Source: a plasmid
Length of the DNA stretch: 64,000 nt
Sequence record: NZ_CP049149.1
Strand: one strand, 5' to 3'
Within the stretch, counting starts at the first letter, position 1. Each line of letters opens with the position of its first letter. The position numbers and the translations under genes were made by a program. The notes beneath the pieces are model-generated. The model was not told the origin of the DNA, ran no database searches, and saw nothing but the letters and a program-made list of their open reading frames with translations. Below, in pieces: positions 1-64,000 of the stretch.

Positions 1-441
1 TAAAAAGCTGTAGCTCCGAATCGTTCCGTCAGGGTCTCTTTCCGTATAGGACTCCAGTTTTTTCGGATCAGCGTTCCTGCGGCGCGCTTCTTTCAGTCTG
101 TATTGTGCCTTGTACATCTCCTTGTAGGCTTGTTCTGTGCGCTTCATCTTGATCTCATATGCCTCTTTACTGCCGAGATAAGCGGCCATTTCGAGGTCAC
201 AGTTGAAGCTAATTTTTGGATCTGGTGAGGCATATTTGCCCAGCACTTCCTTTAAGTCATTGTCGTTAGAGACAAAGTAGGCATGGCTTCCACACAATTT
301 GTCGGCTCTGTCCTGGGCAATGGCGACGCTTGAAGTGGAATAAATATCGACATTGCCACCAATGTACTTCTGATCTTTCGGTGGTGTGGACGCGCACCCA
401 GCCAACCCGATTGCCAGTGTCGCCAAAATCACGCGTTTCAT
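1..441 (-). CDS. lipoprotein, partial (C-terminal part lies beyond window start)
   Basis: ATG at 441-439 on minus strand preceded by AAGGAGA SD; N-terminus MKRVILATLAIGLAGC is a signal peptide with lipobox; frame open to position 1 (no stop in window, so absent from ORF track). Confidence 0.5.
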   Translation of the reverse strand, partial: MKRVILATLAIGLAGCASTPPKDQKYIGGNVDIYSTSSVAIAQDRADKLCGSHAYFVSNDNDLKEVLGKYASPDPKISFNCDLEMAAYLGSKEAYEIKMKRTEQAYKEMYKAQYRLKEARRRNADPKKLESYTERDPDGTIRSYSFL

Positions 442-666
442 TGTTCTTCTCCTTGTTTCCATCAGCTTTGCTGAATGGCTGCGATTATAGAGTGCGCTTT
501 AACGGATATGAATGTTTGATACCATGTAAAAATAGGTATGTAATTACTTATATCTTTTGCGATAATCATGCGCCTATACATTTCCTTATGTGCCGTGCTG
601 ACCAGATTGTTCGCCTCTCAAGCACGCTTAGAATTTGTATCAAAACAACCACAAAGGAAAAGACAC

Positions 667-1752
667 ATGACTGTTCCATACGGGGTGATTTCAGATCCCC
701 ATTATCATCGTTGGGATGCTTTTGCGACAACTAACTCTGACGGTCTGAACTCCAGACTGGAGATTCAACTCGACGCAACCAAAGAAGCGGCGAGAGCCAT
801 GAAAGCGGCAGGATGCCAGTACATGCTGGTGGCTGGCGACACGTTCCATGTACGAGGCGCAGTATCACCTTCCGTTCTGCACTTTGTCACAGAAACCTAC
901 GAGTGGATCATCAAAGAGCTTGGCCTTGAAGTGGCTATGCTGGCCGGGAACCACGACCTCGAAACTAACGACTCTGTCTACAGCGCCAACGCTGCGGCGT
1001 CGTTGCGCTCGATTGGCGTGGAGATCGTCTGCGGCAAGCGTGCCCACTCCATCAAAATGGGTGACGTTACCGTTCATATGATGAGCTGGCGCAACAACCA
1101 CGCGGAGCTTATCAGCGACCTCAAGACACTGCGTTCCGGGCTGTCTGGCGACAAGCATGACGTTGTAGTGCATACCTCGATCAACAAAGCAATCCCAACG
1201 ATGCCAGATGTGGGCATCGATGCGCAGGAGCTGAAAGACATTGGCTTCCGCCTGCTCTTGTCTGGCCATTACCACAATCACAAAGAAGTGCTGCCGGGTG
1301 TGGTGAGCATCGGCGCTCTGACACATCAGAATTGGGGCGATGTGGGGTCGCTGGCCGGTTTCATGATCGTGAACCCAGACGGCACTTTCACCCACCACGA
1401 AACCTCGGCGCCCAAGTTCGTGAACCTGGAAGACGACGTCGACGATTCGCTGATCCGCGGCAACTACGTGCGCTTCCGCGCCGTCGTCGAAAGTGATGAA
1501 GAAGGCATCAAAATCCAGAACGTCCTTAAAACGATGGGAGCCAAAGGCGTCGTATGCAACTTCATCCGCAAGGCCTCAATGATGGAAGGCACTGCCAGCA
1601 CCGCAGAGACCAGCAAGATTGACAGCCTGGGCGAGTCCGTTGCGGCCTACTGCAAGATCGTCCACGACACAGACGGCGGCTTCGACCTGAGCAAACTGGA
1701 CATGTTGTGTCAGGAAATCCTGACCGAAGCAGAGAGTGCGGAGGCAGTGTGA
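667..1752 (+). CDS. sbcD: SbcD/Mre11-family nuclease subunit (calcineurin-like phosphoesterase)
   Basis: phosphoesterase motifs ISDPHYH, VAGDTFH, GNHD, GHYH; ATG 667 with AGGAAAAG SD; followed by Rad50/SbcC-like ATPase. Confidence 0.7.
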   Translation: MTVPYGVISDPHYHRWDAFATTNSDGLNSRLEIQLDATKEAARAMKAAGCQYMLVAGDTFHVRGAVSPSVLHFVTETYEWIIKELGLEVAMLAGNHDLETNDSVYSANAAASLRSIGVEIVCGKRAHSIKMGDVTVHMMSWRNNHAELISDLKTLRSGLSGDKHDVVVHTSINKAIPTMPDVGIDAQELKDIGFRLLLSGHYHNHKEVLPGVVSIGALTHQNWGDVGSLAGFMIVNPDGTFTHHETSAPKFVNLEDDVDDSLIRGNYVRFRAVVESDEEGIKIQNVLKTMGAKGVVCNFIRKASMMEGTASTAETSKIDSLGESVAAYCKIVHDTDGGFDLSKLDMLCQEILTEAESAEAV

Positions 1753-1985
1753 TGACGACCGGTTCTGCGGGCTTTTACGACTATGCGAGCGCAATGGAGA
1801 GGCTTGCTCGTGGGCAGACCGTGATGGTTCACAAGCCCTACCCGTCTGGTGGGAATCCCCTGGCGTTTTATCTGGGAAGACTGACAGAACAAGGTGTGTT
1901 GAAGCGCCAGTCTTTTCCGGCTCACACAGAGTTCAGATTACAAAAAGGTCAAAAACTGACGCGTAAGATCAGAGGCGTTAAATGA
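1752..1985 (+). CDS. small hypothetical protein (77 aa)
   Basis: ATG overlaps sbcD stop (TGATG) and its stop overlaps sbcC start (ATGA): translational coupling between the two nuclease subunits. Confidence 0.4.
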   Translation: MTTGSAGFYDYASAMERLARGQTVMVHKPYPSGGNPLAFYLGRLTEQGVLKRQSFPAHTEFRLQKGQKLTRKIRGVK

Positions 1986-3898
1986 AATTTTTAAAGCTCA
2001 CCGTTGAGAATTTTATGGCGCTGGCCATCGCCGAAGTCGAACTGGATCAGCGCGGGCTGGTGCTCATCCAGGGCGTTAACAGCGGCGACTCTTCCGCAGC
2101 CAGCAATGGCGCGGGCAAATCGACCCTGATGAACAGCTTGATGTGGTGTCTTTATGGCGAAACAGCGCATGGCGTAAAGGGTGACGATGTGCTGTCGACG
2201 GGGCATGAGAAAAACTGTCGAGTCATGGTCACAATCGAAGACGAGGGTAAGCGTTACGCCATCATTCGTCATCGCAAACACAAAGAGTTCAAAAACCGGC
2301 TGATCGTGCGTGGCGAAGACGGCGACATGACCAAAGGCAAGGATACGCTGACGCAGGAGTTTGTAGAGCGTCTGATTGGCGCGTCAAAAGAGGTCTTCAT
2401 GGCTTCCATATACGCCAGTCAGGAAGCCATGCCAGATCTGCCAGGCATGTCCGATAAAAACCTCAAAACCATCGTGGAGGAAGCTGCTGGTGTCGACCGC
2501 CTGACTCGGGCCTATGCCATCGCTCGCGAACGTGCCAACGCGGCCGCAGCGCGCATGGACGTCACCAAATCCAAAATGGATGCCTGTCTCACACTTATTG
2601 AGACGGCGCAGGCGGAAATTGAATCTGCCAAAACCTCATCTGAAAGCTGGGAGCGTGAGCGTGGCGAACGTCTGGATAAGGCTCGCGTCGACTTGGCCGG
2701 TGCGGAAGTCACGCTGGCCGAGGTCGTGATGGAAATGCGCACGCTGCCAGAGCAAATTCGCGATACAGAAAACGCTATCGCCACCGAACGAGAGAAGCTG
2801 GCCTCTAAAGAAGAGCATGATGCGAAGCTACTGAAGGTGCGTGGCGCTGTCACTGAGATCCGCGCCAATATCCGCACAGCAGAGGCCGCACAAAATGACG
2901 CCATGAGTCGTGCTCGTGCATTCAAAACCAAAGCGGAGGAGGTTAACACCAAAGTTGGAGCGCCCTGCTCTACGTGTGGCAAACCTTACTGCGAAGAAGA
3001 TTTATCAACCGTGAAGGAGGGGTTAATTGAACAGGCTCGCAATGAGATCAGCCAGGCGCAGGCATTTGCAACGGCAGTGGCTCAACACAAAACGCGTCTT
3101 GAAAAGGCGCTCGGAATCGAATCCGCTCTTGTCGCAGCAACCCCCGACGTGTCTGCCATCATTGCCAAAATCGAACGACTGACAAATGAGCTGAGTGCAT
3201 TACGCCATCGCGAACGCGAACTGTCGGCTGTTGAAGCGCTGGTCGCGAGAGCGCGCAATGAGGTCAATCGCATTATCGCTGAAGCCAACCCATTCATTGC
3301 GGTCATTAAACGCCATGAAGAGAACCTGGCTGCCAATAAATCTAATTATGCAGTACTTAAAACTGAGTTAAATAATATTCAGGAGCAGGCTTTGCTGTTA
3401 GAGAAAGCTCGCCAGGTTTACTCACCAGCTGGCGTTCGCTCTCACATCCTGACCTCCGTCACGCCTTTCCTGAACGTCAGGACAGCGGAATACCTCAACA
3501 CGCTTTCAGACGGCAATATCGTGGCTGAATGGTCAACGATGGAGACAACCAAGAAAGGTGAATATCGCGACAAGTTCAATATCAGCGTGACGAAAACAGG
3601 TTCCAGCAAATCCTTCCAGACACTATCAGGTGGCGAAAAACGTAAGGTGCGCATTGCGTGCTCGCTGGCTCTGCAAGATCTGGTTGCCAGTCGCGCGAGC
3701 AAGAGCATAGAGCTGTTTATCGGCGACGAGATCGACGACGCGCTCGATACAGCGGGGCTGGAGCGTCTCATGGGGATTCTGGAGTCCAAAGCGCGCGAGC
3801 GCGGCACAGTCATGATTATCTCGCACAAAGAGATGAAGTCCTGGTTCCGGGAAACCATTACTGTCGAAGTGAAAGAGGGGCGCAGCTATGTCGTTTAA
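1982..3898 (+). CDS. sbcC: SbcC/Rad50-like SMC ATPase
   Basis: N-terminal Walker A NGAGKSTLMNSL, long central coiled coil with CxxC hook-like (CSTCGKPYC), C-terminal signature LSGGEKRKV and Walker B LFIGDEID. Confidence 0.75.
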   Translation: MKFLKLTVENFMALAIAEVELDQRGLVLIQGVNSGDSSAASNGAGKSTLMNSLMWCLYGETAHGVKGDDVLSTGHEKNCRVMVTIEDEGKRYAIIRHRKHKEFKNRLIVRGEDGDMTKGKDTLTQEFVERLIGASKEVFMASIYASQEAMPDLPGMSDKNLKTIVEEAAGVDRLTRAYAIARERANAAAARMDVTKSKMDACLTLIETAQAEIESAKTSSESWERERGERLDKARVDLAGAEVTLAEVVMEMRTLPEQIRDTENAIATEREKLASKEEHDAKLLKVRGAVTEIRANIRTAEAAQNDAMSRARAFKTKAEEVNTKVGAPCSTCGKPYCEEDLSTVKEGLIEQARNEISQAQAFATAVAQHKTRLEKALGIESALVAATPDVSAIIAKIERLTNELSALRHRERELSAVEALVARARNEVNRIIAEANPFIAVIKRHEENLAANKSNYAVLKTELNNIQEQALLLEKARQVYSPAGVRSHILTSVTPFLNVRTAEYLNTLSDGNIVAEWSTMETTKKGEYRDKFNISVTKTGSSKSFQTLSGGEKRKVRIACSLALQDLVASRASKSIELFIGDEIDDALDTAGLERLMGILESKARERGTVMIISHKEMKSWFRETITVEVKEGRSYVV

Positions 3899-4634
3899 TC
3901 TGAGCCGCTCGCAGTTCCTGCAAATGTTCGCTGTGATGCAGTCGATTAAGCTGATAAACAGCCACACCGCGATAAACAGGCCGCTGGGGCTTTGCTGGCA
4001 AAACAGCAATATCAGTGAAGAGCAGTTCTCGGCACTGGTAGATCTGCTGTCGAGAACGCCGGTGATGCCAAATCTTGATGAGCTGCCGTCAGGAAGCACA
4101 GCCCCAATCCTCATCAACCCATTCGCGGAAGGTGGATACCTTCCGCACACAGGGCCAGGTTTTGTGGTTATCCCTGAAACTGATGGTCTGAACATCACAG
4201 AGAATGCGCTCTTCGGGGCGATAGCGGCGCACATTAGCACTGCCTTCGCCAACATGACACGTTACGTCAATATGCGCGCAACGCACATCACCATGCCTGG
4301 TGAGGCGTTTTCCAGCTTCGACATTGAGCTGGACACCTCTCACCCTGTAGTGGGGAGCGCCAGGCTATGTTTTGGCTGTGAGGATGGCAGTGTCGCAGCG
4401 GTGGAAGTTGTGCTGCCCTATGTGTTTCAAGCGAACAAAGAGGATGCGCGCCAGCTCATCGATATCATGCGCCATTTTATCGGGCAGAGCATGATCGACT
4501 CTGATATTGCTGCCGGTGTGCTGACCAGTGACAGCGTTAGTGTGATGGGTGGTGTTTATGAGCCTGTTCGTCGTGAACCGGTAAAGACTCTTGAGCAGAA
4601 GTTAATGGAATGCCCTATGTGGGCAACATGGTAA
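3888..4634 (+). CDS. hypothetical protein (248 aa)
   Basis: ORF overlapping sbcC stop, co-directional in operon; no recognisable motif. Confidence 0.45.
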   Translation: MSFNLSRSQFLQMFAVMQSIKLINSHTAINRPLGLCWQNSNISEEQFSALVDLLSRTPVMPNLDELPSGSTAPILINPFAEGGYLPHTGPGFVVIPETDGLNITENALFGAIAAHISTAFANMTRYVNMRATHITMPGEAFSSFDIELDTSHPVVGSARLCFGCEDGSVAAVEVVLPYVFQANKEDARQLIDIMRHFIGQSMIDSDIAAGVLTSDSVSVMGGVYEPVRREPVKTLEQKLMECPMWATW

Positions 4635-4643
4635 GGAGACTAA

Positions 4644-5213
4644 ATGAGTAAAGTGATTCGCGTGGTCGGTGTCGACCCGTCAATGAGCAACTTCGGCCTG
4701 GCGGTTGGCACGCTGGATCTGGAAACAGACAAGCTCAACATTCACGGCCTGACGCTGGTAGAAACCAAAGCTGGCGGCAACAAAAAGACCGTTCGCGTTA
4801 ACAGTGACGATCTGCGCCGCGCCAATGAAATCTGGCGCACAGCCAAGCCCATCATTGAGCAGGCGCATATGGTGTTCTGTGAGCTGCCGGTTGGCAGTCA
4901 ATCCTCGCGCGCCCAGACCTCATACGGTGTCTGTATTGGCGTGCTGGCGTGCGTGGATAAGCCGCTGATTCAGGTTACGCCAAACGAGATCAAGCACTAC
5001 GTGGGCAACAAGCTGACCACGTCTAAAGAGGAAATCATTCAGTGGGCGGTTCAGCAGCAGCCAGACGCCCCGTGGCTCCGCAGAAAGCAATCTGGCAGGG
5101 ATGTCATGGTCGCCAAAAACGAACATCTTGCGGATGCCGTCGCTGCGATCTACACCGGTATGCAGACCGATCAGTTTCGTCAGGTTCGTGATGTTCTCTC
5201 CGGCATTTTATAA
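4644..5213 (+). CDS. RuvC-like Holliday junction resolvase
   Basis: VVGVDPS..G N-terminal Asp motif, FCELP, C-terminal HLADAVAAIYTG resembling RuvC catalytic residues; SD AAGGAGA before ATG. Confidence 0.6.
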   Translation: MSKVIRVVGVDPSMSNFGLAVGTLDLETDKLNIHGLTLVETKAGGNKKTVRVNSDDLRRANEIWRTAKPIIEQAHMVFCELPVGSQSSRAQTSYGVCIGVLACVDKPLIQVTPNEIKHYVGNKLTTSKEEIIQWAVQQQPDAPWLRRKQSGRDVMVAKNEHLADAVAAIYTGMQTDQFRQVRDVLSGIL

Positions 5214-5252
5214 GTCCGATATTGATAGATAAGTGCTTATCTAATAACATTA

Positions 5253-5281
5253 AGCCACTACATATAGTGGCTTTTTTTTTT
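5253..5281 (+). terminator. rho-independent terminator
   Basis: hairpin AGCCACTACATATAGTGGCT followed by T10 run, between resolvase gene and nrdA. Confidence 0.65.
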
Positions 5282-5290
5282 GGAGGACAC

Positions 5291-7639
5291 ATGATAACCA
5301 TCGTTAAACGTAACGGTTCAACTGAGCCGCTGTCAGAGGAAAAATATAATCGCGTTGTGATGTGGGGCGTAGAGAACATTCGCAACGTTAGCGCGTCTGC
5401 CATCGCTATGGGCGCAGCCGCAAGCATTTTTGATGGTATGACCACCAGCCAGCTGCATGAGGCTCTGGTGAAGTCAGCTGCCGATTTAATCTCTAAAGAG
5501 ACTCCGAACTATTCCCAGGTTGCGGCGCGTCTGAGCCTGTTCAAGATCCGCAAAGATGCGTTCGGCCAGTACGCTTACCCACACTTCTATCACCACATTG
5601 TGAGCAACGTTAGCCGCAGTGTTTATGATGAAGAGCTGCTGAAATCCTACACTCGTGAGGAAATCGACGAGCTGGGTGCCTACATCAAGCCTATGCGCGA
5701 CGAGTTTTTCAGCTATGCCGCCACCGTTCAGCTGGCCAGCAAGTACCTTGTTCAGAACCGCGTTACTGGTCAGGTTTATGAGGCGCCGCAGCAGCTCTAT
5801 ATGCTGGTGGCCATGTGCCTGTTCCAGAATTGGGAAGATGGCTGTGCGGGCAAATCTCGACTGGAGATGGTCAAAGGCTTCTATGACGTCACCAGTACCT
5901 TCAAACTCTCTCTGCCAACACCCATCATGGCCGGTGCTCGTACTCCGACTCGCCAGTTCTCCAGCTGTGTGCTGATTGAGGCAGAAGACAGCCTGAAAGG
6001 GGTTAGCGCTGCATCTGCTGCGATTATTGACTATGTATCGCGCCGTGCAGGTATTGGCATCGGCTTTGGTCGTCTGCGTGCGCTGGGCAGTGAGATCCGC
6101 AATGGCGAAGCTATCCACACTGGCGTTATCCCGTTCCTGAAACATTTCCAGACCGCAGTGAAGTCTTGCTCCCAGGGCGGCGTTCGTGGCGGCGCGGCGA
6201 CAGCGTACTACCCAATCTGGCACCTCGAAGTTGAGAGCCTTTTGGTAGTGAAAAACAACCGGGGTGTTGAGGAAAACCGCGTCCGTCACCTGGACTATGG
6301 CGTGATGATAAACCGTCTGATGTATCGCCGTCTGGTACGCAACGAAAACATCACTCTTTTCAGCCCACATGATGTACCGGACCTGTACGATGCGTTTTTT
6401 GCCGATCAGGACAAATTTGAAGAGCTGTATGCACAGTACGAAGCAGATGAGAGCATTCGTAAGAAGTCGATTCCGGCTGTGGAACTGTTCTCTACGCTGT
6501 TGCAGGAACGTGCTTCTACTGGCCGCGTGTATATCGCCAACGTTGACCATATGAACGAGCACGGGTCTTTCGATCCGGAAGTTGCGCCGGTTCGCCAGTC
6601 CAACCTCTGCGCGGAGATCACGCTGCCAACCAAACCGCTGGCTTACACTGACGATCCGAATGGTGAAATCGCGCTTTGCACCCTGTCTGCCTTTAACCTC
6701 GGGGCAATCGACTCTCTGGACAGCCTGAAAGATGTCGCGTTCTATGCGGTTGCGGCTCTGGATTCACTGCTGGACTATCAGGACTACCCGCTGGCTGCTG
6801 CCGAAGTTCCGGCAAAAGCACGTCGTAGCCTCGGCATCGGCGTAACCAACTTCGCCTACTATCTGGCCAAGAACGGCTTCAACTACTCCGACGCCGCTGG
6901 CAACCAGCTGGTGCATGAGACGTTTGAAGCGATCCAGTATTACCTCCTCGATGCAAGCTGCCGCCTGGCTGAAGCCAAAGGCGCGTGTGAGTGGTTCTCC
7001 CACACCAAGTATGCGAAGGGGCTGCTGCCTGTAGACCATTACCGCAAGACGCTGGACGCCAATCCAGAAACGTCCTTCGAACTGAAAATGCCGTGGGAAG
7101 AGCTGCGTGGCCGCATTCTCAAGCATGGTCTGCGTAACTCGACGCTGTCTGCCCAGATGCCTTGCGAGACTTCCAGCCAGATCACCAACTCCACCAATGG
7201 CATCGAGCCGCCGCGCGGTCCGGTTTCCGTCAAGTCTTCAAAAGACGGCATTGTGAAGATGGTTGTTCCGGATTTCGAGCAGCTGAAAGACCAGTACGAG
7301 TACCTCTGGGATATGCCGGACAACCACGGCTATCTGACGAAGGTGGCAATCATCCAGAAGTTCTTCGATCAGTCTATCTCGGCCAACACCAACTATGACC
7401 CGACTCGCTTCCCTGGCGACAAGGTTCCAATGATGAAGCTGCTTGAAGACTTGCTCTACGCGTACCAGCAGGGCGTCAAGTCCCTCTACTACCACAATAC
7501 GCGTGATGGCGCTGGCAAGCGCGACGATGAAGAGTCTGCCTCTCCGGAGCCGACTGTGGTGGTCAAGCCCGAACCAGTGGCTGAACCAGAACCCGTTGTT
7601 GAGCGAGAAGAAGAATACGACTGCGGTTGCAAGATCTGA
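5291..7639 (+). CDS. nrdA: ribonucleoside-diphosphate reductase alpha subunit (class Ia)
   Basis: colinear with enterobacterial NrdA: ATP-cone N-terminus, TPTRQFSSCVLIE, CSQGGVRGGAAT, PVRQSNLCAEI, SETSSQITNSTNGIEPPRG, C-terminal CGCKI; ATG 5291 after GGAGGACAC SD. Confidence 0.95.
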   Translation: MITIVKRNGSTEPLSEEKYNRVVMWGVENIRNVSASAIAMGAAASIFDGMTTSQLHEALVKSAADLISKETPNYSQVAARLSLFKIRKDAFGQYAYPHFYHHIVSNVSRSVYDEELLKSYTREEIDELGAYIKPMRDEFFSYAATVQLASKYLVQNRVTGQVYEAPQQLYMLVAMCLFQNWEDGCAGKSRLEMVKGFYDVTSTFKLSLPTPIMAGARTPTRQFSSCVLIEAEDSLKGVSAASAAIIDYVSRRAGIGIGFGRLRALGSEIRNGEAIHTGVIPFLKHFQTAVKSCSQGGVRGGAATAYYPIWHLEVESLLVVKNNRGVEENRVRHLDYGVMINRLMYRRLVRNENITLFSPHDVPDLYDAFFADQDKFEELYAQYEADESIRKKSIPAVELFSTLLQERASTGRVYIANVDHMNEHGSFDPEVAPVRQSNLCAEITLPTKPLAYTDDPNGEIALCTLSAFNLGAIDSLDSLKDVAFYAVAALDSLLDYQDYPLAAAEVPAKARRSLGIGVTNFAYYLAKNGFNYSDAAGNQLVHETFEAIQYYLLDASCRLAEAKGACEWFSHTKYAKGLLPVDHYRKTLDANPETSFELKMPWEELRGRILKHGLRNSTLSAQMPCETSSQITNSTNGIEPPRGPVSVKSSKDGIVKMVVPDFEQLKDQYEYLWDMPDNHGYLTKVAIIQKFFDQSISANTNYDPTRFPGDKVPMMKLLEDLLYAYQQGVKSLYYHNTRDGAGKRDDEESASPEPTVVVKPEPVAEPEPVVEREEEYDCGCKI

Positions 7640-7644
7640 TAAGC

Positions 7645-7667
7645 GTGGGGAGAAATCCCCACTTTTT
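7645..7667 (+). terminator. rho-independent terminator
   Basis: GTGGGGAGAAATCCCCAC hairpin + TTTTT after nrdA stop. Confidence 0.6.
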
Positions 7668-7770
7668 CATTTTGTTGCACGCCTTATTTTCACCAATAAG
7701 ATAACAACTTGTTTTGATAGTCATTAAAACAAATTGTTAAAACCATTCGATAACATTCAAAGGGAAACAC

Positions 7771-8913
7771 ATGAGCTATTCCACTTTCCGTTTGGGCGCT
7801 AACGACGCAACAAAAGAGCCAATGTTCCTCGGGCAGTCCGTGAACGTGGCGCGCTACGATCAGCAGAAATACCGTGACTTCGAAAAGCTGATTGAAAAAC
7901 AGCTCTCTTTCTTCTGGCGTCCTGAAGAGGTCGATATCACCACTGACCGCATCGACTTCAACAATAAGCTGCAAGAGCACGAGCGTCATATTTTTCTGAG
8001 CAACCTGCGTTACCAAACGCTTCTGGACTCCGTTCAGGGTCGCAGCCCAAACGCGACTCTGCTGCCGCTGATCTCCATTCCTGAGCTGGAAACGTGGGTT
8101 GAGACCTGGTCGTTCTCTGAAACTATTCACAGCCGTAGCTATACGCACATCATCCGCGGCATGGTGGACGATCCGAGCACCGTCTTCGATGGCATAGTGG
8201 CTGATGAAGAGATTATCAGCCGGGCTATCAGCATCTCTTCCGAGTATGACAAGCTCTATGACATGACCTGCGCGCGCCAGCATCTCGGCGAGGATGAGTT
8301 CGAGCGCCTGTATGCTGCGGATTTCGACGGAAAGCCCTACCCTCTTCACCGTCAGCTGTTCCGTACACTGGTCTCCATCAATTCGCTTGAGGCGATCCGC
8401 TTCTATGTGAGCTTCGCGTGTACGTTCGCTTTTGGCGAGCGAAAACTGCTGGAAGGTAACACCAAAATCATGCGCTTCATTGCGCGCGATGAGGCACTTC
8501 ACTGTGAAGGTACTGAGCGTATGCTCCGCTTCATGCGCACCGGCCGTGAGGGGCTGCTGTGGAAGCAAATCGCTGCTGAGGAGGAGAATTACATCTATCA
8601 GACCATGATGGATGTGGCAGGACAGGAAATGCGCTGGGCTGACTATCTGTTCAAAGATGGTTCGATGATTGGTCTGAACGCGGAAATCCTCAAGACCTAT
8701 GTAAAATACCGCACCAACCTGGCAATGCGTCGCCTGGGTCTGAACCCACTGTTCCCGGAAATCAAAGACGATCCGCTGGTGTGGATGAACAAATGGCTGT
8801 TCTCCGACACGCTGCAAATTGCCCCGCAGGAAGCAGAGCAAAGCACCTATCTCGTTGGTCAGATTGACTCGACTGTCGACCGCGCAGGTCTGAACCAGTT
8901 CGCTGACCTTTAA
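7771..8913 (+). CDS. nrdB: ribonucleoside-diphosphate reductase beta subunit (class Ia)
   Basis: near-identical blocks to E. coli NrdB ([68 protein letters not shown]) including di-iron ligand motifs. Confidence 0.95.
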
Positions 8914-8994
8914 AATCCGCTCTCATCGTTTTGTGGCCTGGCTGAGCTGGGTCACAATCCATGCATCAAATGAAGTTCTAAGGAAAGAAAAGAC

Positions 8995-9870
8995 ATGACA
9001 TTCACGAATCTGACCGATCATCTTAAGCTTGCTGCCGACAAACTGGTCGGCTTCAAACCTGAGCCTTATGAATTGAATCCGGGCTACGCTATGGCGACAG
9101 AAAGCATCTACAAGATGGTTGACCAGTTCCACGAGCTGTTTCAGCACCCGCGTCGTGCCATGCCGGAGCCGTCGTTACTGCGTCTGCGCGCCAAGCTGAT
9201 CCACGAAGAAGCTGTCACTGAAGGCATCCCAGCTGCCAGGAACGGCGACATGACTGCTCTGCTGGATGCGATGGCTGACTTTCTGTATGTGGGCATCGGC
9301 TCAATGGTGGCGATCAAAGGCGGCATTTCTACCGGGATGAGCTATTACACCCAGGAACAAAGCGTAGATCGCTTCTTCGAAACCATCATGGTTCCGGGCA
9401 ACACCGTCTTTGACGATATGGCCATTCCGTTCCGGGAAGCAGAAGAAGCGGTCGACATGCTGAATGCGCTGGCAGACAGACTGGTAAAAACGAAAGTCAG
9501 TGATGCCGAACTCATTCAGGCGCTGCGCCGCGTAATGAACAAAATTTATGTGGCCTGCATGATGACCTACCGCCTTGCAGACTTTCTGGGTATCGATGTC
9601 GTCGAGCTGGTGGCTGAGATCCACCGTTCAAATATGACGAAGCTGTGGCCAGCTGATGCCGAGGAGCGTCGTGTAGCGGTAGAGAACTGCAAGTACGACA
9701 AAAATGATCTGGGCTTCCGTCATGCAGACGGCACCGAGATGATGATCGGCTTCCGTTTGTCCGATGGGAAGATCCTCAAATCCCCCACCTACAGCGATGT
9801 TGACCTGACTCCCTTCGTTGAAAAGGCAAAAACTTCTGCATTGTACGAAGTGGTTAAAAATCATTTGTAA
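8995..9870 (+). CDS. MazG-like all-alpha nucleoside triphosphate pyrophosphohydrolase (putative)
   Basis: EEAVTE ... DMTALLDAMADFLYV resembles the ExxE...ExxD metal-binding motif of MazG/dimeric dUTPase family; position between nrdB and thyA typical for phage dNTP house-cleaning enzymes. Confidence 0.4.
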   Translation: MTFTNLTDHLKLAADKLVGFKPEPYELNPGYAMATESIYKMVDQFHELFQHPRRAMPEPSLLRLRAKLIHEEAVTEGIPAARNGDMTALLDAMADFLYVGIGSMVAIKGGISTGMSYYTQEQSVDRFFETIMVPGNTVFDDMAIPFREAEEAVDMLNALADRLVKTKVSDAELIQALRRVMNKIYVACMMTYRLADFLGIDVVELVAEIHRSNMTKLWPADAEERRVAVENCKYDKNDLGFRHADGTEMMIGFRLSDGKILKSPTYSDVDLTPFVEKAKTSALYEVVKNHL

Positions 9871-9937
9871 GTACAAGCTTATCAAGTTATATTGACTGGG
9901 CGTGTTTTATTGTCCAAGTTCTTAATATCTTTTCCTG

Positions 9938-9965
9938 TGGTGGCCTCTGTGCCACCATTTTTTTT
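9938..9965 (+). terminator. rho-independent terminator
   Basis: TGGTGGC CTCTGT GCCACCA hairpin followed by T8. Confidence 0.65.
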
Positions 9966-10051
9966 GCCCCAATTTCTAGCGTTGAAGGCTTCTGCCGGAT
10001 AAACTTGCATAAGTAGATATGTATGTACTTACCTATTAATGCGAGGTTGAT

Positions 10052-11155
10052 TTGTCTCTTTTACTGAATCGTGAGCATACCAACGGTCAACTTACCAGTA
10101 CGTCGTATGCCAAAATTGTTGAAACCGTACTCAAAACTGGCGTCCATGCGGGTGATCGCACCGGCACCGGCACGATGAGTGTCTCTTATGTCCCGTCTTA
10201 CTACATGCTGACGGGTGGCTCTGTGCCGCTGATCTCCGGCAAGTCCGTTAATCTCAAACCGCTGCTGGTAGAGCTGGAGTGGTATCTGAAAGGAACCGGC
10301 AACATCCAGTTCCTGAAAGACCACGGTGTAAAAATCTGGGATGCATGGGCTGATGAAAATGGCGATTTAGGCCCGGTGTATGGCAAGCAGTGGCGTCGCT
10401 GGAACGACACCCGCATCGTTGCGCACAGCGACTATCTGCGCCAAATCGACACCTTTCGCGAACGAGGCTACAAGGTTGAGGGCTATCTGGGCGTTGAAGA
10501 AGATCGGGTGGTTTTATCCCGCGAAATTGACCAGCTACAGCGCATTGTCGACAAGCTCCGCACCAACCCTACCGATCGTCGAATCCTGCTGAATGCCTGG
10601 AACGTCGGCGAGCTGGAGGACATGAAGCTTCCACCCTGCCACTTTGTCTTCTCACTATGGAGTCGCGAGCTGGACTTTGAAACCCGTCTGGCAATGGCAA
10701 CCGAGATTGGCGTGCAGCATAACCGTCACGGCCATGAGTCTGTTTACACACAGATGCTCTGCATTCTGGAACAAGATGGCGGCATTACCGAAAGCGTGCT
10801 GGACGCGTTGGGCATCCCGAAACGCATCCTGAACTCTTGTCTGGTGCAGCGCAGCGTGGACACCTTCGTTGGGCTTCCCTTCAACATTGCAGGCTACGGC
10901 ATCCTCACCCATTTCCTCGCGAAGATCACCGGCCATATGGCTGGCGCCTTTGTGCATTTTGGCTTTGACGTTCACCTCTACGACAACCACATGGACGGCG
11001 TTAATGAGCTGATGGGGCGTGAAGTGCCGGCACATTCCGATCCTGTCGTCATTTTCCCGCATGAGTGGGCAGAGCTGGATGATTTTAAGTGGGAAGGGGT
11101 GCAGGTCTGCGGCTATGACCCGCTTCCGTGGATCAAGGTTCCAGTGGCGGTGTGA
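10052..11155 (+). CDS. thyA: thymidylate synthase (ThyA family) with two insertions
   Basis: DRTGTGT, ELEWYLKG, WADENGDLGPVYGKQWR, LPPCH (catalytic Cys), GLPFNIAGY (Asn = uracil specificity), HLYDNH; 367 aa vs 264 aa for E. coli ThyA owing to ~30 and ~45 aa insertions; TTG start with GAGG SD. Confidence 0.8.
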   Translation: MSLLLNREHTNGQLTSTSYAKIVETVLKTGVHAGDRTGTGTMSVSYVPSYYMLTGGSVPLISGKSVNLKPLLVELEWYLKGTGNIQFLKDHGVKIWDAWADENGDLGPVYGKQWRRWNDTRIVAHSDYLRQIDTFRERGYKVEGYLGVEEDRVVLSREIDQLQRIVDKLRTNPTDRRILLNAWNVGELEDMKLPPCHFVFSLWSRELDFETRLAMATEIGVQHNRHGHESVYTQMLCILEQDGGITESVLDALGIPKRILNSCLVQRSVDTFVGLPFNIAGYGILTHFLAKITGHMAGAFVHFGFDVHLYDNHMDGVNELMGREVPAHSDPVVIFPHEWAELDDFKWEGVQVCGYDPLPWIKVPVAV

Positions 11156-11156
11156 T

Positions 11157-11570
11157 ATGGCCAGAGGAATGTATGTGCTGTGTGAAATCGAAGGTGTGCT
11201 GGCGCGGGCCAGCCATCGTGAATCGGTGTCTGATGCAGATGCAGGCGCTCTCATTGCAGGTGACGAACTCATCTTTTCCACCAGCCGCATGTTGCGCGGT
11301 TTTGCTCGCTCCGGCGCTGAAGTGGTGCTTATCAGCAGCCGCCCGGAGACGCTTGAAGAGCCGACCAAACGCTGGTTGATAGATTTTGGGATTGATTACG
11401 ACTGGCTGCACCTGGCTCCGCGGGGTGTCAGCTTCGATACCCACGTCAAACGCACGTTGGCGGCGCACAAAGGCGACTTACTCATCGCCGCGCTGATACA
11501 CGACCCAAGATTGCGTGCCGTTCTGGCAGAGTCCCATCAGCGACCGACGATTTATGAGGTGAGCCAATGA
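11157..11570 (+). CDS. hypothetical protein (138 aa)
   Basis: ATG 2 nt after thyA stop, ends overlapping DHFR start (ATGA); no clear motif. Confidence 0.45.
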   Translation: MARGMYVLCEIEGVLARASHRESVSDADAGALIAGDELIFSTSRMLRGFARSGAEVVLISSRPETLEEPTKRWLIDFGIDYDWLHLAPRGVSFDTHVKRTLAAHKGDLLIAALIHDPRLRAVLAESHQRPTIYEVSQ

Positions 11571-12043
11571 AGATGATTGCAGCTGTCGGCCGCAATTATG
11601 AGATCGGCATTGGCAATGATCTCCCCTGGCGCTGCCCGGCCGATTTGAAGCTGTTCAAACAGCTCACCAGAAACGCCACCGTCGTGATGGGGCGTAAGAC
11701 GATGGAAAGTCTCAAGCGCCCGCTTCCGGAGCGCCACAATCTCGTTTTGACGCGTTCTCGTGGCTATATGCCCAATGGGTTTTACCCCGCGAGCGTGGAG
11801 GATGTGCTGGCGTTGCCAGATCCGGTGTGGGTTATTGGCGGCGGCCAGATTTACTCCGTGATGATGCCGCATGTGGAAGAAATTTGGCTCTCACACATTG
11901 GCGTGGACGTGCCAGAGGCTGACGCGTTCTTCCCGGCGCAGATGATGCGCGCTTTAGGCTTTGTGCCCGTGGATACGGCTTATACCCAACGTGCGAGTGA
12001 GGATGAGCCTGGCTTTTTGCAGATCGTTTACAGAAGGTCGTAA
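11567..12043 (+). CDS. frd: dihydrofolate reductase
   Basis: MIAAVGRNYEIG, LPWRCPADLKLFKQLT, VVMGRKTMESL, VIGGGQIY colinear with FolA. Confidence 0.85.
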   Translation: MKMIAAVGRNYEIGIGNDLPWRCPADLKLFKQLTRNATVVMGRKTMESLKRPLPERHNLVLTRSRGYMPNGFYPASVEDVLALPDPVWVIGGGQIYSVMMPHVEEIWLSHIGVDVPEADAFFPAQMMRALGFVPVDTAYTQRASEDEPGFLQIVYRRS

Positions 12044-12687
12044 TGGATTACCGGATTGGGATCACTGGTGCCCAGGGCAGTGGAAAAACAACCTTGGCCA
12101 ATTTTATCGATCGGCATTACGGCATCCCCTATGTGGATGCCGGTGTCGGCAAGCTGATGAGCGAGCTTGGCGTAAAAGTGGGAGAGCAGCTGCCGCTTTA
12201 CGAACGCCTGCAAGTGCAAATGGAGATTGCCAAACATATCGAGCTGATTACCCGCGGCATGGAAGGCTTCGTGATTGACCGCACACCGCTGGATGTCGTG
12301 GCTTACACGTTAGATCTGGCAGGCCAGACCAATGAAGAGCGCTGCATCGAGCTGGCACTTGAAATCGAGCGGTTTTGCCACCGTGCTGCCGTCAGCAACT
12401 TCAACGCGATTGTCGGGCTTCGACCCGGCGTGGCATTGAGCAATGCCGATCGAAGCCGGGAGCAGCGTGCTTCTCTTGACCGACTCTATGTTGCGCGTAT
12501 CGATGCGCTGATGTGTGGCGAACTCACCAAGATTAACGCCATGCCCAGAATTGGCGACCTGCAAGTCTTCGTCATCTCAGAGAAATGCAAAACGATAGAT
12601 GCTCGGGCCAGGTCTGTTATGCGCGTGCTGGATGGTGCCGTCGAGCGGATCGAGCGCCGTGCTATTGGGCGAGTTACCTATCACTGA
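12043..12687 (+). CDS. P-loop deoxynucleoside monophosphate kinase-like protein
   Basis: N-terminal Walker A ITGAQGSGKTTLANFI; start overlaps frd stop; position with thyA/frd as in T4/T5 dNMP kinase. Confidence 0.55.
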   Translation: MDYRIGITGAQGSGKTTLANFIDRHYGIPYVDAGVGKLMSELGVKVGEQLPLYERLQVQMEIAKHIELITRGMEGFVIDRTPLDVVAYTLDLAGQTNEERCIELALEIERFCHRAAVSNFNAIVGLRPGVALSNADRSREQRASLDRLYVARIDALMCGELTKINAMPRIGDLQVFVISEKCKTIDARARSVMRVLDGAVERIERRAIGRVTYH

Positions 12688-12750
12688 AACTTGCTCGCCT
12701 GTTACGCGATGCGACAATCCACCACGCAGAATCATTTCAGGAAAAACAGC

Positions 12751-13170
12751 ATGATAGATGAACTACCCCTGACTGATGAGTTAGATCGCAAAGTTGTCGA
12801 AGCGCTGATCCGCATTGCGGATGAACAGGATCGCTCACTCATGACAGAGCGCGAAGCGCGGCTGGCAATCCGCGCTATTTTCGAGTCAGCGCAGGGTCTT
12901 GTTGGGGAGGAAGTTGGCGAGGCCATTAACGTGGCCATGTCGCAATTTAACCACGGCACCAAACGCCCGCTCTTTCCTCTGCATCTCCAGTTGGCTGGCG
13001 GATCGGTGCTCTATGTCTCCGTCTGCCTCGAAACGAACCAGATTAACGTCCTCAATACCACGACGGGTGAATGGCGAGCGCCAGTCGTCTGTGAAAGTGG
13101 TGAGGAAGCCTTGAAGAAGGCCGCTCAGTTTGTGCGTGGCGCACTGCTGAAAGGCGCGAAGAAGCTGTAA
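12751..13170 (+). CDS. hypothetical protein (139 aa)
   Basis: ATG 12751 preferred over ORF-track start; no motif. Confidence 0.4.
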   Translation: MIDELPLTDELDRKVVEALIRIADEQDRSLMTEREARLAIRAIFESAQGLVGEEVGEAINVAMSQFNHGTKRPLFPLHLQLAGGSVLYVSVCLETNQINVLNTTTGEWRAPVVCESGEEALKKAAQFVRGALLKGAKKL

Positions 13171-13179
13171 GGAGTAGCA

Positions 13180-13737
13180 ATGACCACGATTGTCGGTGGT
13201 ATCGATATCGAGTCCACAGGGCTGGATTTCACATCCGGCCATAAAATCATTGAAATCGCCATTACGCGTTACGATCTGGACACCCAGACCCACATCGACA
13301 GCCTTGAAATGCGTTTCAATCCACGCCGCAGTATCGACCCAAAAGCCCAGGCGGTGCATGGCATTTCGCTGGAGGCGCTGGCCGCGGAGCCGCTGTTGTC
13401 TGACCATGCCAAAGAGATTGCTGCCTACATGGGCGCGTGCAGTGTATGGGTGGCGCACAACGGCGAAGCTTTCGATATTCCGTTCATCCGCCACGAGTTC
13501 GCCGGGTATGGGGTGACACTGCCAGATGTGCCGCTGGTGGATTCCATGTTATCAGGCCTCTGGGCGACCGAAGACGGCAAACGCCCACGTCTGGAAGAGC
13601 TGGCGTTCTCTCTGGGCTTCGTATATGACCGAGAGAAGGCGCACAGCGCGCTCTACGATACAGAACTCATGATGCAATGCTTCTTCAAAGCGCGTGAAAA
13701 ATACGGCTTCTTTAAACTCCCCTTCGAAAGCGCCTGA
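13180..13737 (+). CDS. DEDDh 3'-5' exonuclease (DnaQ/RNase T-like)
   Basis: Exo I GGIDIESTGLD, Exo II VWVAHNGEAFDIPF, Exo III HSALYDTELM. Confidence 0.7.
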   Translation: MTTIVGGIDIESTGLDFTSGHKIIEIAITRYDLDTQTHIDSLEMRFNPRRSIDPKAQAVHGISLEALAAEPLLSDHAKEIAAYMGACSVWVAHNGEAFDIPFIRHEFAGYGVTLPDVPLVDSMLSGLWATEDGKRPRLEELAFSLGFVYDREKAHSALYDTELMMQCFFKAREKYGFFKLPFESA

Positions 13738-13753
13738 TGGCGCTTTCTTTTTC
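13727..13753 (+). terminator. rho-independent terminator
   Basis: AAAGCGCC TGAT GGCGCTTT hairpin + CTTTTT overlapping stop codon. Confidence 0.55.
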
Positions 13754-13858
13754 CCTCAAGTCATTCTAACTGCCTGCATTTATCTCTTTTCCGCCTAATA
13801 GGTCTTGTCAAAATACGCTCATCAAAACGCAGTACGCGATTAACGAAAGGAGATAAAC

Positions 13859-14662
13859 ATGAGCACTATTAATAACGCAGTTAAGAACGATGACCTGGAC
13901 GAACTGACCGCCATGCTCCAGTCACTGGATGAGCCAGTGGCAAAAGCGGCGAAGTCGAGCGGCAGCGATGACATTGACGATCTGCTGGCTGGTCTGGATG
14001 ACCATATCACTCGTCCGGTTGAAGCTGTTGCGGATGAGGTTATGCATAGCGTGGCAAATGACGACATGAGCAGCGTCTTTGAAGAGCTGGAGGTAGAGCA
14101 CGAGTCCGTAAAGGTTGTTGAGACGGCGCACGATATGGCATCCGAGCCAGCAACTGAAAACGAACCTGTGATTGAAGCGCACAACAATGAGTTTAAAGGG
14201 ACCGATCCAACTCCTGCGCCTGAAGTGCAAACGGCCAAAACAGAGCGGGCGCCAGCCAAGCCTCGCTTCACTCTGGAAGGCAAGGGTGAAGAGTTCTTTA
14301 GCAGTGCGGGTCTGGATCGCGAGGCTTTTACCAGTGCCTTCGAGAAGGCGCCTGTGAAAGCGAAGGATAAGATCTTAAACCTTCTCAACTGGTTCAGTGG
14401 CGGTCCGGAAATTAGCGTTTATACGGTGATTGCTGTGCGCCACATTCTTGAAACCAAGACGGTGACCAGTAACAGCATCAAGCTGGCACTGATGAGCAAT
14501 CCGGAAAAGCCGTATCCGCTGAACACTGCCTCAACACAGGCTGGTCAGATGATGGCGCTGTTTCCTGCTGTCGGCATCGCGACGCGTGATGGTGGAACGC
14601 TGACGCTGAACGAAGCGTCCCCGATCATCAAGAAATTTGTAACGGAGTACACTATTGGATGA
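13859..14662 (+). CDS. acidic hypothetical protein (267 aa)
   Basis: D/E-rich N-terminal half, SD GGAGATAAAC before ATG. Confidence 0.5.
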   Translation: MSTINNAVKNDDLDELTAMLQSLDEPVAKAAKSSGSDDIDDLLAGLDDHITRPVEAVADEVMHSVANDDMSSVFEELEVEHESVKVVETAHDMASEPATENEPVIEAHNNEFKGTDPTPAPEVQTAKTERAPAKPRFTLEGKGEEFFSSAGLDREAFTSAFEKAPVKAKDKILNLLNWFSGGPEISVYTVIAVRHILETKTVTSNSIKLALMSNPEKPYPLNTASTQAGQMMALFPAVGIATRDGGTLTLNEASPIIKKFVTEYTIG

Positions 14663-14716
14663 CCTCTTCCAGCCTAAAGAAGAGTCCTTTCTAAGATTAA
14701 ACTGTATACCGCTGTT

Positions 14717-14749
14717 GATTTGGGCGATTTTAGCCATATCGCCCAAATC
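14717..14749. terminator. bidirectional stem-loop between convergent genes
   Basis: GATTTGGGCGAT ... ATCGCCCAAATC 12-bp inverted repeat. Confidence 0.5.
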
Positions 14750-14782
14750 GTTGTGCAGGCCTGTCTTGGAGTTCACGCGGAT

Positions 14783-15061
14783 TTAGATATTCCGATCCTG
14801 TTTCGCGCTATTCCCCTTCACAAGGTCGGCCGCCCAGGCGACGAGGTAAGCCAGAGCAAAAAAACCGACGAAACCGGCTAGTTTCATCAACCATCCATCG
14901 AGGATAAAAAGGCAACCAAAAGCCGCAAAAGCGCATAGACAGGTTGAAACCGCTTCGACCATATTTGCCGAATAAACCCTCAGGGATTTGAAAATACTAT
15001 TTCGCGAGGAGTTTGCAGATTTCATTTTCAATCCCTTTGCACTGAACCGGATGGCTTTCAA
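14783..15061 (-). CDS. small membrane protein (2 predicted TM helices)
   Basis: hydrophobic stretches CLCAFAAFGCLFILDGWLMKLAGFVGFFALAYLVAWAA; low GC; antisense to flanking operons. Confidence 0.4.
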   Translation of the reverse strand: MKAIRFSAKGLKMKSANSSRNSIFKSLRVYSANMVEAVSTCLCAFAAFGCLFILDGWLMKLAGFVGFFALAYLVAWAADLVKGNSAKQDRNI

Positions 15062-15674
15062 TATACATTAGATAAGGTTCAAGTTCACTTTCAACGAGAA
15101 AGTAAACCATATCCAGATTCATGTAGACGACCTTATAATAGGTAATCGGGTATTTTTGCTGCATACGTCGAGATGCTCTTGCAGCTTCTTCGATCAGGCC
15201 TTGTATCATAACGATGTTGAGAGTAAAGGCTGACGCTACGCGAGTGACACGCATCATGATGTCGCTCATTTTTACCCGATTTATTATACGTTTAGCAATA
15301 TACTGGGAGATGAACGCGTTTGCGCCCATACGGCTGCCCAACTTTGCATCTGAGTAATGAAGCTTATCGTTAATCGCTTTCTTACCCGCATCATCTAGTT
15401 TCTCATAGAAATCACTGATCACCATCGTAACCAGTTTCCTGACCGGTTCTTCATTCGATGCAAGATCTTTGAACGCTCTCATAAATCGCTCGGTTTCATA
15501 CTCATTACGTACTTTCATCTCGCGACCAAAGGCGCCTGACCCTTCAGCCGTTCTTACAATGGTTAAATAAAGCCCTTGTGGAACAGCCGCCAGCCCGTCA
15601 ACAATTCCTTTAGCTACTAGTTTTGCATCCATAAAATCCATCTCACGAAATATGCCGATTTTGTAGGTTATCAA
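14997..15674 (-). CDS. hypothetical protein (225 aa), minus-strand moron
   Basis: long ORF in ~40% GC segment, opposite to surrounding genes, flanked by stem-loops. Confidence 0.5.
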   Translation of the reverse strand: MITYKIGIFREMDFMDAKLVAKGIVDGLAAVPQGLYLTIVRTAEGSGAFGREMKVRNEYETERFMRAFKDLASNEEPVRKLVTMVISDFYEKLDDAGKKAINDKLHYSDAKLGSRMGANAFISQYIAKRIINRVKMSDIMMRVTRVASAFTLNIVMIQGLIEEAARASRRMQQKYPITYYKVVYMNLDMVYFLVESELEPYLMYIESHPVQCKGIENEICKLLAK

Positions 15675-15903
15675 AACTGTATTGCTGAATAGCTAACCAT
15701 CATTCTATTTCAGAAAATTCCCAGATCGTTGAACTAAGCAGTGTAGATTTTAATGACTCTGAGTGTTTAATACGCTACATAAGACCATCCATAACCAGCA
15801 CCCAAAAAACGCGTCAGAATGCATTTCCTTTGCAAATTCTGGCGCGTTTTCTTTTGTTTGCGATTTGCTGTGCCAAATGAAACAATAGGTAAGCAGTTAC
15901 CTA

Positions 15904-16509
15904 ATGGAAAGAGCAATGATTGCAGCTGAAAAAATCAAAAAGCGAGAGCGAGATGCCTCTCTTCGAGACCTTTGGCGCACTCCCAAATGGTTGTTTATCG
16001 CCATCCAACGATATATAGGCGCCGAGTTCGATGTGGACGTCGCCTGCAACAAGGATAACGCGTTACTGCCCAACTACATCGGCGTTGAACGTGATGCCCT
16101 GAAAAGCAGCTGGGGTGAGCCTGGCACCGTGGCATTTCTAAACCCGCCCTACTCCCGGATATCTCCTTGGATCGACGCGGCCATTCGGGAGCAGGCGCGT
16201 GGCGTAACGACAGTCATGCTGATCCCACAGTCCCTCGATACCCAATGGTATGAACGCGCCACTGAGTGCGCCAACGAGACCGTTATTCTGTCTGGCGGCC
16301 GTGTGGCGTTTGTGGAGCCGGATGTCGAGCTGGGGCTGGTGGAGGTCAACGTGAATCCCGGTGGCAGTATGCTGGTCATCTTCCGTGGGTTTTGTCAGGA
16401 AGCTGGGCATGTCATCAGCAAGATACCGCTGGCGGTGATGAAAAAGCTGGGTGGTTATGATCCTGCCAATGTCATCAGAAAGAAAAGACCAGTTAAGAAG
16501 GCAGCTTGA
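15904..16509 (+). CDS. phage-type DNA N6-adenine methyltransferase (Dam-like)
   Basis: LWRTPKWLF, NPPY motif (FLNPPYSRISPW), VTTVMLIP typical of phage Dam MTase family. Confidence 0.8.
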   Translation: MERAMIAAEKIKKRERDASLRDLWRTPKWLFIAIQRYIGAEFDVDVACNKDNALLPNYIGVERDALKSSWGEPGTVAFLNPPYSRISPWIDAAIREQARGVTTVMLIPQSLDTQWYERATECANETVILSGGRVAFVEPDVELGLVEVNVNPGGSMLVIFRGFCQEAGHVISKIPLAVMKKLGGYDPANVIRKKRPVKKAA

Positions 16510-16523
16510 TACCAGTCTGAGAG

Positions 16524-16592
16524 TGTTTCAGAACCTGCTTCCGTATATATAAATAACTAAGTACTAATTATTAATATATACAGAAACAGGCT
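16524..16592. repeat. large imperfect palindrome element, copy 1 (promoter/operator-like)
   Basis: TTCAGAACCTGCTTCCGTATATATAAATA...ATATATACAGAAACAGG; TTCAGA-N16-TATAAA gives sigma70-like spacing; near-identical copy at 44602-44656. Confidence 0.5.
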
Positions 16593-16708
16593 TTTAAAGT
16601 CTGTGTTTCTGAACCCACTCCCAGACCGATTTACACCTCCAGAACTCTCTGGAACCCCTCTCCAGACGCTCTAGAATCGTTTTTAAAGACACAGTAAGGA
16701 AAACTATC

Positions 16709-16939
16709 ATGGCATACCCGACGAACGTCGTAGCGCTCGTTGAGAGCGATTTTCTGGCCAAAGCCCGTGACATGATGAAAGATCGCGAAAAGGCTTTCAG
16801 TCTGTACGAATGGTCACTCAAATGCCTGCACGCAGGCGAGCATCGCGAGTTGCTGGAGCAGCTCTTAGGCGAACTTATCAATGAGGTGTTTGCACTCAAT
16901 GTCCAGCTTCATGGGCGAGATAATAACCAAACAGTTTAA
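16709..16939 (+). CDS. hypothetical protein (76 aa)
   Basis: ATG with AAGGAAAA SD downstream of palindrome element. Confidence 0.4.
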   Translation: MAYPTNVVALVESDFLAKARDMMKDREKAFSLYEWSLKCLHAGEHRELLEQLLGELINEVFALNVQLHGRDNNQTV

Positions 16940-17470
16940 TAGGTAAGTACAAACTATTTTAAGCCGTGATCGCCAGTGATAAAATCTCCGCGCTGGCAGA
17001 TGTATCTGCCAGCTCGACCTGATGGGTGGGGGATAGCGTCACTGGCGTCAGGTTTAAAAAAGCCCACTACCAGCGTAGAACCGGCACCGTTTAGGGGTTG
17101 GGGAAGGGGGAACCAAAGTGGGCAGAGACAAGGGTCACTTTATGATTGTCGAGTCTGGGATGTTTCGAGAGGTTGAATCCAGTACTCCCCTTCATAGAGT
17201 GTGGGAAGATCTCGGTTCTGGGGTGCTGTCATCCATAACTTCCCAAGCCTAAGCTGGCAGTAGACTTAGGTCATAACTTTTCAGGTTATGTAACGACCAG
17301 GTTGGTGAGGAATTTTTGTACTCACCTCCCTGGGAGAGTATTACCTGAAAAGACAACCTCTCACTTCGTTCGAGGTGAACTTCACTCACTTCGTTCGTTC
17401 AGTTCAGGGGATTTAACCCCTGTTCTGGGAAGTAAGTTTTTTTATTAATTTAAATACTTTACACGCACGC
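16940..17470 (+). other. 530-bp non-coding, hairpin-rich region (possible structured RNA/regulatory DNA)
   Basis: no credible ORF; perfect 20-bp palindrome CTGGCAGATGTATCTGCCAG (16993-17012), G-rich tract, direct repeat TCACTTCGTTCG x2, CAGGGGATTTAACCCCTG hairpin, then AT-rich block. Confidence 0.3.
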
Positions 17471-17524
17471 GTGCGCACACGCGCGAGGAAAAAAATCGTC
17501 GCGGCGCGCGTTTCTGGAGCCACC

Positions 17525-18118
17525 ATGACGACGAAGACACCAGCCCGACAAAAAACTGGCTGCCGGCCAAAGTCCAAACGAAACCATCCCCAGACCCGAT
17601 TCAAAACTCCCGCAGTCGACTTCAATCCCCAGCTTAAAACCGTAAAAGTGTTCAGTGACGGCTCCTGCCTCAAAAATCCGGGCGGGCCTGGTGGCTACGG
17701 CATTGTTCTCCAGTATCGCGATGAAGAGCGCGAGCTTTCTGATGGCTTCCACAGCACCACCAACAACCGCATGGAAATGATGGGCGCGCTGATGGCTCTG
17801 GAGCGGCTCAAGTACCCCTGTAACGTCATTCTGTATTCGGACAGCCAGTATCTCAAAAACGGCATGACGCTCTGGATGAAAGGCTGGAAGCGCAACGGCT
17901 GGGTGACGTCAGAGAAGAAGCCAGTGAAGAATGTTGATTTGTGGAAACGACTCGATGCAGCGGCCAGTCGACATAACGTTCGCTGGCAATGGGTCAAAGG
18001 CCATGCCGGACATCGCGAGAATGAGATCTGCGACCGGCTGGCAAAGATAGCTGCTTTCGCCGCAGCGGATACCCCACACAAACGAGATATCGGTTTTTTG
18101 GCTCAAAATGATAAGTAG
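17525..18118 (+). CDS. rnhA: ribonuclease HI
   Basis: ~55-60% identity to E. coli RnhA by eye ([48 protein letters not shown]); ATG 17525 with GGAG SD gives ~45-aa basic N-terminal extension not present in host enzyme. Confidence 0.85.
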
Positions 18119-18261
18119 GTATTTACCTATCATATTAAATCAGGTATCTTATCCATCGTCAGGATGACGAAGCGTCGGTAAGGCGCTGTTCCACGGATGG
18201 AACGCCCAAAGGCGGCTGGCAATGCCAGCCGCAACTCTTTCTGACATTGAATGGATTTCAC

Positions 18262-18738
18262 ATGGCACACCAAACGCCTCTCACTTCTTTCAAAAAGCGC
18301 CCCCGTTCAATACGCCTTGCTTTGGCTGAGTTGTTTAGCGGCCGTGTTTCCGCACGTCTTGCGCAGCTTGAAGAGCGGGTGTTTGACCTGGAGGTGCGGG
18401 CTAATGCCCAGGCCACCACGATTGCCAATCTGGGGACGATTATCGCCGTCGATAAGGCAGGCGATTCCGCCAAATCCCGGAAGCACACAGGGAAAAGCAA
18501 TGGAAAATTTTCAAAGAAAGCGTCTGATGCCAATGGCCTACGCGCTAATTTTGGTTTCTCTGGCCGCGGCAGCAGTTCCAGCCGGTCAGAGCCTGTTGAT
18601 ACCGGATTCAACCACTACCACCACACCATCGTCGACGACACGCCTTCCAGAGAAAGCGTCTGCCACTCTGGATGGGATGTCTCTGGACACGATTCCGGGT
18701 CGTCCTGCGATTTCGGATCTTCCTCCTGCTGCGACTGA
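18262..18738 (+). CDS. hypothetical protein, outer frame of overlapping ORF pair
   Basis: open frame with coiled-coil-like N-terminal half; weak RBS; C-terminal half is low-complexity and fully overlaps 18500-18751. Confidence 0.25.
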   Translation: MAHQTPLTSFKKRPRSIRLALAELFSGRVSARLAQLEERVFDLEVRANAQATTIANLGTIIAVDKAGDSAKSRKHTGKSNGKFSKKASDANGLRANFGFSGRGSSSSRSEPVDTGFNHYHHTIVDDTPSRESVCHSGWDVSGHDSGSSCDFGSSSCCD

Positions 18739-18751
18739 GATGACGGCATGA
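18500..18751 (+). CDS. secreted Thr/Pro-rich small protein (83 aa)
   Basis: AGGGA SD 6 nt before ATG; signal-peptide-like MPMAYALILVSLAAAAVPA; stop overlaps next start (ATGA); codon usage looks coding. Confidence 0.45.
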   Translation: MENFQRKRLMPMAYALILVSLAAAAVPAGQSLLIPDSTTTTTPSSTTRLPEKASATLDGMSLDTIPGRPAISDLPPAATEMTA

Positions 18752-18945
18752 GATTTAGTTTTCAGAAGACTTTCACGCTGATGGTTGGACTTTGTGTCCT
18801 TCTGCTCGGCGGTTGGGTCATGAATCTGTTGAAGCTGATCGCCAGCGGAGATCTGCATTCTCACGCCGGGATAACACTGGCCCGCGTCGTGGGGGTCTTT
18901 CTGGTGCCGGTTGGCGGCATCCTCGGCTTTTTTAACGCTGAATGA
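18748..18945 (+). CDS. small membrane protein (2 TM)
   Basis: LMVGLCVLLLGGWVMNLL and VVGVFLVPVGGILGFF hydrophobic helices; coupled to upstream gene. Confidence 0.45.
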   Translation: MRFSFQKTFTLMVGLCVLLLGGWVMNLLKLIASGDLHSHAGITLARVVGVFLVPVGGILGFFNAE

Positions 18946-18999
18946 TTTTCAGGGTTGCTTAAACAATTTGTTAAATCACTTAACTAATAGGGAAAACAC

Positions 19000-19425
19000 A
19001 TGTTAGGTTTTTTAAAAAAGAAAACGCGTAAAGCGGTTGTTGAAGTGAAAAAGATGGAGAACCGCGACGCTGTAGAGGCGACCGTCTGGGGTGCCTACAT
19101 GATCGCATACGCTGACGGCAACTGTGATGCCAAAGAGATCGCCATTCTTGAAAAAACCATCGCGGCGCTGCCAGCATTCTCTCCGTTCGCAGGCGAAATC
19201 GCGCAGATGAGCAGCAACATTCGCGCGCGTTATGAGGCATCTCCGCGCTCTGCCAATGCCCAGGCTCTGCGTGAGCTGGGTGACGTAGCCGGTACGCCGG
19301 AAGCTGTAGATGTGCTGTGCCTGTGCATCGACATTGCAGATCAGGATGGCATCGGCGAAGAAGAAGAGATTGTGCTTAAGAAAATCGCACAGGCGCTCCA
19401 GCTCTCTCTGGATGCGTACATCTAA
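19000..19425 (+). CDS. TerB-like domain protein (putative)
   Basis: two repeats of the ADG-x-D-x-E-x3-L pattern (YADGNCDAKEIAILEKTI; ADQDGIGEEEEIVLKKIAQAL) reminiscent of TerB; preceded by promoter-like repeat. Confidence 0.4.
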   Translation: MLGFLKKKTRKAVVEVKKMENRDAVEATVWGAYMIAYADGNCDAKEIAILEKTIAALPAFSPFAGEIAQMSSNIRARYEASPRSANAQALRELGDVAGTPEAVDVLCLCIDIADQDGIGEEEEIVLKKIAQALQLSLDAYI

Positions 19426-19580
19426 TGGCAGAGAAATTAAGGCTGGCCGTCGTCGCCATTCTTCTCGTGCTGGTCGTGCTGGTGGACTTCACTGGCAAAC
19501 TGATGTCTATCGCGGCAGATGGCGTGTTGGTTGGATTGGCTATCTACTTTGCCCAACCTCTACTTAAAAAATCGAAGTGA
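19425..19580 (+). CDS. small membrane protein (51 aa)
   Basis: TAATG overlap with upstream gene; LAVVAILLVLVVLV TM segment. Confidence 0.35.
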   Translation: MAEKLRLAVVAILLVLVVLVDFTGKLMSIAADGVLVGLAIYFAQPLLKKSK

Positions 19581-19584
19581 TCGC

Positions 19585-19612
19585 CGAGGGCCACCTGGCC
19601 CTCGATTCTTCT
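19585..19612 (+). terminator. stem-loop terminator candidate
   Basis: CGAGGGCCA CC TGGCCCTCG perfect 9-bp stem followed by T-rich stretch. Confidence 0.45.
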
Positions 19613-19707
19613 GGTTTAACCGTTATGACGCGTTTGCCCCCCTCTTCTGAATTGTCAGAATAAAGCCACCAAGAAAACAAATTATTTTAACAATTAAGGA
19701 AAAACAC

Positions 19708-20286
19708 ATGTGTGATAAATGCACCGCCGCTAACGCTGAAGTAAAGAAGATCATTAATGAAGTCGGGGCTAAAAAACTCGTAGGGATGCTTGATTCTATA
19801 ACTGGTCATGGTGACGCTCATCCGCTGGAACGCATCATGGCCATCGTCCAGGTCATGGACTTATTTGATGAACCAATGAAAATCCTGATGCTTGCTCGTC
19901 ACTTTGGCGGGGCGTATGTGGAAGAGCATGAACGTGCCAATAAACTGCAGGCAACTCTGGACATGATGAGCGAACCAAAATGCGCGCCGGCGCCAGAGCT
20001 CTCCGGAGACAATATGGGCATTGAAAGCAAAGAGCGGGAGATCGCCAGCCTTAAGTCTTCTTTAGGCATGTTAATTACCGCCTTTAAACTAATGGCAACC
20101 CATAACGGTTTCAAAATGCCAGAGCTAACCGGCGATGAACATCCCGCTGCTATTCGCCAGCTACTTGGTGCCATGACGGATAATATGGATGAAGCGAAGA
20201 GCCCTATCGAAGATATGATGCGAGAACTTGCCCACCGCCACGATCTAAATGACCAGCCGCACAAGATGCAGCAAGTCAGCCACTGA
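19708..20286 (+). CDS. hypothetical protein, paralog A of a duplicated cassette (192 aa)
   Basis: ~50% identical over full length to 28346-28915 (N-terminal MCxxC, conserved C-terminus KCAP...FKMPE...DMMRELAHRHDL); preceded by promoter-like repeat. Confidence 0.6.
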   Translation: MCDKCTAANAEVKKIINEVGAKKLVGMLDSITGHGDAHPLERIMAIVQVMDLFDEPMKILMLARHFGGAYVEEHERANKLQATLDMMSEPKCAPAPELSGDNMGIESKEREIASLKSSLGMLITAFKLMATHNGFKMPELTGDEHPAAIRQLLGAMTDNMDEAKSPIEDMMRELAHRHDLNDQPHKMQQVSH

Positions 20287-20298
20287 ACCTGAAATAGC

Positions 20299-20318
20299 AA
20301 GGGGGCGAGAGCCCCCTT
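20299..20318 (+). terminator. GC hairpin after paralog A
   Basis: AAGGGGGC GAGA GCCCCCTT; same structure follows paralog B. Confidence 0.4.
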
Positions 20319-20414
20319 CCCCTCCTCCGTAGCCCTCTGTATAGATCTTTTACGCCTTTTCTTATCTGAGATAATAAAACCAATAGGAAAACAAATTGTT
20401 TATATGGTGGGATT

Positions 20415-20630
20415 ATGAGTGCTGCGCTTTCTGTCCTTGAGTCTTTTGCTTCGAACACCGGTATCGACCACAGCAAAGAGATGAACGTCATCCATGCAAT
20501 CGTGGCCGAGTGCGAGAAAGGGATCGCGTTCATGCACCAGGTTCACGACTTCACTTATGGCGACGAACGTCACTGGAATAAGTGTTTAAGATTTGTACTA
20601 CGTACATTGGAAGTGGAAATTATTTGGTAG
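20415..20630 (+). CDS. small hypothetical protein (71 aa)
   Basis: follows promoter-like repeat; N-terminus homologous to truncated ORF at 29035. Confidence 0.45.
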   Translation: MSAALSVLESFASNTGIDHSKEMNVIHAIVAECEKGIAFMHQVHDFTYGDERHWNKCLRFVLRTLEVEIIW

Positions 20631-20691
20631 GGATATAAGATCATATCCCTAAGCTCTTTTAAGAAAAAATTTCTTAATAACCTAATGTAAT

Positions 20692-23600
20692 TTAAATCCT
20701 TCCTCCAACCCCTTTAAATTTTTCGATAAACGCCCCAATTTTTTGGAATACGGTCTGCTTTTTCGTTTTGTACTGAGGATTCAGTGGACTGAGTTTTGGT
20801 AGCGTCTCATTTAACTCCGTCCCATTTTCGGTAGCATATTCCCGTTTGAGTGATGTACGGATATAGCGCCTTGCCGCCTCTTCATTGAGGTTTTCTTCCT
20901 TAATCAACGCTTCCGCTTCCTGTTGCTGTTCACGCTGAGCATAGGTAAAGAATGCATCAATGATACTGGCCTTATCCGGCATGTCATCAAGGTTAGTTTG
21001 CTGAATAAAGTCAACAATCAGACCTTCTTTGGCACGGTTGCCCAGACTTGACCGGATTAAGCGTCGGACCTCTTCAGTCAGGGCTTCTTTACCCTTTTTC
21101 TGACGGTTGTGGTCAAAAATCAGGCCCAGAATGTAGTCCAGGTTAATCTCTTGCGACTTGAGCAGGTCAATTTCAAACACCACGTCATCCCAGTCCGTGG
21201 TTGATGTATCCCTGTCGTTTGCTGCTTTTTCACGTCGCTGCCAGTCCCGGATATCATTGTAAGCTGAGCGGTAGTCCTGAACTTTACGTTCGGCAGGGAG
21301 GCGAATGGTTTGTAATTCAGCAAATTTTTCATCATCCACGTAGTGCTCTGCTTTAAAGGTTTCTACCGCTTCCGGGTCACTAATATCAACCTTCTGCAGG
21401 GCTTTCAGCGTGGCAAATTCATCGTAGTTTTGCAGGATGTTTTCTGCCCGCAGATATTCACCAAACAGTTTGACGAAGGCTTTTTTCTCTTTTTCACTGT
21501 CGATACTGGCAGGGTCAGGGAAGCGCTGCTCCAGCTCCGAAACAATAGACATAAAACCTCGTTTAGCTTCGCCGGTTGCCGCATCGCTAAAGCCCTGCAT
21601 GTACTCTTCGTAGCTTTTTTCCAGTACCACATTCTTGGTGTTTTTGTCGCCAAAAAGTGTAATGGCATCAATGGTGGGACGCTCCAGGTCCCTGAAAGTC
21701 ACGATATTGCCGAAGGTTTTGGTTGCATCATAGATACGGTTGGTGCGTGAGAATGCCTGCATCAGACCGTGATAACGCAGGTTTTTGTCAACGAACAGAG
21801 TATTGAGAGTCGGAGCATCAAAGCCAGTCAAGAACATTCCCACCACGATGAGAAGGTCAATATCCTGATTTTTCACTCGTTGAGCTAAATCGCGGTAGTA
21901 GTTCTGGAAACCGTTACTGTCGGTGCTGAAATTGGTTTTAAAGTGATTGTTATAGTCATCAATGGCTGAATCCAGGAATTCCTTTGCGCTGCTGTTCATT
22001 GCACTGGTATCAAAACTTTCGTCGGTAATATCACCAATGGCGCTTTGCTCTTCATTAGCAGCAAAAGAGAAGATAGTTGCAACCCGAAGGCGTTTATAGC
22101 TGCCTGATTTTTTTGCTGCTTCTTCCTGTAGTACTTTAAACGTCGAGTAATAAGCTTTTGCCGCTTCCACACTGCTAACTGCTAACATGGCGTTAAAGCC
22201 CTTAGCTCCCGGGAAGGTTCGGTGCGTTTTCTGACGGAAGTTATTGAGAATGTATTGCGTTATTTCCTGGATACGCAGTGGGTGTAAAAATGCCTGTTGG
22301 TTTTCAGCCGCGCTGAGTTTTTTCTCATCAGTTTCCGTTTCAAGAGACTTAAACTGTGGGCGGACATCGTTATAGTCCACCTTAAACTTCAGCACTTTTT
22401 CATCACGAATCGCATCAGTAATGACGTAAGAATGTAATTCACGCCCGAAGACGCTGGCGGTGGTTTCTGCCCCCAGTGCATTTTCCGGGAAAATAGGCGT
22501 ACCAGTAAAACCAAACTGATAAAAGCGTCTGAATTTCTTTTTGAGGTTTTTCTGGGCCTCACCAAACTGGCTGCGGTGACACTCATCAAAGATAAACACC
22601 ACCTGCTGCTGATAGACGGGCAGGTCAGCTTCGGCTTTCATCAGATTATTGAGTTTCTGAATGGTTGTGACGATAATTTTGTTATCGTCCTTATCCAGGT
22701 TTCTTCTGAGGCCTGCTGTATTATCCGAACCATTGACACTGTCCGGAGAGAAGCGCTGATACTCCTTCATGGTCTGGTAATCGAGGTCTTTCCTGTCGAC
22801 CACGAAGAAGACTTTATCGATAAAGTCCAGCTCAGTAGCCAGACGTGCGGCCTTAAAGCTGGTCAGGGTTTTTCCTGACCCTGTGGTATGCCAGATAAAT
22901 CCACCGCTTTCGGGTTTTGACCAGTTCTTCGCTTTAAAAGAGCTGTTGATTTTCCAGAGAATGCGCTCGGTGGCGGCAATCTGATAGGGGCGCATGACGA
23001 GCAGCGTCTGGCTGCTGTCAAACACGCTGTAATTAAACAGAACATTCAGCAGAGTATGCTTCTGGAAGAAAGTGGCGGTAAAGTCCTTCAGGTCCTTAAT
23101 CAGAGTGTTATCCGACTTCGCCCAGTTCATGGTGAAATCAAAGCTGTTTTTATCCCGCTTAGTGGTACTGGCAAAGTACCGGGTATCGGTTCCGTTAGAT
23201 ATCACAAACAGTTGCAGGTATTTAAACAGAGAGTTGTCGCTGTTAAAGCTTTCCTTACTGTAACGGTGTATCTGGTTAAAGGCTTCACGAATCGCCACGC
23301 CGCGCTTTTTGAGTTCGATTTGCACCAGCGGCAGGCCGTTGACCAGAATCGTAACATCATAACGGTTAGCGTGTGAGCCGGTCTGTTCAAACTGCTGAAT
23401 GACCTGCACCTTATTGCGCAGCAGGTTCTTTTTATCTATCAAATAGATGTTTTCCAGACGACCATCATCAAACGTAAAATCACAGATATAGTCGATATGG
23501 ATTTTACGGGTTTTGTCCAGGCTGCTGTCACTGGGGCTGTCCAGATATTGCTCTGCGAAGCGCCGCCATTCACTTTCGTTAAACACCACACCATTAAGAC

Positions 23601-23808
23601 GCTGAAGCTGGTCCCGCACATTCGCCAGCATCGCAGTCGGTGACTTAACGGAGATAAACTCATAACCCTGATTAAGAAGATCCTGAATCAGCGCCCGCTC
23701 AAGGTCCGATTCGCTCTGGTAGCTGTCACCGGTATCCATAACTTTTGTGTATTTATCAAGGACGATAAAGTTATTGGATTCAGCAATAGTGTGTGTTTGA
23801 TGAGTCAT
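20692..23808 (-). CDS. hsdR: type I restriction enzyme R subunit
   Basis: SF2 translocase motifs WHTTGSGKT (Walker A), [10 protein letters not shown] (DEAH/DECH box), TGTPI, C-terminal helical domain; 1038 aa; low GC. Confidence 0.9.
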
Positions 23809-23929
23809 AGCGCATCCTTTGTGCCGCCTGGCAAGGGCCGGAAGGGAGTTAAGAGTGACTTCCGGCGTGTAAAAAATAGTCTATATACTGACCGGGTGTT
23901 AAGGTGGCCCGATCGGTAGCAATGGTCAA

Positions 23930-25198
23930 TTAATTACTGACAGTTTCAGGTTTCGGGAAACTGAAAAGTAAATCACGGTAGTATTCGTATTGTTTCTGGC
24001 GCAACTCGATTTCACGCGGGAGACCTTCAGTGATGGAGTTGGTCAGTGTGTCGAATTTATCCAGAATCCGAACGATTTCAGACTGGATGGCAAGGGATTT
24101 TTCCGGATTGTCCGGGCAGGGGATTGGGATTTTCAGTTTGTTTAAAACGGATTGTGTTTGGCTTGGTACTCCTCCTGCTTGGTTCATTTCGCCAAGGCCA
24201 ACCGTCGTTAAGAAGTAGTAAAGATACTTTGGCCTAATTTGTGCTTCATCAATTTCCGTATAAAAAATGGTGTCAACGGTCCAGAATGGAACATCGATGA
24301 AAAATAAATTACCAAGCGAGCCTTTTCTCGGAATTAAGACTGAAGGCTTATTATAGGCATAGGTATCTACATATCGCATGATTCCACCTGAACCGTAAAC
24401 AGGGAACTCGCCTTCGCTGAGAGATTTATGATCCTTGCCATTTCTGATGCGAGCCAAATCACTCAATGGCAACCACTCAACCTCAACCCCATCCAGCAAT
24501 TTTTCCAGATAAATAGGTTTTTCCTGCTCCTCATCAAAACTCAGCAACTGGTCGCGATAGTAGTTGTACTGCTTTTTGCGCATGGTAAGTTCAGCTGTAA
24601 GTTCAGCTGTAAGTTCAGCTGTAAGTGCAGTAAACTTATCCAGAATCCGGACGATTTCAGACTGGATAGCAAGGGACTTGTCCGGTTTATTCGGACAAGG
24701 TATAGGGATTTTGAATCCTCCCATTACTGCTGAGTTCAAGTTGTTGATGGTTGAGCTATTCAACATTTCATCGAGATATTTTTGAAAAATATCACTTGTT
24801 AAAACGTGAAATAAATAACGCGGATTTAATTTTTCATCGCATCTGACAACACCCATAAATCCGCCAAAGTAGTAGTCAATATCTGATTCAATGTAAGCAA
24901 CTTTTCCAACATGTTCACGGCTACCACTTGCTGCGCTTATCAGTATGTCGTCCTTATATAGTTTTTGCGAATCCTTTACTTTGGTGTCAAACTTCACCAG
25001 TTTGACATCATTTAAATTTAAACAATTACTAGACAAAGTGATATTGTTAGCACGAAGGACCCTGTAACCTTGACCATCTGCGCTTTCATTCGATTTGCTG
25101 TAAGTTAAACCACGTATATATTTCGCGACTTCTCCCAGAGTCTTCCACTCAACAACAACTCCATCTAGCAATTTGTCTAGATAACTCAGCTTGCTCAT
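23930..25198 (-). CDS. hsdS: type I restriction-modification specificity subunit (two TRDs, IC-family central repeat)
   Basis: two target-recognition halves each followed by [15 protein letters not shown]; central [14 protein letters not shown] and conserved [10 protein letters not shown] / [10 protein letters not shown] blocks; start overlaps hsdM stop. Confidence 0.9.
24584..24631 (-). repeat. 12-bp tandem repeat encoding (TAEL)3 in HsdS central spacer
   Basis: GTAAGTTCAGCT x3 plus degenerate 4th unit on plus strand = ACAGCTGAACTT codons on minus strand. Confidence 0.8.
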
Positions 25199-26751
25199 GA
25201 CTGCACCTCACGGCCTTCAATTTCAGCCACAATTACATCGATATCCTTACGTAACTGATCGATTTTGCCGACGGTGATTTTCAGTTCAGTATTCAGTTCG
25301 GAGATATCAATTATTTCTCGGGTATTCATGGCTTCGACGTAGCTGCTGACTGACAGGTTATAGTTATTGGCGGCAACTGTTTCATGAGGGATAGTTTTAG
25401 CGAGGTGGTCAATATCCGCTTTGCTGGCAAAGGCCTGCATAATCTGTTCGATATGACCATCAGTCAGGATATTGTTATTGGTTTCTTTCTTGAACAAACC
25501 GCTGGCATCAATAAACTGAACACTGGTGTCAGTTTTATGTTTAGACAGCACCAGAATGTTAACGGCAATGGTGGTGCCGAAGAACAGGTTTGGCGCGAGT
25601 GAAATCACCGTTTCAACATAGTTGTTGTCGACCAGGTACTGGCGGATTTTCTGCTCTGCACCGCCACGGTAGAAAATACCGGGGAAGCAGACTATTGCTG
25701 CACGTCCTTTAGCAGACAGGTAGTTCAGCGCATGTAGTACAAACGCAAAGTCAGCTTTTGATTTCGGGGCCAGTACGCCAGCTGGAGCAAAGCGCTCATC
25801 GTTAATCAGGGTCGGGTCGTCACTGCCAATCCACTTAACCGAGTACGGAGGGTTAGAGACAATCGCATCGAACGGTTTTTCATCGCCAAAGTGAGGCTCA
25901 GTCAGGGTATTCCCCAGTCTGATATCAAATTTGTCGTAGTTGATGTTATGTAGGAACATGTTCATACGCGCCAGGTTAAAGGTTGTATGATTTATCTCCT
26001 GACCATAAAAACCTTCTTCAATGATATGGTTATCAAAGTGTTTTTTCGCCTGAAGCAGCAGTGAACCGGAGCCAGCTGCAGGGTCATAGATTTTGTTGAC
26101 GTGAGTCTGACCGTGCATCGCAAGCTGAGCAATCAGCTTAGAGACGTGCTGAGGTGTGAAGAACTCCCCGCCAGACTTACCGGCATTTGCCGCATAGTTA
26201 GAAATCAGGAACTCGTAGGCATCACCAAACAGGTCAATCTGGTGCTCGTTAAAATTCCCCAGTTTTAGCCCCTCAACGCCTTTGAGAACGGCGGCAAGAC
26301 GGGTGTTTTTGTCTTTGACTGTGTTACCCAGTCGATTGCTGGTCGTATCGAAATCGGCGAACAGGCCTTTGATGTCGGCCTCCGACGGGTAGCCGTAGGC
26401 AGAGCTTTCTATAGCGACGAAGATACTGTTTAAATCAGCATTTAGCCTGTCGTTGGTGTTCGCTTTAGCGGCAACGTTGCAGAACAGCTGGCTCGGGTAG
26501 ATGAAATAGCCTTTAGTCCTGATGGCATCGTCTTTGATGTCATCGGTAATGATGCTGTCATCAAGTGCTGCATAATGTATGCTCTCATCCCCTGCTTCCA
26601 TGTAGCTGGAAAAATTCTCACTGATGAAGCGGTAGAAAAGGGCACCGAGTACATACTGTTTAAAATCCCATCCATCTACGGAGCCTCTGACATCATTGGC
26701 AATGGCCCAGATTTGGCGGTGTAGCTCTGCACGCTGCTGAAGGCTTGTCAT
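25195..26751 (-). CDS. hsdM: type I R-M N6-adenine DNA methyltransferase subunit
   Basis: N-terminal HsdM domain ([37 protein letters not shown]), AdoMet motif [11 protein letters not shown], motif IV NPPY. Confidence 0.9.
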
Positions 26752-26999
26752 TTTGTATCCTGTTGTATGATTCTTAAGTACTGTTATTGGCCCGATTTTA
26801 TCGCAATTTCATATTGATGACAGGCTTTGTATGTCATACGTTGCACTGAGAGTTCGTTTGCCCGGTTGTGTAGCCAACACTCTTTCAGTCAGGCCAGTAG
26901 AAACGTTGTGCTGACGATAAATACTGAAGCCCCAATACTATCGGGGCTGAACGTTCAGTCGGTGAGAATTTCTTCATCCGTATCCATTGTGGATGGTGA

Positions 27000-28200
27000 T
27001 CAGGGCGAGAGCGTGAACAAATTGTTAAATTGACTTCAATTCAGCCAGCCCTGCGTCCAGTACCTTTTCCAGATATGGGCTGCTCATGCCCGCAAATTGC
27101 TGCTTCTTCCGTAAGCTTGCCTTACGGCTGGTTTCGGCTCGCAGCATGTTTTGCGCCATGTGTCGTGCACAGGCCAATATTTGAGGGGCATCACCTCGAT
27201 ATATCTGGCAGGCATCCTCATTCATCACGACATCCAGTACCCAATGCAGTTGGTTTTCGATGCCCCAATGACTGCGCACCCCGTTGGCAAATTGCTCTTC
27301 GGTTAGTTCAGCCGAGCTGATGTAGTAACGGTACTCTAGCGATTCATGCCCCTTGCTGTCGCACCGATAACCGATGGCAACCCCCAAGCTGGATAAACCT
27401 TTCCAGGCCGGGAACTGCTCGGCTATCGCCCCAACTGGCATGACATGGTACTCACGGATCTCTATTCGCCCCCGTGAGCGCTCTATCTTGGCCTGATGGC
27501 TACCTTCTCGGGCCTGCAGCGCCATGGCCTCACGTACTGCGCGATATAGGGTTTCTTGGTTGCCTTTGACTGCCAGTAGATAGTCGCCTCCCTTATCGAC
27601 TATCTTGGCAGCAATCTCGGTTTGGCAACCCATAGCATCAATGGACACCAAACAACCACGGACATCCAGCAACACCAGTAATTCCGGAATAGCAGTGATT
27701 TCATTGGACTTAGTGTCTGTCTTGACCTGTCCCAGCACCACGCCATTGGCGCTGGCAAACGCGCTGACCATGTGGATGGTGGATTGCCGATCCTCACGGT
27801 TATATGAACTACGTAGAACCTTGCCATCAATAGCAATCAATTCACCACTGACGCGTTTGTGGACGACTTTCATCCATTTGAGGAAACAAGCCTGAAATTC
27901 GTCTGGCGCCAGCCGGGATATCACTCTGGCAATGGTGTCGTGCACAGGAAGTCCGTTGGGAAACAAGCCTTTATCCTGGAGCCAGCGGCAATGGGCCTGA
28001 CCGAAGTCTTCAATATCTTCCCAGCCTTCACATCCACCAATGACGGCGCATACCGTCAGGAACACGATGTCGAACAAGGGGTAAGCAATTTTTGCCGACT
28101 GACGCGGGTCCTGAAGATCAGCAAAAATTTCAGCAAAGGCATCCAGTTGCATTGATGTACTCCCAGAAAAGGAAGTATCAGATCACAACTGATCCCCAGG
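27000..28200 (-). mobile_element. ISAs1-family insertion sequence (boundaries approximate)
   Basis: transposase ORF fills the element; terminal inverted repeats not confidently identified; sits between hsdM promoter region and paralog B promoter repeat. Confidence 0.45.
27025..28152 (-). CDS. ISAs1-family (H-repeat-associated) transposase
   Basis: N-terminus MQLDAFAEIFADLQDPRQSAKIAYPLFDIVFLTVCAVIGGCEGWEDIEDFG characteristic of H-repeat/ISAs1 transposases; DDE region present. Confidence 0.8.
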   Translation of the reverse strand: MQLDAFAEIFADLQDPRQSAKIAYPLFDIVFLTVCAVIGGCEGWEDIEDFGQAHCRWLQDKGLFPNGLPVHDTIARVISRLAPDEFQACFLKWMKVVHKRVSGELIAIDGKVLRSSYNREDRQSTIHMVSAFASANGVVLGQVKTDTKSNEITAIPELLVLLDVRGCLVSIDAMGCQTEIAAKIVDKGGDYLLAVKGNQETLYRAVREAMALQAREGSHQAKIERSRGRIEIREYHVMPVGAIAEQFPAWKGLSSLGVAIGYRCDSKGHESLEYRYYISSAELTEEQFANGVRSHWGIENQLHWVLDVVMNEDACQIYRGDAPQILACARHMAQNMLRAETSRKASLRKKQQFAGMSSPYLEKVLDAGLAELKSI

Positions 28201-28345
28201 TCAAAATGTACTGTGCTCGGTTAAAAAACGTTCATGATCTTGCCCTGCCCTGCTCTCCCTTAAACACAAACTTTCTTGTCATTACGTATAATGTGATAAT
28301 AAGACATATAAGAAAACATTTTGTTTAAACTAATAAGTAAATGAC

Positions 28346-28915
28346 ATGTGTCTGAATTGCAAAGATAAATACGCAGAGATGAATGCAAAATTTGAAGAAA
28401 TGGAAGTCGTGGATCTGGTAAAAATGCTTGGTATAGTGCGCGGCACAGAGCAGTCTTCAGTGCCTGAAAGACTGATTACTGTCGTTAAATTCGCTTCAAT
28501 TTTTGATGACCCAATGGAAATCATTGGCCTGGCGCACCAACTAGGTGTTCACTATCTGGCAGAGAAAGATCGCGCCGATAAAATGCAATCCACACTGAAT
28601 ATGGTCAGCGAGCAGAAATGCGCACCGAGCGCCAGCAAAACTGACGAAACTGTCGCCAGTAAAGACCGCGAAATTGCCGGTCTGAAATCTTCGATGGCCA
28701 TACTTATTTCTGCCTTTAAGTTGATGACCACCCAGACAGGTTTCAAAATGCCTGAGATGAACAATGAAGATCCGATGGCTGTGCGTGAACTGTTGGGCGC
28801 GCTGGCCGACCAGCTGGACACCAAGAAAAGCCGCCTGGAAGACATGATGCGCGAGCTAACCCACCGACACGATCTGACTAAACAGCCGCACAAAGCGCAG
28901 CACGCGAATCACTAA
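28346..28915 (+). CDS. hypothetical protein, paralog B of duplicated cassette (189 aa)
   Basis: homolog of 19708-20286; own promoter-like repeat at 28295-28330. Confidence 0.6.
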   Translation: MCLNCKDKYAEMNAKFEEMEVVDLVKMLGIVRGTEQSSVPERLITVVKFASIFDDPMEIIGLAHQLGVHYLAEKDRADKMQSTLNMVSEQKCAPSASKTDETVASKDREIAGLKSSMAILISAFKLMTTQTGFKMPEMNNEDPMAVRELLGALADQLDTKKSRLEDMMRELTHRHDLTKQPHKAQHANH

Positions 28916-28932
28916 TCGCTTGACTCAATGAC

Positions 28933-28952
28933 GGGGGCGAAGCCCCCTTTTC
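28933..28952 (+). terminator. rho-independent terminator
   Basis: GGGGGC GAA GCCCCC + TTTTC. Confidence 0.5.
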
Positions 28953-29034
28953 ATGCCTGTAAATCCTCCTACTATGCCTTTTGAGCTCTGAAAAATAACA
29001 CCAATAAGAAAACAAATTGTTTAATGCTTTTATT

Positions 29035-29124
29035 ATGAATACAGCCCTTTCTATTGTTGATGACATTAGTCTGAACACTGAAATCGACTATCGGCAGGAG
29101 ATGGGTGTTATGGAGCCAGTCTAG
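29035..29124 (+). pseudogene. truncated copy (29 aa) of the 20415-20630 small gene
   Basis: MNTALSIVDDISLNTEIDYRQEMGVM aligns with MSAALSVLESFASNTGIDHSKEMNVI then terminates; downstream DNA is a lower-GC insertion. Confidence 0.35.
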
Positions 29125-29271
29125 ACGACGATACCATTCTGCTATTCTTCAAACACGGAAACATCCACTTTCTGGTTGGCTCTCAAGCTACTAGGTTATT
29201 CATGTCCGTAGGTGGAAATAAGTGTGCCAACAGATGTTATGGTAAATAAGAGTGATGTGAAGCTATGAATC

Positions 29272-29775
29272 ATGGGGAGAAATACACGGATGGAAGTCGA
29301 GATATGTGGTGTTGCAAATGTGCCGGAACTAGCCCATCTTTTTGTTGAAATGGAGGATTATTACTTCGGTCGCGGCGTTGTCAGCTATGAGGATATGAGC
29401 GCTTATCTTGCTGACAAAGTATTCTCTACTTATTCAGGCGTTACGGTTGTTGGTGCTCGTAAAAAAGGAGAGCTTGTTGGATTTGCCACTTTTTCGCTGA
29501 TGTTCCCCGCGCCGCTTTGTTCCGGTCAGGCATTTATGAAGGAGATCTTTATATCAGAAGCGGTACGAGGCCAAGGTGTCGGTAAATCGCTAATTAGGTT
29601 TATCGCAAACTTTGCCCTCAAACACGGTTGTTCACGCCTTGACTGGACTGCGGAGAAGTCCAATCCGAAAGCCGGAGAGTTTTACTTGTCCATTGGTGCC
29701 ACTCTAATTGAAGAAAAACAGTACTTTAGGCTGGAGGGGAAGGATCTCGAGACGTTTTCTTCACTCGCTGAGTGA
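29272..29775 (+). CDS. GNAT-family N-acetyltransferase
   Basis: acetyl-CoA motif A RGQGVGKSLIRFIANFA; ~45% GC; alternative ATG at 29290 has better SD. Confidence 0.7.
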   Translation: MGRNTRMEVEICGVANVPELAHLFVEMEDYYFGRGVVSYEDMSAYLADKVFSTYSGVTVVGARKKGELVGFATFSLMFPAPLCSGQAFMKEIFISEAVRGQGVGKSLIRFIANFALKHGCSRLDWTAEKSNPKAGEFYLSIGATLIEEKQYFRLEGKDLETFSSLAE

Positions 29776-29866
29776 GTATCAGAATAGGGCGCACTTTTGA
29801 TGTTATGATTATTTCTCGTCAATTTGTTAATAGTTAACGTAAAGATACGGAGAGTGGAATAAACAA

Positions 29867-30271
29867 ATGACAATTTTAGTGACGATACAGAGCCAACTTG
29901 TTGTTGGTGAGGCGCAGGTGATAAAGAGCTTGGCTCCTGAAGGGATGTTGGCAGCCGTTTTCGAGGACGATGGTGAAACCGGGTATTTCTACGCTCTTGA
30001 TGAGTCTGTCGACGGCAACGCCATTCAAGACGCAGTACATATTTACAACGTAGAAGATATTGCGGATGGAGATATCCCTTCTGACGTTAAAATCGGCTGG
30101 TCTCAAGATAGTCAGAAGTGCGTGCTTCTGATCAACGGTTATCCCTACGGGGTGTTCGATTTCGTGGGCAAAAACGGGTATTGCAGAAGTGGCTTTCCTC
30201 CACCGATTAATGATACATGGTCGGCATCCGGTCATGAGTGGAGCGACGCAGTGGATGATTTTTTTCGATGA
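29867..30271 (+). CDS. hypothetical acidic protein (134 aa) downstream of GNAT
   Basis: GGAGAGTGG SD; the fully overlapping minus-strand ORF has no RBS. Confidence 0.5.
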   Translation: MTILVTIQSQLVVGEAQVIKSLAPEGMLAAVFEDDGETGYFYALDESVDGNAIQDAVHIYNVEDIADGDIPSDVKIGWSQDSQKCVLLINGYPYGVFDFVGKNGYCRSGFPPPINDTWSASGHEWSDAVDDFFR

Positions 30272-30524
30272 ATCCAAGCAAGCCTAGCATCTGCCGTTAT
30301 GCTTCTAATATTAAGCACTTATATGGGAGGTCGCTTCTTGCATCGATATATCTATACTGTTTGCGACATTTCGGTTGAGTGTTTGATAAGGTTCCATTGA
30401 TAATAAAACCCAAATGGTAAAGACCGTTCGTAAAGTAAGGCCAATCTTGTGGCCTTAAACAAATTGTTTTCACCCACTAGTTATTATCCCATCATTTAAA
30501 ATTGCCCTTTTCTGAACGCACGGA

Positions 30525-30544
30525 TACTGTTTGTATATACAGTA
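30525..30544. promoter_or_regulatory. LexA (SOS) box candidate
   Basis: TACTGTTTGTATATACAGTA = CTGT-N8-ACAG matching 18/20 of consensus TACTGTATATATATACAGTA, 18 nt upstream of ATG 30562. Confidence 0.5.
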
Positions 30545-30561
30545 TTCAGGGTGGAAAAAAG

Positions 30562-30828
30562 ATGGGCGGCAAAGACAGCAACTACCAGATCGTTTATCGC
30601 GGCGAGACGCTTCAGTGCCTCAAGCCTGGGCAATATGTCTTCTTTCAGCGGCTGAAAGAGTATGGCGGAGGATTCTGGTTGGGAAAAACCTACGAAGATG
30701 GCTTTGAGTTTGTGCTGGAGTGGCCAACCTCTCTGAGTGAGGGGCTGCTGTATCTGATGTCACTTGAGCGCATGGAGGCGAACTATCTTGAGTTTGTTAA
30801 TGACATCGATGATTTTAAGCTGACCTGA
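30562..30828 (+). CDS. small hypothetical protein (88 aa), putatively SOS-regulated
   Basis: ATG 30562 behind LexA-like box. Confidence 0.5.
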   Translation: MGGKDSNYQIVYRGETLQCLKPGQYVFFQRLKEYGGGFWLGKTYEDGFEFVLEWPTSLSEGLLYLMSLERMEANYLEFVNDIDDFKLT

Positions 30829-30910
30829 CAACCTCAGGCATCTTTTTAATGCCGTATGTGATTTGAGATAATAACACACACAAGAAAACAATTTGTTTAA
30901 GGAGGTTCCC

Positions 30911-31147
30911 CTGTTCGGAACCACGGGCGAAATCATTGAGAAGCTGGAGAACTATCCGGAAAACAATTTTCTTCTGATGGTCATGTGGCACAAGTAAGGC
31001 GTAAGCTAGGTTCGACCGGATCTGACAGACGAGCAGTGCGTACAGGTGATGCGTAAAATCAAGGACTTCCATGATGGGAATGTGGGCGTGAATTGGGATG
31101 TTATCGCTAACACGGCCGATATCCTGTTTCTGAAGGAGAAGGCGTGA
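30911..31147 (+). pseudogene. decayed small gene (no ATG start, in-frame TAA and TAG)
   Basis: perfect promoter repeat + AAGGAGG SD at 30855-30903 but first in-frame codon is CTG; frame continues through TAA (30995) and TAG (31007) to TGA 31145 with protein-like sequence on both sides. Confidence 0.3.
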
Positions 31148-31464
31148 TGCTGACATTCAACGAATCCTATAAGACGGCTGTGATCGGCACCGCCCATGTC
31201 ACGGGCAAAGACTTTTAGCTGCTGCCTGTCGTGTGCTTTGACCCATTGACCGATCGCGGACTGAATTGGGTACACGGCACACAGTACGGCTGGATTGTTC
31301 GTGCGGGAATTCGAGGGAATGACTGGAGGGAAGAATTGCATGAGTACGGCATTTCGAAAGAGACGATCTCAAACACACAGACCATACTAGATGCCGGATA
31401 TGACGCGGTACATTTTGACAGTGATGTGGAGCTGGTGGATGGGATACCGGCATGGGATTGGTAA
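31147..31464 (+). pseudogene. small gene interrupted by in-frame amber codon
   Basis: ATG 31147 overlaps previous stop (TGATG); same frame runs to 31464 apart from TAG at 31216-31218. Confidence 0.35.
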
Positions 31465-31477
31465 GGGAGAGAAAAAG

Positions 31478-31672
31478 ATGACGGCAGAAGACGTGATTAA
31501 TGATGTGCTGGTGGAGCTGGGTAAGCTACCTGATCATCTCCTCATAGCCACCGTATTTGACAACATACCTGCTGAGTTAAAGGCCCTGGCCAATGAGTGG
31601 GGATGGATGGATACGGAAGTTAGAGAGCAGCTATATGCGATAGCCTGGCGGATTGTTAACGCGCAACAATAG
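31478..31672 (+). CDS. small hypothetical protein (64 aa)
   Basis: AAGGGAGAG SD before ATG 31478. Confidence 0.45.
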   Translation: MTAEDVINDVLVELGKLPDHLLIATVFDNIPAELKALANEWGWMDTEVREQLYAIAWRIVNAQQ

Positions 31673-31823
31673 CCTGCAACGCGTTGACATTGGTGGTCAC
31701 TAATTGAGGATTTCTATAAGAACTCGTTGATCGCCCTCTTCCCTACTCTCCAACTTCATACACTCCAGGCGCGGCAAGGCTTTTACGCACATAACACCCA
31801 CAAGAAAACAAATAAATAATACA

Positions 31824-32009
31824 TCAATGAAAAGTCAACGCTTTACCCTGATTTGGTCCAAAAAGTTGACGTTTTGCCATGTCACTTCTTATATCCGTTA
31901 AGCAGCGTACCAGAGACCAACACCCTGCGACGAAAACGCCAAAAACGACTCCTGATACCACCACAAAACAGACATGCTCAGAATGGCTCTCGTTGCGTTT
32001 AATGAGCAT
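31824..32009 (-). CDS. small membrane protein candidate (61 aa)
   Basis: minus-strand copy of promoter repeat at 32013-32030 abuts ATG; one TM segment; no SD. Confidence 0.25.
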   Translation of the reverse strand: MLIKRNESHSEHVCFVVVSGVVFGVFVAGCWSLVRCLTDIRSDMAKRQLFGPNQGKALTFH

Positions 32010-32039
32010 ATAAACAAATTGTTTTAGGCATTAAGAAAA

Positions 32040-32640
32040 CAACAAAACAAGATAACGAAGAAAAGGAACTGCCATTACCCACACCCAGGCAATACCCACC
32101 TCTTCCTGCCAGGCTACCGAAAAGACCAACCTCATTGCCCTAGGCTACCGACCCCATGAAGCAAACCTCGAGCACTACCAAAAAGCGACAAGAGAAAGGC
32201 AATTTCTCTGAACGCCATTCCCCCAATACACGGAAGAGATACCCGGGAAGAAACTCCAGACCAGAACAGTCCCCGGCGTCATATCGTTTACCCACTCTTA
32301 CCCCGAAAGATAACGCAAATTCCTGATTAGCAGGGAACGCCATTACTTCACATAAGGAGAACTACAACAGACCAGAAATCACATCACCCACACTTCCACC
32401 TCTCAAGGTAAACGAAAGGAAAAGCGCACACGCCATTACTCCATACACAGAGAAGAACTATCCCCAAAACGAAGAATACAGACCAGAGGAAAACCACAAG
32501 AAAACCATCTCTACAACATCTGCAAAACCACTTACCGGCAGAGAGAAGAAAGTCGCCTTTTCTCCCATACGAATGGTCACCGTATAGAGCGCTAATAAGA
32601 GAGATACGAGTCCCCATAAGAGAGGTTATTCGAGTCAGGA
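32040..32640 (+). other. 600-bp untranslated strongly A+C-rich, G-poor tract with degenerate direct repeats
   Basis: G ~15%, C ~30%, A ~40% on coding strand; recurrent ACGCCATTAC and AGACCAGA units; opposite-strand ORFs encode implausible G/T-codon proteins. Confidence 0.5.
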
Positions 32641-32810
32641 AAGAGCACAGATATAAGAGAGAGGGGATGGCGGGGGATCGCTCCCTTTCCCGTATTTATT
32701 CAAGTCATGATTTTATCCCCCGTAACATCCCTGCGGTCGAACGAGTGAAAGGGCTACCGCGAAAATCAATCGGGAGCGTCCCCGCAGGGGAAAGGCTGGC
32801 TGCCTGAGTG

Positions 32811-32843
32811 GAAACGGCTGGAGGTTTTTCGGGAAACGGCTGG
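32811..32843. repeat. iteron-like direct repeats GGAAACGGCTGG x2
   Basis: two copies 21 bp apart; related triplet at 36167-36232; both loci preceded by CTCCCGCAGGG-like sequence. Confidence 0.4.
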
Positions 32844-33080
32844 GTTCCCGTCATGGAAAGGGGGCGTGTCGGTATAGAGACAAAATGCCGCGGGGACGGC
32901 TGATTCTCTGGCGGTACACCGTTTGGTGCGCGGGTGGCTTTCTTCCCGCTGCGCGCAGCTGCTGATACGTATTCTGCCAGAGCGTTCGAGGGTCACAAGC
33001 TGTTTCAGTAGGTTTTAGGGAAGAGGAAAATACTGCTCACCAGCCCTGCGGTGCGCGTTGAGAAGAATAATGTAAAAAGC

Positions 33081-33131
33081 GCTCCCGATACGCTCCCGGA
33101 TACTCACTACTTTTCCAGTTCTCCCCGATAC
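33081..33131. repeat. direct repeats CTCCC(G)GATAC x3 immediately upstream of a promoter repeat
   Basis: copies at 33083, 33094, 33121. Confidence 0.4.
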
Positions 33132-33209
33132 AAAATGCTTTTTAGCCTATGTCTTATTGCGATAATAACACCAACGAGAAAACAACGTGTTTAGACAATG
33201 GAGAAAAAC

Positions 33210-33428
33210 ATGTACAAGCATTTGAACATCAGCATCACCCTTTGCGGAGAAGAGACATGTACTGACGAACTCCAGATCTCTCTGGATGACGTTATCCGCT
33301 CTGCGGATGTCGCTGGGCGCATTGGTACGTTGATTGGCGAAGGGTATCGCGAGGGCACGTTTGATTTTCATATCGAGGACAACGCAATGTCCGTCGCGTG
33401 GAACTGCACAACGTCAGAGTCCAGATAA
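33210..33428 (+). CDS. small hypothetical protein (72 aa)
   Basis: GGAGA SD 5 nt before ATG 33210; promoter repeat at 33159-33196. Confidence 0.45.
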   Translation: MYKHLNISITLCGEETCTDELQISLDDVIRSADVAGRIGTLIGEGYREGTFDFHIEDNAMSVAWNCTTSESR

Positions 33429-33440
33429 AGGAGGAAGACA

Positions 33441-33653
33441 ATGAATATGCCTGTGATTGTGGAAGTATGGAGCGTGGACTCGCTGGCCGAATGTCTTGAT
33501 GGCGTAGGGCCAGCACTGACCCGTAAATTATGGTCGTTTGTACCAGCTAAGGGAGAGTCACCCAAAGGGAAGGATGTTTGGCACCTGCTGACTGATGAAG
33601 AGAAGCGGGAGCTGGTGGCCGCAGTGAAAGAGGAGTTCCCTGACGAAGATTAA
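33441..33653 (+). CDS. small acidic hypothetical protein (70 aa)
   Basis: AAGGAGGAAGACA SD before ATG. Confidence 0.5.
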   Translation: MNMPVIVEVWSVDSLAECLDGVGPALTRKLWSFVPAKGESPKGKDVWHLLTDEEKRELVAAVKEEFPDED

Positions 33654-33658
33654 CAACG

Positions 33659-33678
33659 GCCACCAGCAGGTGGCTTTT
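33659..33678 (+). terminator. rho-independent terminator
   Basis: GCCACC AGCA GGTGGC + TTTT. Confidence 0.5.
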
Positions 33679-33789
33679 GAGTGATTGTGGCCTGCGGCCA
33701 GCTGAATGCCGGAACGCTTCGCTTGGTGGCCGTTTTCACACTGGTATTATTTACACCAACAAGAAAACAAATTGTTTACGGAGTGTGCA

Positions 33790-34101
33790 ATGAATACCGA
33801 GATGATTTTGAAACTGGATAAGCTCCAGCCTCGCAAAGACAAACCTGCAGTACTCGGTTCGATCACTTTACTGGACATAGTGGCCAACGGCACAGCCATC
33901 CGACTTTTCAAAGAGACCGTTGTCGTCTTCGGCGAAACTTCTCGCAAGCGCATTGTAATGAACGTCCGGCGCTATAGTGCGAAAGGGTGGGTAGCTAAAC
34001 AAGTTATCTGGCCTGAGTCAGATCTGGAGTTGGCTTTACTGGAAGTTAACAAGGTCGCCCAGCAGGAAATTCAACGCGCAACAACCCTCGCCATAGCATA
34101 G
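33790..34101 (+). CDS. small hypothetical protein (103 aa)
   Basis: promoter repeat at 33750-33785 then ATG 33790. Confidence 0.5.
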   Translation: MNTEMILKLDKLQPRKDKPAVLGSITLLDIVANGTAIRLFKETVVVFGETSRKRIVMNVRRYSAKGWVAKQVIWPESDLELALLEVNKVAQQEIQRATTLAIA

Positions 34102-34134
34102 TCATGTGCAACACAGATTAGTCGAATTTACGAC

Positions 34135-34163
34135 AGCCCCGTCGATCCTTCGGGGCTTTTTTG
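34135..34163 (+). terminator. rho-independent terminator
   Basis: AGCCCCG ... CGGGGCT hairpin + TTTTTT. Confidence 0.6.
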
Positions 34164-34220
34164 TATTGTAAGTACTTACCTATGGCGATAGTATTACGAC
34201 GCATTTACATGGAGGTAAAA

Positions 34221-34628
34221 ATGAGTTTGACCAAAGAAGATTTAGTATTTGACCTTTACTACGCATCCAGCACTGACGAAGAAGGCAATAAACTGGCCCA
34301 GCTGACCGTTCAGTTCCGTGATGCATCGGCTGTTCCGCATGTGACTACCCAGCTGGCCCGCACAACTCTTAAGCGTGATCGCTCGAAGGTTTATGCCGTC
34401 GGCGAGCAATCCGTGAAAAATGGTTCGGACACTCTGCTGGCCGCCATTGAAGCCTATTATCGAACAGACCCGAAGACCATTTTCGAAAACCTGATGGCAC
34501 AGGTTCAGGATATGATCGAGGGCAACCTGGGCGCCAACAATACCTGGGTTGGTTCATACGGCATAACCATTGTGTCTGGCGGCTCTCTGGAAGAGTATCT
34601 GCCTGAGTCCGTCTACAACGTCCAGTAA
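34221..34628 (+). CDS. hypothetical protein (135 aa)
   Basis: GGAGGTAAAA SD before ATG 34221; preceded by palindrome GTAAGTACTTACCTAT. Confidence 0.55.
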   Translation: MSLTKEDLVFDLYYASSTDEEGNKLAQLTVQFRDASAVPHVTTQLARTTLKRDRSKVYAVGEQSVKNGSDTLLAAIEAYYRTDPKTIFENLMAQVQDMIEGNLGANNTWVGSYGITIVSGGSLEEYLPESVYNVQ

Positions 34629-34636
34629 ACCAGCCA

Positions 34637-34662
34637 ATGGCGCGTAACCCGCGCCATTTTTC
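34637..34662 (+). terminator. rho-independent terminator
   Basis: ATGGCGCG TAACC CGCGCCAT + TTTTT. Confidence 0.6.
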
Positions 34663-34756
34663 CCCAACCCGTAAACAAGTTGTTTTATACCTTTTCTGAG
34701 TTGCGATAATAACACCAATAAGAAAACAAGTTATTAACGAAGTGGAGGAAATGTTC

Positions 34757-35131
34757 ATGGGACTTGATATCTATATTGAGACGCAGCCAAAAAACGATCT
34801 GAATAACGAGGCATCCAGAAAGCAAGTTGGCTACTTCCGTAAGTTCAATGCTCTCGTTGGGTGGATGAACCGTAACGTAGGTGAAGTTGTAAATTGTGAA
34901 CTTTTAGAAGTTACGATGAATGATATTTGTGCTCTCAAGGCTGATTTGATTCGTCTAAACGAAAGCAATTGTGAAGAGTATCTGCCTACCCAGGAAGGGT
35001 TTTTCTTCGGTAGTCAGGAGTACGATGAAGGGTACTGGAATGACGTGGAAGAGCTGAAAGAGCTTGTGGATGAGCTGATTAAAAATCACGACTTCTACAA
35101 TAACAGACTGACATTTTGCGCCTGGTGGTAA
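34757..35131 (+). CDS. hypothetical protein (124 aa)
   Basis: promoter repeat at 34700-34735, GGAGG SD 8 nt before ATG 34757. Confidence 0.5.
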   Translation: MGLDIYIETQPKNDLNNEASRKQVGYFRKFNALVGWMNRNVGEVVNCELLEVTMNDICALKADLIRLNESNCEEYLPTQEGFFFGSQEYDEGYWNDVEELKELVDELIKNHDFYNNRLTFCAWW

Positions 35132-35133
35132 AT

Positions 35134-35415
35134 ATGACTGATTTCACCATCTCCCCGAAAGCAGAAAACGTATGGCTGGAATCCTGGCTTGACCTGTCGC
35201 CGGCCGAGCAAAAAGAAATGGATTACGTCGAACCGGACGAACAAACCAGCTCCCGCTTCTTCCATTATCAGGATAGCGTTTATGACATTGCCGATTTCAT
35301 GCGCGATGACCGCTTCCCGGAATGGCACGCCGGCTATCCACTGAATGCCTTCGCTATGCTGATGATCCGCGTGACAGATTCAGACGACACCATCGACATC
35401 GGATTACTTCATTGA
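35134..35415 (+). CDS. acidic hypothetical protein (93 aa)
   Basis: ATG 2 nt after previous stop. Confidence 0.5.
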   Translation: MTDFTISPKAENVWLESWLDLSPAEQKEMDYVEPDEQTSSRFFHYQDSVYDIADFMRDDRFPEWHAGYPLNAFAMLMIRVTDSDDTIDIGLLH

Positions 35416-35619
35416 GAGAGGAGAGTCACCGATGCTGGTGGCTCTTAATTACCACCTACTTTCCCCAGGCTAAAAACACCCACCTCTTACCGCCAGGCTA
35501 CCGAACCACCCACCGACTTCCCGACGGCCACCAGCTGCCGAAACAGAACGCTTGGACGCCTCACACCCACTGCGATAATTAAACCAACGAGAAAACAAGT
35601 TGTTTAAAGGATTATCACA

Positions 35620-36102
35620 ATGAACTATATCGCCACTGTAAACACTCCCGCGCATGGCACCATCTCTGTCACATACTCCGACATTGAAAAGAACATCCTG
35701 GGCGCCTGGCGCGAAGAAGAGACCATCCAGCTGTCCGGGAAAGAGAAGCAGCAGATCGCCAAAGACATCATTTGCAACCGTCGATTCACGCGGGTATTTG
35801 AGAAAGCGTATGTGGTAAATTCTGGGTTTGGAACATTTGTCTTCCCGGTGCGCTCCGGGAGATTCTGTCAGTCCAAGCTGACTGAGTTTGCCTCGCAGAT
35901 CGCTATCTGGATTAAGACTCAATCGTCGTTCGATTTTAGCGATGATGAAGCAATAGCGCAGGGTATGCGGATCGCCAACAATGCAATTAAATACAAAAAC
36001 ATCACGTATGCCGCTGGCGTTGACTCATGGAAACTGTTTTGCGCTAACTTTATGCTGAATGTATTCGCCAGCAATCGGATTCACATACTGGCTGGCAAGT
36101 AA
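35620..36102 (+). CDS. hypothetical protein (160 aa)
   Basis: promoter repeat at 35570-35605, AAGGA SD. Confidence 0.55.
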   Translation: MNYIATVNTPAHGTISVTYSDIEKNILGAWREEETIQLSGKEKQQIAKDIICNRRFTRVFEKAYVVNSGFGTFVFPVRSGRFCQSKLTEFASQIAIWIKTQSSFDFSDDEAIAQGMRIANNAIKYKNITYAAGVDSWKLFCANFMLNVFASNRIHILAGK

Positions 36103-36166
36103 GAGGGGAGGGGGCTGGAAATGCCCCTTTCTTTCCGTCCACCAGCTCCCGCAGGGAAGATTTTCA

Positions 36167-36232
36167 GAAACGGCCAGAAGTCCATCAGGACAACCGAAGG
36201 AAACGGCCAGGGAATTTTAGGGAAACGGCTGG
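36167..36232. repeat. iteron-like direct repeats GAAACGGCCAG / GGAAACGGCCAG / GGGAAACGGCTGG
   Basis: three copies spaced 32 and 21 bp in a non-coding region; homologous to 32811-32843 locus. Confidence 0.4.
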
Positions 36233-36690
36233 GGTCGCCTTCAGGTAGAAACAGAGCGGGAGATGCCCAGAATCGTATCAGCCATCACGCGGAAAGAATC
36301 AGCGGAAGCTGGTGGGCGCTTTAACCCCTGAGCCATACAGACAGCTTTCGCTACGTGATTATGTGCATCAGTGGGTAAGCCACCGCCAGCGCGCAGACGT
36401 CGCGCCAACGTGATAATCATATGCCAGCGCCAGCACGTCATGCCAGTATTGCCGACACGCCCCGAAAGAAAGCGCATCGCCACCAGCAGACACCAGCAGC
36501 ACCCATCACCAGACAATCACATCCACAACCACACCAGAAAAGCCATGCGCTAAAACGCAACACCTCGCACTGTGAGCGCTCGTTATTGTGGGTAATGTGT
36601 ATGTATTGGGAAGGAATAAAACGCGTCACAGTGGCGCTTTTTAATGGGTTTATTTTCGTGATAGCTGGTGGAGAAAAGACAATAAAAAAT

Positions 36691-36750
36691 GCGCCATTAT
36701 GGCGCGCTTGATGTGATAAGCAGAAACAAAAAAGCGCCCATAGTGGGCGC
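36691..36750 (-). terminator. two tandem minus-strand rho-independent terminators
   Basis: GCGCCAT T ATGGCGC and GCGCCCA TAG TGGGCGC hairpins, each followed by T-run on minus strand, downstream of 36762-37412. Confidence 0.5.
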
Positions 36751-36761
36751 TCCTTCGTTAG

Positions 36762-37412
36762 TTATGCTTTGAATGCTTCAGCAAGGTAGTTGTAGAAATC
36801 ATTTTTGATAAAGCGATATTGCTGTGATCCGTTTTTCGCTGCGCCCATTCCTTTAATCTTCTCAACCAGTCCGAGACGTTCACACAGGTTGATAAGCTGG
36901 TTGGCTTGCGTATAGCCAGCGTCTGGTTTCAGCTCGTTAACTTTTTTCGCTTCGTTCATCAAATCGTATACAGCACCATTTGTGAACGTGTCGATCTCAT
37001 CATTAATCATTTCAATAAGAGCAAACACGCGAGAGCCAGACATATCTGCAACACTGTAAACGCATTTGCCAGACTTGATAGACTTCACCAGGTAGACAAG
37101 TTTTTCCAATGAATAGCTGTTAGCCATTGCTTCGCGGAAAAAGACTTCTGGCGCTTGTTTGCTTGCTTTAATAGCGTAGTAGAACACACCAGCTAATTTC
37201 TCATCGTTTACAGCGTTCAGCACGTTGTTGGTGAAGTATGCAAGCTTAGTAGTAGCAGCCAACATGTTAGCTTTATCTGCTTTGGTGTGGGTGCCATTCT
37301 GATAATGATTGTTATAAGTCTGTGTAGCGTTATCAGCGTTAATCTGTAATTCGTTAGCGATAACTACAGCAGCGTCGATGATAGCTTTTTTAGAGATAGA
37401 TACGTTAGACAT
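36762..37412 (-). CDS. hypothetical protein (216 aa), AT-rich island
   Basis: minus-strand ORF in low-GC DNA with very AT-rich upstream region 37413-37720. Confidence 0.55.
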   Translation of the reverse strand: MSNVSISKKAIIDAAVVIANELQINADNATQTYNNHYQNGTHTKADKANMLAATTKLAYFTNNVLNAVNDEKLAGVFYYAIKASKQAPEVFFREAMANSYSLEKLVYLVKSIKSGKCVYSVADMSGSRVFALIEMINDEIDTFTNGAVYDLMNEAKKVNELKPDAGYTQANQLINLCERLGLVEKIKGMGAAKNGSQQYRFIKNDFYNYLAEAFKA

Positions 37413-37682
37413 GATTTTAATCCTTATGTAATATTGAAAACTTAATTATTTATTTATCGTTAGCGTGTTTGCTTTCGATGGGTGTAATTATCGATATTCG
37501 GTTTTTTAATGCAAGTACTTTTTCAAAAAAATATAAAAAATTTTCTTCAATAAAAATCAAAGTCTTAGAAATAAATCGCATTTGGTCGAAGGTGTTCCCT
37601 AAATAAATTCCCTGTTCGGTGTTTCGCCCTTATATATTTAATCGGGATGCGGGAAATAAATATAAAGGGGAGTGACACATAA

Positions 37683-37710
37683 AATAATAACCGGACTTAG
37701 CCGGTTATTA
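37683..37710 (-). terminator. minus-strand rho-independent terminator
   Basis: ATAACCGG ACTTAG CCGGTTAT + T-rich on minus strand. Confidence 0.45.
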
Positions 37711-37721
37711 CCCTTATAGAT

Positions 37722-38282
37722 TTAAAACGGGATAATGCGTTCGACCCAATCGAACATAACGACCATCTTCCGACCGCCGCCAATGTTGAGCGTGACCTGA
37801 CAAGCGTCAACGCCTGACGACACACCTTCAATTTCACGGCCGTCCGCCATGTAGACCCTTATAGATTTCTGCGCTTCATGAGCCTGACGACAAATCTTGA
37901 AGAAGTCACGGCGGGATGGCCGATTGTCCACATAGTCCGGGTGTACAGCGATGCGACCGGTGAAGTCGTGCGCTATGCCTTCTGTCACACCTGATTCAAT
38001 GGTACTGATTCGCTCAAGTGGCAGCCTTATACGATTTTCTTTGTCGAACGGGGCAGGGCAAAGGTCGACTTTATTGCGAGACGACATTAACCCCTGAACG
38101 TACATGCAGAACACCTGACCATCATCCAGAGTGACCCTTACAGGAATAAGGGATTTGCGCCAGAACATCAGCGCTTTCTCCACGAAGGAGTAATCGCGTG
38201 GCCAGACCTCTGCGGGTATTCCATATGTGATGTCTGTAACCATAGCCTTCTGCTTATTAATTACTGGTGCCTTATTATACAA
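37722..38282 (-). CDS. hypothetical protein (186 aa) with internal sequence duplication
   Basis: two related segments VRVTLDDGQVF...IRLPLERISTI and IRVYMADGREI...MVVMFDWVERIIP. Confidence 0.5.
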   Translation of the reverse strand: MYNKAPVINKQKAMVTDITYGIPAEVWPRDYSFVEKALMFWRKSLIPVRVTLDDGQVFCMYVQGLMSSRNKVDLCPAPFDKENRIRLPLERISTIESGVTEGIAHDFTGRIAVHPDYVDNRPSRRDFFKICRQAHEAQKSIRVYMADGREIEGVSSGVDACQVTLNIGGGRKMVVMFDWVERIIPF

Positions 38283-38385
38283 ACCTGGCAGTCTTTTTCA
38301 CTTGAAGGGACAGGCAAAAGCCTCATATTTGGCGGTCTTGACACAAAAATAGCGATAAGAATAATAGCACGCGCCAGGAGGGGAT

Positions 38386-39165
38386 ATGAATAAAAAATAT
38401 ACATTACCGCTACTAATTATCGCATCACTTTTATCTGGCTGTAAGCCCAATGAAGAAAAGGCCATTGAGGCCATTAAGAAAGACATACGCACAAGCTTAA
38501 TAGATCCGGAGTCTGCCAGATTTTCCAATATCCGAGCCTTAAGATTAGGCGAGGGCAGCGCCAGTTATATGGTGTGCGGTGAGGTAAACGGCAAAAATGC
38601 GTTAGGGGCATATACGGGAGCAACGCGCTTTAATGGTTTGATATTAGATATCGACCATATCGTTCCCATCGTATATATGGATGTTCCCAACTCAAGCTTG
38701 GATGAAAAGCTCGGCTTTAAAGAGCAGAACATCGCCTGTGGACCCGATGGCGTGTCGCGATATTTGCAGCGAAAGTCCATGAGGAACAGCATCCATAAAA
38801 AGGTTTCTGAGCTTGAACAAACCGCGTTAGGGAAGGCAGTTGTTGCGGCCGCCAGCGAGCTGACGTATATGTCGCGTGAGATGGGCGATGACGCCGAGGT
38901 GAAGGATGTCTACGCTCGGGAGACCGACGATTACGCGTTTGTGAGCGTCGGTGGCGAATACAGAAAGACGCAGTATTACAAGTTCAGGAAAAACGGGAAG
39001 GGCGAACTGGAGCCGGTCAGGGGGCTATCCTATAACCAACTGCCCGAGGCTGTTTATGAATGTTATTCAGGAAACAGGGATGAAACCTGTATTACGAAGC
39101 TGGAAATTGCAGAGCTAAGAAAAAGAGAAAACAAAATAGACGACTTTGTCGTACCTGCCCGCTGA
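38386..39165 (+). CDS. lipoprotein (259 aa)
   Basis: signal peptide MNKKYTLPLLIIASLLSGC with lipobox LSGC; AGGAGGGGA SD. Confidence 0.6.
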   Translation: MNKKYTLPLLIIASLLSGCKPNEEKAIEAIKKDIRTSLIDPESARFSNIRALRLGEGSASYMVCGEVNGKNALGAYTGATRFNGLILDIDHIVPIVYMDVPNSSLDEKLGFKEQNIACGPDGVSRYLQRKSMRNSIHKKVSELEQTALGKAVVAAASELTYMSREMGDDAEVKDVYARETDDYAFVSVGGEYRKTQYYKFRKNGKGELEPVRGLSYNQLPEAVYECYSGNRDETCITKLEIAELRKRENKIDDFVVPAR

Positions 39166-39169
39166 AGCT

Positions 39170-39248
39170 GCAATGAGAGAGTGACCTCTCTCATTGCACA
39201 GCTAGCAACCGCACAGCGTGCTCATGATTCTAATCAGAGCACGCTGTG
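39170..39248. terminator. two stem-loops between convergent genes (bidirectional terminators)
   Basis: GCAATGAGAGAG...CTCTCTCATTGC and CACAGCGTGCTC...GAGCACGCTGTG 11-12-bp perfect stems. Confidence 0.5.
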
Positions 39249-39250
39249 GT

Positions 39251-39529
39251 TCACGGTAACCGTTTAAGGATATCTTCCAAATCCTCTTTGGTCATGCCCG
39301 AGTTTTCATAAATCTTCATGACTTTTTCGCGCGCTTTTGCTGACGCTTCAAGCGCCGTTGCGCTCTTGTCGAAATCGGCCATCGTCATGTTGCTCAACAC
39401 CAGATTAATGATGTCGGCCTTTGACAGCCTTATGTTGCGATCTCGCAGACGTCCCTGAAAAGACTCCAGTTTGTCGTTCGCCTTCTCGGTCAGTTGAACC
39501 TGACAGTGTATAGCGCGTTTGTCACCCAT
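39251..39529 (-). CDS. ribbon-helix-helix-like small DNA-binding protein (putative)
   Basis: N-terminal KRAIHCQVQLTEKANDKL beta-strand-then-helix pattern typical of Arc/MetJ/CopG; directly downstream of helicase. Confidence 0.4.
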   Translation of the reverse strand: MGDKRAIHCQVQLTEKANDKLESFQGRLRDRNIRLSKADIINLVLSNMTMADFDKSATALEASAKAREKVMKIYENSGMTKEDLEDILKRLP

Positions 39530-39531
39530 GC

Positions 39532-41091
39532 TTAATCTCTATTCAAAACAGTAAAATCAAAATTGCCACCTACCGGCAACACCCCCTCAGCGAATCCGGG
39601 CGTTGTGTCTATTATGTTCTTCCGCTCATAGGAGTGTGACATAAGATATTTATTACTTATATCAATGAAGTCGGTAATGAAACACACATTTGCCTTATTT
39701 TTCTTGGCTCGAAGACCACGCCCAACCCGCTGACGCATTTCGACTTCGGCCTTGCCGCCTCCAGCCAAAATGACAGCACCCACGCTCGGAACGTCTACGC
39801 CGACGTCCAGTATGGTTGAGCCGATGAGGACATCTATCTTGCCCGTGGCCAGACTGTTTAACTTAGTCTGTCTGGTAGCCTGGTTGGACTCACCATAGAT
39901 GAAATCGACTTGCAGACCGCTCTCTTTCATCATCTCCATCAGGATCTGCCCATGCCGTTTCAGACGCACCAGCGTCATGCAATTCAGCCCGTGACGTTTA
40001 TACATGAGAGCCTCACGTACTATTGCTTCATTGCGTGCCAAATTGTAAACGATGCCCAGCTGATAGGCTTTCTGGTACGACGTACCCATGCCGACCCGGA
40101 AGTTCAGATGTTTGGATGCAAGCTCCGACCGGATACGGACATTGTCCGGAGTGTAAGCGATTTTATGATACAGGAAGTAAGGTTTCGCAAGGATGCCTCG
40201 ATCAATGAGATATTTCTCCGTGACTTTGATCTCTATTCTGCCCGCAACGGCCATCAGGCGCATGTTGGCTTCGGTCGAGTCTTTCATGAAAGGCGTGGCT
40301 GTCAGCGCAAGACGATAGTCGGCGTTTACGCAGAGGCGGGCGATATCGTAGAAGTTCGAGCCGGACGATTCATGCGCCTCTTCCAGAATGAGTAGCGAGA
40401 CACTGGAAAGGAATCGTTTTACCAGCTCCCGGCGCTTGAGATGGTGGTTCTTCTTCTCAGGCGTTGCGTCCCGCGGCGGCTCTTCGAGAAAACTGGCCAG
40501 TGTCTGCACGGTTGCCACGTTGATGTGGCGCGAGACCTGAAATTCACCCGAACCGATAACGCCCACCTTCTGACCTTTCAGCCACGGCTCTCCATTTTCA
40601 GCGCGGTAGTCGATGGATTTCTGGAAATTCTCCGCCATCTGGAACATCAGGACGGAACGTGTGGTTAAAAACAGCGTCATCCGACCAATTCGGGCAGCTG
40701 CCTTGCACGCGACGTTGGATTTCCCGCCGCCAGTGGCAATCTGCGCAATCATCATCCCTTCGCGCACCAGCGTTTCCACTGTCTGATCCTGATATGCGTA
40801 GTCCGGGTTGTACGGAAATGGGTTAACTACCGGATTGGGTTTGCCAAGCGCCGGCACTTTATCCTTGCGTACATGCACGCATTTAATGCCCGCTTTGTTC
40901 AGGTTTGCAGCCACTGGCTTTGCGAATCCTGCTGGGAACGCATTTTTGCTCCAGTTGAACATCGTACTGGTGCCTTTCCAGTCACCTGCCTCCACTTCGT
41001 AGCTCAACATCTCCTGAACAAGTCGTTTTACATTGTCATCAGCGCCAGAAATAAGCGCATTGACCGCATTCGATACAATCCGAACTGTCAT
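39532..41091 (-). CDS. SF2 DEAD/DEAH-box family helicase (ResIII-like)
   Basis: Walker A TGGGKS, DEAH-like LLILEEAHE, SAT-like LTATP, C-terminal helicase domain with QRVGRGLR arginine finger. Confidence 0.7.
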   Translation of the reverse strand: MTVRIVSNAVNALISGADDNVKRLVQEMLSYEVEAGDWKGTSTMFNWSKNAFPAGFAKPVAANLNKAGIKCVHVRKDKVPALGKPNPVVNPFPYNPDYAYQDQTVETLVREGMMIAQIATGGGKSNVACKAAARIGRMTLFLTTRSVLMFQMAENFQKSIDYRAENGEPWLKGQKVGVIGSGEFQVSRHINVATVQTLASFLEEPPRDATPEKKNHHLKRRELVKRFLSSVSLLILEEAHESSGSNFYDIARLCVNADYRLALTATPFMKDSTEANMRLMAVAGRIEIKVTEKYLIDRGILAKPYFLYHKIAYTPDNVRIRSELASKHLNFRVGMGTSYQKAYQLGIVYNLARNEAIVREALMYKRHGLNCMTLVRLKRHGQILMEMMKESGLQVDFIYGESNQATRQTKLNSLATGKIDVLIGSTILDVGVDVPSVGAVILAGGGKAEVEMRQRVGRGLRAKKNKANVCFITDFIDISNKYLMSHSYERKNIIDTTPGFAEGVLPVGGNFDFTVLNRD

Positions 41092-41155
41092 AAAGCTCTT
41101 TCCTTCGTGCCTTTTGTATGTTAATTGGCTATTATAGTAAGTAATTACTTATGCA

Positions 41156-41854
41156 ATGGATTGTATCAGAAATATGGATGTGAAAATTACCATTATGCAG
41201 GTGGAAGTCGCCAACCTGCGTCCGAATCCCTGGAATACCAACTCTGTTGGGGCGCAAAACTTCGAAAAACTGAAAGGCTCTATCGAGAAATTGGGCTTTT
41301 TTAAGCCAATTCTCGCGCGGGAGCTGGACGGCGGCTTTTTTGAGATCCTCGGCGGCGAACACCGCTGGCGGGCAGCGATGGAACAGGGCATTTCAACGGT
41401 TCCCGTCATCTCCGTGGGCAAAATTAACGACCTGGTGGCCAAACAGATGTCCCTCGTCGATAACGAGCGCTACGGCGAAGACGATCAGGTCGCTTTGCAG
41501 CGCTTAATCGAAGAAATCCAGTCTGAAATCGACTACCGGTTGTCCGATATCGCCCCGTATGACGACGAAATGGCGGCAACACTCGCCAAAGCGTCCGTTA
41601 TCGATCTTGAAGCGCTGGAAGCGCTCTCCCGTGGCGATGACGAGCCGGTCGATGAGGACAAACGCGAGAAAACCGAGCGAGTCGGCGCTGAACACCAGAC
41701 GATGCGCTTCAAGGTGACGTTTGATGCGTCAGATCGCGTCGCCGACACCATCAAAACCATCATCAAAGAGCAGGGAATCAATACCGGTAACGAAATGGAG
41801 AACGCCGGGGAAGCCCTGGTGTGGCTGGTCGACTACTACAAGGAGCGTATGTAA
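41156..41854 (+). CDS. ParB/Srx-like N-terminal domain protein 1
   Basis: ParB box ILGGEHRWRAA; start uncertain (ATGs at 41156, 41174, 41195). Confidence 0.6.
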   Translation: MDCIRNMDVKITIMQVEVANLRPNPWNTNSVGAQNFEKLKGSIEKLGFFKPILARELDGGFFEILGGEHRWRAAMEQGISTVPVISVGKINDLVAKQMSLVDNERYGEDDQVALQRLIEEIQSEIDYRLSDIAPYDDEMAATLAKASVIDLEALEALSRGDDEPVDEDKREKTERVGAEHQTMRFKVTFDASDRVADTIKTIIKEQGINTGNEMENAGEALVWLVDYYKERM

Positions 41855-42522
41855 TGACCAAAAACTTTGAAATCGTCTATCGAAACCCGGCAGAACTCAT
41901 CCCGTATGAGATGAACGCCAAAAAACATGACGAACAGCAGATCCGCGATCTGGCGGCCGCCATCAAAAAGCGCGGTTTTGACCAGCCGATCACGGTCGAC
42001 AAGCACGACGTCATCATTACTGGCCACGGTCGTCGCGAGGCGGCACTTCTGGCTGGTCTGGAGCGTGTGCCGGTCATCGTTCGCGACGATCTGAGCGAAG
42101 AAGAAGTAAAGGCGAAGCGTCTGGAAGACAACCGCCTGGCCAGTATTGACTACGACGCCATCAAATTGCAGCAGGAACTGGAATCCCTGGTGCTGGGCGA
42201 CGTCGAGGTCTTCGGTTTTGAAGAGCGCGAGCTGAACGTGCTTGTCGGCAGCATGACCGAAGAGATGGAAACCGGCTCTCTGGTGCTCAATCTGGGCGAA
42301 GAGACGGAACGCCAGAAAGAAGAGCACACCGAGATCAGTCGCGAAGTGGCCGCTGAAGAAGTCCGCGTCATCGACGTATTGGGCTTTAAAACGCTCCCTG
42401 CTGGCTCTGCCATTGTGGTTGGGGATTTGCTTGCCCACATGGAAGAAATCACGGGAGAGAGCGGGGTAGACGCTTTCGTGGCGTATGCGGAGAAAGTTTC
42501 TTCTGGGGAGCTGGCTGCATGA
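41854..42522 (+). CDS. ParB/Srx-like N-terminal domain protein 2
   Basis: ITGHGRREAALLAG ParB motif; TAATG overlap with upstream gene. Confidence 0.6.
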   Translation: MTKNFEIVYRNPAELIPYEMNAKKHDEQQIRDLAAAIKKRGFDQPITVDKHDVIITGHGRREAALLAGLERVPVIVRDDLSEEEVKAKRLEDNRLASIDYDAIKLQQELESLVLGDVEVFGFEERELNVLVGSMTEEMETGSLVLNLGEETERQKEEHTEISREVAAEEVRVIDVLGFKTLPAGSAIVVGDLLAHMEEITGESGVDAFVAYAEKVSSGELAA

Positions 42523-43157
42523 GCAAATACACCATCAACGTATCGTTTCAGACCCGCGTGAACAAAACCACGCGCACGCTGGAGATTGCCGAATCGTTCG
42601 GTCTTGGCCTGGACGAAAAAGAGTGGACGCTTTACGACAATCTGGAGCTGGAAGTGAAGCAGGGCGATGTGGTGTACATCACCGGCCAATCCGGTTCCGG
42701 TAAATCCGTTGTGCTGCGCGAGCTGCAACGCCAGATGAAGGATGAAGGGCTTTCTGTAGCCTCCATCGATGACTTTACCTTCGACAATGAGGTTAACGTC
42801 ATTGACCAGCTGGGCAAAACCACCAGCGAAGCGCTGGGGCTGCTGTCTATGGCGGGATTGAATGACGCCTATCTCTTTGTGCGTAAGCCATCCGAGATGT
42901 CTGACGGTCAGAAATACCGTCTCAAGATCGCCAAGCTGATCGAGTCAGGCGCCAAAGTCTGGGCAGCCGACGAATTTGGCGCTGTTCTCGACCGCGTAAC
43001 CGCCCAGGTTGTGGCGTCGAACCTCCAGCGTGCCGCCCGAAAGGTTGGCGCGACGGTAATGGTGGCGACGACCCACGAAGACCTGAAGAACGCGCTGCGC
43101 CCGGATATGCAGATCACCAAGCACTACAAAGAACGCGTGAAGGTGGAATATGCCTGA
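42519..43157 (+). CDS. single-domain ABC-type ATPase
   Basis: Walker A GQSGSGKS, signature-like MSDGQKYRL, Walker B VWAADEFGAVLD, H-loop TTHE; ATGA overlap upstream. Confidence 0.65.
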   Translation: MSKYTINVSFQTRVNKTTRTLEIAESFGLGLDEKEWTLYDNLELEVKQGDVVYITGQSGSGKSVVLRELQRQMKDEGLSVASIDDFTFDNEVNVIDQLGKTTSEALGLLSMAGLNDAYLFVRKPSEMSDGQKYRLKIAKLIESGAKVWAADEFGAVLDRVTAQVVASNLQRAARKVGATVMVATTHEDLKNALRPDMQITKHYKERVKVEYA

Positions 43158-43404
43158 TTTGAAGATCGTAGAGCTGAAGCCATCGAAAGAGGCTGACAAC
43201 AACAACGTTGAAGTCATCCGCCTGCTGGAAGAAGCACTCCAGTACGCCAGAGAAGGCAAAAGCCAGAGCCTGGCACTGCTGATGATCAACAACGACGGCA
43301 GTGTGCTGGATTGCTGGCATAACGGTGGGCGTCCATACGTCATGGTTGGGGCGATGGAATCGCTTCGCCTGGACTTCATCAATGCCAATATCGAGCGTAG
43401 GTGA
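43150..43404 (+). CDS. small hypothetical protein (84 aa)
   Basis: overlaps ATPase stop; part of coupled operon. Confidence 0.45.
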   Translation: MPDLKIVELKPSKEADNNNVEVIRLLEEALQYAREGKSQSLALLMINNDGSVLDCWHNGGRPYVMVGAMESLRLDFINANIERR

Positions 43405-43409
43405 TCGAC

Positions 43410-44300
43410 ATGACAGGCATCATCATCAAACGCTACCGCCCGGAAGAGTTCCCGCGTCATCTGGACTTTCTGGAGCGTATGACCGTAACCAAAGGCACGG
43501 TTGAAGACTGGCACGCGCTGAAGTCGCTGCACTACAAGACGGATGGTAAGCCGTTCGCGCCAACGTATTACCGCTGCGAACTGGACGACCGGCTGGTGGG
43601 CGTCGTGGTTATGGCTTACCCGAAACTGCTGCTGGCGCCTCGCCATCGCATGTTTCCTAAGCTGAAGCCAACCACCAATACCACCGTGGCCAACCAGTAT
43701 TGGGGCCGGTACGTGAACAACAACTTTGCGGTGATCAGCCGTTCCGTTGTTGACACTCAGTACCGCGGTGTCGGCGTCTCCTATCGAATGATTAATCTGG
43801 TTAGCAGGATGCACGACCGGCCAATCATCGAGATCCAGTCGTCGATGAGCAAATACAACCCGTTCGCCATGAAAGCAGGGTTCCAGTTCATCCGTCCGGA
43901 GCGTCCGAAGAGCTATGAGAGTGCGTTGCGCGTCTTCCAGCGTCATTTCCGTTCTGACCCTGGCGACAACGAAGCGATCGTCAAAGAGCTGTTCGCCATG
44001 AGTGAGTCTCGCCGTCGTCGTGCGCTGCGCGATCTGGTCGCTGACTACCACAAGAACAGTTCCCTGGCCAAAGCCGGGCGTAATCGTGGCACGACGATTC
44101 AGGACATTGCCGACAGCCTGGTGGACGAGGCCAGCATCGTGAAGCTGCTCAAGGACATTCACAACCTGAGCTTCACGTCTCCGCTGTATGGCGTGTACCG
44201 AAACCCGGACTTTGGTCGTCAGCTGCCGGACACGCTGCCACTGCTGGCATTCGACAAACAGCCTTTGAATAAACCTCTTGAAATTGCATTACCGGCATAA
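43410..44300 (+). CDS. hypothetical protein with GNAT-fold-like N-terminal region (299 aa)
   Basis: VVDTQYRGVGVSYRMINLV resembles acyl-CoA binding motif A of GNAT fold; GTG 43401 overlapping upstream stop is alternative start. Confidence 0.5.
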   Translation: MTGIIIKRYRPEEFPRHLDFLERMTVTKGTVEDWHALKSLHYKTDGKPFAPTYYRCELDDRLVGVVVMAYPKLLLAPRHRMFPKLKPTTNTTVANQYWGRYVNNNFAVISRSVVDTQYRGVGVSYRMINLVSRMHDRPIIEIQSSMSKYNPFAMKAGFQFIRPERPKSYESALRVFQRHFRSDPGDNEAIVKELFAMSESRRRRALRDLVADYHKNSSLAKAGRNRGTTIQDIADSLVDEASIVKLLKDIHNLSFTSPLYGVYRNPDFGRQLPDTLPLLAFDKQPLNKPLEIALPA

Positions 44301-44309
44301 GGATTTGCC

Positions 44310-44576
44310 ATGACGTTGACCGACAAACAAAAAGACATCATCAAAACCATCAATTTAGGCCATGAGCGTGGGCATCTGCTCGATCTGGACGAGCTACTGG
44401 AAGTGCTGCCGTACAAAACGACCAAACAGAGTATGCAGTTCTCGATCCGCGCACTGGTGAAGAAGGGGCTGGTGGAGAAAGGAATGTGCCGCCAGCGCGG
44501 TGATTCCGGCTACCACCGTCGCACGCTGGGACTGACCACGTTAGGTCGTGCCAGAGCCAAATTACTGGTGATGTAA
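44310..44576 (+). CDS. winged-helix-like small protein (88 aa)
   Basis: helix-turn-helix-like segment SMQFSIRALVKKGLVEKG; basic C-terminus. Confidence 0.4.
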   Translation: MTLTDKQKDIIKTINLGHERGHLLDLDELLEVLPYKTTKQSMQFSIRALVKKGLVEKGMCRQRGDSGYHRRTLGLTTLGRARAKLLVM

Positions 44577-44601
44577 GTCGGTCTGGGAGCCAGTTTGAGA
44601 G

Positions 44602-44656
44602 CCTGCTTCCGTATATATAAATACTAAGTGACTTATTAAATATATACGGAAGCAGG
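44602..44656. repeat. large palindrome element, copy 2 (promoter/operator-like) upstream of terminase
   Basis: perfect 16-bp arms CCTGCTTCCGTATATA / TATATACGGAAGCAGG with 23-nt AT-rich loop; flanked by TTGAGA and TCTGAA; copy 1 at 16524-16592. Confidence 0.5.
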
Positions 44657-44771
44657 TTCTGAATACTCCCCAGCCCGGTTTTAAACACCCAGAAAACAAA
44701 TTGGTTAGGCACTGAATTAAACAAGTTGTTTAGGAGCGCAAGGATGCGCTCTGAGTGTTTTAGAGGGATCT

Positions 44772-45413
44772 ATGACTGTAGAAAAAGACGAGAGCAAAAC
44801 TCGCCTGACACCAGCTGAGTGGGCAGAAGCCGAAGCGAAGTGGACTTCCGGTGAATACACACTCTCCAAGCTGGAGGAAGAGTACGGCATTCGTCGTGAA
44901 ACGCTCTCCAGACATTTCAAAAAGCGTGGATTAGAGAAAGGCGCGGACTCCGTTGGGAAGATGGTGCGCGAGTCGCTTAAATCCGACGCAGAGCTGCGTG
45001 CGAAGGCGCGTGCAGAGAAAATCGAAGAGCGCCGGACTCGTTACGACGATTGGGCGTTCGCACTCGGTCGTATGGTGATGCATGAGGTGGCCACAGCTAA
45101 GAAGGACGGCAGGCCACTGGCAGCCATCGAAGATGACCTGAAGAGTCTCCAGCGTGCCAGCGGCACACTCGCTAAGTGCTTCGAAATATCCTCGAAAGCA
45201 CTTGGTATGGATCGCGTGGAGAACGAGGACGACGAAATCCCGAGCCTGGTATTTGGCGAACTTACGCCTTCCCAGGTGGCGCAGCTGCGTAAGGAAGATG
45301 ATGAGCCGGATCTGATTGATGACGATCTGCTTGAGTCACTCGAAGAGGAAGCACTGAGCGAAGCTGAGGGCGATTCTGACGCGTCTGGTGATGAAAGTGA
45401 TGGGAGCGTCTAA
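44772..45413 (+). CDS. terminase small subunit (putative)
   Basis: immediately upstream of TerL with stop/start 2 nt apart; HTH-like N-terminus; acidic C-terminus. Confidence 0.5.
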   Translation: MTVEKDESKTRLTPAEWAEAEAKWTSGEYTLSKLEEEYGIRRETLSRHFKKRGLEKGADSVGKMVRESLKSDAELRAKARAEKIEERRTRYDDWAFALGRMVMHEVATAKKDGRPLAAIEDDLKSLQRASGTLAKCFEISSKALGMDRVENEDDEIPSLVFGELTPSQVAQLRKEDDEPDLIDDDLLESLEEEALSEAEGDSDASGDESDGSV

Positions 45414-45415
45414 CT

Positions 45416-46672
45416 ATGGCCATCCCGTCGTCTCTGAGTCTCGTACAGCTGCATTCTGGGCAGATGCAAGTCTTCCAGTCGCCACATCGTTTCAAAGTGG
45501 TGTGTGCGGGTCGACGCTGGGGTAAATCCCGGTTGTCGATCTCCACCATCATCCGCGCGGCAGCCAAAGAGAAGAAGCAACGTGTCTGGTACGTCGCACC
45601 GACGTACCAGATGGCTCGCCAGATCTTGTGGGATGACCTGCAGGAAGTTCTGCCGCGTAAATGGGTTCGTAAGAAAAACGACACCACGATGACCATCGTG
45701 CTGAAGAACGGCTCTGAAATCGCGCTGAAAGGTGCGGATAAGCCCGATACGCTTCGTGGTGTGGCACTGCACTTTGTGGTGCTCGATGAATTTCAGGATA
45801 TGAAGCCGGACACCTGGTACAAGGTACTGCGTCCGACACTGTCCTCTACCCGTGGCGGTGCGCTGATCATCGGTACGCCAAAAGGCTTCTCCGAGTTCCA
45901 CAAGCTGTGGACTATCGGTCAGAACAAAGATTTGCAACGCAAGGGGCAGTGGAAGAGCTGGCAGTTCGTTACGGCTGATTCTCCGTTCGTACCGAGCGCG
46001 GAAATCGAAGCAGCGAAGAACGATATGGACCCTAAATCGTTCGCACAGGAATACCTGGCCAGCTTCGAGAACATGTCCGGGCGCGTCTACTATCCGTTCG
46101 ACCGCAACGTGCATGTTAAGCCGCTCCAGTTCAATCCGAAGCTGCCGATCTGGGTGGGGCAGGACTTTAACATCGACCCAATGTCCTCGGTCATCCTCCA
46201 GCCACAGCCAAACGGCGAACTCTGGGCTGTCGATGAGCTGGTGCTGTTTTCATCCAACACCGCGGAAGTGTGTGACGAACTGGAGCGCCGTTACTGGCGC
46301 TGGAAGTCACAGGTCACGATCTTCCCTGACCCGGCTGGCGCCTACCGCCAGCACGCGCGCGGTGAATCGGACGTGGACATCTTCAAGGAAAAGGGCTTCC
46401 TGCGCGTCGATTATCCGAAGAAGCACCCGCCCATTGCAGACCGTGTGAACGCTGTGAACCGTATGCTGATGAGCGCTTCTGGTGAAACCCGACTGTATAT
46501 CGACCCGAAGTGCAAACACCTGATCGACTCGCTTGAGAAGGTTATCTATAAACCCGGCTCCCGCGATATGGATAAGACGGGTGGCATCGAGCACAGCGCA
46601 GACGCATTGGGTTATCCAGTTCATCGTAGGTATCCGGTGAAAAATCGTGTTATTCTTGGCGGTTCAAGGTAA
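45416..46672 (+). CDS. terminase large subunit
   Basis: Walker A VVCAGRRWGKS, Walker B HFVVLDE, C-terminal RNase H-like nuclease region. Confidence 0.85.
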   Translation: MAIPSSLSLVQLHSGQMQVFQSPHRFKVVCAGRRWGKSRLSISTIIRAAAKEKKQRVWYVAPTYQMARQILWDDLQEVLPRKWVRKKNDTTMTIVLKNGSEIALKGADKPDTLRGVALHFVVLDEFQDMKPDTWYKVLRPTLSSTRGGALIIGTPKGFSEFHKLWTIGQNKDLQRKGQWKSWQFVTADSPFVPSAEIEAAKNDMDPKSFAQEYLASFENMSGRVYYPFDRNVHVKPLQFNPKLPIWVGQDFNIDPMSSVILQPQPNGELWAVDELVLFSSNTAEVCDELERRYWRWKSQVTIFPDPAGAYRQHARGESDVDIFKEKGFLRVDYPKKHPPIADRVNAVNRMLMSASGETRLYIDPKCKHLIDSLEKVIYKPGSRDMDKTGGIEHSADALGYPVHRRYPVKNRVILGGSR

Positions 46673-46704
46673 GTAAGTGCATACCTATAAATGGAATTTA
46701 GCAA

Positions 46705-48279
46705 ATGGAATTGACTGACAAGCAAATCAAAGACCTAGTGGAGCGACGCCACCCGGAATACTTGAAGAAAAAAGAACATTGGGATTTCCTCGCCAGCACT
46801 TACGCTGGCGGGCGTGCCTGGTTCACCGACAACATCTTCCGCTACTTCAAAGAGGGCGATCAGGAGTTCAAGGAGCGTCTGGAGCGCGCCTACCGCTTCA
46901 ATCATACCCGCGAAGTGGTCAACCTCATCAACAAGTATCTGTTCAAAGAGGACATTCATCGCAACACCGATGAGGCACCGGAGCAGATCCGCCATTTCTG
47001 GAGGCGAGCCACACGCCAGAATGCTTCAATTGACGCATTCATGGCGGCTATCGATCTCCAGTCGTCAATTTATGGCCGTATCTGGGTTGTCGTTGACAGC
47101 ACCATGAATGGCGATGTGGAGTCCGTTGCTGACGAGAAAAACAAGGACGCGCGTGCCTACGCCTACTGGATTTCTCCGCAGCAGATGCTCGATGTCGCCT
47201 GGGATGACGATGGGAACATGCTTTGGGCGCTGATTGTGGAAGTGGCGCGTGACGATGCCGATCCGTTCACCTCAACCGGTCAGGAGTATCAGCGTTACCG
47301 CCTGTGGACACAGAACGAATGGTATCTCTTCCGTGAGGAAGTCAAAAGGGGATCTGGTGGCGCAGGCCGTCGCCAGTCAAAGGTCGTGCTGGAGGATTCT
47401 GGCGAGCATAAATTGGGCATGGTGCCGGTCTTCCCGGTTGATTGCATTGGTGAAAGCGAATCGCCTTATTTCAGCCCATCTCTCATCGACGATATCGCCT
47501 ATCTCGATCGTGCTGTTGCCAACTACCTGTCGAACCTTGATGCCATTATTCAGGATCAGACGTTCAGCCAGCTGGCCATTCCGGTGCAGTCACTGCTGCC
47601 AGGCGATGAAAACCATACCAAAGTCCTTGAAATGGGCACCAAGCGCGTCTTTACCTTCGATTCCGAGAGTGGCAACCAGCCGTTCTACCTGTCGCCAGAC
47701 CCGAAACAGGCACAGATGATCATCACCACCATTAAGACGGTGATTAACGAGATCTACCATTCCGTTGGGGTGGCTGGTGAGCGCACCAAACAGGACAACG
47801 CCCAGGGTATCGACAACTCTTCCGGCGCAGCCAAGATGTATGACTTCCAGCGCGTTAACAGTCTGCTGGTGACAAAAGCGGAACGTCTCGAAAGGGCGGA
47901 GCGCCAGATGATGCAGTTGGTAGCGAAATGGATGGGGATCAGTCTGGATGAAGATAACTCTCTCATCTCCTACCCGGAAAGCTTTGATATTCGTGGTCTG
48001 ACAGACGAATTTGCGGTTGCTGAAAAACTCGCGCTTCTGCAAGCGCCTGATTCTGTACGTCGGCACCAGATGGAAATGCTCATTGAGAAGGTGTTCCCGA
48101 ACATTTCCGAGGCGATGAAAAAGGAATTTGATAAAGACCTCTTGAATTTTCCGCCAAAAAATGATCTAAACACCCTTGAAAATAAGTCAGTACTTACTTA
48201 TGATCGAGGGGCAGCCCAAGCAAGCGGGCAAGATCAACCCCGAGGGAATGGGGACTCATCTACTCAAGAGACCGAGTGA
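46705..48279 (+). CDS. portal protein (putative)
   Basis: 524-aa ORF directly after TerL in virion module. Confidence 0.6.
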   Translation: MELTDKQIKDLVERRHPEYLKKKEHWDFLASTYAGGRAWFTDNIFRYFKEGDQEFKERLERAYRFNHTREVVNLINKYLFKEDIHRNTDEAPEQIRHFWRRATRQNASIDAFMAAIDLQSSIYGRIWVVVDSTMNGDVESVADEKNKDARAYAYWISPQQMLDVAWDDDGNMLWALIVEVARDDADPFTSTGQEYQRYRLWTQNEWYLFREEVKRGSGGAGRRQSKVVLEDSGEHKLGMVPVFPVDCIGESESPYFSPSLIDDIAYLDRAVANYLSNLDAIIQDQTFSQLAIPVQSLLPGDENHTKVLEMGTKRVFTFDSESGNQPFYLSPDPKQAQMIITTIKTVINEIYHSVGVAGERTKQDNAQGIDNSSGAAKMYDFQRVNSLLVTKAERLERAERQMMQLVAKWMGISLDEDNSLISYPESFDIRGLTDEFAVAEKLALLQAPDSVRRHQMEMLIEKVFPNISEAMKKEFDKDLLNFPPKNDLNTLENKSVLTYDRGAAQASGQDQPRGNGDSSTQETE

Positions 48280-48301
48280 TAAGTAACGAAAAGGAATTTC
48301 T

Positions 48302-49195
48302 ATGAATCTGTGGCAAATGCTAATGGCCCGACGCGGGCTGATGGATGTAGCTGAAGGGCATGAGCGCGGTGGCGCTGGTGGCGGTGCTCCTGCTGATCAA
48401 GAAGAGCATGGTGCGCAAGACCCAGGCAGTCAGGGCGAGCAGAAAGATCAGCCCAAAGGTGACGACGAGTTTGCAGGCATGACTCAAGAAGAGCTGCTGG
48501 CAGAACTCCGCAAGTCCCGGAAGACCAGCGCTGACCTGCTGAAAGAGAACATGAAGCGCAAGGAGAAAGAGCGCTCTCTGGCCGATCAGCTGGCGCAGTA
48601 TGGTGACATTGATCCGGCGCGCGCACGTCAGCTTCTGGAAGCTGAACAGGCCGCAGAAGAGGAACGCCGTAAGGCGGAGCAGGCTGAACTGGAACGTCGT
48701 GGCGAGTTCGACGCTGTGAAAAAACAGATGATCGAAGCTCACCAGGCTGAACTCGCGAAGCGTGACGAACGCTACTCCGCACTGGAGAGCGAAAACGCGG
48801 CGCTGCGAGCGCAGCTGGTTGAAATGACGGTCGGCGCTTCATTCAGCGGCTCTGCCTTCCTGCGTGAAAAAGTTCTGATGACTCCGGCTAAGGCTCGCGT
48901 TATCTACGGCTCTCATTTCGAAGTGGGTGAAGACGGTAGCGTTGTTGGTTATGACAAGCCGGTAGGTCAGAAGGAACGTGCTGTTCTGGTTGACGGCGAG
49001 GGCAAGCCGTTACCGTTCGAATCCGCGATTGAACGCATTCTGCGTGCAGATCCGGAAGCTGACGCACTGTTGCGCAGCGAAGCCAAGCAGGGTGCAGGTT
49101 CAAACAGCAAACCGACCCACAAAGTAAACCAGCCGAAGAGCAAGTCGACTATGGATAAGTTGACCTCCGGTCTGGGGAAAATTGGACTCAAGTAA
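48302..49195 (+). CDS. scaffolding-like coiled-coil protein (putative)
   Basis: Gly/acidic N-terminus, extended charged coiled coil, between portal and capsid genes. Confidence 0.45.
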   Translation: MNLWQMLMARRGLMDVAEGHERGGAGGGAPADQEEHGAQDPGSQGEQKDQPKGDDEFAGMTQEELLAELRKSRKTSADLLKENMKRKEKERSLADQLAQYGDIDPARARQLLEAEQAAEEERRKAEQAELERRGEFDAVKKQMIEAHQAELAKRDERYSALESENAALRAQLVEMTVGASFSGSAFLREKVLMTPAKARVIYGSHFEVGEDGSVVGYDKPVGQKERAVLVDGEGKPLPFESAIERILRADPEADALLRSEAKQGAGSNSKPTHKVNQPKSKSTMDKLTSGLGKIGLK

Positions 49196-49220
49196 CATCT
49201 TAATCATAGGGAAATGAAAG

Positions 49221-50102
49221 ATGCCGTTACTCCGTGACGAAGCTGAAAAGCTGTCTAACAACGAACTTGAGCAGGGTGTGATCGAGACAATTATCGATCG
49301 CGACGACCTGTTCGCTGTCCTGCCGTTCATGAAGATCGACTCCAAAGCGTATCTTTACAACCGTGAAGCTACCCTGAGCGAAGCGACCTTCATTGATGTG
49401 AACGACACCATCACCGAAGGTGCGGCAACCTTCACCGAGCACGTTGCGAAGCTGCGTATCCTGGCAGGCGACGTAGATGTCGACAAATTCCTGGCGACCA
49501 CTATGTCTGACACCAACAACCAGCTGGCAATCCAGGTTCGTCAGAAGGTTAAAGGTCTGGCGCGCGCATTCCGCCGCAACCTGATTCTGGGTGACTCCAC
49601 CACCAACAGCAAAGCCTTTGACGGCATTCCGAAGCTGATGCACAAAGACCAGAATGTTGACATTGCGAAGGCAGCGATGACCTTCTCTATGTTCGACGAG
49701 CTGGTCGACGCAGTGAAAGATCTGGGCGCTGACTGCATCATGATGCGTTCCGAGCACCTGCGTGCTTACCGCGCGCTGCTGCGCACCGTAAACATCGGCC
49801 CGTCTGAAATCATGATGGAAAACTTCGGCCGTCCGATGCTGTGCCATAACGGCGTTCCGTTCATCGTTAACGACTTCATTCCGAAGAACGATGGCGACGA
49901 CTCCGCAAATATCTACTGTCTGCACCTGTCTGAAGAGAACGGTGTTACCGGTCTGTACGGTGGCGAAAACGCGGGTATCGTGGTGGAAAACATCGGTACT
50001 GTTCAGAACAAAGATGCAACTCGTACCCGCGTGAAGTGGTACTGCTCTCTGGCGAACAAGCACGATAAAGCTATCGCGGCGCTGACCAACGTCAAAATTT
50101 AA
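49221..50102 (+). CDS. major capsid protein (putative)
   Basis: 293-aa ORF after scaffold, strong SD GGGAAATGAAAG, followed by palindrome motif. Confidence 0.6.
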   Translation: MPLLRDEAEKLSNNELEQGVIETIIDRDDLFAVLPFMKIDSKAYLYNREATLSEATFIDVNDTITEGAATFTEHVAKLRILAGDVDVDKFLATTMSDTNNQLAIQVRQKVKGLARAFRRNLILGDSTTNSKAFDGIPKLMHKDQNVDIAKAAMTFSMFDELVDAVKDLGADCIMMRSEHLRAYRALLRTVNIGPSEIMMENFGRPMLCHNGVPFIVNDFIPKNDGDDSANIYCLHLSEENGVTGLYGGENAGIVVENIGTVQNKDATRTRVKWYCSLANKHDKAIAALTNVKI

Positions 50103-50177
50103 CAATTTTTGTAGGTAATAACTTACCTATGTGTTAAGGGTGGGCTATACGCCCACCTTTTTTGTAGGAGCAAGAGT

Positions 50178-50612
50178 ATGAAACCAGCGAAGATTCGCAT
50201 CCTTGAACCGCAATTTTCTGCTTACACGGGTCTGCTTTGCGGCGTCCTTTTCGAAAATGGCGTGTCTGTTGCGGAGCTGCCATTTATCGATCAGCAGCGT
50301 ATTTGTGCCTCCATGCGTGCGACCACGATTGATGGCGAGAACGTCTCACCCTCTGCCGCTTATGCTTTACGTGGCAATCTGGTTGCAGACCAGATCGTAG
50401 AGCCTGAAGCTCCAGAAATCGTGCCCATGAAGCGCGGCGTCGAGGAGAAGGAACCAGCTCCGGTTCAACGTTTTACGCGTGAAGAGCTTGAGTCCATTGC
50501 GGATAGCGAAGGCATCGCAGGCCTGCGTCAAATTGGTAAGCCGTTAGGGTTGAAAGCCAAAGGCATCGTAGAAATGATCGAAGGCATCCTGAAAGCACAG
50601 GGCGGTGAGTAA
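50178..50612 (+). CDS. head-associated hypothetical protein (144 aa)
   Basis: position in head module, SD GGAGCAAGAG. Confidence 0.45.
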   Translation: MKPAKIRILEPQFSAYTGLLCGVLFENGVSVAELPFIDQQRICASMRATTIDGENVSPSAAYALRGNLVADQIVEPEAPEIVPMKRGVEEKEPAPVQRFTREELESIADSEGIAGLRQIGKPLGLKAKGIVEMIEGILKAQGGE

Positions 50613-51445
50613 TGACACAACTCGACACGTACCGTAGTGGGGAATCCGTTTCCCTCTCTTTTGTATTTAACGTGCTGGATATCGAGTCGGCCACTTTTAC
50701 CGTTAAAGACAGTGCCGGGGCGATTCTCGTTAGTGATGAGCCGCTGGAAATCAGCGAGGGTCAGATGTCCATTCCGGTTGTCGTGTCGGCCGAGCATAAC
50801 CAGCTCGTCGAAAAGCAGCGAGATCTCCGCTACGTCATCGTCAAAGCCACAGCTGCGGGACTGACCCATGAAGAGCGGAAGATGTATGTCCTGCTTAACA
50901 GCTTTGAACTGGCCATCCCTGCTCAGTCGTTTGCCACCGTCGCAGACGCCCAGATGCAAGCTATCGATATGCTGAACGGCGACACTCTGCTGGCTGATGG
51001 CGAAGGGCTGATGCGCAAGCGTCTTATCGAAGCCACCAGACGCGTCAAAACGCTGCCATTTTCGATTCGCAAAATCCTGCGAATCGATTTTGACCGTTAT
51101 GACCGTCCCCAGAACATGCTCAACGTATATGACCTGCCGTGGGGCGCAGATGGGGCTTACCGTCATGACCTGGTCGATTGGGAGAAAATGACGCAGGAGC
51201 GCTTTGAAGAGTTTCCGGACTATTTCAAAGAGGCTCTGATGCTGGCCGTGGTTAACGAAGCCTGTGAAATCGCAAACGGCAATGATGTGGCGGCAGCTCG
51301 CGAGGACGGCATTCTGTCGGAGTCCATTGGTGAGACCACCAACATGTACCGTACCGGTAAAGCGGCCAATGTGCATGTTGCCCGGAGCACCTGGCGGCTG
51401 CTGGTGAGTTACATCAACAATCGAATGATTGTTCGCCGTGCGTAA
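50612..51445 (+). CDS. head-tail connector/head completion protein (putative, 277 aa)
   Basis: overlapping start (ATGA) with upstream gene. Confidence 0.4.
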   Translation: MTQLDTYRSGESVSLSFVFNVLDIESATFTVKDSAGAILVSDEPLEISEGQMSIPVVVSAEHNQLVEKQRDLRYVIVKATAAGLTHEERKMYVLLNSFELAIPAQSFATVADAQMQAIDMLNGDTLLADGEGLMRKRLIEATRRVKTLPFSIRKILRIDFDRYDRPQNMLNVYDLPWGADGAYRHDLVDWEKMTQERFEEFPDYFKEALMLAVVNEACEIANGNDVAAAREDGILSESIGETTNMYRTGKAANVHVARSTWRLLVSYINNRMIVRRA

Positions 51446-51542
51446 TGCCCGTCGCACCCTTTACTTCTGGTCGAAAGGCTCAAGACGAGTAATCGCGCCT
51501 TCGCCTGGTAACGGGCGCGACGTTTGTCACGAGGGAGTGTGG

Positions 51543-51887
51543 ATGAATATTTCATGGCAAGCAGAGATCGCCATCTACCGTTTTGGCGCGAAAAACGTCT
51601 ACGGGGAGGCGCAGTTGCAGTTCGTCAGGAAGACGAATGTCGGTGTCGTTAAGTTCGAACAAAGCAATGAGAGATCGTCAGTGCGCGCAGACAGCTCGGG
51701 GAGCCGCGGTAAGGCAAATCTGGAGTTATTTGACGCCGTTCTGGTGATTCCCCTTGAAGCAGCAGTTCAGCTTGATGATGTGCTGATCATGGAGGGGCAA
51801 AAGCTGAAGGTATCCAGTGTTCATCGTCGCTGGGGGCTTCGCGGACGGCCTGGGCACCTTGAGGTTGGAGCTAACATATGGGTCTGA
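51543..51887 (+). CDS. head-tail joining protein (putative, 114 aa)
   Basis: GAGGGAG SD 5 nt before ATG 51543. Confidence 0.4.
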   Translation: MNISWQAEIAIYRFGAKNVYGEAQLQFVRKTNVGVVKFEQSNERSSVRADSSGSRGKANLELFDAVLVIPLEAAVQLDDVLIMEGQKLKVSSVHRRWGLRGRPGHLEVGANIWV

Positions 51888-52351
51888 AATACGACGCGCA
51901 CCAGTTTAAGCGTGCTGGTGAAAGACTCAATAACAGCCAGAAAGCCTTTAAACGCTATCTCATTCGGGATATGGAAAAGCTGGCGCGTCTGGTTGAGCGC
52001 CTGGCAAGGGCAATGGCTCCGTTGGAAACCGGCTCTTTGGAAAGCGCGATATTTGCCCGCGTCGTTAAGGAGGGATATTCAGGCTTACGCATTGAGCTAT
52101 CCGTCTCTGGCGCAAAGCCGCGTGAAGGGCACCCTAACGTGGAAGTGGGCGATTACGCCGAATACATGGAGTTGGGCAAATATCGACTTGGCTACTTGTC
52201 CAGATTGAAAAGTGTCACTAACCCGCCTGTCGCTGGTGTTAAGCCCCGTGTTGGGCCTAACTTCCTCGAAAGAGCAGCGCAGATCAGCGAGAAACAATTC
52301 TCGCAGACAGTGGTTGAGGCAGCGCGGAAAGCTGGTTTTACGAGAGGTTAA
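51878..52351 (+). CDS. neck/tail completion protein (putative, 157 aa)
   Basis: overlaps upstream stop; position before tail terminator-like gene. Confidence 0.4.
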   Translation: MGLKYDAHQFKRAGERLNNSQKAFKRYLIRDMEKLARLVERLARAMAPLETGSLESAIFARVVKEGYSGLRIELSVSGAKPREGHPNVEVGDYAEYMELGKYRLGYLSRLKSVTNPPVAGVKPRVGPNFLERAAQISEKQFSQTVVEAARKAGFTRG

Positions 52352-52352
52352 T

Positions 52353-52736
52353 GTGTTTATAGAAGCGTTTGCGAGCCTGATGCAAAAAGCCAAAGTTGGC
52401 ACGGTGGGTACGGACATATTTTGTCATTACATGCCATCTAACGTGAAATCCGGCGTGCTCCTGATTAACCCAAATACCGGCATCAAGATTGATCATGAGT
52501 TGCAGGACTTCTACTTCGACGCTTTCACTATCGTTGTGCGAAGCGCGACGATCACAAAGACGATGGAGAAGGCCAATAAAATCATGTCGATGTTCCCGGT
52601 TGAGGAAACGCAGACAGGTGGTGTCTATTTCCGCATGGCTCGCCCGATGACAATGCCGATCACCTATCCCAAAAACGACGGAGCGCTGATTGAAGCCGGT
52701 ATTCCGATTGAATTTGCTGGCTATTTGTTGAATTGA
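52353..52736 (+). CDS. tail terminator-like protein (putative, 127 aa)
   Basis: GTG start 5 nt after GAGAGG SD, 1 nt after upstream stop. Confidence 0.4.
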   Translation: MFIEAFASLMQKAKVGTVGTDIFCHYMPSNVKSGVLLINPNTGIKIDHELQDFYFDAFTIVVRSATITKTMEKANKIMSMFPVEETQTGGVYFRMARPMTMPITYPKNDGALIEAGIPIEFAGYLLN

Positions 52737-52810
52737 ATAAATAGGTAAATATATACTTACTATTGGCACAGTGAGAGTGCTGTTTTATCGGAAAAAGGAG
52801 TTTTCCAATA

Positions 52811-53557
52811 ATGTCTAATACCCATGTAAAAAACATCAAACTCGGCGCGTGCAAAGTGTCGTTTGGTGGCGTGGATCTGGGTTACACCAAAGGTGGCGTG
52901 CAGGTTGAGGTCGCAACCGAAACCATGAAAGTCACCGTTGACCAGCTGGGTCAGACCACGATCTCCGAGCTGGTGCAGGGTCGTAATATCACGATTACCG
53001 CACCGCTGGCCGAGTCCGTGCTGAAGAACATGGTTGATTTGATGCCTGGCTCTACCCTGAGCGAAGACTCAAACACCGTGACCATCACTTCCGCGCAGGG
53101 CGTAAACCTGATCGACGTGGCCAAAGAACTGGTTCTGACGCCGCAGGATACCACCGACTACGTTCTGACCATCCCCAAAGCAGCGACTGCGGGCAACTTC
53201 ACCATGACCTACCAGTCTGATGATGTTCGCGTTTTCTCCGTTCAGTTCACTGCTTATCCGGATGACAACGGCACGCTGGGGAGAATGAGCGGCCCAAAGC
53301 CGGTTGAGTCCGTCAAGATCACGCCGGAATCTCCGGAAGTGAAGGCGGGCGAAAACGTTCAGCTGACGGCTGAAATCACTCCAGCAGATGCAAGCGATAA
53401 ATCCGGTGTCTGGGAATCGGATGCCCAGGGCACAGCAACTGTCGACCAGACTGGTCTGGTTCATGGTGTAGCTGAAGGTACGGCAAACATTACCTTCACC
53501 AGCACCAGTGGTGGCAAAAAAGCGACCAAATCCGTGACGGTTAATGCAGCCGAATAA
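52811..53557 (+). CDS. major tail protein with C-terminal Ig-like (Big_2) domain
   Basis: C-terminal VKITPESPEVKAGENVQLTAEITPADASDKSGVWESDAQGTATVDQTGLVHGVAEGTANITFTS like lambda gpV; precedes chaperone and tape measure genes. Confidence 0.7.
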   Translation: MSNTHVKNIKLGACKVSFGGVDLGYTKGGVQVEVATETMKVTVDQLGQTTISELVQGRNITITAPLAESVLKNMVDLMPGSTLSEDSNTVTITSAQGVNLIDVAKELVLTPQDTTDYVLTIPKAATAGNFTMTYQSDDVRVFSVQFTAYPDDNGTLGRMSGPKPVESVKITPESPEVKAGENVQLTAEITPADASDKSGVWESDAQGTATVDQTGLVHGVAEGTANITFTSTSGGKKATKSVTVNAAE

Positions 53558-53617
53558 TCGTAGCGTTAAGTAAGCAGAGGCTCAGGCAGAGCCTCTTTTT
53601 TAAAAGGACTTAAACCA

Positions 53618-53935
53618 ATGACTAAATTACTCGACCTCGACGCCATTCTGCCCCCGAAGAAAAGCATCAAGTTCGGCGGTCAGGAATACCCCATCGTTGA
53701 AATGACTGTTGGCCTTTTCGTCTCCATCAAACAGATGGAGGGCAAAGATCTCCAGAACATGTCCCCGGTCGACCAGGTGACTGCTTATGCCGATCTGGTT
53801 CGCAAGGTAATCCCATCGGTGCCGGACGCTGTGCTGGAAAAACTCACTGTCCCGCAGCTTCAGCAAATCTTCACCTTCGCTATGGAAGTGATTGATGAAG
53901 AAAACGAAAAAGCGGCTGGTGAAGGGGCAAAGTAA
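53618..53935 (+). CDS. tail assembly chaperone (gpG-like)
   Basis: small acidic protein immediately upstream of tape measure. Confidence 0.55.
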   Translation: MTKLLDLDAILPPKKSIKFGGQEYPIVEMTVGLFVSIKQMEGKDLQNMSPVDQVTAYADLVRKVIPSVPDAVLEKLTVPQLQQIFTFAMEVIDEENEKAAGEGAK

Positions 53936-54285
53936 TTTCCCGCGATGAGTCCGGGGTAAAGACCGTTTCGATAGACCTCGGATTCTATTTCAGTCGTGTA
54001 GTTGCTCACTACGCCGTGTCGCCAATGGAGCTGCTGGGCATCCCTCTGACGATGTTCTGGATGCTCAGTCGCAATATCGACCGTCTGCGCGCGGAAGAGG
54101 ATATCCGCAACCTGCAAGTCGCTCGCGCTGCCCAGGCGGATGGCGAGGGCGTTAAGGCGTTCATGGAGGGTTTGCAACTCAGGATTGGAAGACCAGTCGT
54201 AACCGATAAAGTCTACGATCCGCGCAAGGACAAGGCAGACCCTGACGCCAAAGAGCAGCTGATGCAAATTTTTGGCAGAGGATGA
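53923..54285 (+). CDS. gpT-like frameshift extension of tail chaperone (putative G-T fusion segment)
   Basis: -1 frame relative to 53618-53935 is open from 53923 to 54285 and overlaps the last 4 codons of the G-like ORF. Confidence 0.3.
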   Translation, partial: RGKVISRDESGVKTVSIDLGFYFSRVVAHYAVSPMELLGIPLTMFWMLSRNIDRLRAEEDIRNLQVARAAQADGEGVKAFMEGLQLRIGRPVVTDKVYDPRKDKADPDAKEQLMQIFGRG

Positions 54286-57200
54286 CAAGGGAATGTCACA
54301 AAACGTAGAGTTTATCCTGTCGCTGGAAGACAAGCAGTTTACAGCGTCAATCGACCGGGCGGGTAAGTTACTTACCAGATTCGGTGAGCAGGCCACCAAG
54401 CCAGCTCAGAAAATTAACAGCCTGGAACGCTCGTTGGGTTCGGTCTCCCGCATCATCGGCGTTCTGGAATCCAGGCTCGATGCCACGGCAGACAAACTAC
54501 AGGACGTAGCTGCTGGCTTCGAGCTTGTTTCCGATGCTTCGCGTAAAGCGCGTGGCAACATCACCAGTCTCAATGCGGGGTTGAAAGCCCTCGTTGAGCG
54601 CGTCGACTCCACCACTTCATCCGTTAACAAGCTTACTACTTCACTGCGCAAGGTTCAGTCAGAGCTAAACGAGTTCTCTGATTGGGCGACGTTTGCGAGC
54701 AAGAGCGCCAGCCGCTTTGGCATGGAAGTCAAAGAGACCTCTTCGGCCATTGGCGGCATGAATACGCGTTTGGGAGCCACGAGCAAAAAACTCAGCAATT
54801 GGGGTGTGACGACCAGTCAGGCCGCCGAAGGGCTGAAAAAAGTGCGCGATCAGATGGACGCGGTTATTGGTCGCCAGCAGCTCATTGGCAAGCCTGTACG
54901 CGTGCGCACAGTAGGAAATGGTGACGGCTCGGGACATGGCGGCAACGGTCGACGCGATGGATTTGCTGGTCATGGCGGGAGAAGCAGTGAAGGGAGCATG
55001 TTCTCCGGTCTGCGCGGCAACATTTTCCTTCTGGGTGAGGTCGGTGATGCCGCCAGAACAGTGACCGATATCCTGTTCGGCTGGCAAAAACCCATCGTCG
55101 AAGCCTCCGCACAGATGGAACGTATGCGCGTCATGCTGCGCGGCTTGAACAAAGACAAAGCCAATCCGGCACAAGCGGCCGCAGATGACATGCAGTACAT
55201 CGTGGGTATGGCTCAAAACGCGCCATTCGCGATGGAGGCATTAACAGATGCTTTCGTGAAATTCCGTTCCGCTGGTCTCGATCCGACTGATGGCTCTATG
55301 AAGTCATTGGTGGACTCTGTCGCCCGCTTCGGTGGTGACAGTGTGCTGCTTAAGCGCGCGGCAGTGGCTGTACAACAGATGTCTGGTAAGGGCGTCGTGT
55401 CGATGGAAGAGCTGCGCCAGCAATTAGGTGAAGCTGTGCCAAACGCGATGCAAGCAATGGCGGATGCTGCCGGTATCACGATGGGCGAGCTGACCAAAGC
55501 GGTTGCGAGCGGTACGGTCGAGGCGAAACAGGCGCTTTCGTTGATGTTCGTTGGTCTGCGTGCTGAAAACCAGAATGCAGCCAAAGACATGATGCAAACC
55601 TATACCGGTGCGCTGGCACAGCTGCAAACCTCCTTCACGCTCTTTGCTGATCGCGTCGGTCAGGCGGGCTATCTCGATTCTCTCTCCAAAGGGATGAAAG
55701 AGCTGGCGTCCATCATGAACAGCGCAGAGGGCATTTCGTTCGCTAACTCTCTTGGCTCCGGTCTCAACTCAGCAATTGACTCGCTACGTGATCTGGCGCA
55801 GTGGCTGGCAAGAAATCAGGAGTTAGTCACCAGCCTGGGCGAAGCGGTCGCAGCAATGGTGGCGTTTAAAATAATGCGCGCTGGCATCATGGGTGTGGTT
55901 GGCACTGCGGGCGAGATGGTCAATGCGTTTGCGAAGATGTCCACCGCGATACAGGCGCCGTTCAACATGGGTGCGACCGCAGTGACGCGTTTTAATCGCG
56001 CTGCGCGGATGGGGCTGGGGCCGATACCATCGCTGATCTTCTCTATTCGAGGCGCGATAGCGGGGCTTCAGGGGGCGTTTGCTGGTCTGACTGCGTTCAT
56101 GGCAGCAAACCCGATTGGCGCAGCGTTTACCGTGGCCACTGTCGCCATCGCTGGGCTGATAACGTACATGACCATGCTCCGCAGCGAGACGTCCAAAGTC
56201 GTTGACGAGATCCGCAAAATCCCGGAAGCGATGACGGCCGCCAAGCGCGCGCAGATGGTTGAGTACAAAGAGCGCCTCGATCGTCAGATTTCCCAGAAGC
56301 AGCAGGAACTCAACTCTGGCGAAAAGGTGATTTATGGCCCCGGTATGGCTGGCACCACCGTCAAAGTAGATCGGCAGAAGGTGGAGTCCGAGCTTAAAGA
56401 CCTGCTCGCCGAACGCGAGCGTCTGGGCGGAGCCATCTCGATGGGGGATGCGGCGGTCGCCAAGCGGCAGGCTAAAGAAGCTGCCGAAACGCAGATTGAG
56501 AAAATCCGCGCCGACAACCAGGTTTTCTCAGCTTCGTTTGTGAAAGCGCGTCAGGAAGCACTGGAGAAGATCCAGAAAATCACTGACGACAAATCGCTGT
56601 CCGATGACGAGAAAAACAAACTGCTCGCGCCGCTCCGTGAGACGGTAAACAACTCCTACATGAAGCCAGCGCAAAATCTGGTGGAGGCGCTTTCTAAGCG
56701 TAAGACGGCGACGGAAAAGGAGATTGCCCATTACAGCGATCTGCTTGAGAAAGCGAAGAAGGAGGGGAATACCGAGCAAATCCAGAAGCTGGAAGGCAGC
56801 ATTCGTGGCTATCAGGAGCATCTGGAAGCTGTTGCTCAGGAGCTGACGCAGGCCGAGTTTGAGCGCGACAGCGCGTCGAAAACCGGTAAAGGCGTCGTGT
56901 CCAACCAGGGCACCGTTTTGGGTCTGGGAACAAACGATAAGGCGTCGCAGAAAGCGCTGGCGCAGTTCATGCGAAACCAGATGGACTCGGCCAGATACCA
57001 GCGCACCATGCCGGACGGTACGCCGATGCTGGACTTCGAAGGCAAGCCTATCGTTGGACCTAAACAGCTCAAGACGCAGTTGAGCCTGCAAAAAGCCTCC
57101 AGCGCAAACTCTCTGGAAAAGATGAGCGATGAAGAGCGTACAGCTGCCATTGCTGCATTGACCAAAGCGCGTGAACTGGATGCCGCAGCAGCAGAGAAAG

Positions 57201-58801
57201 CTTCTCAGCGTGCTGCCAACGCATCCCAGCGCGCCGCGAAGAAAGAAGAGAATGCGCAACGCAGGCTGGCGGCTGGCTACCAGAAAGCGCTGGACAGAGC
57301 CGATCAGCTGATGGGGCAGATGGGTGAAAGCTCAAAGGCTACGGTCTCGTTTGACCAGTCTCTTCGCGATACGACCAAATCGCTGACTGACCTGGCCAAC
57401 GCTGTTCCGAATGAGTTCATTACTCAGGAGATGATCGACAAGGCCAAAGCCCGGCTGGCAGATCTGGCTGGTGCGAGTGCCGAATATCGCGAGATGTTTA
57501 ACCGTCGCAACGTCGAGCAGATGATCTCCACCTGGGCGCCCGAATCCAGCTCAATCATCAACGCTGGCTACACGCAGTCTCGTGAAGAGCGGGTGGCGGA
57601 GTTTAACGACACGTACAACCGCAATCTCAAGGCACTGATGGAGCTGCGGGACAAGGCCTCAGATCCGAAAATTGTGGCGCTCTTTAACAAGCAAATCAAA
57701 CGGCTTGTTGCTGCGGGCAATACCGCGCTCATTAAAGAGACCGGTACGGCGACGCAGAAGATGGCGCTGGAGTTTGAGAATCTGGCCGAGCAGATCGAAA
57801 ACAGCTGGAGCAATCTCTTTAGCAACCTGACCGAGACGCTGACTGACTTTGTCATGAAGGGGAAACTGGACTTCTCCAGCCTGGCAGAATCTATCCTCCG
57901 GGATATCACCAACATGGTCGTAAAGACGCAAATTACCTTGCCTCTTATGAATATGTTGGGGATGGGAACGACGGCAGCAGGCAATGGCCAGAGTGGAAAC
58001 CTGATGAACGGTGTCGCTTCTGCAATTGCCAATCAGGGGGTGTCGCTTGGTTCCGCAGGCGGCGCGGTGGCAAACGGCGATAAGACGGTAGGCGAAGCCA
58101 CCAAAGAGACAGCCTCCGGGGTCGACTCAATGGGGCAGGCATCCCAGAACGCAGCAAATGGCTTAAGCCAGGCTGTATCTGGTGTCTGGGACTGGACAAA
58201 ATCCCTGTTTACCGGCACCGACGCGACCAAAGACCAGACTAAGGCGGTGAACAGCAGCATCCTCAGCATGAGCAACCTTTCTACGGTGGCTTCCGGGCTG
58301 GCTGCCACGTTCGCAATGATTGGCGCGAACTCTTCCAGCTCTTCAAGTCGCTGGTTGAACTTCGGTATGTCTCTGGCGAGTACTGCGGTTGCTGCCTGGG
58401 CTGGCTCTTCTTCCTCGGCGAACGTGAAAGCGCACGCAAATGGCGGCATCTTCGGTAAGAACGGCGCGGTCCCGTTGCGCGCATACCAGACGGGGGGTAT
58501 CGCAACCTCGCCGCAACTGGCGTTGTTCGGGGAAGGTTCTATGAACGAGGCCTACGTCCCGCTTCCGGACGGCAAGACCATTCCGGTGACGCTGTCTGGT
58601 GATGTGGGCGGAGGCAAAGTCATGGCACCGGTATCCATCAGCATCAACGTCACGAAAGAGGGCGGTTCCGAGAGCAGCTCTGGCGACGAAAAAGGCGCAT
58701 GGACTGGCGCAGCCAAGCAGATAAAAGCGATTGTGCTCGACACCATCGCGCAGGAGAAACGCTCGGGCGGTTCACTCAACAAGTATACCGCGCGAGGGTG
58801 A
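54272..58801 (+). CDS. tail tape measure protein
   Basis: 1509 aa, extended alpha-helical, Gly/Ser/Ala-rich C-terminal region. Confidence 0.85.
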   Translation: MAEDDKGMSQNVEFILSLEDKQFTASIDRAGKLLTRFGEQATKPAQKINSLERSLGSVSRIIGVLESRLDATADKLQDVAAGFELVSDASRKARGNITSLNAGLKALVERVDSTTSSVNKLTTSLRKVQSELNEFSDWATFASKSASRFGMEVKETSSAIGGMNTRLGATSKKLSNWGVTTSQAAEGLKKVRDQMDAVIGRQQLIGKPVRVRTVGNGDGSGHGGNGRRDGFAGHGGRSSEGSMFSGLRGNIFLLGEVGDAARTVTDILFGWQKPIVEASAQMERMRVMLRGLNKDKANPAQAAADDMQYIVGMAQNAPFAMEALTDAFVKFRSAGLDPTDGSMKSLVDSVARFGGDSVLLKRAAVAVQQMSGKGVVSMEELRQQLGEAVPNAMQAMADAAGITMGELTKAVASGTVEAKQALSLMFVGLRAENQNAAKDMMQTYTGALAQLQTSFTLFADRVGQAGYLDSLSKGMKELASIMNSAEGISFANSLGSGLNSAIDSLRDLAQWLARNQELVTSLGEAVAAMVAFKIMRAGIMGVVGTAGEMVNAFAKMSTAIQAPFNMGATAVTRFNRAARMGLGPIPSLIFSIRGAIAGLQGAFAGLTAFMAANPIGAAFTVATVAIAGLITYMTMLRSETSKVVDEIRKIPEAMTAAKRAQMVEYKERLDRQISQKQQELNSGEKVIYGPGMAGTTVKVDRQKVESELKDLLAERERLGGAISMGDAAVAKRQAKEAAETQIEKIRADNQVFSASFVKARQEALEKIQKITDDKSLSDDEKNKLLAPLRETVNNSYMKPAQNLVEALSKRKTATEKEIAHYSDLLEKAKKEGNTEQIQKLEGSIRGYQEHLEAVAQELTQAEFERDSASKTGKGVVSNQGTVLGLGTNDKASQKALAQFMRNQMDSARYQRTMPDGTPMLDFEGKPIVGPKQLKTQLSLQKASSANSLEKMSDEERTAAIAALTKARELDAAAAEKASQRAANASQRAAKKEENAQRRLAAGYQKALDRADQLMGQMGESSKATVSFDQSLRDTTKSLTDLANAVPNEFITQEMIDKAKARLADLAGASAEYREMFNRRNVEQMISTWAPESSSIINAGYTQSREERVAEFNDTYNRNLKALMELRDKASDPKIVALFNKQIKRLVAAGNTALIKETGTATQKMALEFENLAEQIENSWSNLFSNLTETLTDFVMKGKLDFSSLAESILRDITNMVVKTQITLPLMNMLGMGTTAAGNGQSGNLMNGVASAIANQGVSLGSAGGAVANGDKTVGEATKETASGVDSMGQASQNAANGLSQAVSGVWDWTKSLFTGTDATKDQTKAVNSSILSMSNLSTVASGLAATFAMIGANSSSSSSRWLNFGMSLASTAVAAWAGSSSSANVKAHANGGIFGKNGAVPLRAYQTGGIATSPQLALFGEGSMNEAYVPLPDGKTIPVTLSGDVGGGKVMAPVSISINVTKEGGSESSSGDEKGAWTGAAKQIKAIVLDTIAQEKRSGGSLNKYTARG

Positions 58802-58844
58802 TTAACCCGGCCGCTCTTCGGGGCGGCCATCACAAGGATGTGAG

Positions 58845-59180
58845 ATGACAAGGAAAACTTTTACCTGGTATCCGGATTATGAGTCCGAGAAAACGGTTAA
58901 GCCCAATGTAACGATCCTGAGCTACGGCGATGACTATGAGCAGCGCCAGTCGCAGGGGCTTAATCGCATTAAAGAAGAGTGGTCTCTGACCTTTACACGC
59001 TCCTACGACATCATCAATGCCGTAGACGACTTCCTCACCGAGCGCGGCGCGGTTGAGTCCTTTTACTGGACGAACCCGCGAGGGAAGAAGATCGTGGTGG
59101 TCTGCGACAGCCATACTGTTAAACGCTACGAGGGCTATCAGGTGTTGACCGCAACCTTCCGGCAAGTGTTCGAGGCTTAG
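58845..59180 (+). CDS. minor tail protein (lambda gpM-like)
   Basis: YGDDYEQRQSQGLNRIKEEWSLTF aligns with lambda M FGDGYSQRAPAGLNANLKTYSVTL. Confidence 0.6.
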   Translation: MTRKTFTWYPDYESEKTVKPNVTILSYGDDYEQRQSQGLNRIKEEWSLTFTRSYDIINAVDDFLTERGAVESFYWTNPRGKKIVVVCDSHTVKRYEGYQVLTATFRQVFEA

Positions 59181-59268
59181 TTTCTCTTGCTGGATAGGTA
59201 AGCACTTATTTACTATTATTAAGGGGCGCTGACAGGATGTTGGCGCTCGTTGTTTCAAGGATGAAATC

Positions 59269-59970
59269 ATGGGTATTAAAGCAGATATTCAGAGCTTGTC
59301 GCCCTCTGCGCTCATTGAGCTGTTCGTGCTGGATATGTCCAACACGACGTCCGGAGGTAAGCGATATTTTCATGCTGGCACCAATGAACTGAGCCAGCCA
59401 ATCATATGGCAGGGGATCAGTTACGAGCCGTGGCCAATTGTCGCATCTGGTTTTGACAAATCAGGTCAGGGAACGCTGCCGCGTCCAAAAATTCAGGTTT
59501 CGAACTTTGGCGGCACGGTCTCTGCTGAAGTTCAGGCGAATGACGATCTGGTTGGGTGCAAAATCACGCGAAAACTGACCCTCGCGCGTTTTCTCGATGC
59601 CGCCAATTTCGAAGATGGAAACCCTACAGCAGATCCGAACCAGCATTTCCCGGATGAAATGTGGTTTATCGAACAGAAGACGCTGGAGACACACCAGGTT
59701 GTCGAGTTCGAGCTGTCCAGCGTGTTCGACCTGATGGGGGTGCAGCTGCCGTACCGGCAGATCATCAAAAACACCTGCCCGTGGAAATATCGCGGCGCAG
59801 AGTGTGGCTACACCGGCCCCTATTTTGACAAGAACAACAGGCAGACAACGCTTGCCGCCGCGGATTACTGCACCAAGCGCTATGACGCCTGCACAGCCAG
59901 AAAGAACTTTTTCGCCAATGGCGTTATTCACTTTGGCGGGTTTATCGGGGCGACGCGCTATGAGTCATAA
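59269..59970 (+). CDS. minor tail protein (lambda gpL-like)
   Basis: GKRYFHAG, IIWQGISYEPWPI, NTCPWKYRGAECGY, HFGGF blocks as in lambda L. Confidence 0.65.
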   Translation: MGIKADIQSLSPSALIELFVLDMSNTTSGGKRYFHAGTNELSQPIIWQGISYEPWPIVASGFDKSGQGTLPRPKIQVSNFGGTVSAEVQANDDLVGCKITRKLTLARFLDAANFEDGNPTADPNQHFPDEMWFIEQKTLETHQVVEFELSSVFDLMGVQLPYRQIIKNTCPWKYRGAECGYTGPYFDKNNRQTTLAAADYCTKRYDACTARKNFFANGVIHFGGFIGATRYES

Positions 59971-60757
59971 ATCGCTCCCTGCGCTGTCTTCTGACGTGAT
60001 GCAGCAAATCTATCTCTGCGCCATCAATCGCTACCCAAATGAAGCGTGTGGCTTTCTGGTGCGTACCCGTGGCGAAAAGTATCGCTTCATGGAAGCGAGA
60101 AACGTGTCGGAAGACCCGCGGAATACGTTTGTCATGCACGCCGAAGACATCATCGCGGCCGAGGATGCCGGAGAGGTGGTTGCCATCTGGCACTCTCACG
60201 TCGACCAGTCTGCGGAAGCGTCCGATGCAGATCGCGCCGGGTGTGAGGTAACAGAAATTCCGTGGCTGATCCTCGCGATTCGAAAGAGTGTGGATGCTGA
60301 AGCGCCATACCACTTTAGCGAAATGAACGTAATCACCCCAGAGGGATTTGAGATGCCCTATCTGGGGCGCCCCTATGTGTTCGGTGTATTCGACTGCTGG
60401 ATGCTTTGCCGCGATTACCTCAAGCGCGAGTTTAACGTTGAGCTGAACGCCAATGCGCACCTGCATATCCCATCCTGGTATACCGGTGACGACGATATTC
60501 TCGACCAGAACTACCGCAATGAGGGGTTGGTTCGCCTTGCCCCCGGCACGGAGCCGCGGCGAGGCGATATCTTCTTCATCCAGTACGGAAAAATGCCCGA
60601 CCACTGCGCGGTCTACATCGGTGACGGCATGATTTTGCATCACCAGATCGACCGTCTGAGCTGCCGTACCTATTACGGCGGCATGTACCAAAAACACACG
60701 ACGCATCATTTGCGTCACAGAGACTTACTCAAGGGAGATGAGACGTGTCTGAGTTAG
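59960..60757 (+). CDS. tail assembly protein (lambda gpK-like; MPN/JAB + NlpC/P60)
   Basis: JAMM-like HSHVDQSAEASDAD motif plus NlpC/P60-like FDCWMLCRDY...H; ATG 59960 overlaps gpL-like stop. Confidence 0.7.
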   Translation: MSHKSLPALSSDVMQQIYLCAINRYPNEACGFLVRTRGEKYRFMEARNVSEDPRNTFVMHAEDIIAAEDAGEVVAIWHSHVDQSAEASDADRAGCEVTEIPWLILAIRKSVDAEAPYHFSEMNVITPEGFEMPYLGRPYVFGVFDCWMLCRDYLKREFNVELNANAHLHIPSWYTGDDDILDQNYRNEGLVRLAPGTEPRRGDIFFIQYGKMPDHCAVYIGDGMILHHQIDRLSCRTYYGGMYQKHTTHHLRHRDLLKGDETCLS

Positions 60758-61356
60758 TGCATGTGCAACTTGGCGGCGCTATGGCAAAGCACTTTGGTCG
60801 CCACTGGCATCTGAAGGTACGCAATACCAAACAGGCCATTGATCTGATTGAGGCGAACCGCCCAGGGTTCAAAGCGTGGATCAAGCGCAACATGAACACC
60901 TACGACAAGTACCACATTCAGATTACCAATAAGCAGGGTCATAAGTGGTCAATGGACGAGACCGAATACCAGATGATGGGGGAGTCGGACAACATCTCCA
61001 GAATCCGCATTACCCCCGTTCCCCGTGGTAGCGGTGGCTCCGGCTTCGGGTGGTTTCAGACGCTTGTCGGGGCTGCAATGGTTGTCGTGGGCGCATTCAC
61101 TTCCGTTGTGACTGGCGGCGCGGCGTCGGCGTTAGTGGCTGGTGGTCTGTCGCTAATGATGGGGGGTATTTCCATGCTGCTTTCGCCACAGGCTGCAAAC
61201 AGCTCTGTGAGGCAGGCGGATAACACCGAATCGTTCTATTTCGATGGACCGCAGAACACCACAAACCAGGGCAACCCGGTACAGCTTATTTACGGAGAAG
61301 AAGTGTTGGTTGGTTCGCAGGTCGTGAGTTCCTCCATCACCATCGACCAAATTTAA
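60745..61356 (+). CDS. tail assembly protein (lambda gpI-like)
   Basis: size, position and Gly-rich hydrophobic C-terminal half like lambda I. Confidence 0.6.
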   Translation: MSELVHVQLGGAMAKHFGRHWHLKVRNTKQAIDLIEANRPGFKAWIKRNMNTYDKYHIQITNKQGHKWSMDETEYQMMGESDNISRIRITPVPRGSGGSGFGWFQTLVGAAMVVVGAFTSVVTGGAASALVAGGLSLMMGGISMLLSPQAANSSVRQADNTESFYFDGPQNTTNQGNPVQLIYGEEVLVGSQVVSSSITIDQI

Positions 61357-61377
61357 TCACAAGGGAATTTTTGAACA

Positions 61378-64000
61378 TGGATCAGTTCAAGAAGAAAAAA
61401 TTGCCGCTCCTGATTGCCGGGGCGGGTGGTAAGAAGAAAGGCGGTGGCTCCAGCCGCACACCAGTTGAAGCCAATGACACCGTTAATTCGCGTGCGATGG
61501 CATCCATCCTCGATCTGCTCGGAGAAGGTGTCATCGGCGGGCTTGTGGACGGCGCAAAATCGATCTTCATTGATAACCTGCCGATTATCAACGAGGACGG
61601 CTCCTCAAACTTCAGCGGGATTACCTGGGAGTTCCGCGACGGCTCGCAAGACCAGACTCCAATGGCCGGGTTCGACTTCGTCGAAACGCCGAAATCAGTC
61701 AACATCCAGCTGAAGAGAACGCACCCTGTTACTGTGGCCATCGACAACGATGATGCCGACCGGGTTCGTGTCATCATGAAGTTCCCGTCGCTTCGTAGCA
61801 TCAGCAAAAAAACTGGCGATACCAACGGTACGACGGTTCAGTACAGGTTCCAAATCGCGAATGGCGATGACACATTCAGAGATGCGATCCCGGAAGGAGA
61901 GAAAAGCGCAGAAATCACGCTGACTGCTAAAAAGTCTGGCGTGTACTACCGCAGCTACGAGCTGAAGCTGCCGAAGCCAGGTCGTTCGTACAAAATCCGT
62001 GTAACCAGACTGACGGATGACAGCACCTCGTCGTACCTCTTCAACGATACCTGGGTCGACTCCCTCGGTGAAATTGTCGATACCCCGATGAACTACCCGA
62101 ACTCGGTTCTTTGCGGCCTGAAAGTTAACTCTGAACAGTTCGGCGGCACCATGCCAGCACGTTCGTATCTGGTCAGAGGGTTAAAGATCCGTGTGCCGGC
62201 GAATTACAACGAGACCTCAAATACCTATGTTGGCGTCTGGGATGGCACCTTTAAGCTGCTGTCGTCCTCGAACCCAGCCTGGATTCTCTTCGACCTGCTT
62301 ACCAATACTCGCTATGGCCTGGGTCAGTTTGTCTCGGAATCCATGATCGACCTCGGCCAGCTGTACCAGATTGGCCGCTATTGCGACGAAGAAGTTAACG
62401 ATGGCTTCGGCGGCAAAGAGAAGCGCTTTGCCATCAATACGCAGATCACCAGTCGCCAGGACGCCTATCGTCTGATTCAGGACATCGCTGGGGCATTCCG
62501 GGGCATGGTCTTCTGGGCTGGCGGTATGGTGAACATCATGCAAGACAGCCCGTCAGATCCGGTCATGATGTTCACCAACGCGAACGTCAAAGACGGCATG
62601 TTCACCTACAAAGGCTCTGCACGAAAAGACCGTCCTTCTGTTGCGCTGATTACCTACAACAACAAAGAGGATGGGTATAAGCAGAACGTTGAATATGTCG
62701 AAGATCAGGAAGCGATGGCTCGCTATGGGGAGCGTAAGACCGAGTCTGTGGCATTCGGATGCACTAGTCGAGGACAGGCTCACCGTGTAGGGCTTTGGCT
62801 GCTCTATACCGCGCGTATGGAGTCGGACATGATCACTTTCACCGCGGGGCTTGATGCTTCCTTCCTGATGCCCGGCGAGACCGTGCTTATTCAAAATAAG
62901 TATCGTGCCGGTAAGCGAAACTCCGGTCGTATCATGGCGTTCGACCGGAACAGCATCACTCTGGATGCGCCCGTCAAGCTCATGAAAAGCGGCAGCTTCA
63001 TCCGGATCTTGAATCAGGATGCGGAAATCGTTGAACGCGACATTCTGGAAACTGGCGAGGACATCACGAAAGTGACCTTTACGAAGGCGCTCGCCCCCAA
63101 TGAAATGCCTGTGCTGAACGGTGTCTGGACGATCACCGAGCCAGACCTGGAGCCAATGCGCGTGCGCATCATCAGCATCGCACAAGGCGAAACTGCCGGG
63201 TCATTTGACATTACCGCAGTAGAAAACAACCCGACCAAGTATGAAGCGATAGATAACGGGGCAACACTGATTGCGCAGAATACGACTGTGCTCGATCCCA
63301 CGTACTCCAAACCCTCTAACCTGCAAATTTCCGAGGGAACGTACATCTCAAGCCCCGGCAACCTGTCCGTGAAGTTGATCGCGACGTGGGAGGGCAAGTC
63401 GCCAGAATACTGGATCAGCTGGCGTCGCTCCGACGAAAACCATGTGTCCAACTGGCAGTCTGCGCGCGTCACCGAAGAGCAGTACGAAATCGCCAATGTT
63501 GCTGAGAATGGCCAGTACGACTTTCAGCTTTACGCGGTGTCGTTCAGCGGCAAAAAGACTGAAGTCATCAGCACCGTTTACAAGGTTCTGGGAACGATGA
63601 CGCCGCCATCTGCACCTAGTGGCCTGACTGCCGTTGGCGACTATCGCAATGTGATCCTGAATTGGGTTAACCCTGACTCCGTTGACCTCGATCACATCAA
63701 TGTTTACGCATCCAGAATTAATGACCTGAGCACCGCAAAACTGGTCGCGGAAGCTGCCAGCACCACCTTTACCCACGCTGGGTTGGGGGACAGCGAAACC
63801 TGGTTCTATTGGGTGCGCGCGGTAAACAAACGCGGCATGTTGAGTCCGCCGAACTCAAATCTTGGCACCGAAGCGATGACCAGAGACGTGCTCTCGTTCC
63901 TGACCGGGAAAATCACTTCTTCAGAGCTGGGGCAGGAGCTGCTGGAAGAGATCGACACCAAAGTCTCGCAGGAGGCGGTGGACGCCATTTATCAGCAAAT
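61378..64000 (+). CDS. central tail fibre / host specificity protein (lambda gpJ-like), partial at window end
   Basis: blocks GVWDGTFK, DGFGGKEKRF, FGCTSRGQAHRVGLWL, fibronectin-III-like repeats; frame open to position 64000. Confidence 0.85.

Follow-up and report, generated by a model that had tools for sequence, protein, structure and literature searches.

A conserved cassette beside the terminase genes of SSU5-family phage-plasmids encodes two ParB-like proteins and a predicted two-subunit ABC ATPase-GNAT enzyme

What is the role of a compact operon encoding two ParB-like proteins, an ABC-type ATPase and a GNAT-fold protein immediately before the terminase genes of a phage-plasmid? The stretch of plasmid DNA analyzed here (64,000 nucleotides of NZ_CP049149.1, referred to as the window) belongs to an SSU5/pHCM2/pMT1-family phage-plasmid. 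An earlier note on this DNA proposed that the operon may serve DNA modification, anti-restriction or packaging and match no described architecture; PADLOC and NCBIfam likewise returned nothing specific, and no paper was found in full-text literature searches pairing the cassette components or using the COG2401 name. The features of the locus are as follows.

39251-39529, minus strand: 92-aa protein, 2 nt from the helicase gene; full-length match to phrog_1466, function unknown
39532-41091, minus strand: DNA helicase of SF2 (UvsW/XPB-like), transcribed away from the operon
41138-41151: 14-bp perfect palindrome TAAGTAATTACTTA, within the 64-bp divergent region (41092-41155) and ending 5 nt before the ParB1 ATG
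41156-41854, plus strand: ParB1, ParB/Srx N-terminal domain with GEHRWRAA box
41854-42522, plus strand: ParB2, ParB_N domain with GHGRREAA box
42519-43157, plus strand: ABC ATPase, soluble and of a single domain, all catalytic motifs present
43150-43404, plus strand: 84-aa protein (phrog_796) in a variable slot between the ABC and GNAT genes
43401-44300, plus strand: GNAT-fold acyltransferase-like protein, two possible starts
44310-44576, plus strand: 88-aa basic protein (phrog_900), last operon gene, 9 nt after the GNAT-like gene
44595-44663: 69-bp near-perfect palindrome between the operon and the TerS-like gene, with 24-nt arms and an AT-rich center containing TAAGTGACTTA
44772-45413, plus strand: TerS-like protein (phrog_867), 3' of the cassette
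45416-46672, plus strand: large terminase TerL, after the TerS-like gene
46705-48279: portal, after TerL

All open reading frames at 39251 to 44576 are present, and 41156 to 44576 is a real, tightly packed six-gene operon whose genes overlap or almost touch. Reading each junction directly from the sequence bore out the coupling described in the earlier note, as well as its placement of the cassette next to the terminase genes. The ParB1 stop codon and the ParB2 start (41854) share one A in a TAATG junction, the ABC gene starts at 42519 inside the 3' end of ParB2 (ATGA overlap), and the ABC and 84-aa genes overlap by 8 nt. The GNAT-like gene could start at GTG 43401 (GTGA overlap, 299 aa) or ATG 43410 (296 aa), of which the ATG is more likely, as it is preceded by an AGGTGA Shine-Dalgarno sequence and is the PGAP start in a Cronobacter relative. 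The motifs quoted previously (GEHRWRAA, GHGRREAA, GQSGSGKS, SDGQKYRL, DEFGAVLD, and QYRGVGVSYRMIN) were all found, and Pfam confirmed the assignments of two ParB_N domains, an ABC_tran domain and a helicase with DEAD, ResIII and Helicase_C domains.

The cassette block is carried by about 800 plasmids, and its synteny is conserved at 28 loci in alpha-, beta- and gammaproteobacteria, including integrated prophages on chromosomal contigs (L004, L097, L098, L107, and L114). The arrangement of helicase, ParB-ParB-ABC-variable slot-GNAT-wHTH and TerS-TerL-portal is a core module passed on vertically within a phage lineage and not a mobile accessory island. The helicase (phrog_16 DNA helicase), whose L004 homologue has a weak UvsW_N match, occupies the same position at 26 of the 28 loci, the remaining two being short contigs that stop before it. 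The adjacent 92-aa gene is limited to close relatives; it had been described as a ribbon-helix-helix (RHH) regulator, and Pfam, NCBIfam and PDB searches yielded neither such a match nor a significant match of any other kind.

Two small operon genes differ in their conservation. The 84-aa open reading frame is present as claimed but is not conserved: Cyrano lacks it, a Klebsiella phage has a 183-aa gene in its place, elsewhere that place is taken by zero to three other genes, and the distance between the ABC and GNAT genes ranges from -4 nt to >1 kb across relatives. The 84-aa gene is one occupant of a variable slot. The 88-aa protein (pI 10.1) is present at most of the 28 loci. Its earlier description as a winged helix-turn-helix (wHTH) protein received moderate support, with matches to MarR/PadR/RosR proteins (E values of 0.01 to 0.4, profile A3) and to a CARF-wHTH family in PADLOC (2.8e-4), and this conserved last gene probably encodes a wHTH DNA binder.

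The nature of the ABC-GNAT pair became apparent from a relationship not recognized previously. A profile of the 299-aa family retrieved >100 proteins of 440 to 560 aa with an N-terminal ABC domain, and the N-terminal half of one of these (P0277) shares 46% identity with the window ABC protein across 207 aa. Judged by this homology, the window ABC ATPase and the 296- to 299-aa protein together represent one fused protein divided between two genes. A fused ABC-GNAT protein is predicted with confidence to fold as one unit (pLDDT, 89.4; pTM, 0.83). The fused proteins correspond to the COG2401-type “ABC-type ATPase fused to predicted acetyltransferase” (MK0520-like), which is uncharacterized and annotated by domain alone. 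Its N- and C-terminal halves are end-to-end homologues of the window ABC and GNAT proteins, and the two forms share Walker A and B, SDGQ, HYK, RxxGxG and a C-terminal Y..NP strand. In the window, in contrast, the halves are separate genes with the variable slot between them, embedded with two ParB genes and the wHTH gene.

The 296- to 299-aa protein is a genuine GNAT-fold protein. Its acyl-CoA loop (R-x-x-G-x-[SAG]) is invariant, it has the HYK motif, and a helical insertion of approximately 90 residues precedes its last strand. The family is basic throughout (pI 8.5 to 9.8), which is compatible with nucleic acid binding. Every ATPase motif is conserved, as is the loop that binds acyl-CoA, and the catalytic heart of the cassette is a predicted two-subunit enzyme composed of a soluble ABC ATPase and a basic GNAT-fold acyltransferase. 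The likeness to Mom suggested previously holds for structure, where the phage Mu protein (PDB 8bv8, a GNAT-fold DNA adenine methylcarbamoyl modifier) ranks sixth in the PDB search and is the top BFVD match and hence the nearest structural neighbor among viral proteins, but not for sequence (hhalign probability, 0.3%). Furthermore, Mom lacks the ABC partner, the ParB partners and the helical insertion that characterize the window GNAT protein, and Naa10, RimI and Gcn5 have structure scores about equal to that of Mom.

The fused ABC-GNAT gene is viral and occurs in many bacterial and archaeal tailed viruses. In unrelated phages, it forms a fusion with PolB inside a replication module (12 contigs), adjoins DnaE, overlaps a UDG-PolA gene, overlaps a Prim-Pol gene or lies between RNR and PolB. 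In archaeal proviruses it overlaps TerL, although this linkage comes from essentially one viral lineage and counts as one observation. Other variants contain an intein in the ABC domain or a TFIIB-repeat fusion. The link to viral DNA is therefore stronger than first seen, since the window pair is the split form of a gene found at polymerase, primase and terminase genes. Fused genes in other viruses were also found without any ParB neighbor, and the core activity therefore does not depend on ParB.

The ParB_N domain scores were 51.7 and 35.7 bits for the two ParB proteins (Pfam cut-off, 26.3 bits). ParB1 (ParB_N, 9.6e-14; phrog_723; pI 4.6) has a canonical GxxRxxA box in GEHRWRAA and can be aligned with the N-terminal domains of Spo0J and Noc; its ParB/Srx domain is followed by an acidic linker and, at the C terminus, by a conserved strand-helix-helix module (family alignment A5). 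ParB2 (ParB_N, 8.9e-9; phrog_930, 1.6e-114) is a ParB1 paralogue with 31% identity (family alignment A8). Residues 2 to 158 of ParB2 match phrog_498, “DNA methyltransferase” (2.1e-32), and ParB2 also matches PADLOC MTase_II (PDLC03229; 7e-18), indicating homology between the first ~158 aa of ParB2 and the ParB module of phage ParB-DNA methyltransferase fusions. The fusions and the cassette alike pair a ParB module with a group-transfer enzyme whose gene lies near the terminase, but the fusions use a SAM methyltransferase, whereas the window cassette has an ABC-assisted GNAT protein as a separate polypeptide. Domain searches with ParB1 and ParB2 detected no HTH, centromere-binding or other proven DNA-binding domain, and their C-terminal module had no significant match to RHH proteins. 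As both proteins are acidic and lack a recognizable HTH, DNA loading by them is an assumption.

Our best guess, with a probability of about 0.35, is that the cassette performs, by a putative chemistry, an ATP- and acyl-CoA-dependent modification of phage DNA while that DNA is replicated or packaged, and that the ParB proteins direct it to its targets. This reading is favored because of the independent associations of ABC-GNAT with PolB, PolA, DnaE, primase and TerL, the homology of ParB2 to the ParB module of ParB-methyltransferases, and the precedent of GNATs that act on nucleic acid bases (gp48, NAT10/TmcA, and Mom). PaMx11 gp48, a GNAT protein, modifies polymeric DNA by base acetylation, and NAT10/TmcA acetylate RNA in an ATP-dependent manner (PMC8989533). 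The likeness found between these proteins and the window GNAT protein is one of fold. TmcA and NAT10, which are RNA cytidine N4-acetyltransferases, couple an NTPase to a base-acting GNAT with a logic like that of the window pair, but TmcA has a RecD-like helicase domain in place of the ABC domain. Similarly, gp48, a 5-aminomethyl-dU acetyltransferase, belongs to a 5-hmdU pathway (kinase, aGPT-Pplase, and FAD lyase) that is absent from the cassette. The ABC domain resembles transporter-type and enzyme-associated ABC domains rather than the DNA-clamping Rad50, SMC, MutS and UvrA, and this, together with the lack of sequence similarity to Mom, counts against DNA modification. It also counts against this reading that no report of modified bases in SSU5-type phages was found in the literature searched, and that fused genes occur without a ParB neighbor.

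Acylation of a protein is the main rival to DNA modification. Characterized GNATs mostly acetylate proteins or small molecules, the structure scores of Naa10, RimI and Gcn5 permit such a target, the TFIIB-repeat fusion connects the enzyme to the transcription machinery, and adjacency to polymerase and terminase genes would equally suit an enzyme acting on polymerase or terminase proteins. The substrate could be part of the replisome or terminase, or a nucleoid-associated protein or silencer of the host, with ParB1 and ParB2 as KorB/VirB-like NTP-dependent regulators or antisilencers on TAAGT...ACTTA palindromes before phage operons. The palindrome TAAGTAATTACTTA is indeed present in the divergent region, as the earlier note stated, but is not specific to the ParB1 promoter, being one copy of a dispersed, lineage-wide motif with the longer form TAAGTCAG-NN-CTGACTTA. 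The window contains seven exact TAAGT-N(0-12)-ACTTA sites versus an expectation of 0.23, a count that none of 100 shuffles reached, and copies lie directly upstream of ParB1 and ahead of the TerS, portal, head, SbcD-like and ThyA genes. The motif is kept at the same position in relatives with ~40% amino acid identity.

This distribution, with a palindrome before a ParB-family gene recurring ahead of many operons of the replicon, recalls the operators of KorB, the ParB-family global regulator of RK2, and ParB1 retains the GxxRxxA NTP-binding box. Nevertheless, ParB1 and ParB2 differ from KorB in having no detectable HTH and no KorA or IncC partners; palindrome binding is putative, and the binder could be the wHTH protein or a repressor instead. 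In addition, the PolB fusion and TerL overlap point to DNA transactions and not specifically to regulation. We regard protein acylation with ParB-based regulation as a plausible but somewhat less probable account than DNA modification.

A role as an accessory in packaging or the processing of termini appears unlikely. The ParB proteins would be nucleases or NTPases, by analogy with HNH or ParB-like nuclease proteins encoded beside terminases, and ABC-GNAT would help the terminase at an adjacent cos/pac site. The operon ends 20 nt before the 69-bp palindrome (DNA fold, -20.4 kcal/mol; z, -9.3), followed by TerS and TerL. The linear SSU5 and Cyrano records terminate within it, at window position ~44638/44639, similar long inverted repeats occupy the same place in four related loci (L004, L094, L109, and L110), and the order cassette-palindrome-TerS is conserved across related loci. 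The palindrome is therefore a candidate cos/pac site or operon boundary. The ABC-GNAT/TerL overlap in archaeal proviruses also fits packaging, but it is a single observation, several unrelated phages have the fused gene in replication modules far from the terminase, and we know of no packaging step that requires an acyl-CoA transferase.

Plasmid partition, with ParB proteins on a centromere and the ABC ATPase as motor, is improbable: two ParB_N-domain proteins do lie beside an ATPase on a low-copy phage-plasmid, and database annotations read “chromosome partitioning protein,” but the ATPase is not of the ParA/Walker type, the cassette is kept in integrated prophages, searches revealed neither an HTH nor a centromere-binding domain, partition gives the GNAT partner no role, and pMT1/SSU5-type plasmids carry a separate P1-like parAB. 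Membership of a described system (Dnd, Ssp, Dpd, BREX, MADS, or a thymidine hypermodification pathway) is more improbable still and is already largely refuted. Dnd and Dpd do include ParB-like proteins (DndB and DpdB), members of the ParB/Srx family that act together with a DNA-modifying enzyme and ATPase activity, an arrangement that the window cassette would share, and weak PADLOC matches link the ABC protein to mad3, mad8 and DndF and the helicase to PbeA and DpdF. Those matches are generic to P-loop proteins or helicases, and the cassette lacks a cysteine desulfurase, a PAPS-reductase-like protein, TGT/DpdA, equivalents of DndA/C/D/E, PglX, a 5-hmdU kinase and aGPT-Pplase, so that the Dnd/Ssp/Dpd-like membership raised earlier found no evidence. 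The ThyA encoded in the window is likewise a bona fide thymidylate synthase and no hydroxymethylase. None of the Dnd, Ssp, Dpd, Mom and partition systems matches the cassette.

If the cassette modifies phage DNA, the ABC dimer, closing on ATP, may position or remodel the GNAT subunit. PhnK/L and ABCE1 are soluble ABC proteins that act on partner complexes in an analogous way. The GNAT subunit would move an acyl group from acyl-CoA to phage DNA, with an exocyclic base amine as the most plausible acceptor, either while the DNA replicates or shortly before it is packaged. The wHTH protein may be a site-specific DNA binder or regulator, possibly at the TAAGT...ACTTA sites, and the 84-aa gene would be a passenger in its variable slot. 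In the SSU5 lineage, the two ParB/Srx paralogues would act as NTP-dependent DNA-loading or targeting factors for the ABC-GNAT enzyme, the role presumed for the same ParB module when it is fused to phage DNA methyltransferases, and the resulting acyl mark would protect virion DNA from host nucleases.

The six genes between the divergently transcribed SF2 helicase gene (39532-41091, -) and the terminase genes constitute an operon of overlapping or closely spaced genes, as the earlier note had proposed, and its ORFs and junctions required small corrections only:

41156-41854 (+), ParB1, from ORF and junction reading
from ATG 41854 (+), ParB2, joined at a TAATG junction
42519-43157 (+), ABC protein, joined by an ATGA overlap
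43150-43404 (+), 84-aa gene, with an 8-nt overlap
from GTG 43401 or, more probably, ATG 43410 to 44300 (+), GNAT-like gene, from junction reading, as are the three starts before it
44310-44576 (+), 88-aa gene, from ORF reading

The ATG at 43410 is the more probable start of the GNAT-like gene because it is preceded by AGGTGA and is also chosen by PGAP. All motifs quoted previously are present, and Pfam agrees with the domain calls made from the sequence (two ParB_N, ABC_tran, and an SF2 helicase). The RHH assignment of the divergent 92-aa protein (39251-39529, -) had to be abandoned, as no such match was found in Pfam (E ≤ 0.1), NCBIfam, or the PDB (E ≤ 10). A winged helix in the 88-aa protein is moderately supported, less firmly than its wHTH label stated: its family profile matches MarR, PadR, and RosR at weak E values (0.01 to 0.4), and PADLOC reports a CARF-wHTH match (2.8e-4). 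An Rfam search of the region returned no RNA family.

The 7.4-kb block at 39251-46672 matches SSU5-family phages, with 93% identity to Salmonella phage SSU5 and 82-83% identity to Klebsiella and E. coli relatives, the phage-plasmid Cyrano among them. It is also matched by 806 plasmids (best, Cronobacter sakazakii pCS1, 97%), including S. Typhi pHCM2 and plasmids of Yersinia (pMT1-type), Klebsiella, E. coli, Enterobacter, and Cronobacter. Each of the region's 10 proteins has a PHROG match, which spans the full length for eight, all six operon proteins among them; these matches, together with those to phages and plasmids, indicate that the genes are real and widespread. The proposed gene neighborhood search revealed conserved synteny in 28 loci of alpha-, beta-, and gammaproteobacteria, with distant GNAT proteins 36-46% identical. 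The order helicase(-) / ParB1 ParB2 ABC [variable] GNAT wHTH / TerS TerL portal is invariant across these loci wherever the contig reaches far enough. Many of the loci are on contigs of ~100-118 kb and several are chromosomal; the cassette is kept in chromosomal prophages, and its role is not confined to plasmid life. Divergence of the cassette proteins parallels that of TerL and portal, and the module is thus a vertically inherited core rather than a mobile island. The variable element lies between the ABC and GNAT genes, whose distance ranges from -4 nt to >1 kb across SSU5-lineage orthologues, and the 84-aa gene is therefore the occupant of a variable slot. Cyrano lacks it, and a Klebsiella phage has a 183-aa gene in its place; the slot of an Ectothiorhodospira relative (L003, 8961-9999) holds a Phage_gp49_66 (gp49-like) protein, a 96-aa protein, and an RyR-domain protein. 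The slot behaves like a moron insertion hotspot within a conserved core operon.

The ABC and GNAT proteins are the split halves of one two-domain enzyme with intact catalytic motifs. The ABC protein possesses Walker A, a Q/LSGGQ-like signature, Walker B with the catalytic Glu, a D-loop, and an H-loop. Neither the operon nor the fused homologues encode a membrane permease or transmembrane domain, and "ABC transporter" annotations of these proteins denote the domain only. The GNAT fold claimed for the 299-aa protein was borne out by a mixed sheet with the beta4-alpha3 acyl-CoA site and by the motif A loop, R122-G-V-G125-V-S (R-x-x-G-x-[SAG]), which is invariant in the family alignment and in all orthologues. 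The Pfam Acetyltransf_10 score is 13.5 bits, below the cutoff of 23.6, and some fused homologues do match Acetyltransf_1/7/10; sequence and profile searches found no solved structure for the family. A homologue search with the ABC protein returned close relatives only. The GNAT family profile retrieved 1009 relatives from 1.8 billion representatives, many of them proteins of 440-560 aa in which the GNAT-like region begins near residue 200, behind a Pfam ABC domain. This profile matches these fused proteins with E values between 1e-16 and 1e-28, the window ABC protein shares 46% identity across 207 residues with the N-terminal half of one of them (P0277), and invariant residues are common to the fused family and the window halves. 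Both halves are therefore homologous to the COG2401-like fused ABC-GNAT family, which is a single polypeptide, whereas the window has separate genes (42519-43157 and 43401-44300) with the 84-aa gene between them. A model of a fused protein forms a single confident body (pLDDT, 89.4; pTM, 0.83), whose ABC part resembles transporter-type NBDs and the soluble enzyme-associated ABCE1, PhnK/L, and ABC-F; in the same comparison, no likeness to Rad50, SMC, MutS, or UvrA was found. The ATPase and GNAT motifs are all conserved among 27 SSU5-lineage orthologues, HYK alone being missing in one decayed prophage (L114). Sources label the fused family "ABC-type ATPase with predicted acetyltransferase domain," and a literature search on it turned up no paper. 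Searches aimed at the cassette or its components (COG2401, ABC-ATPase/acetyltransferase, SSU5 plus ParB, etc.) found no functional study, and the literature examined on SSU5-type elements is silent on the cassette genes.

The fused enzyme is virus specific and associates time and again with genes for DNA replication and packaging. Fused proteins number more than 2000, most of them from Nitrososphaerota and Bathyarchaeia; in these archaea, the gene marks the edge of tailed proviruses and overlaps the large terminase gene at the 3' end of the latter. About 50 of 80 IMG/VR loci (among L136-L211) show the order tail fibre (YQBQ)-129 aa-151 aa-TerL-ABC-GNAT; since these loci form one viral lineage, the arrangement counts as one observation. 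In bacterial phages, ABC-GNAT is fused to the C terminus of a family-B DNA polymerase on 12 contigs, in a replication module that also holds a 5'-3' exonuclease, primase-helicase, RecA, RNA ligase, and an SbcC-like protein. Representatives of the two settings are as follows:

L126, L129, L130, and L131 (6001-7470), archaeal provirus ABC-GNAT gene overlapping TerL
L116 (IMGVR_UViG_3300037137_000553), 10001-13783, PolB-ABC-GNAT of 1260 aa (P0312)

Elsewhere in unrelated bacterial phages, ABC-GNAT is directly upstream of DnaE, overlaps a UDG-PolA gene, overlaps a Prim-Pol gene, or lies between ribonucleotide reductase and PolB. Further copies are directly upstream of an adenylosuccinate-synthetase-like gene (L209, 9473-10549) and an Amidoligase_2 gene (L133, 9522-10385), the latter with TerL and portal downstream. 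The adenylosuccinate-synthetase-like protein (358 aa) is of PurZ size, so phages with this neighbor may possibly have 2-aminoadenine genomes. No ParB genes were found beside fused copies. Two additions were noted among the fused proteins (P0286 and P0274): in one protein, the ABC domain is interrupted by an intein bearing a LAGLIDADG endonuclease, and a thaumarchaeal cluster ends in a C-terminal TFIIB cyclin repeat. The common denominator of the fused-gene settings is viral DNA replication and packaging; the core enzyme is far more widespread, and its ties to viral DNA transactions are far closer, than the earlier note could see.

ParB1 and ParB2 score 51.7 and 35.7 bits, respectively, against ParB_N (PF02195; cutoff, 26.3), and structures of Spo0J, Noc, and ParB can be aligned with both. 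The GxxRxxA box, retained in its Spo0J type by ParB1 (GEHRWRAA; GHGRREAA in ParB2), and the ENxxR-like box (DNERYG, EDNR) are invariant in both family alignments. The two proteins are paralogous, and their N-terminal domains share 31% identity. The first 158 residues of ParB2 match the ParB module of phage ParB-methyltransferases. Both proteins are acidic (pI 4.6) with strongly acidic linkers (pI 4.1-4.4), and only the N-terminal domain of canonical ParB was detected, with neither the central HTH nor the C-terminal dimerization domain. Both end in a conserved strand-helix-helix module of ~50 aa (MRFKV...NAGDALV and GFKRV...GADAFV), which is suggestive of RHH in pattern only; a PDB profile search with it was empty, and hhalign against CopG gave a probability of 3%.

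The cassette had been likened to Dnd/Ssp/Dpd systems, a suggestion that PADLOC and NCBIfam do not sustain, as matches to these systems, BREX, and MADS are to generic P-loop or helicase proteins only. The cassette lacks a cysteine desulfurase, a PAPS-reductase-like DndC/SspD, and an SMC-like DndD/SspC by Pfam, NCBIfam, and PADLOC, and with regard to Dpd, a TGT-like (DpdA) protein is absent and the helicase has weak generic DpdF matches only. The proposed likeness of the GNAT protein to Mom holds at the level of the fold and fails at that of sequence homology (hhalign against Mu Mom, probability of 0.3%). No dUMP hydroxymethylase, 5-hmdU DNA kinase, or aGPT-Pplase is found within the cassette, and the window ThyA, which passes the thymidylate synthase equivalog TIGR03284, is a true thymidylate synthase. 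This unusually long enzyme (367 aa) comes after a MazG-like nucleotide pyrophosphohydrolase (291 aa) at 8995-11155, and one of the dispersed palindromes precedes it. Its match to the model is broken into three stretches, a sign of possible insertions.

The observation reported by the earlier note is confirmed, and its interpretation is supported in part. Our preferred reading, to which we assign a probability of about 0.35, is ATP- and acyl-CoA-dependent modification of phage DNA by the ABC-GNAT enzyme, in which the ParB proteins would serve as targeting factors and the wHTH protein would be a site-specific binder or regulator. It is favored because of the polymerase, primase, and terminase associations and the analogy with ParB-methyltransferases. 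A bolder version, which we consider unlikely as a whole, casts ABC-GNAT as an ATP-dependent DNA acyltransferase that would be a hitherto unrecognized near-hallmark of bacterial and archaeal tailed viruses and would write an acyl mark (e.g., N4-acetyl-dC or N6-acyl-dA) at the replication fork or packaging motor, with ParB-family clamps delivering the enzyme to phage DNA in phage-plasmids of the SSU5 type, among them Y. pestis pMT1 and S. Typhi pHCM2. Both marks are base labile and would therefore be easily missed in standard nucleoside analyses.

The cis elements bear on the main rival. The palindrome noticed previously, TAAGTAATTACTTA, is present at 41138-41151 in the 64-bp divergent region, although as one site of a lineage-wide set rather than a dedicated operator. 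TAAGT-N(0-12)-ACTTA occurs seven times in the window versus 0.23 expected (~30-fold), a number reached by none of 100 shuffles, and the opposite arrangement of half-sites is at chance level. Two kinds of palindrome are distinguished:

537-550, 10010-10031, 34169-34178, 41138-41151, 44625-44635, 48183-48200, 50112-50125, and 54364-54374, dispersed palindrome sites
44595-44663, between the operon and TerS, 69-bp near-perfect palindrome with 24-nt arms (DNA fold z, -9.3)

A site at 24622 was dropped, as it belongs to a 12-bp TAEL repeat of hsdS. This gene is part of a type I restriction-modification system (23930-26751, -), in which HsdM (25195-26751) matches TIGR00497 at 7e-192 and hsdS lies downstream; hsdR is annotated in a Cronobacter relative. 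Within ORF 23930-25198 (-), the 12-bp unit GTAAGTTCAGCT is present four times at 24585-24632, three times exactly and once in degenerate form; read on the coding strand, the copies specify the TAEL-type repeat found in the central region of a type IC HsdS. TAEL repeat copy number sets the spacer length of the HsdS recognition sequence.

In distant relatives (L094-L114), the motif takes the form of an 18-bp palindrome, TAAGTCAG-NN-CTGACTTA, with 37 copies in 370 kb, nearly all intergenic; this is the ancestral form. Copies lie 1-24 nt before ParB1, 53-92 nt before TerS, ~10 nt after TerL just before portal, before head genes, and between ParB2 and ABC; window palindromes also precede the SbcD-like and ThyA genes. 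The motif sits just upstream of plus-strand operons and is conserved in alpha-, beta-, and gammaproteobacterial relatives; it probably serves a phage-encoded factor as operator or promoter element. What had been taken for an operator is therefore a single member of a regulon or promoter motif shared across the lineage. A sigma-70 promoter scan of the divergent region called none. Under the main rival, the ParB proteins would be KorB/VirB-like regulators at these dispersed palindromes, and the acylated substrate would be a protein of the replisome, packaging motor, or nucleoid. We regard this as somewhat unlikely. DNA modification is preferred because of the basic surface of the GNAT protein and because precedents exist for a GNAT acting on polymeric DNA (PaMx11 gp48 [PMC8989533]) and for NTPase-coupled nucleic acid acetylation (NAT10/TmcA [PMC8989533]).

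The 69-bp palindrome bears TAAGT...ACTTA half-sites at its center, and the linear GenBank records of SSU5 and Cyrano end at 44638/44639, 8 nt from the dyad center, which suggests a candidate cos site with symmetric staggered nicks. Comparable long inverted repeats occupy the operon/TerS position in L004, L094 (34-nt arms), L109, and L110. A terminator-like GC hairpin with a T-rich tail (44733-44752), ~20 nt before the TerS start, would part the ParB-GNAT operon from the terminase operon. A pure packaging-accessory role would be in keeping with the position beside TerS and with the archaeal overlap with TerL; fused genes are also joined to polymerase and primase genes, and we consider such a role quite improbable. 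Partition, to which two ParB homologues might point, is very improbable, as the ATPase is of ABC type and not the ParA-type partner of canonical ParABS, the HTH is absent, and integrated prophages retain the cassette. Both are less likely than DNA modification or protein acylation.

The cassette is long annotated and functionally uncharacterized, and its architecture is a new variation within ParB-associated and GNAT-based nucleic acid systems. The operon is retained between helicase and terminase throughout the lineage. As to clinical reach, ~800 sequenced plasmids bear the block, and SSU5-family phage-plasmids are reported to spread resistance genes (PMC9600943). As the ABC-GNAT enzyme reaches archaeal proviruses and unrelated phages, one solution would annotate thousands of viral genes. 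A DNA acyltransferase, if true, would represent new chemistry and an ATP-dependent mechanism for phage DNA modification or anti-restriction, and possibly a new tool enzyme, while protein acetylation, if true, would point to a step conserved among viruses at which replication or packaging is controlled; either answer is directly testable with the existing phages SSU5 and Cyrano.
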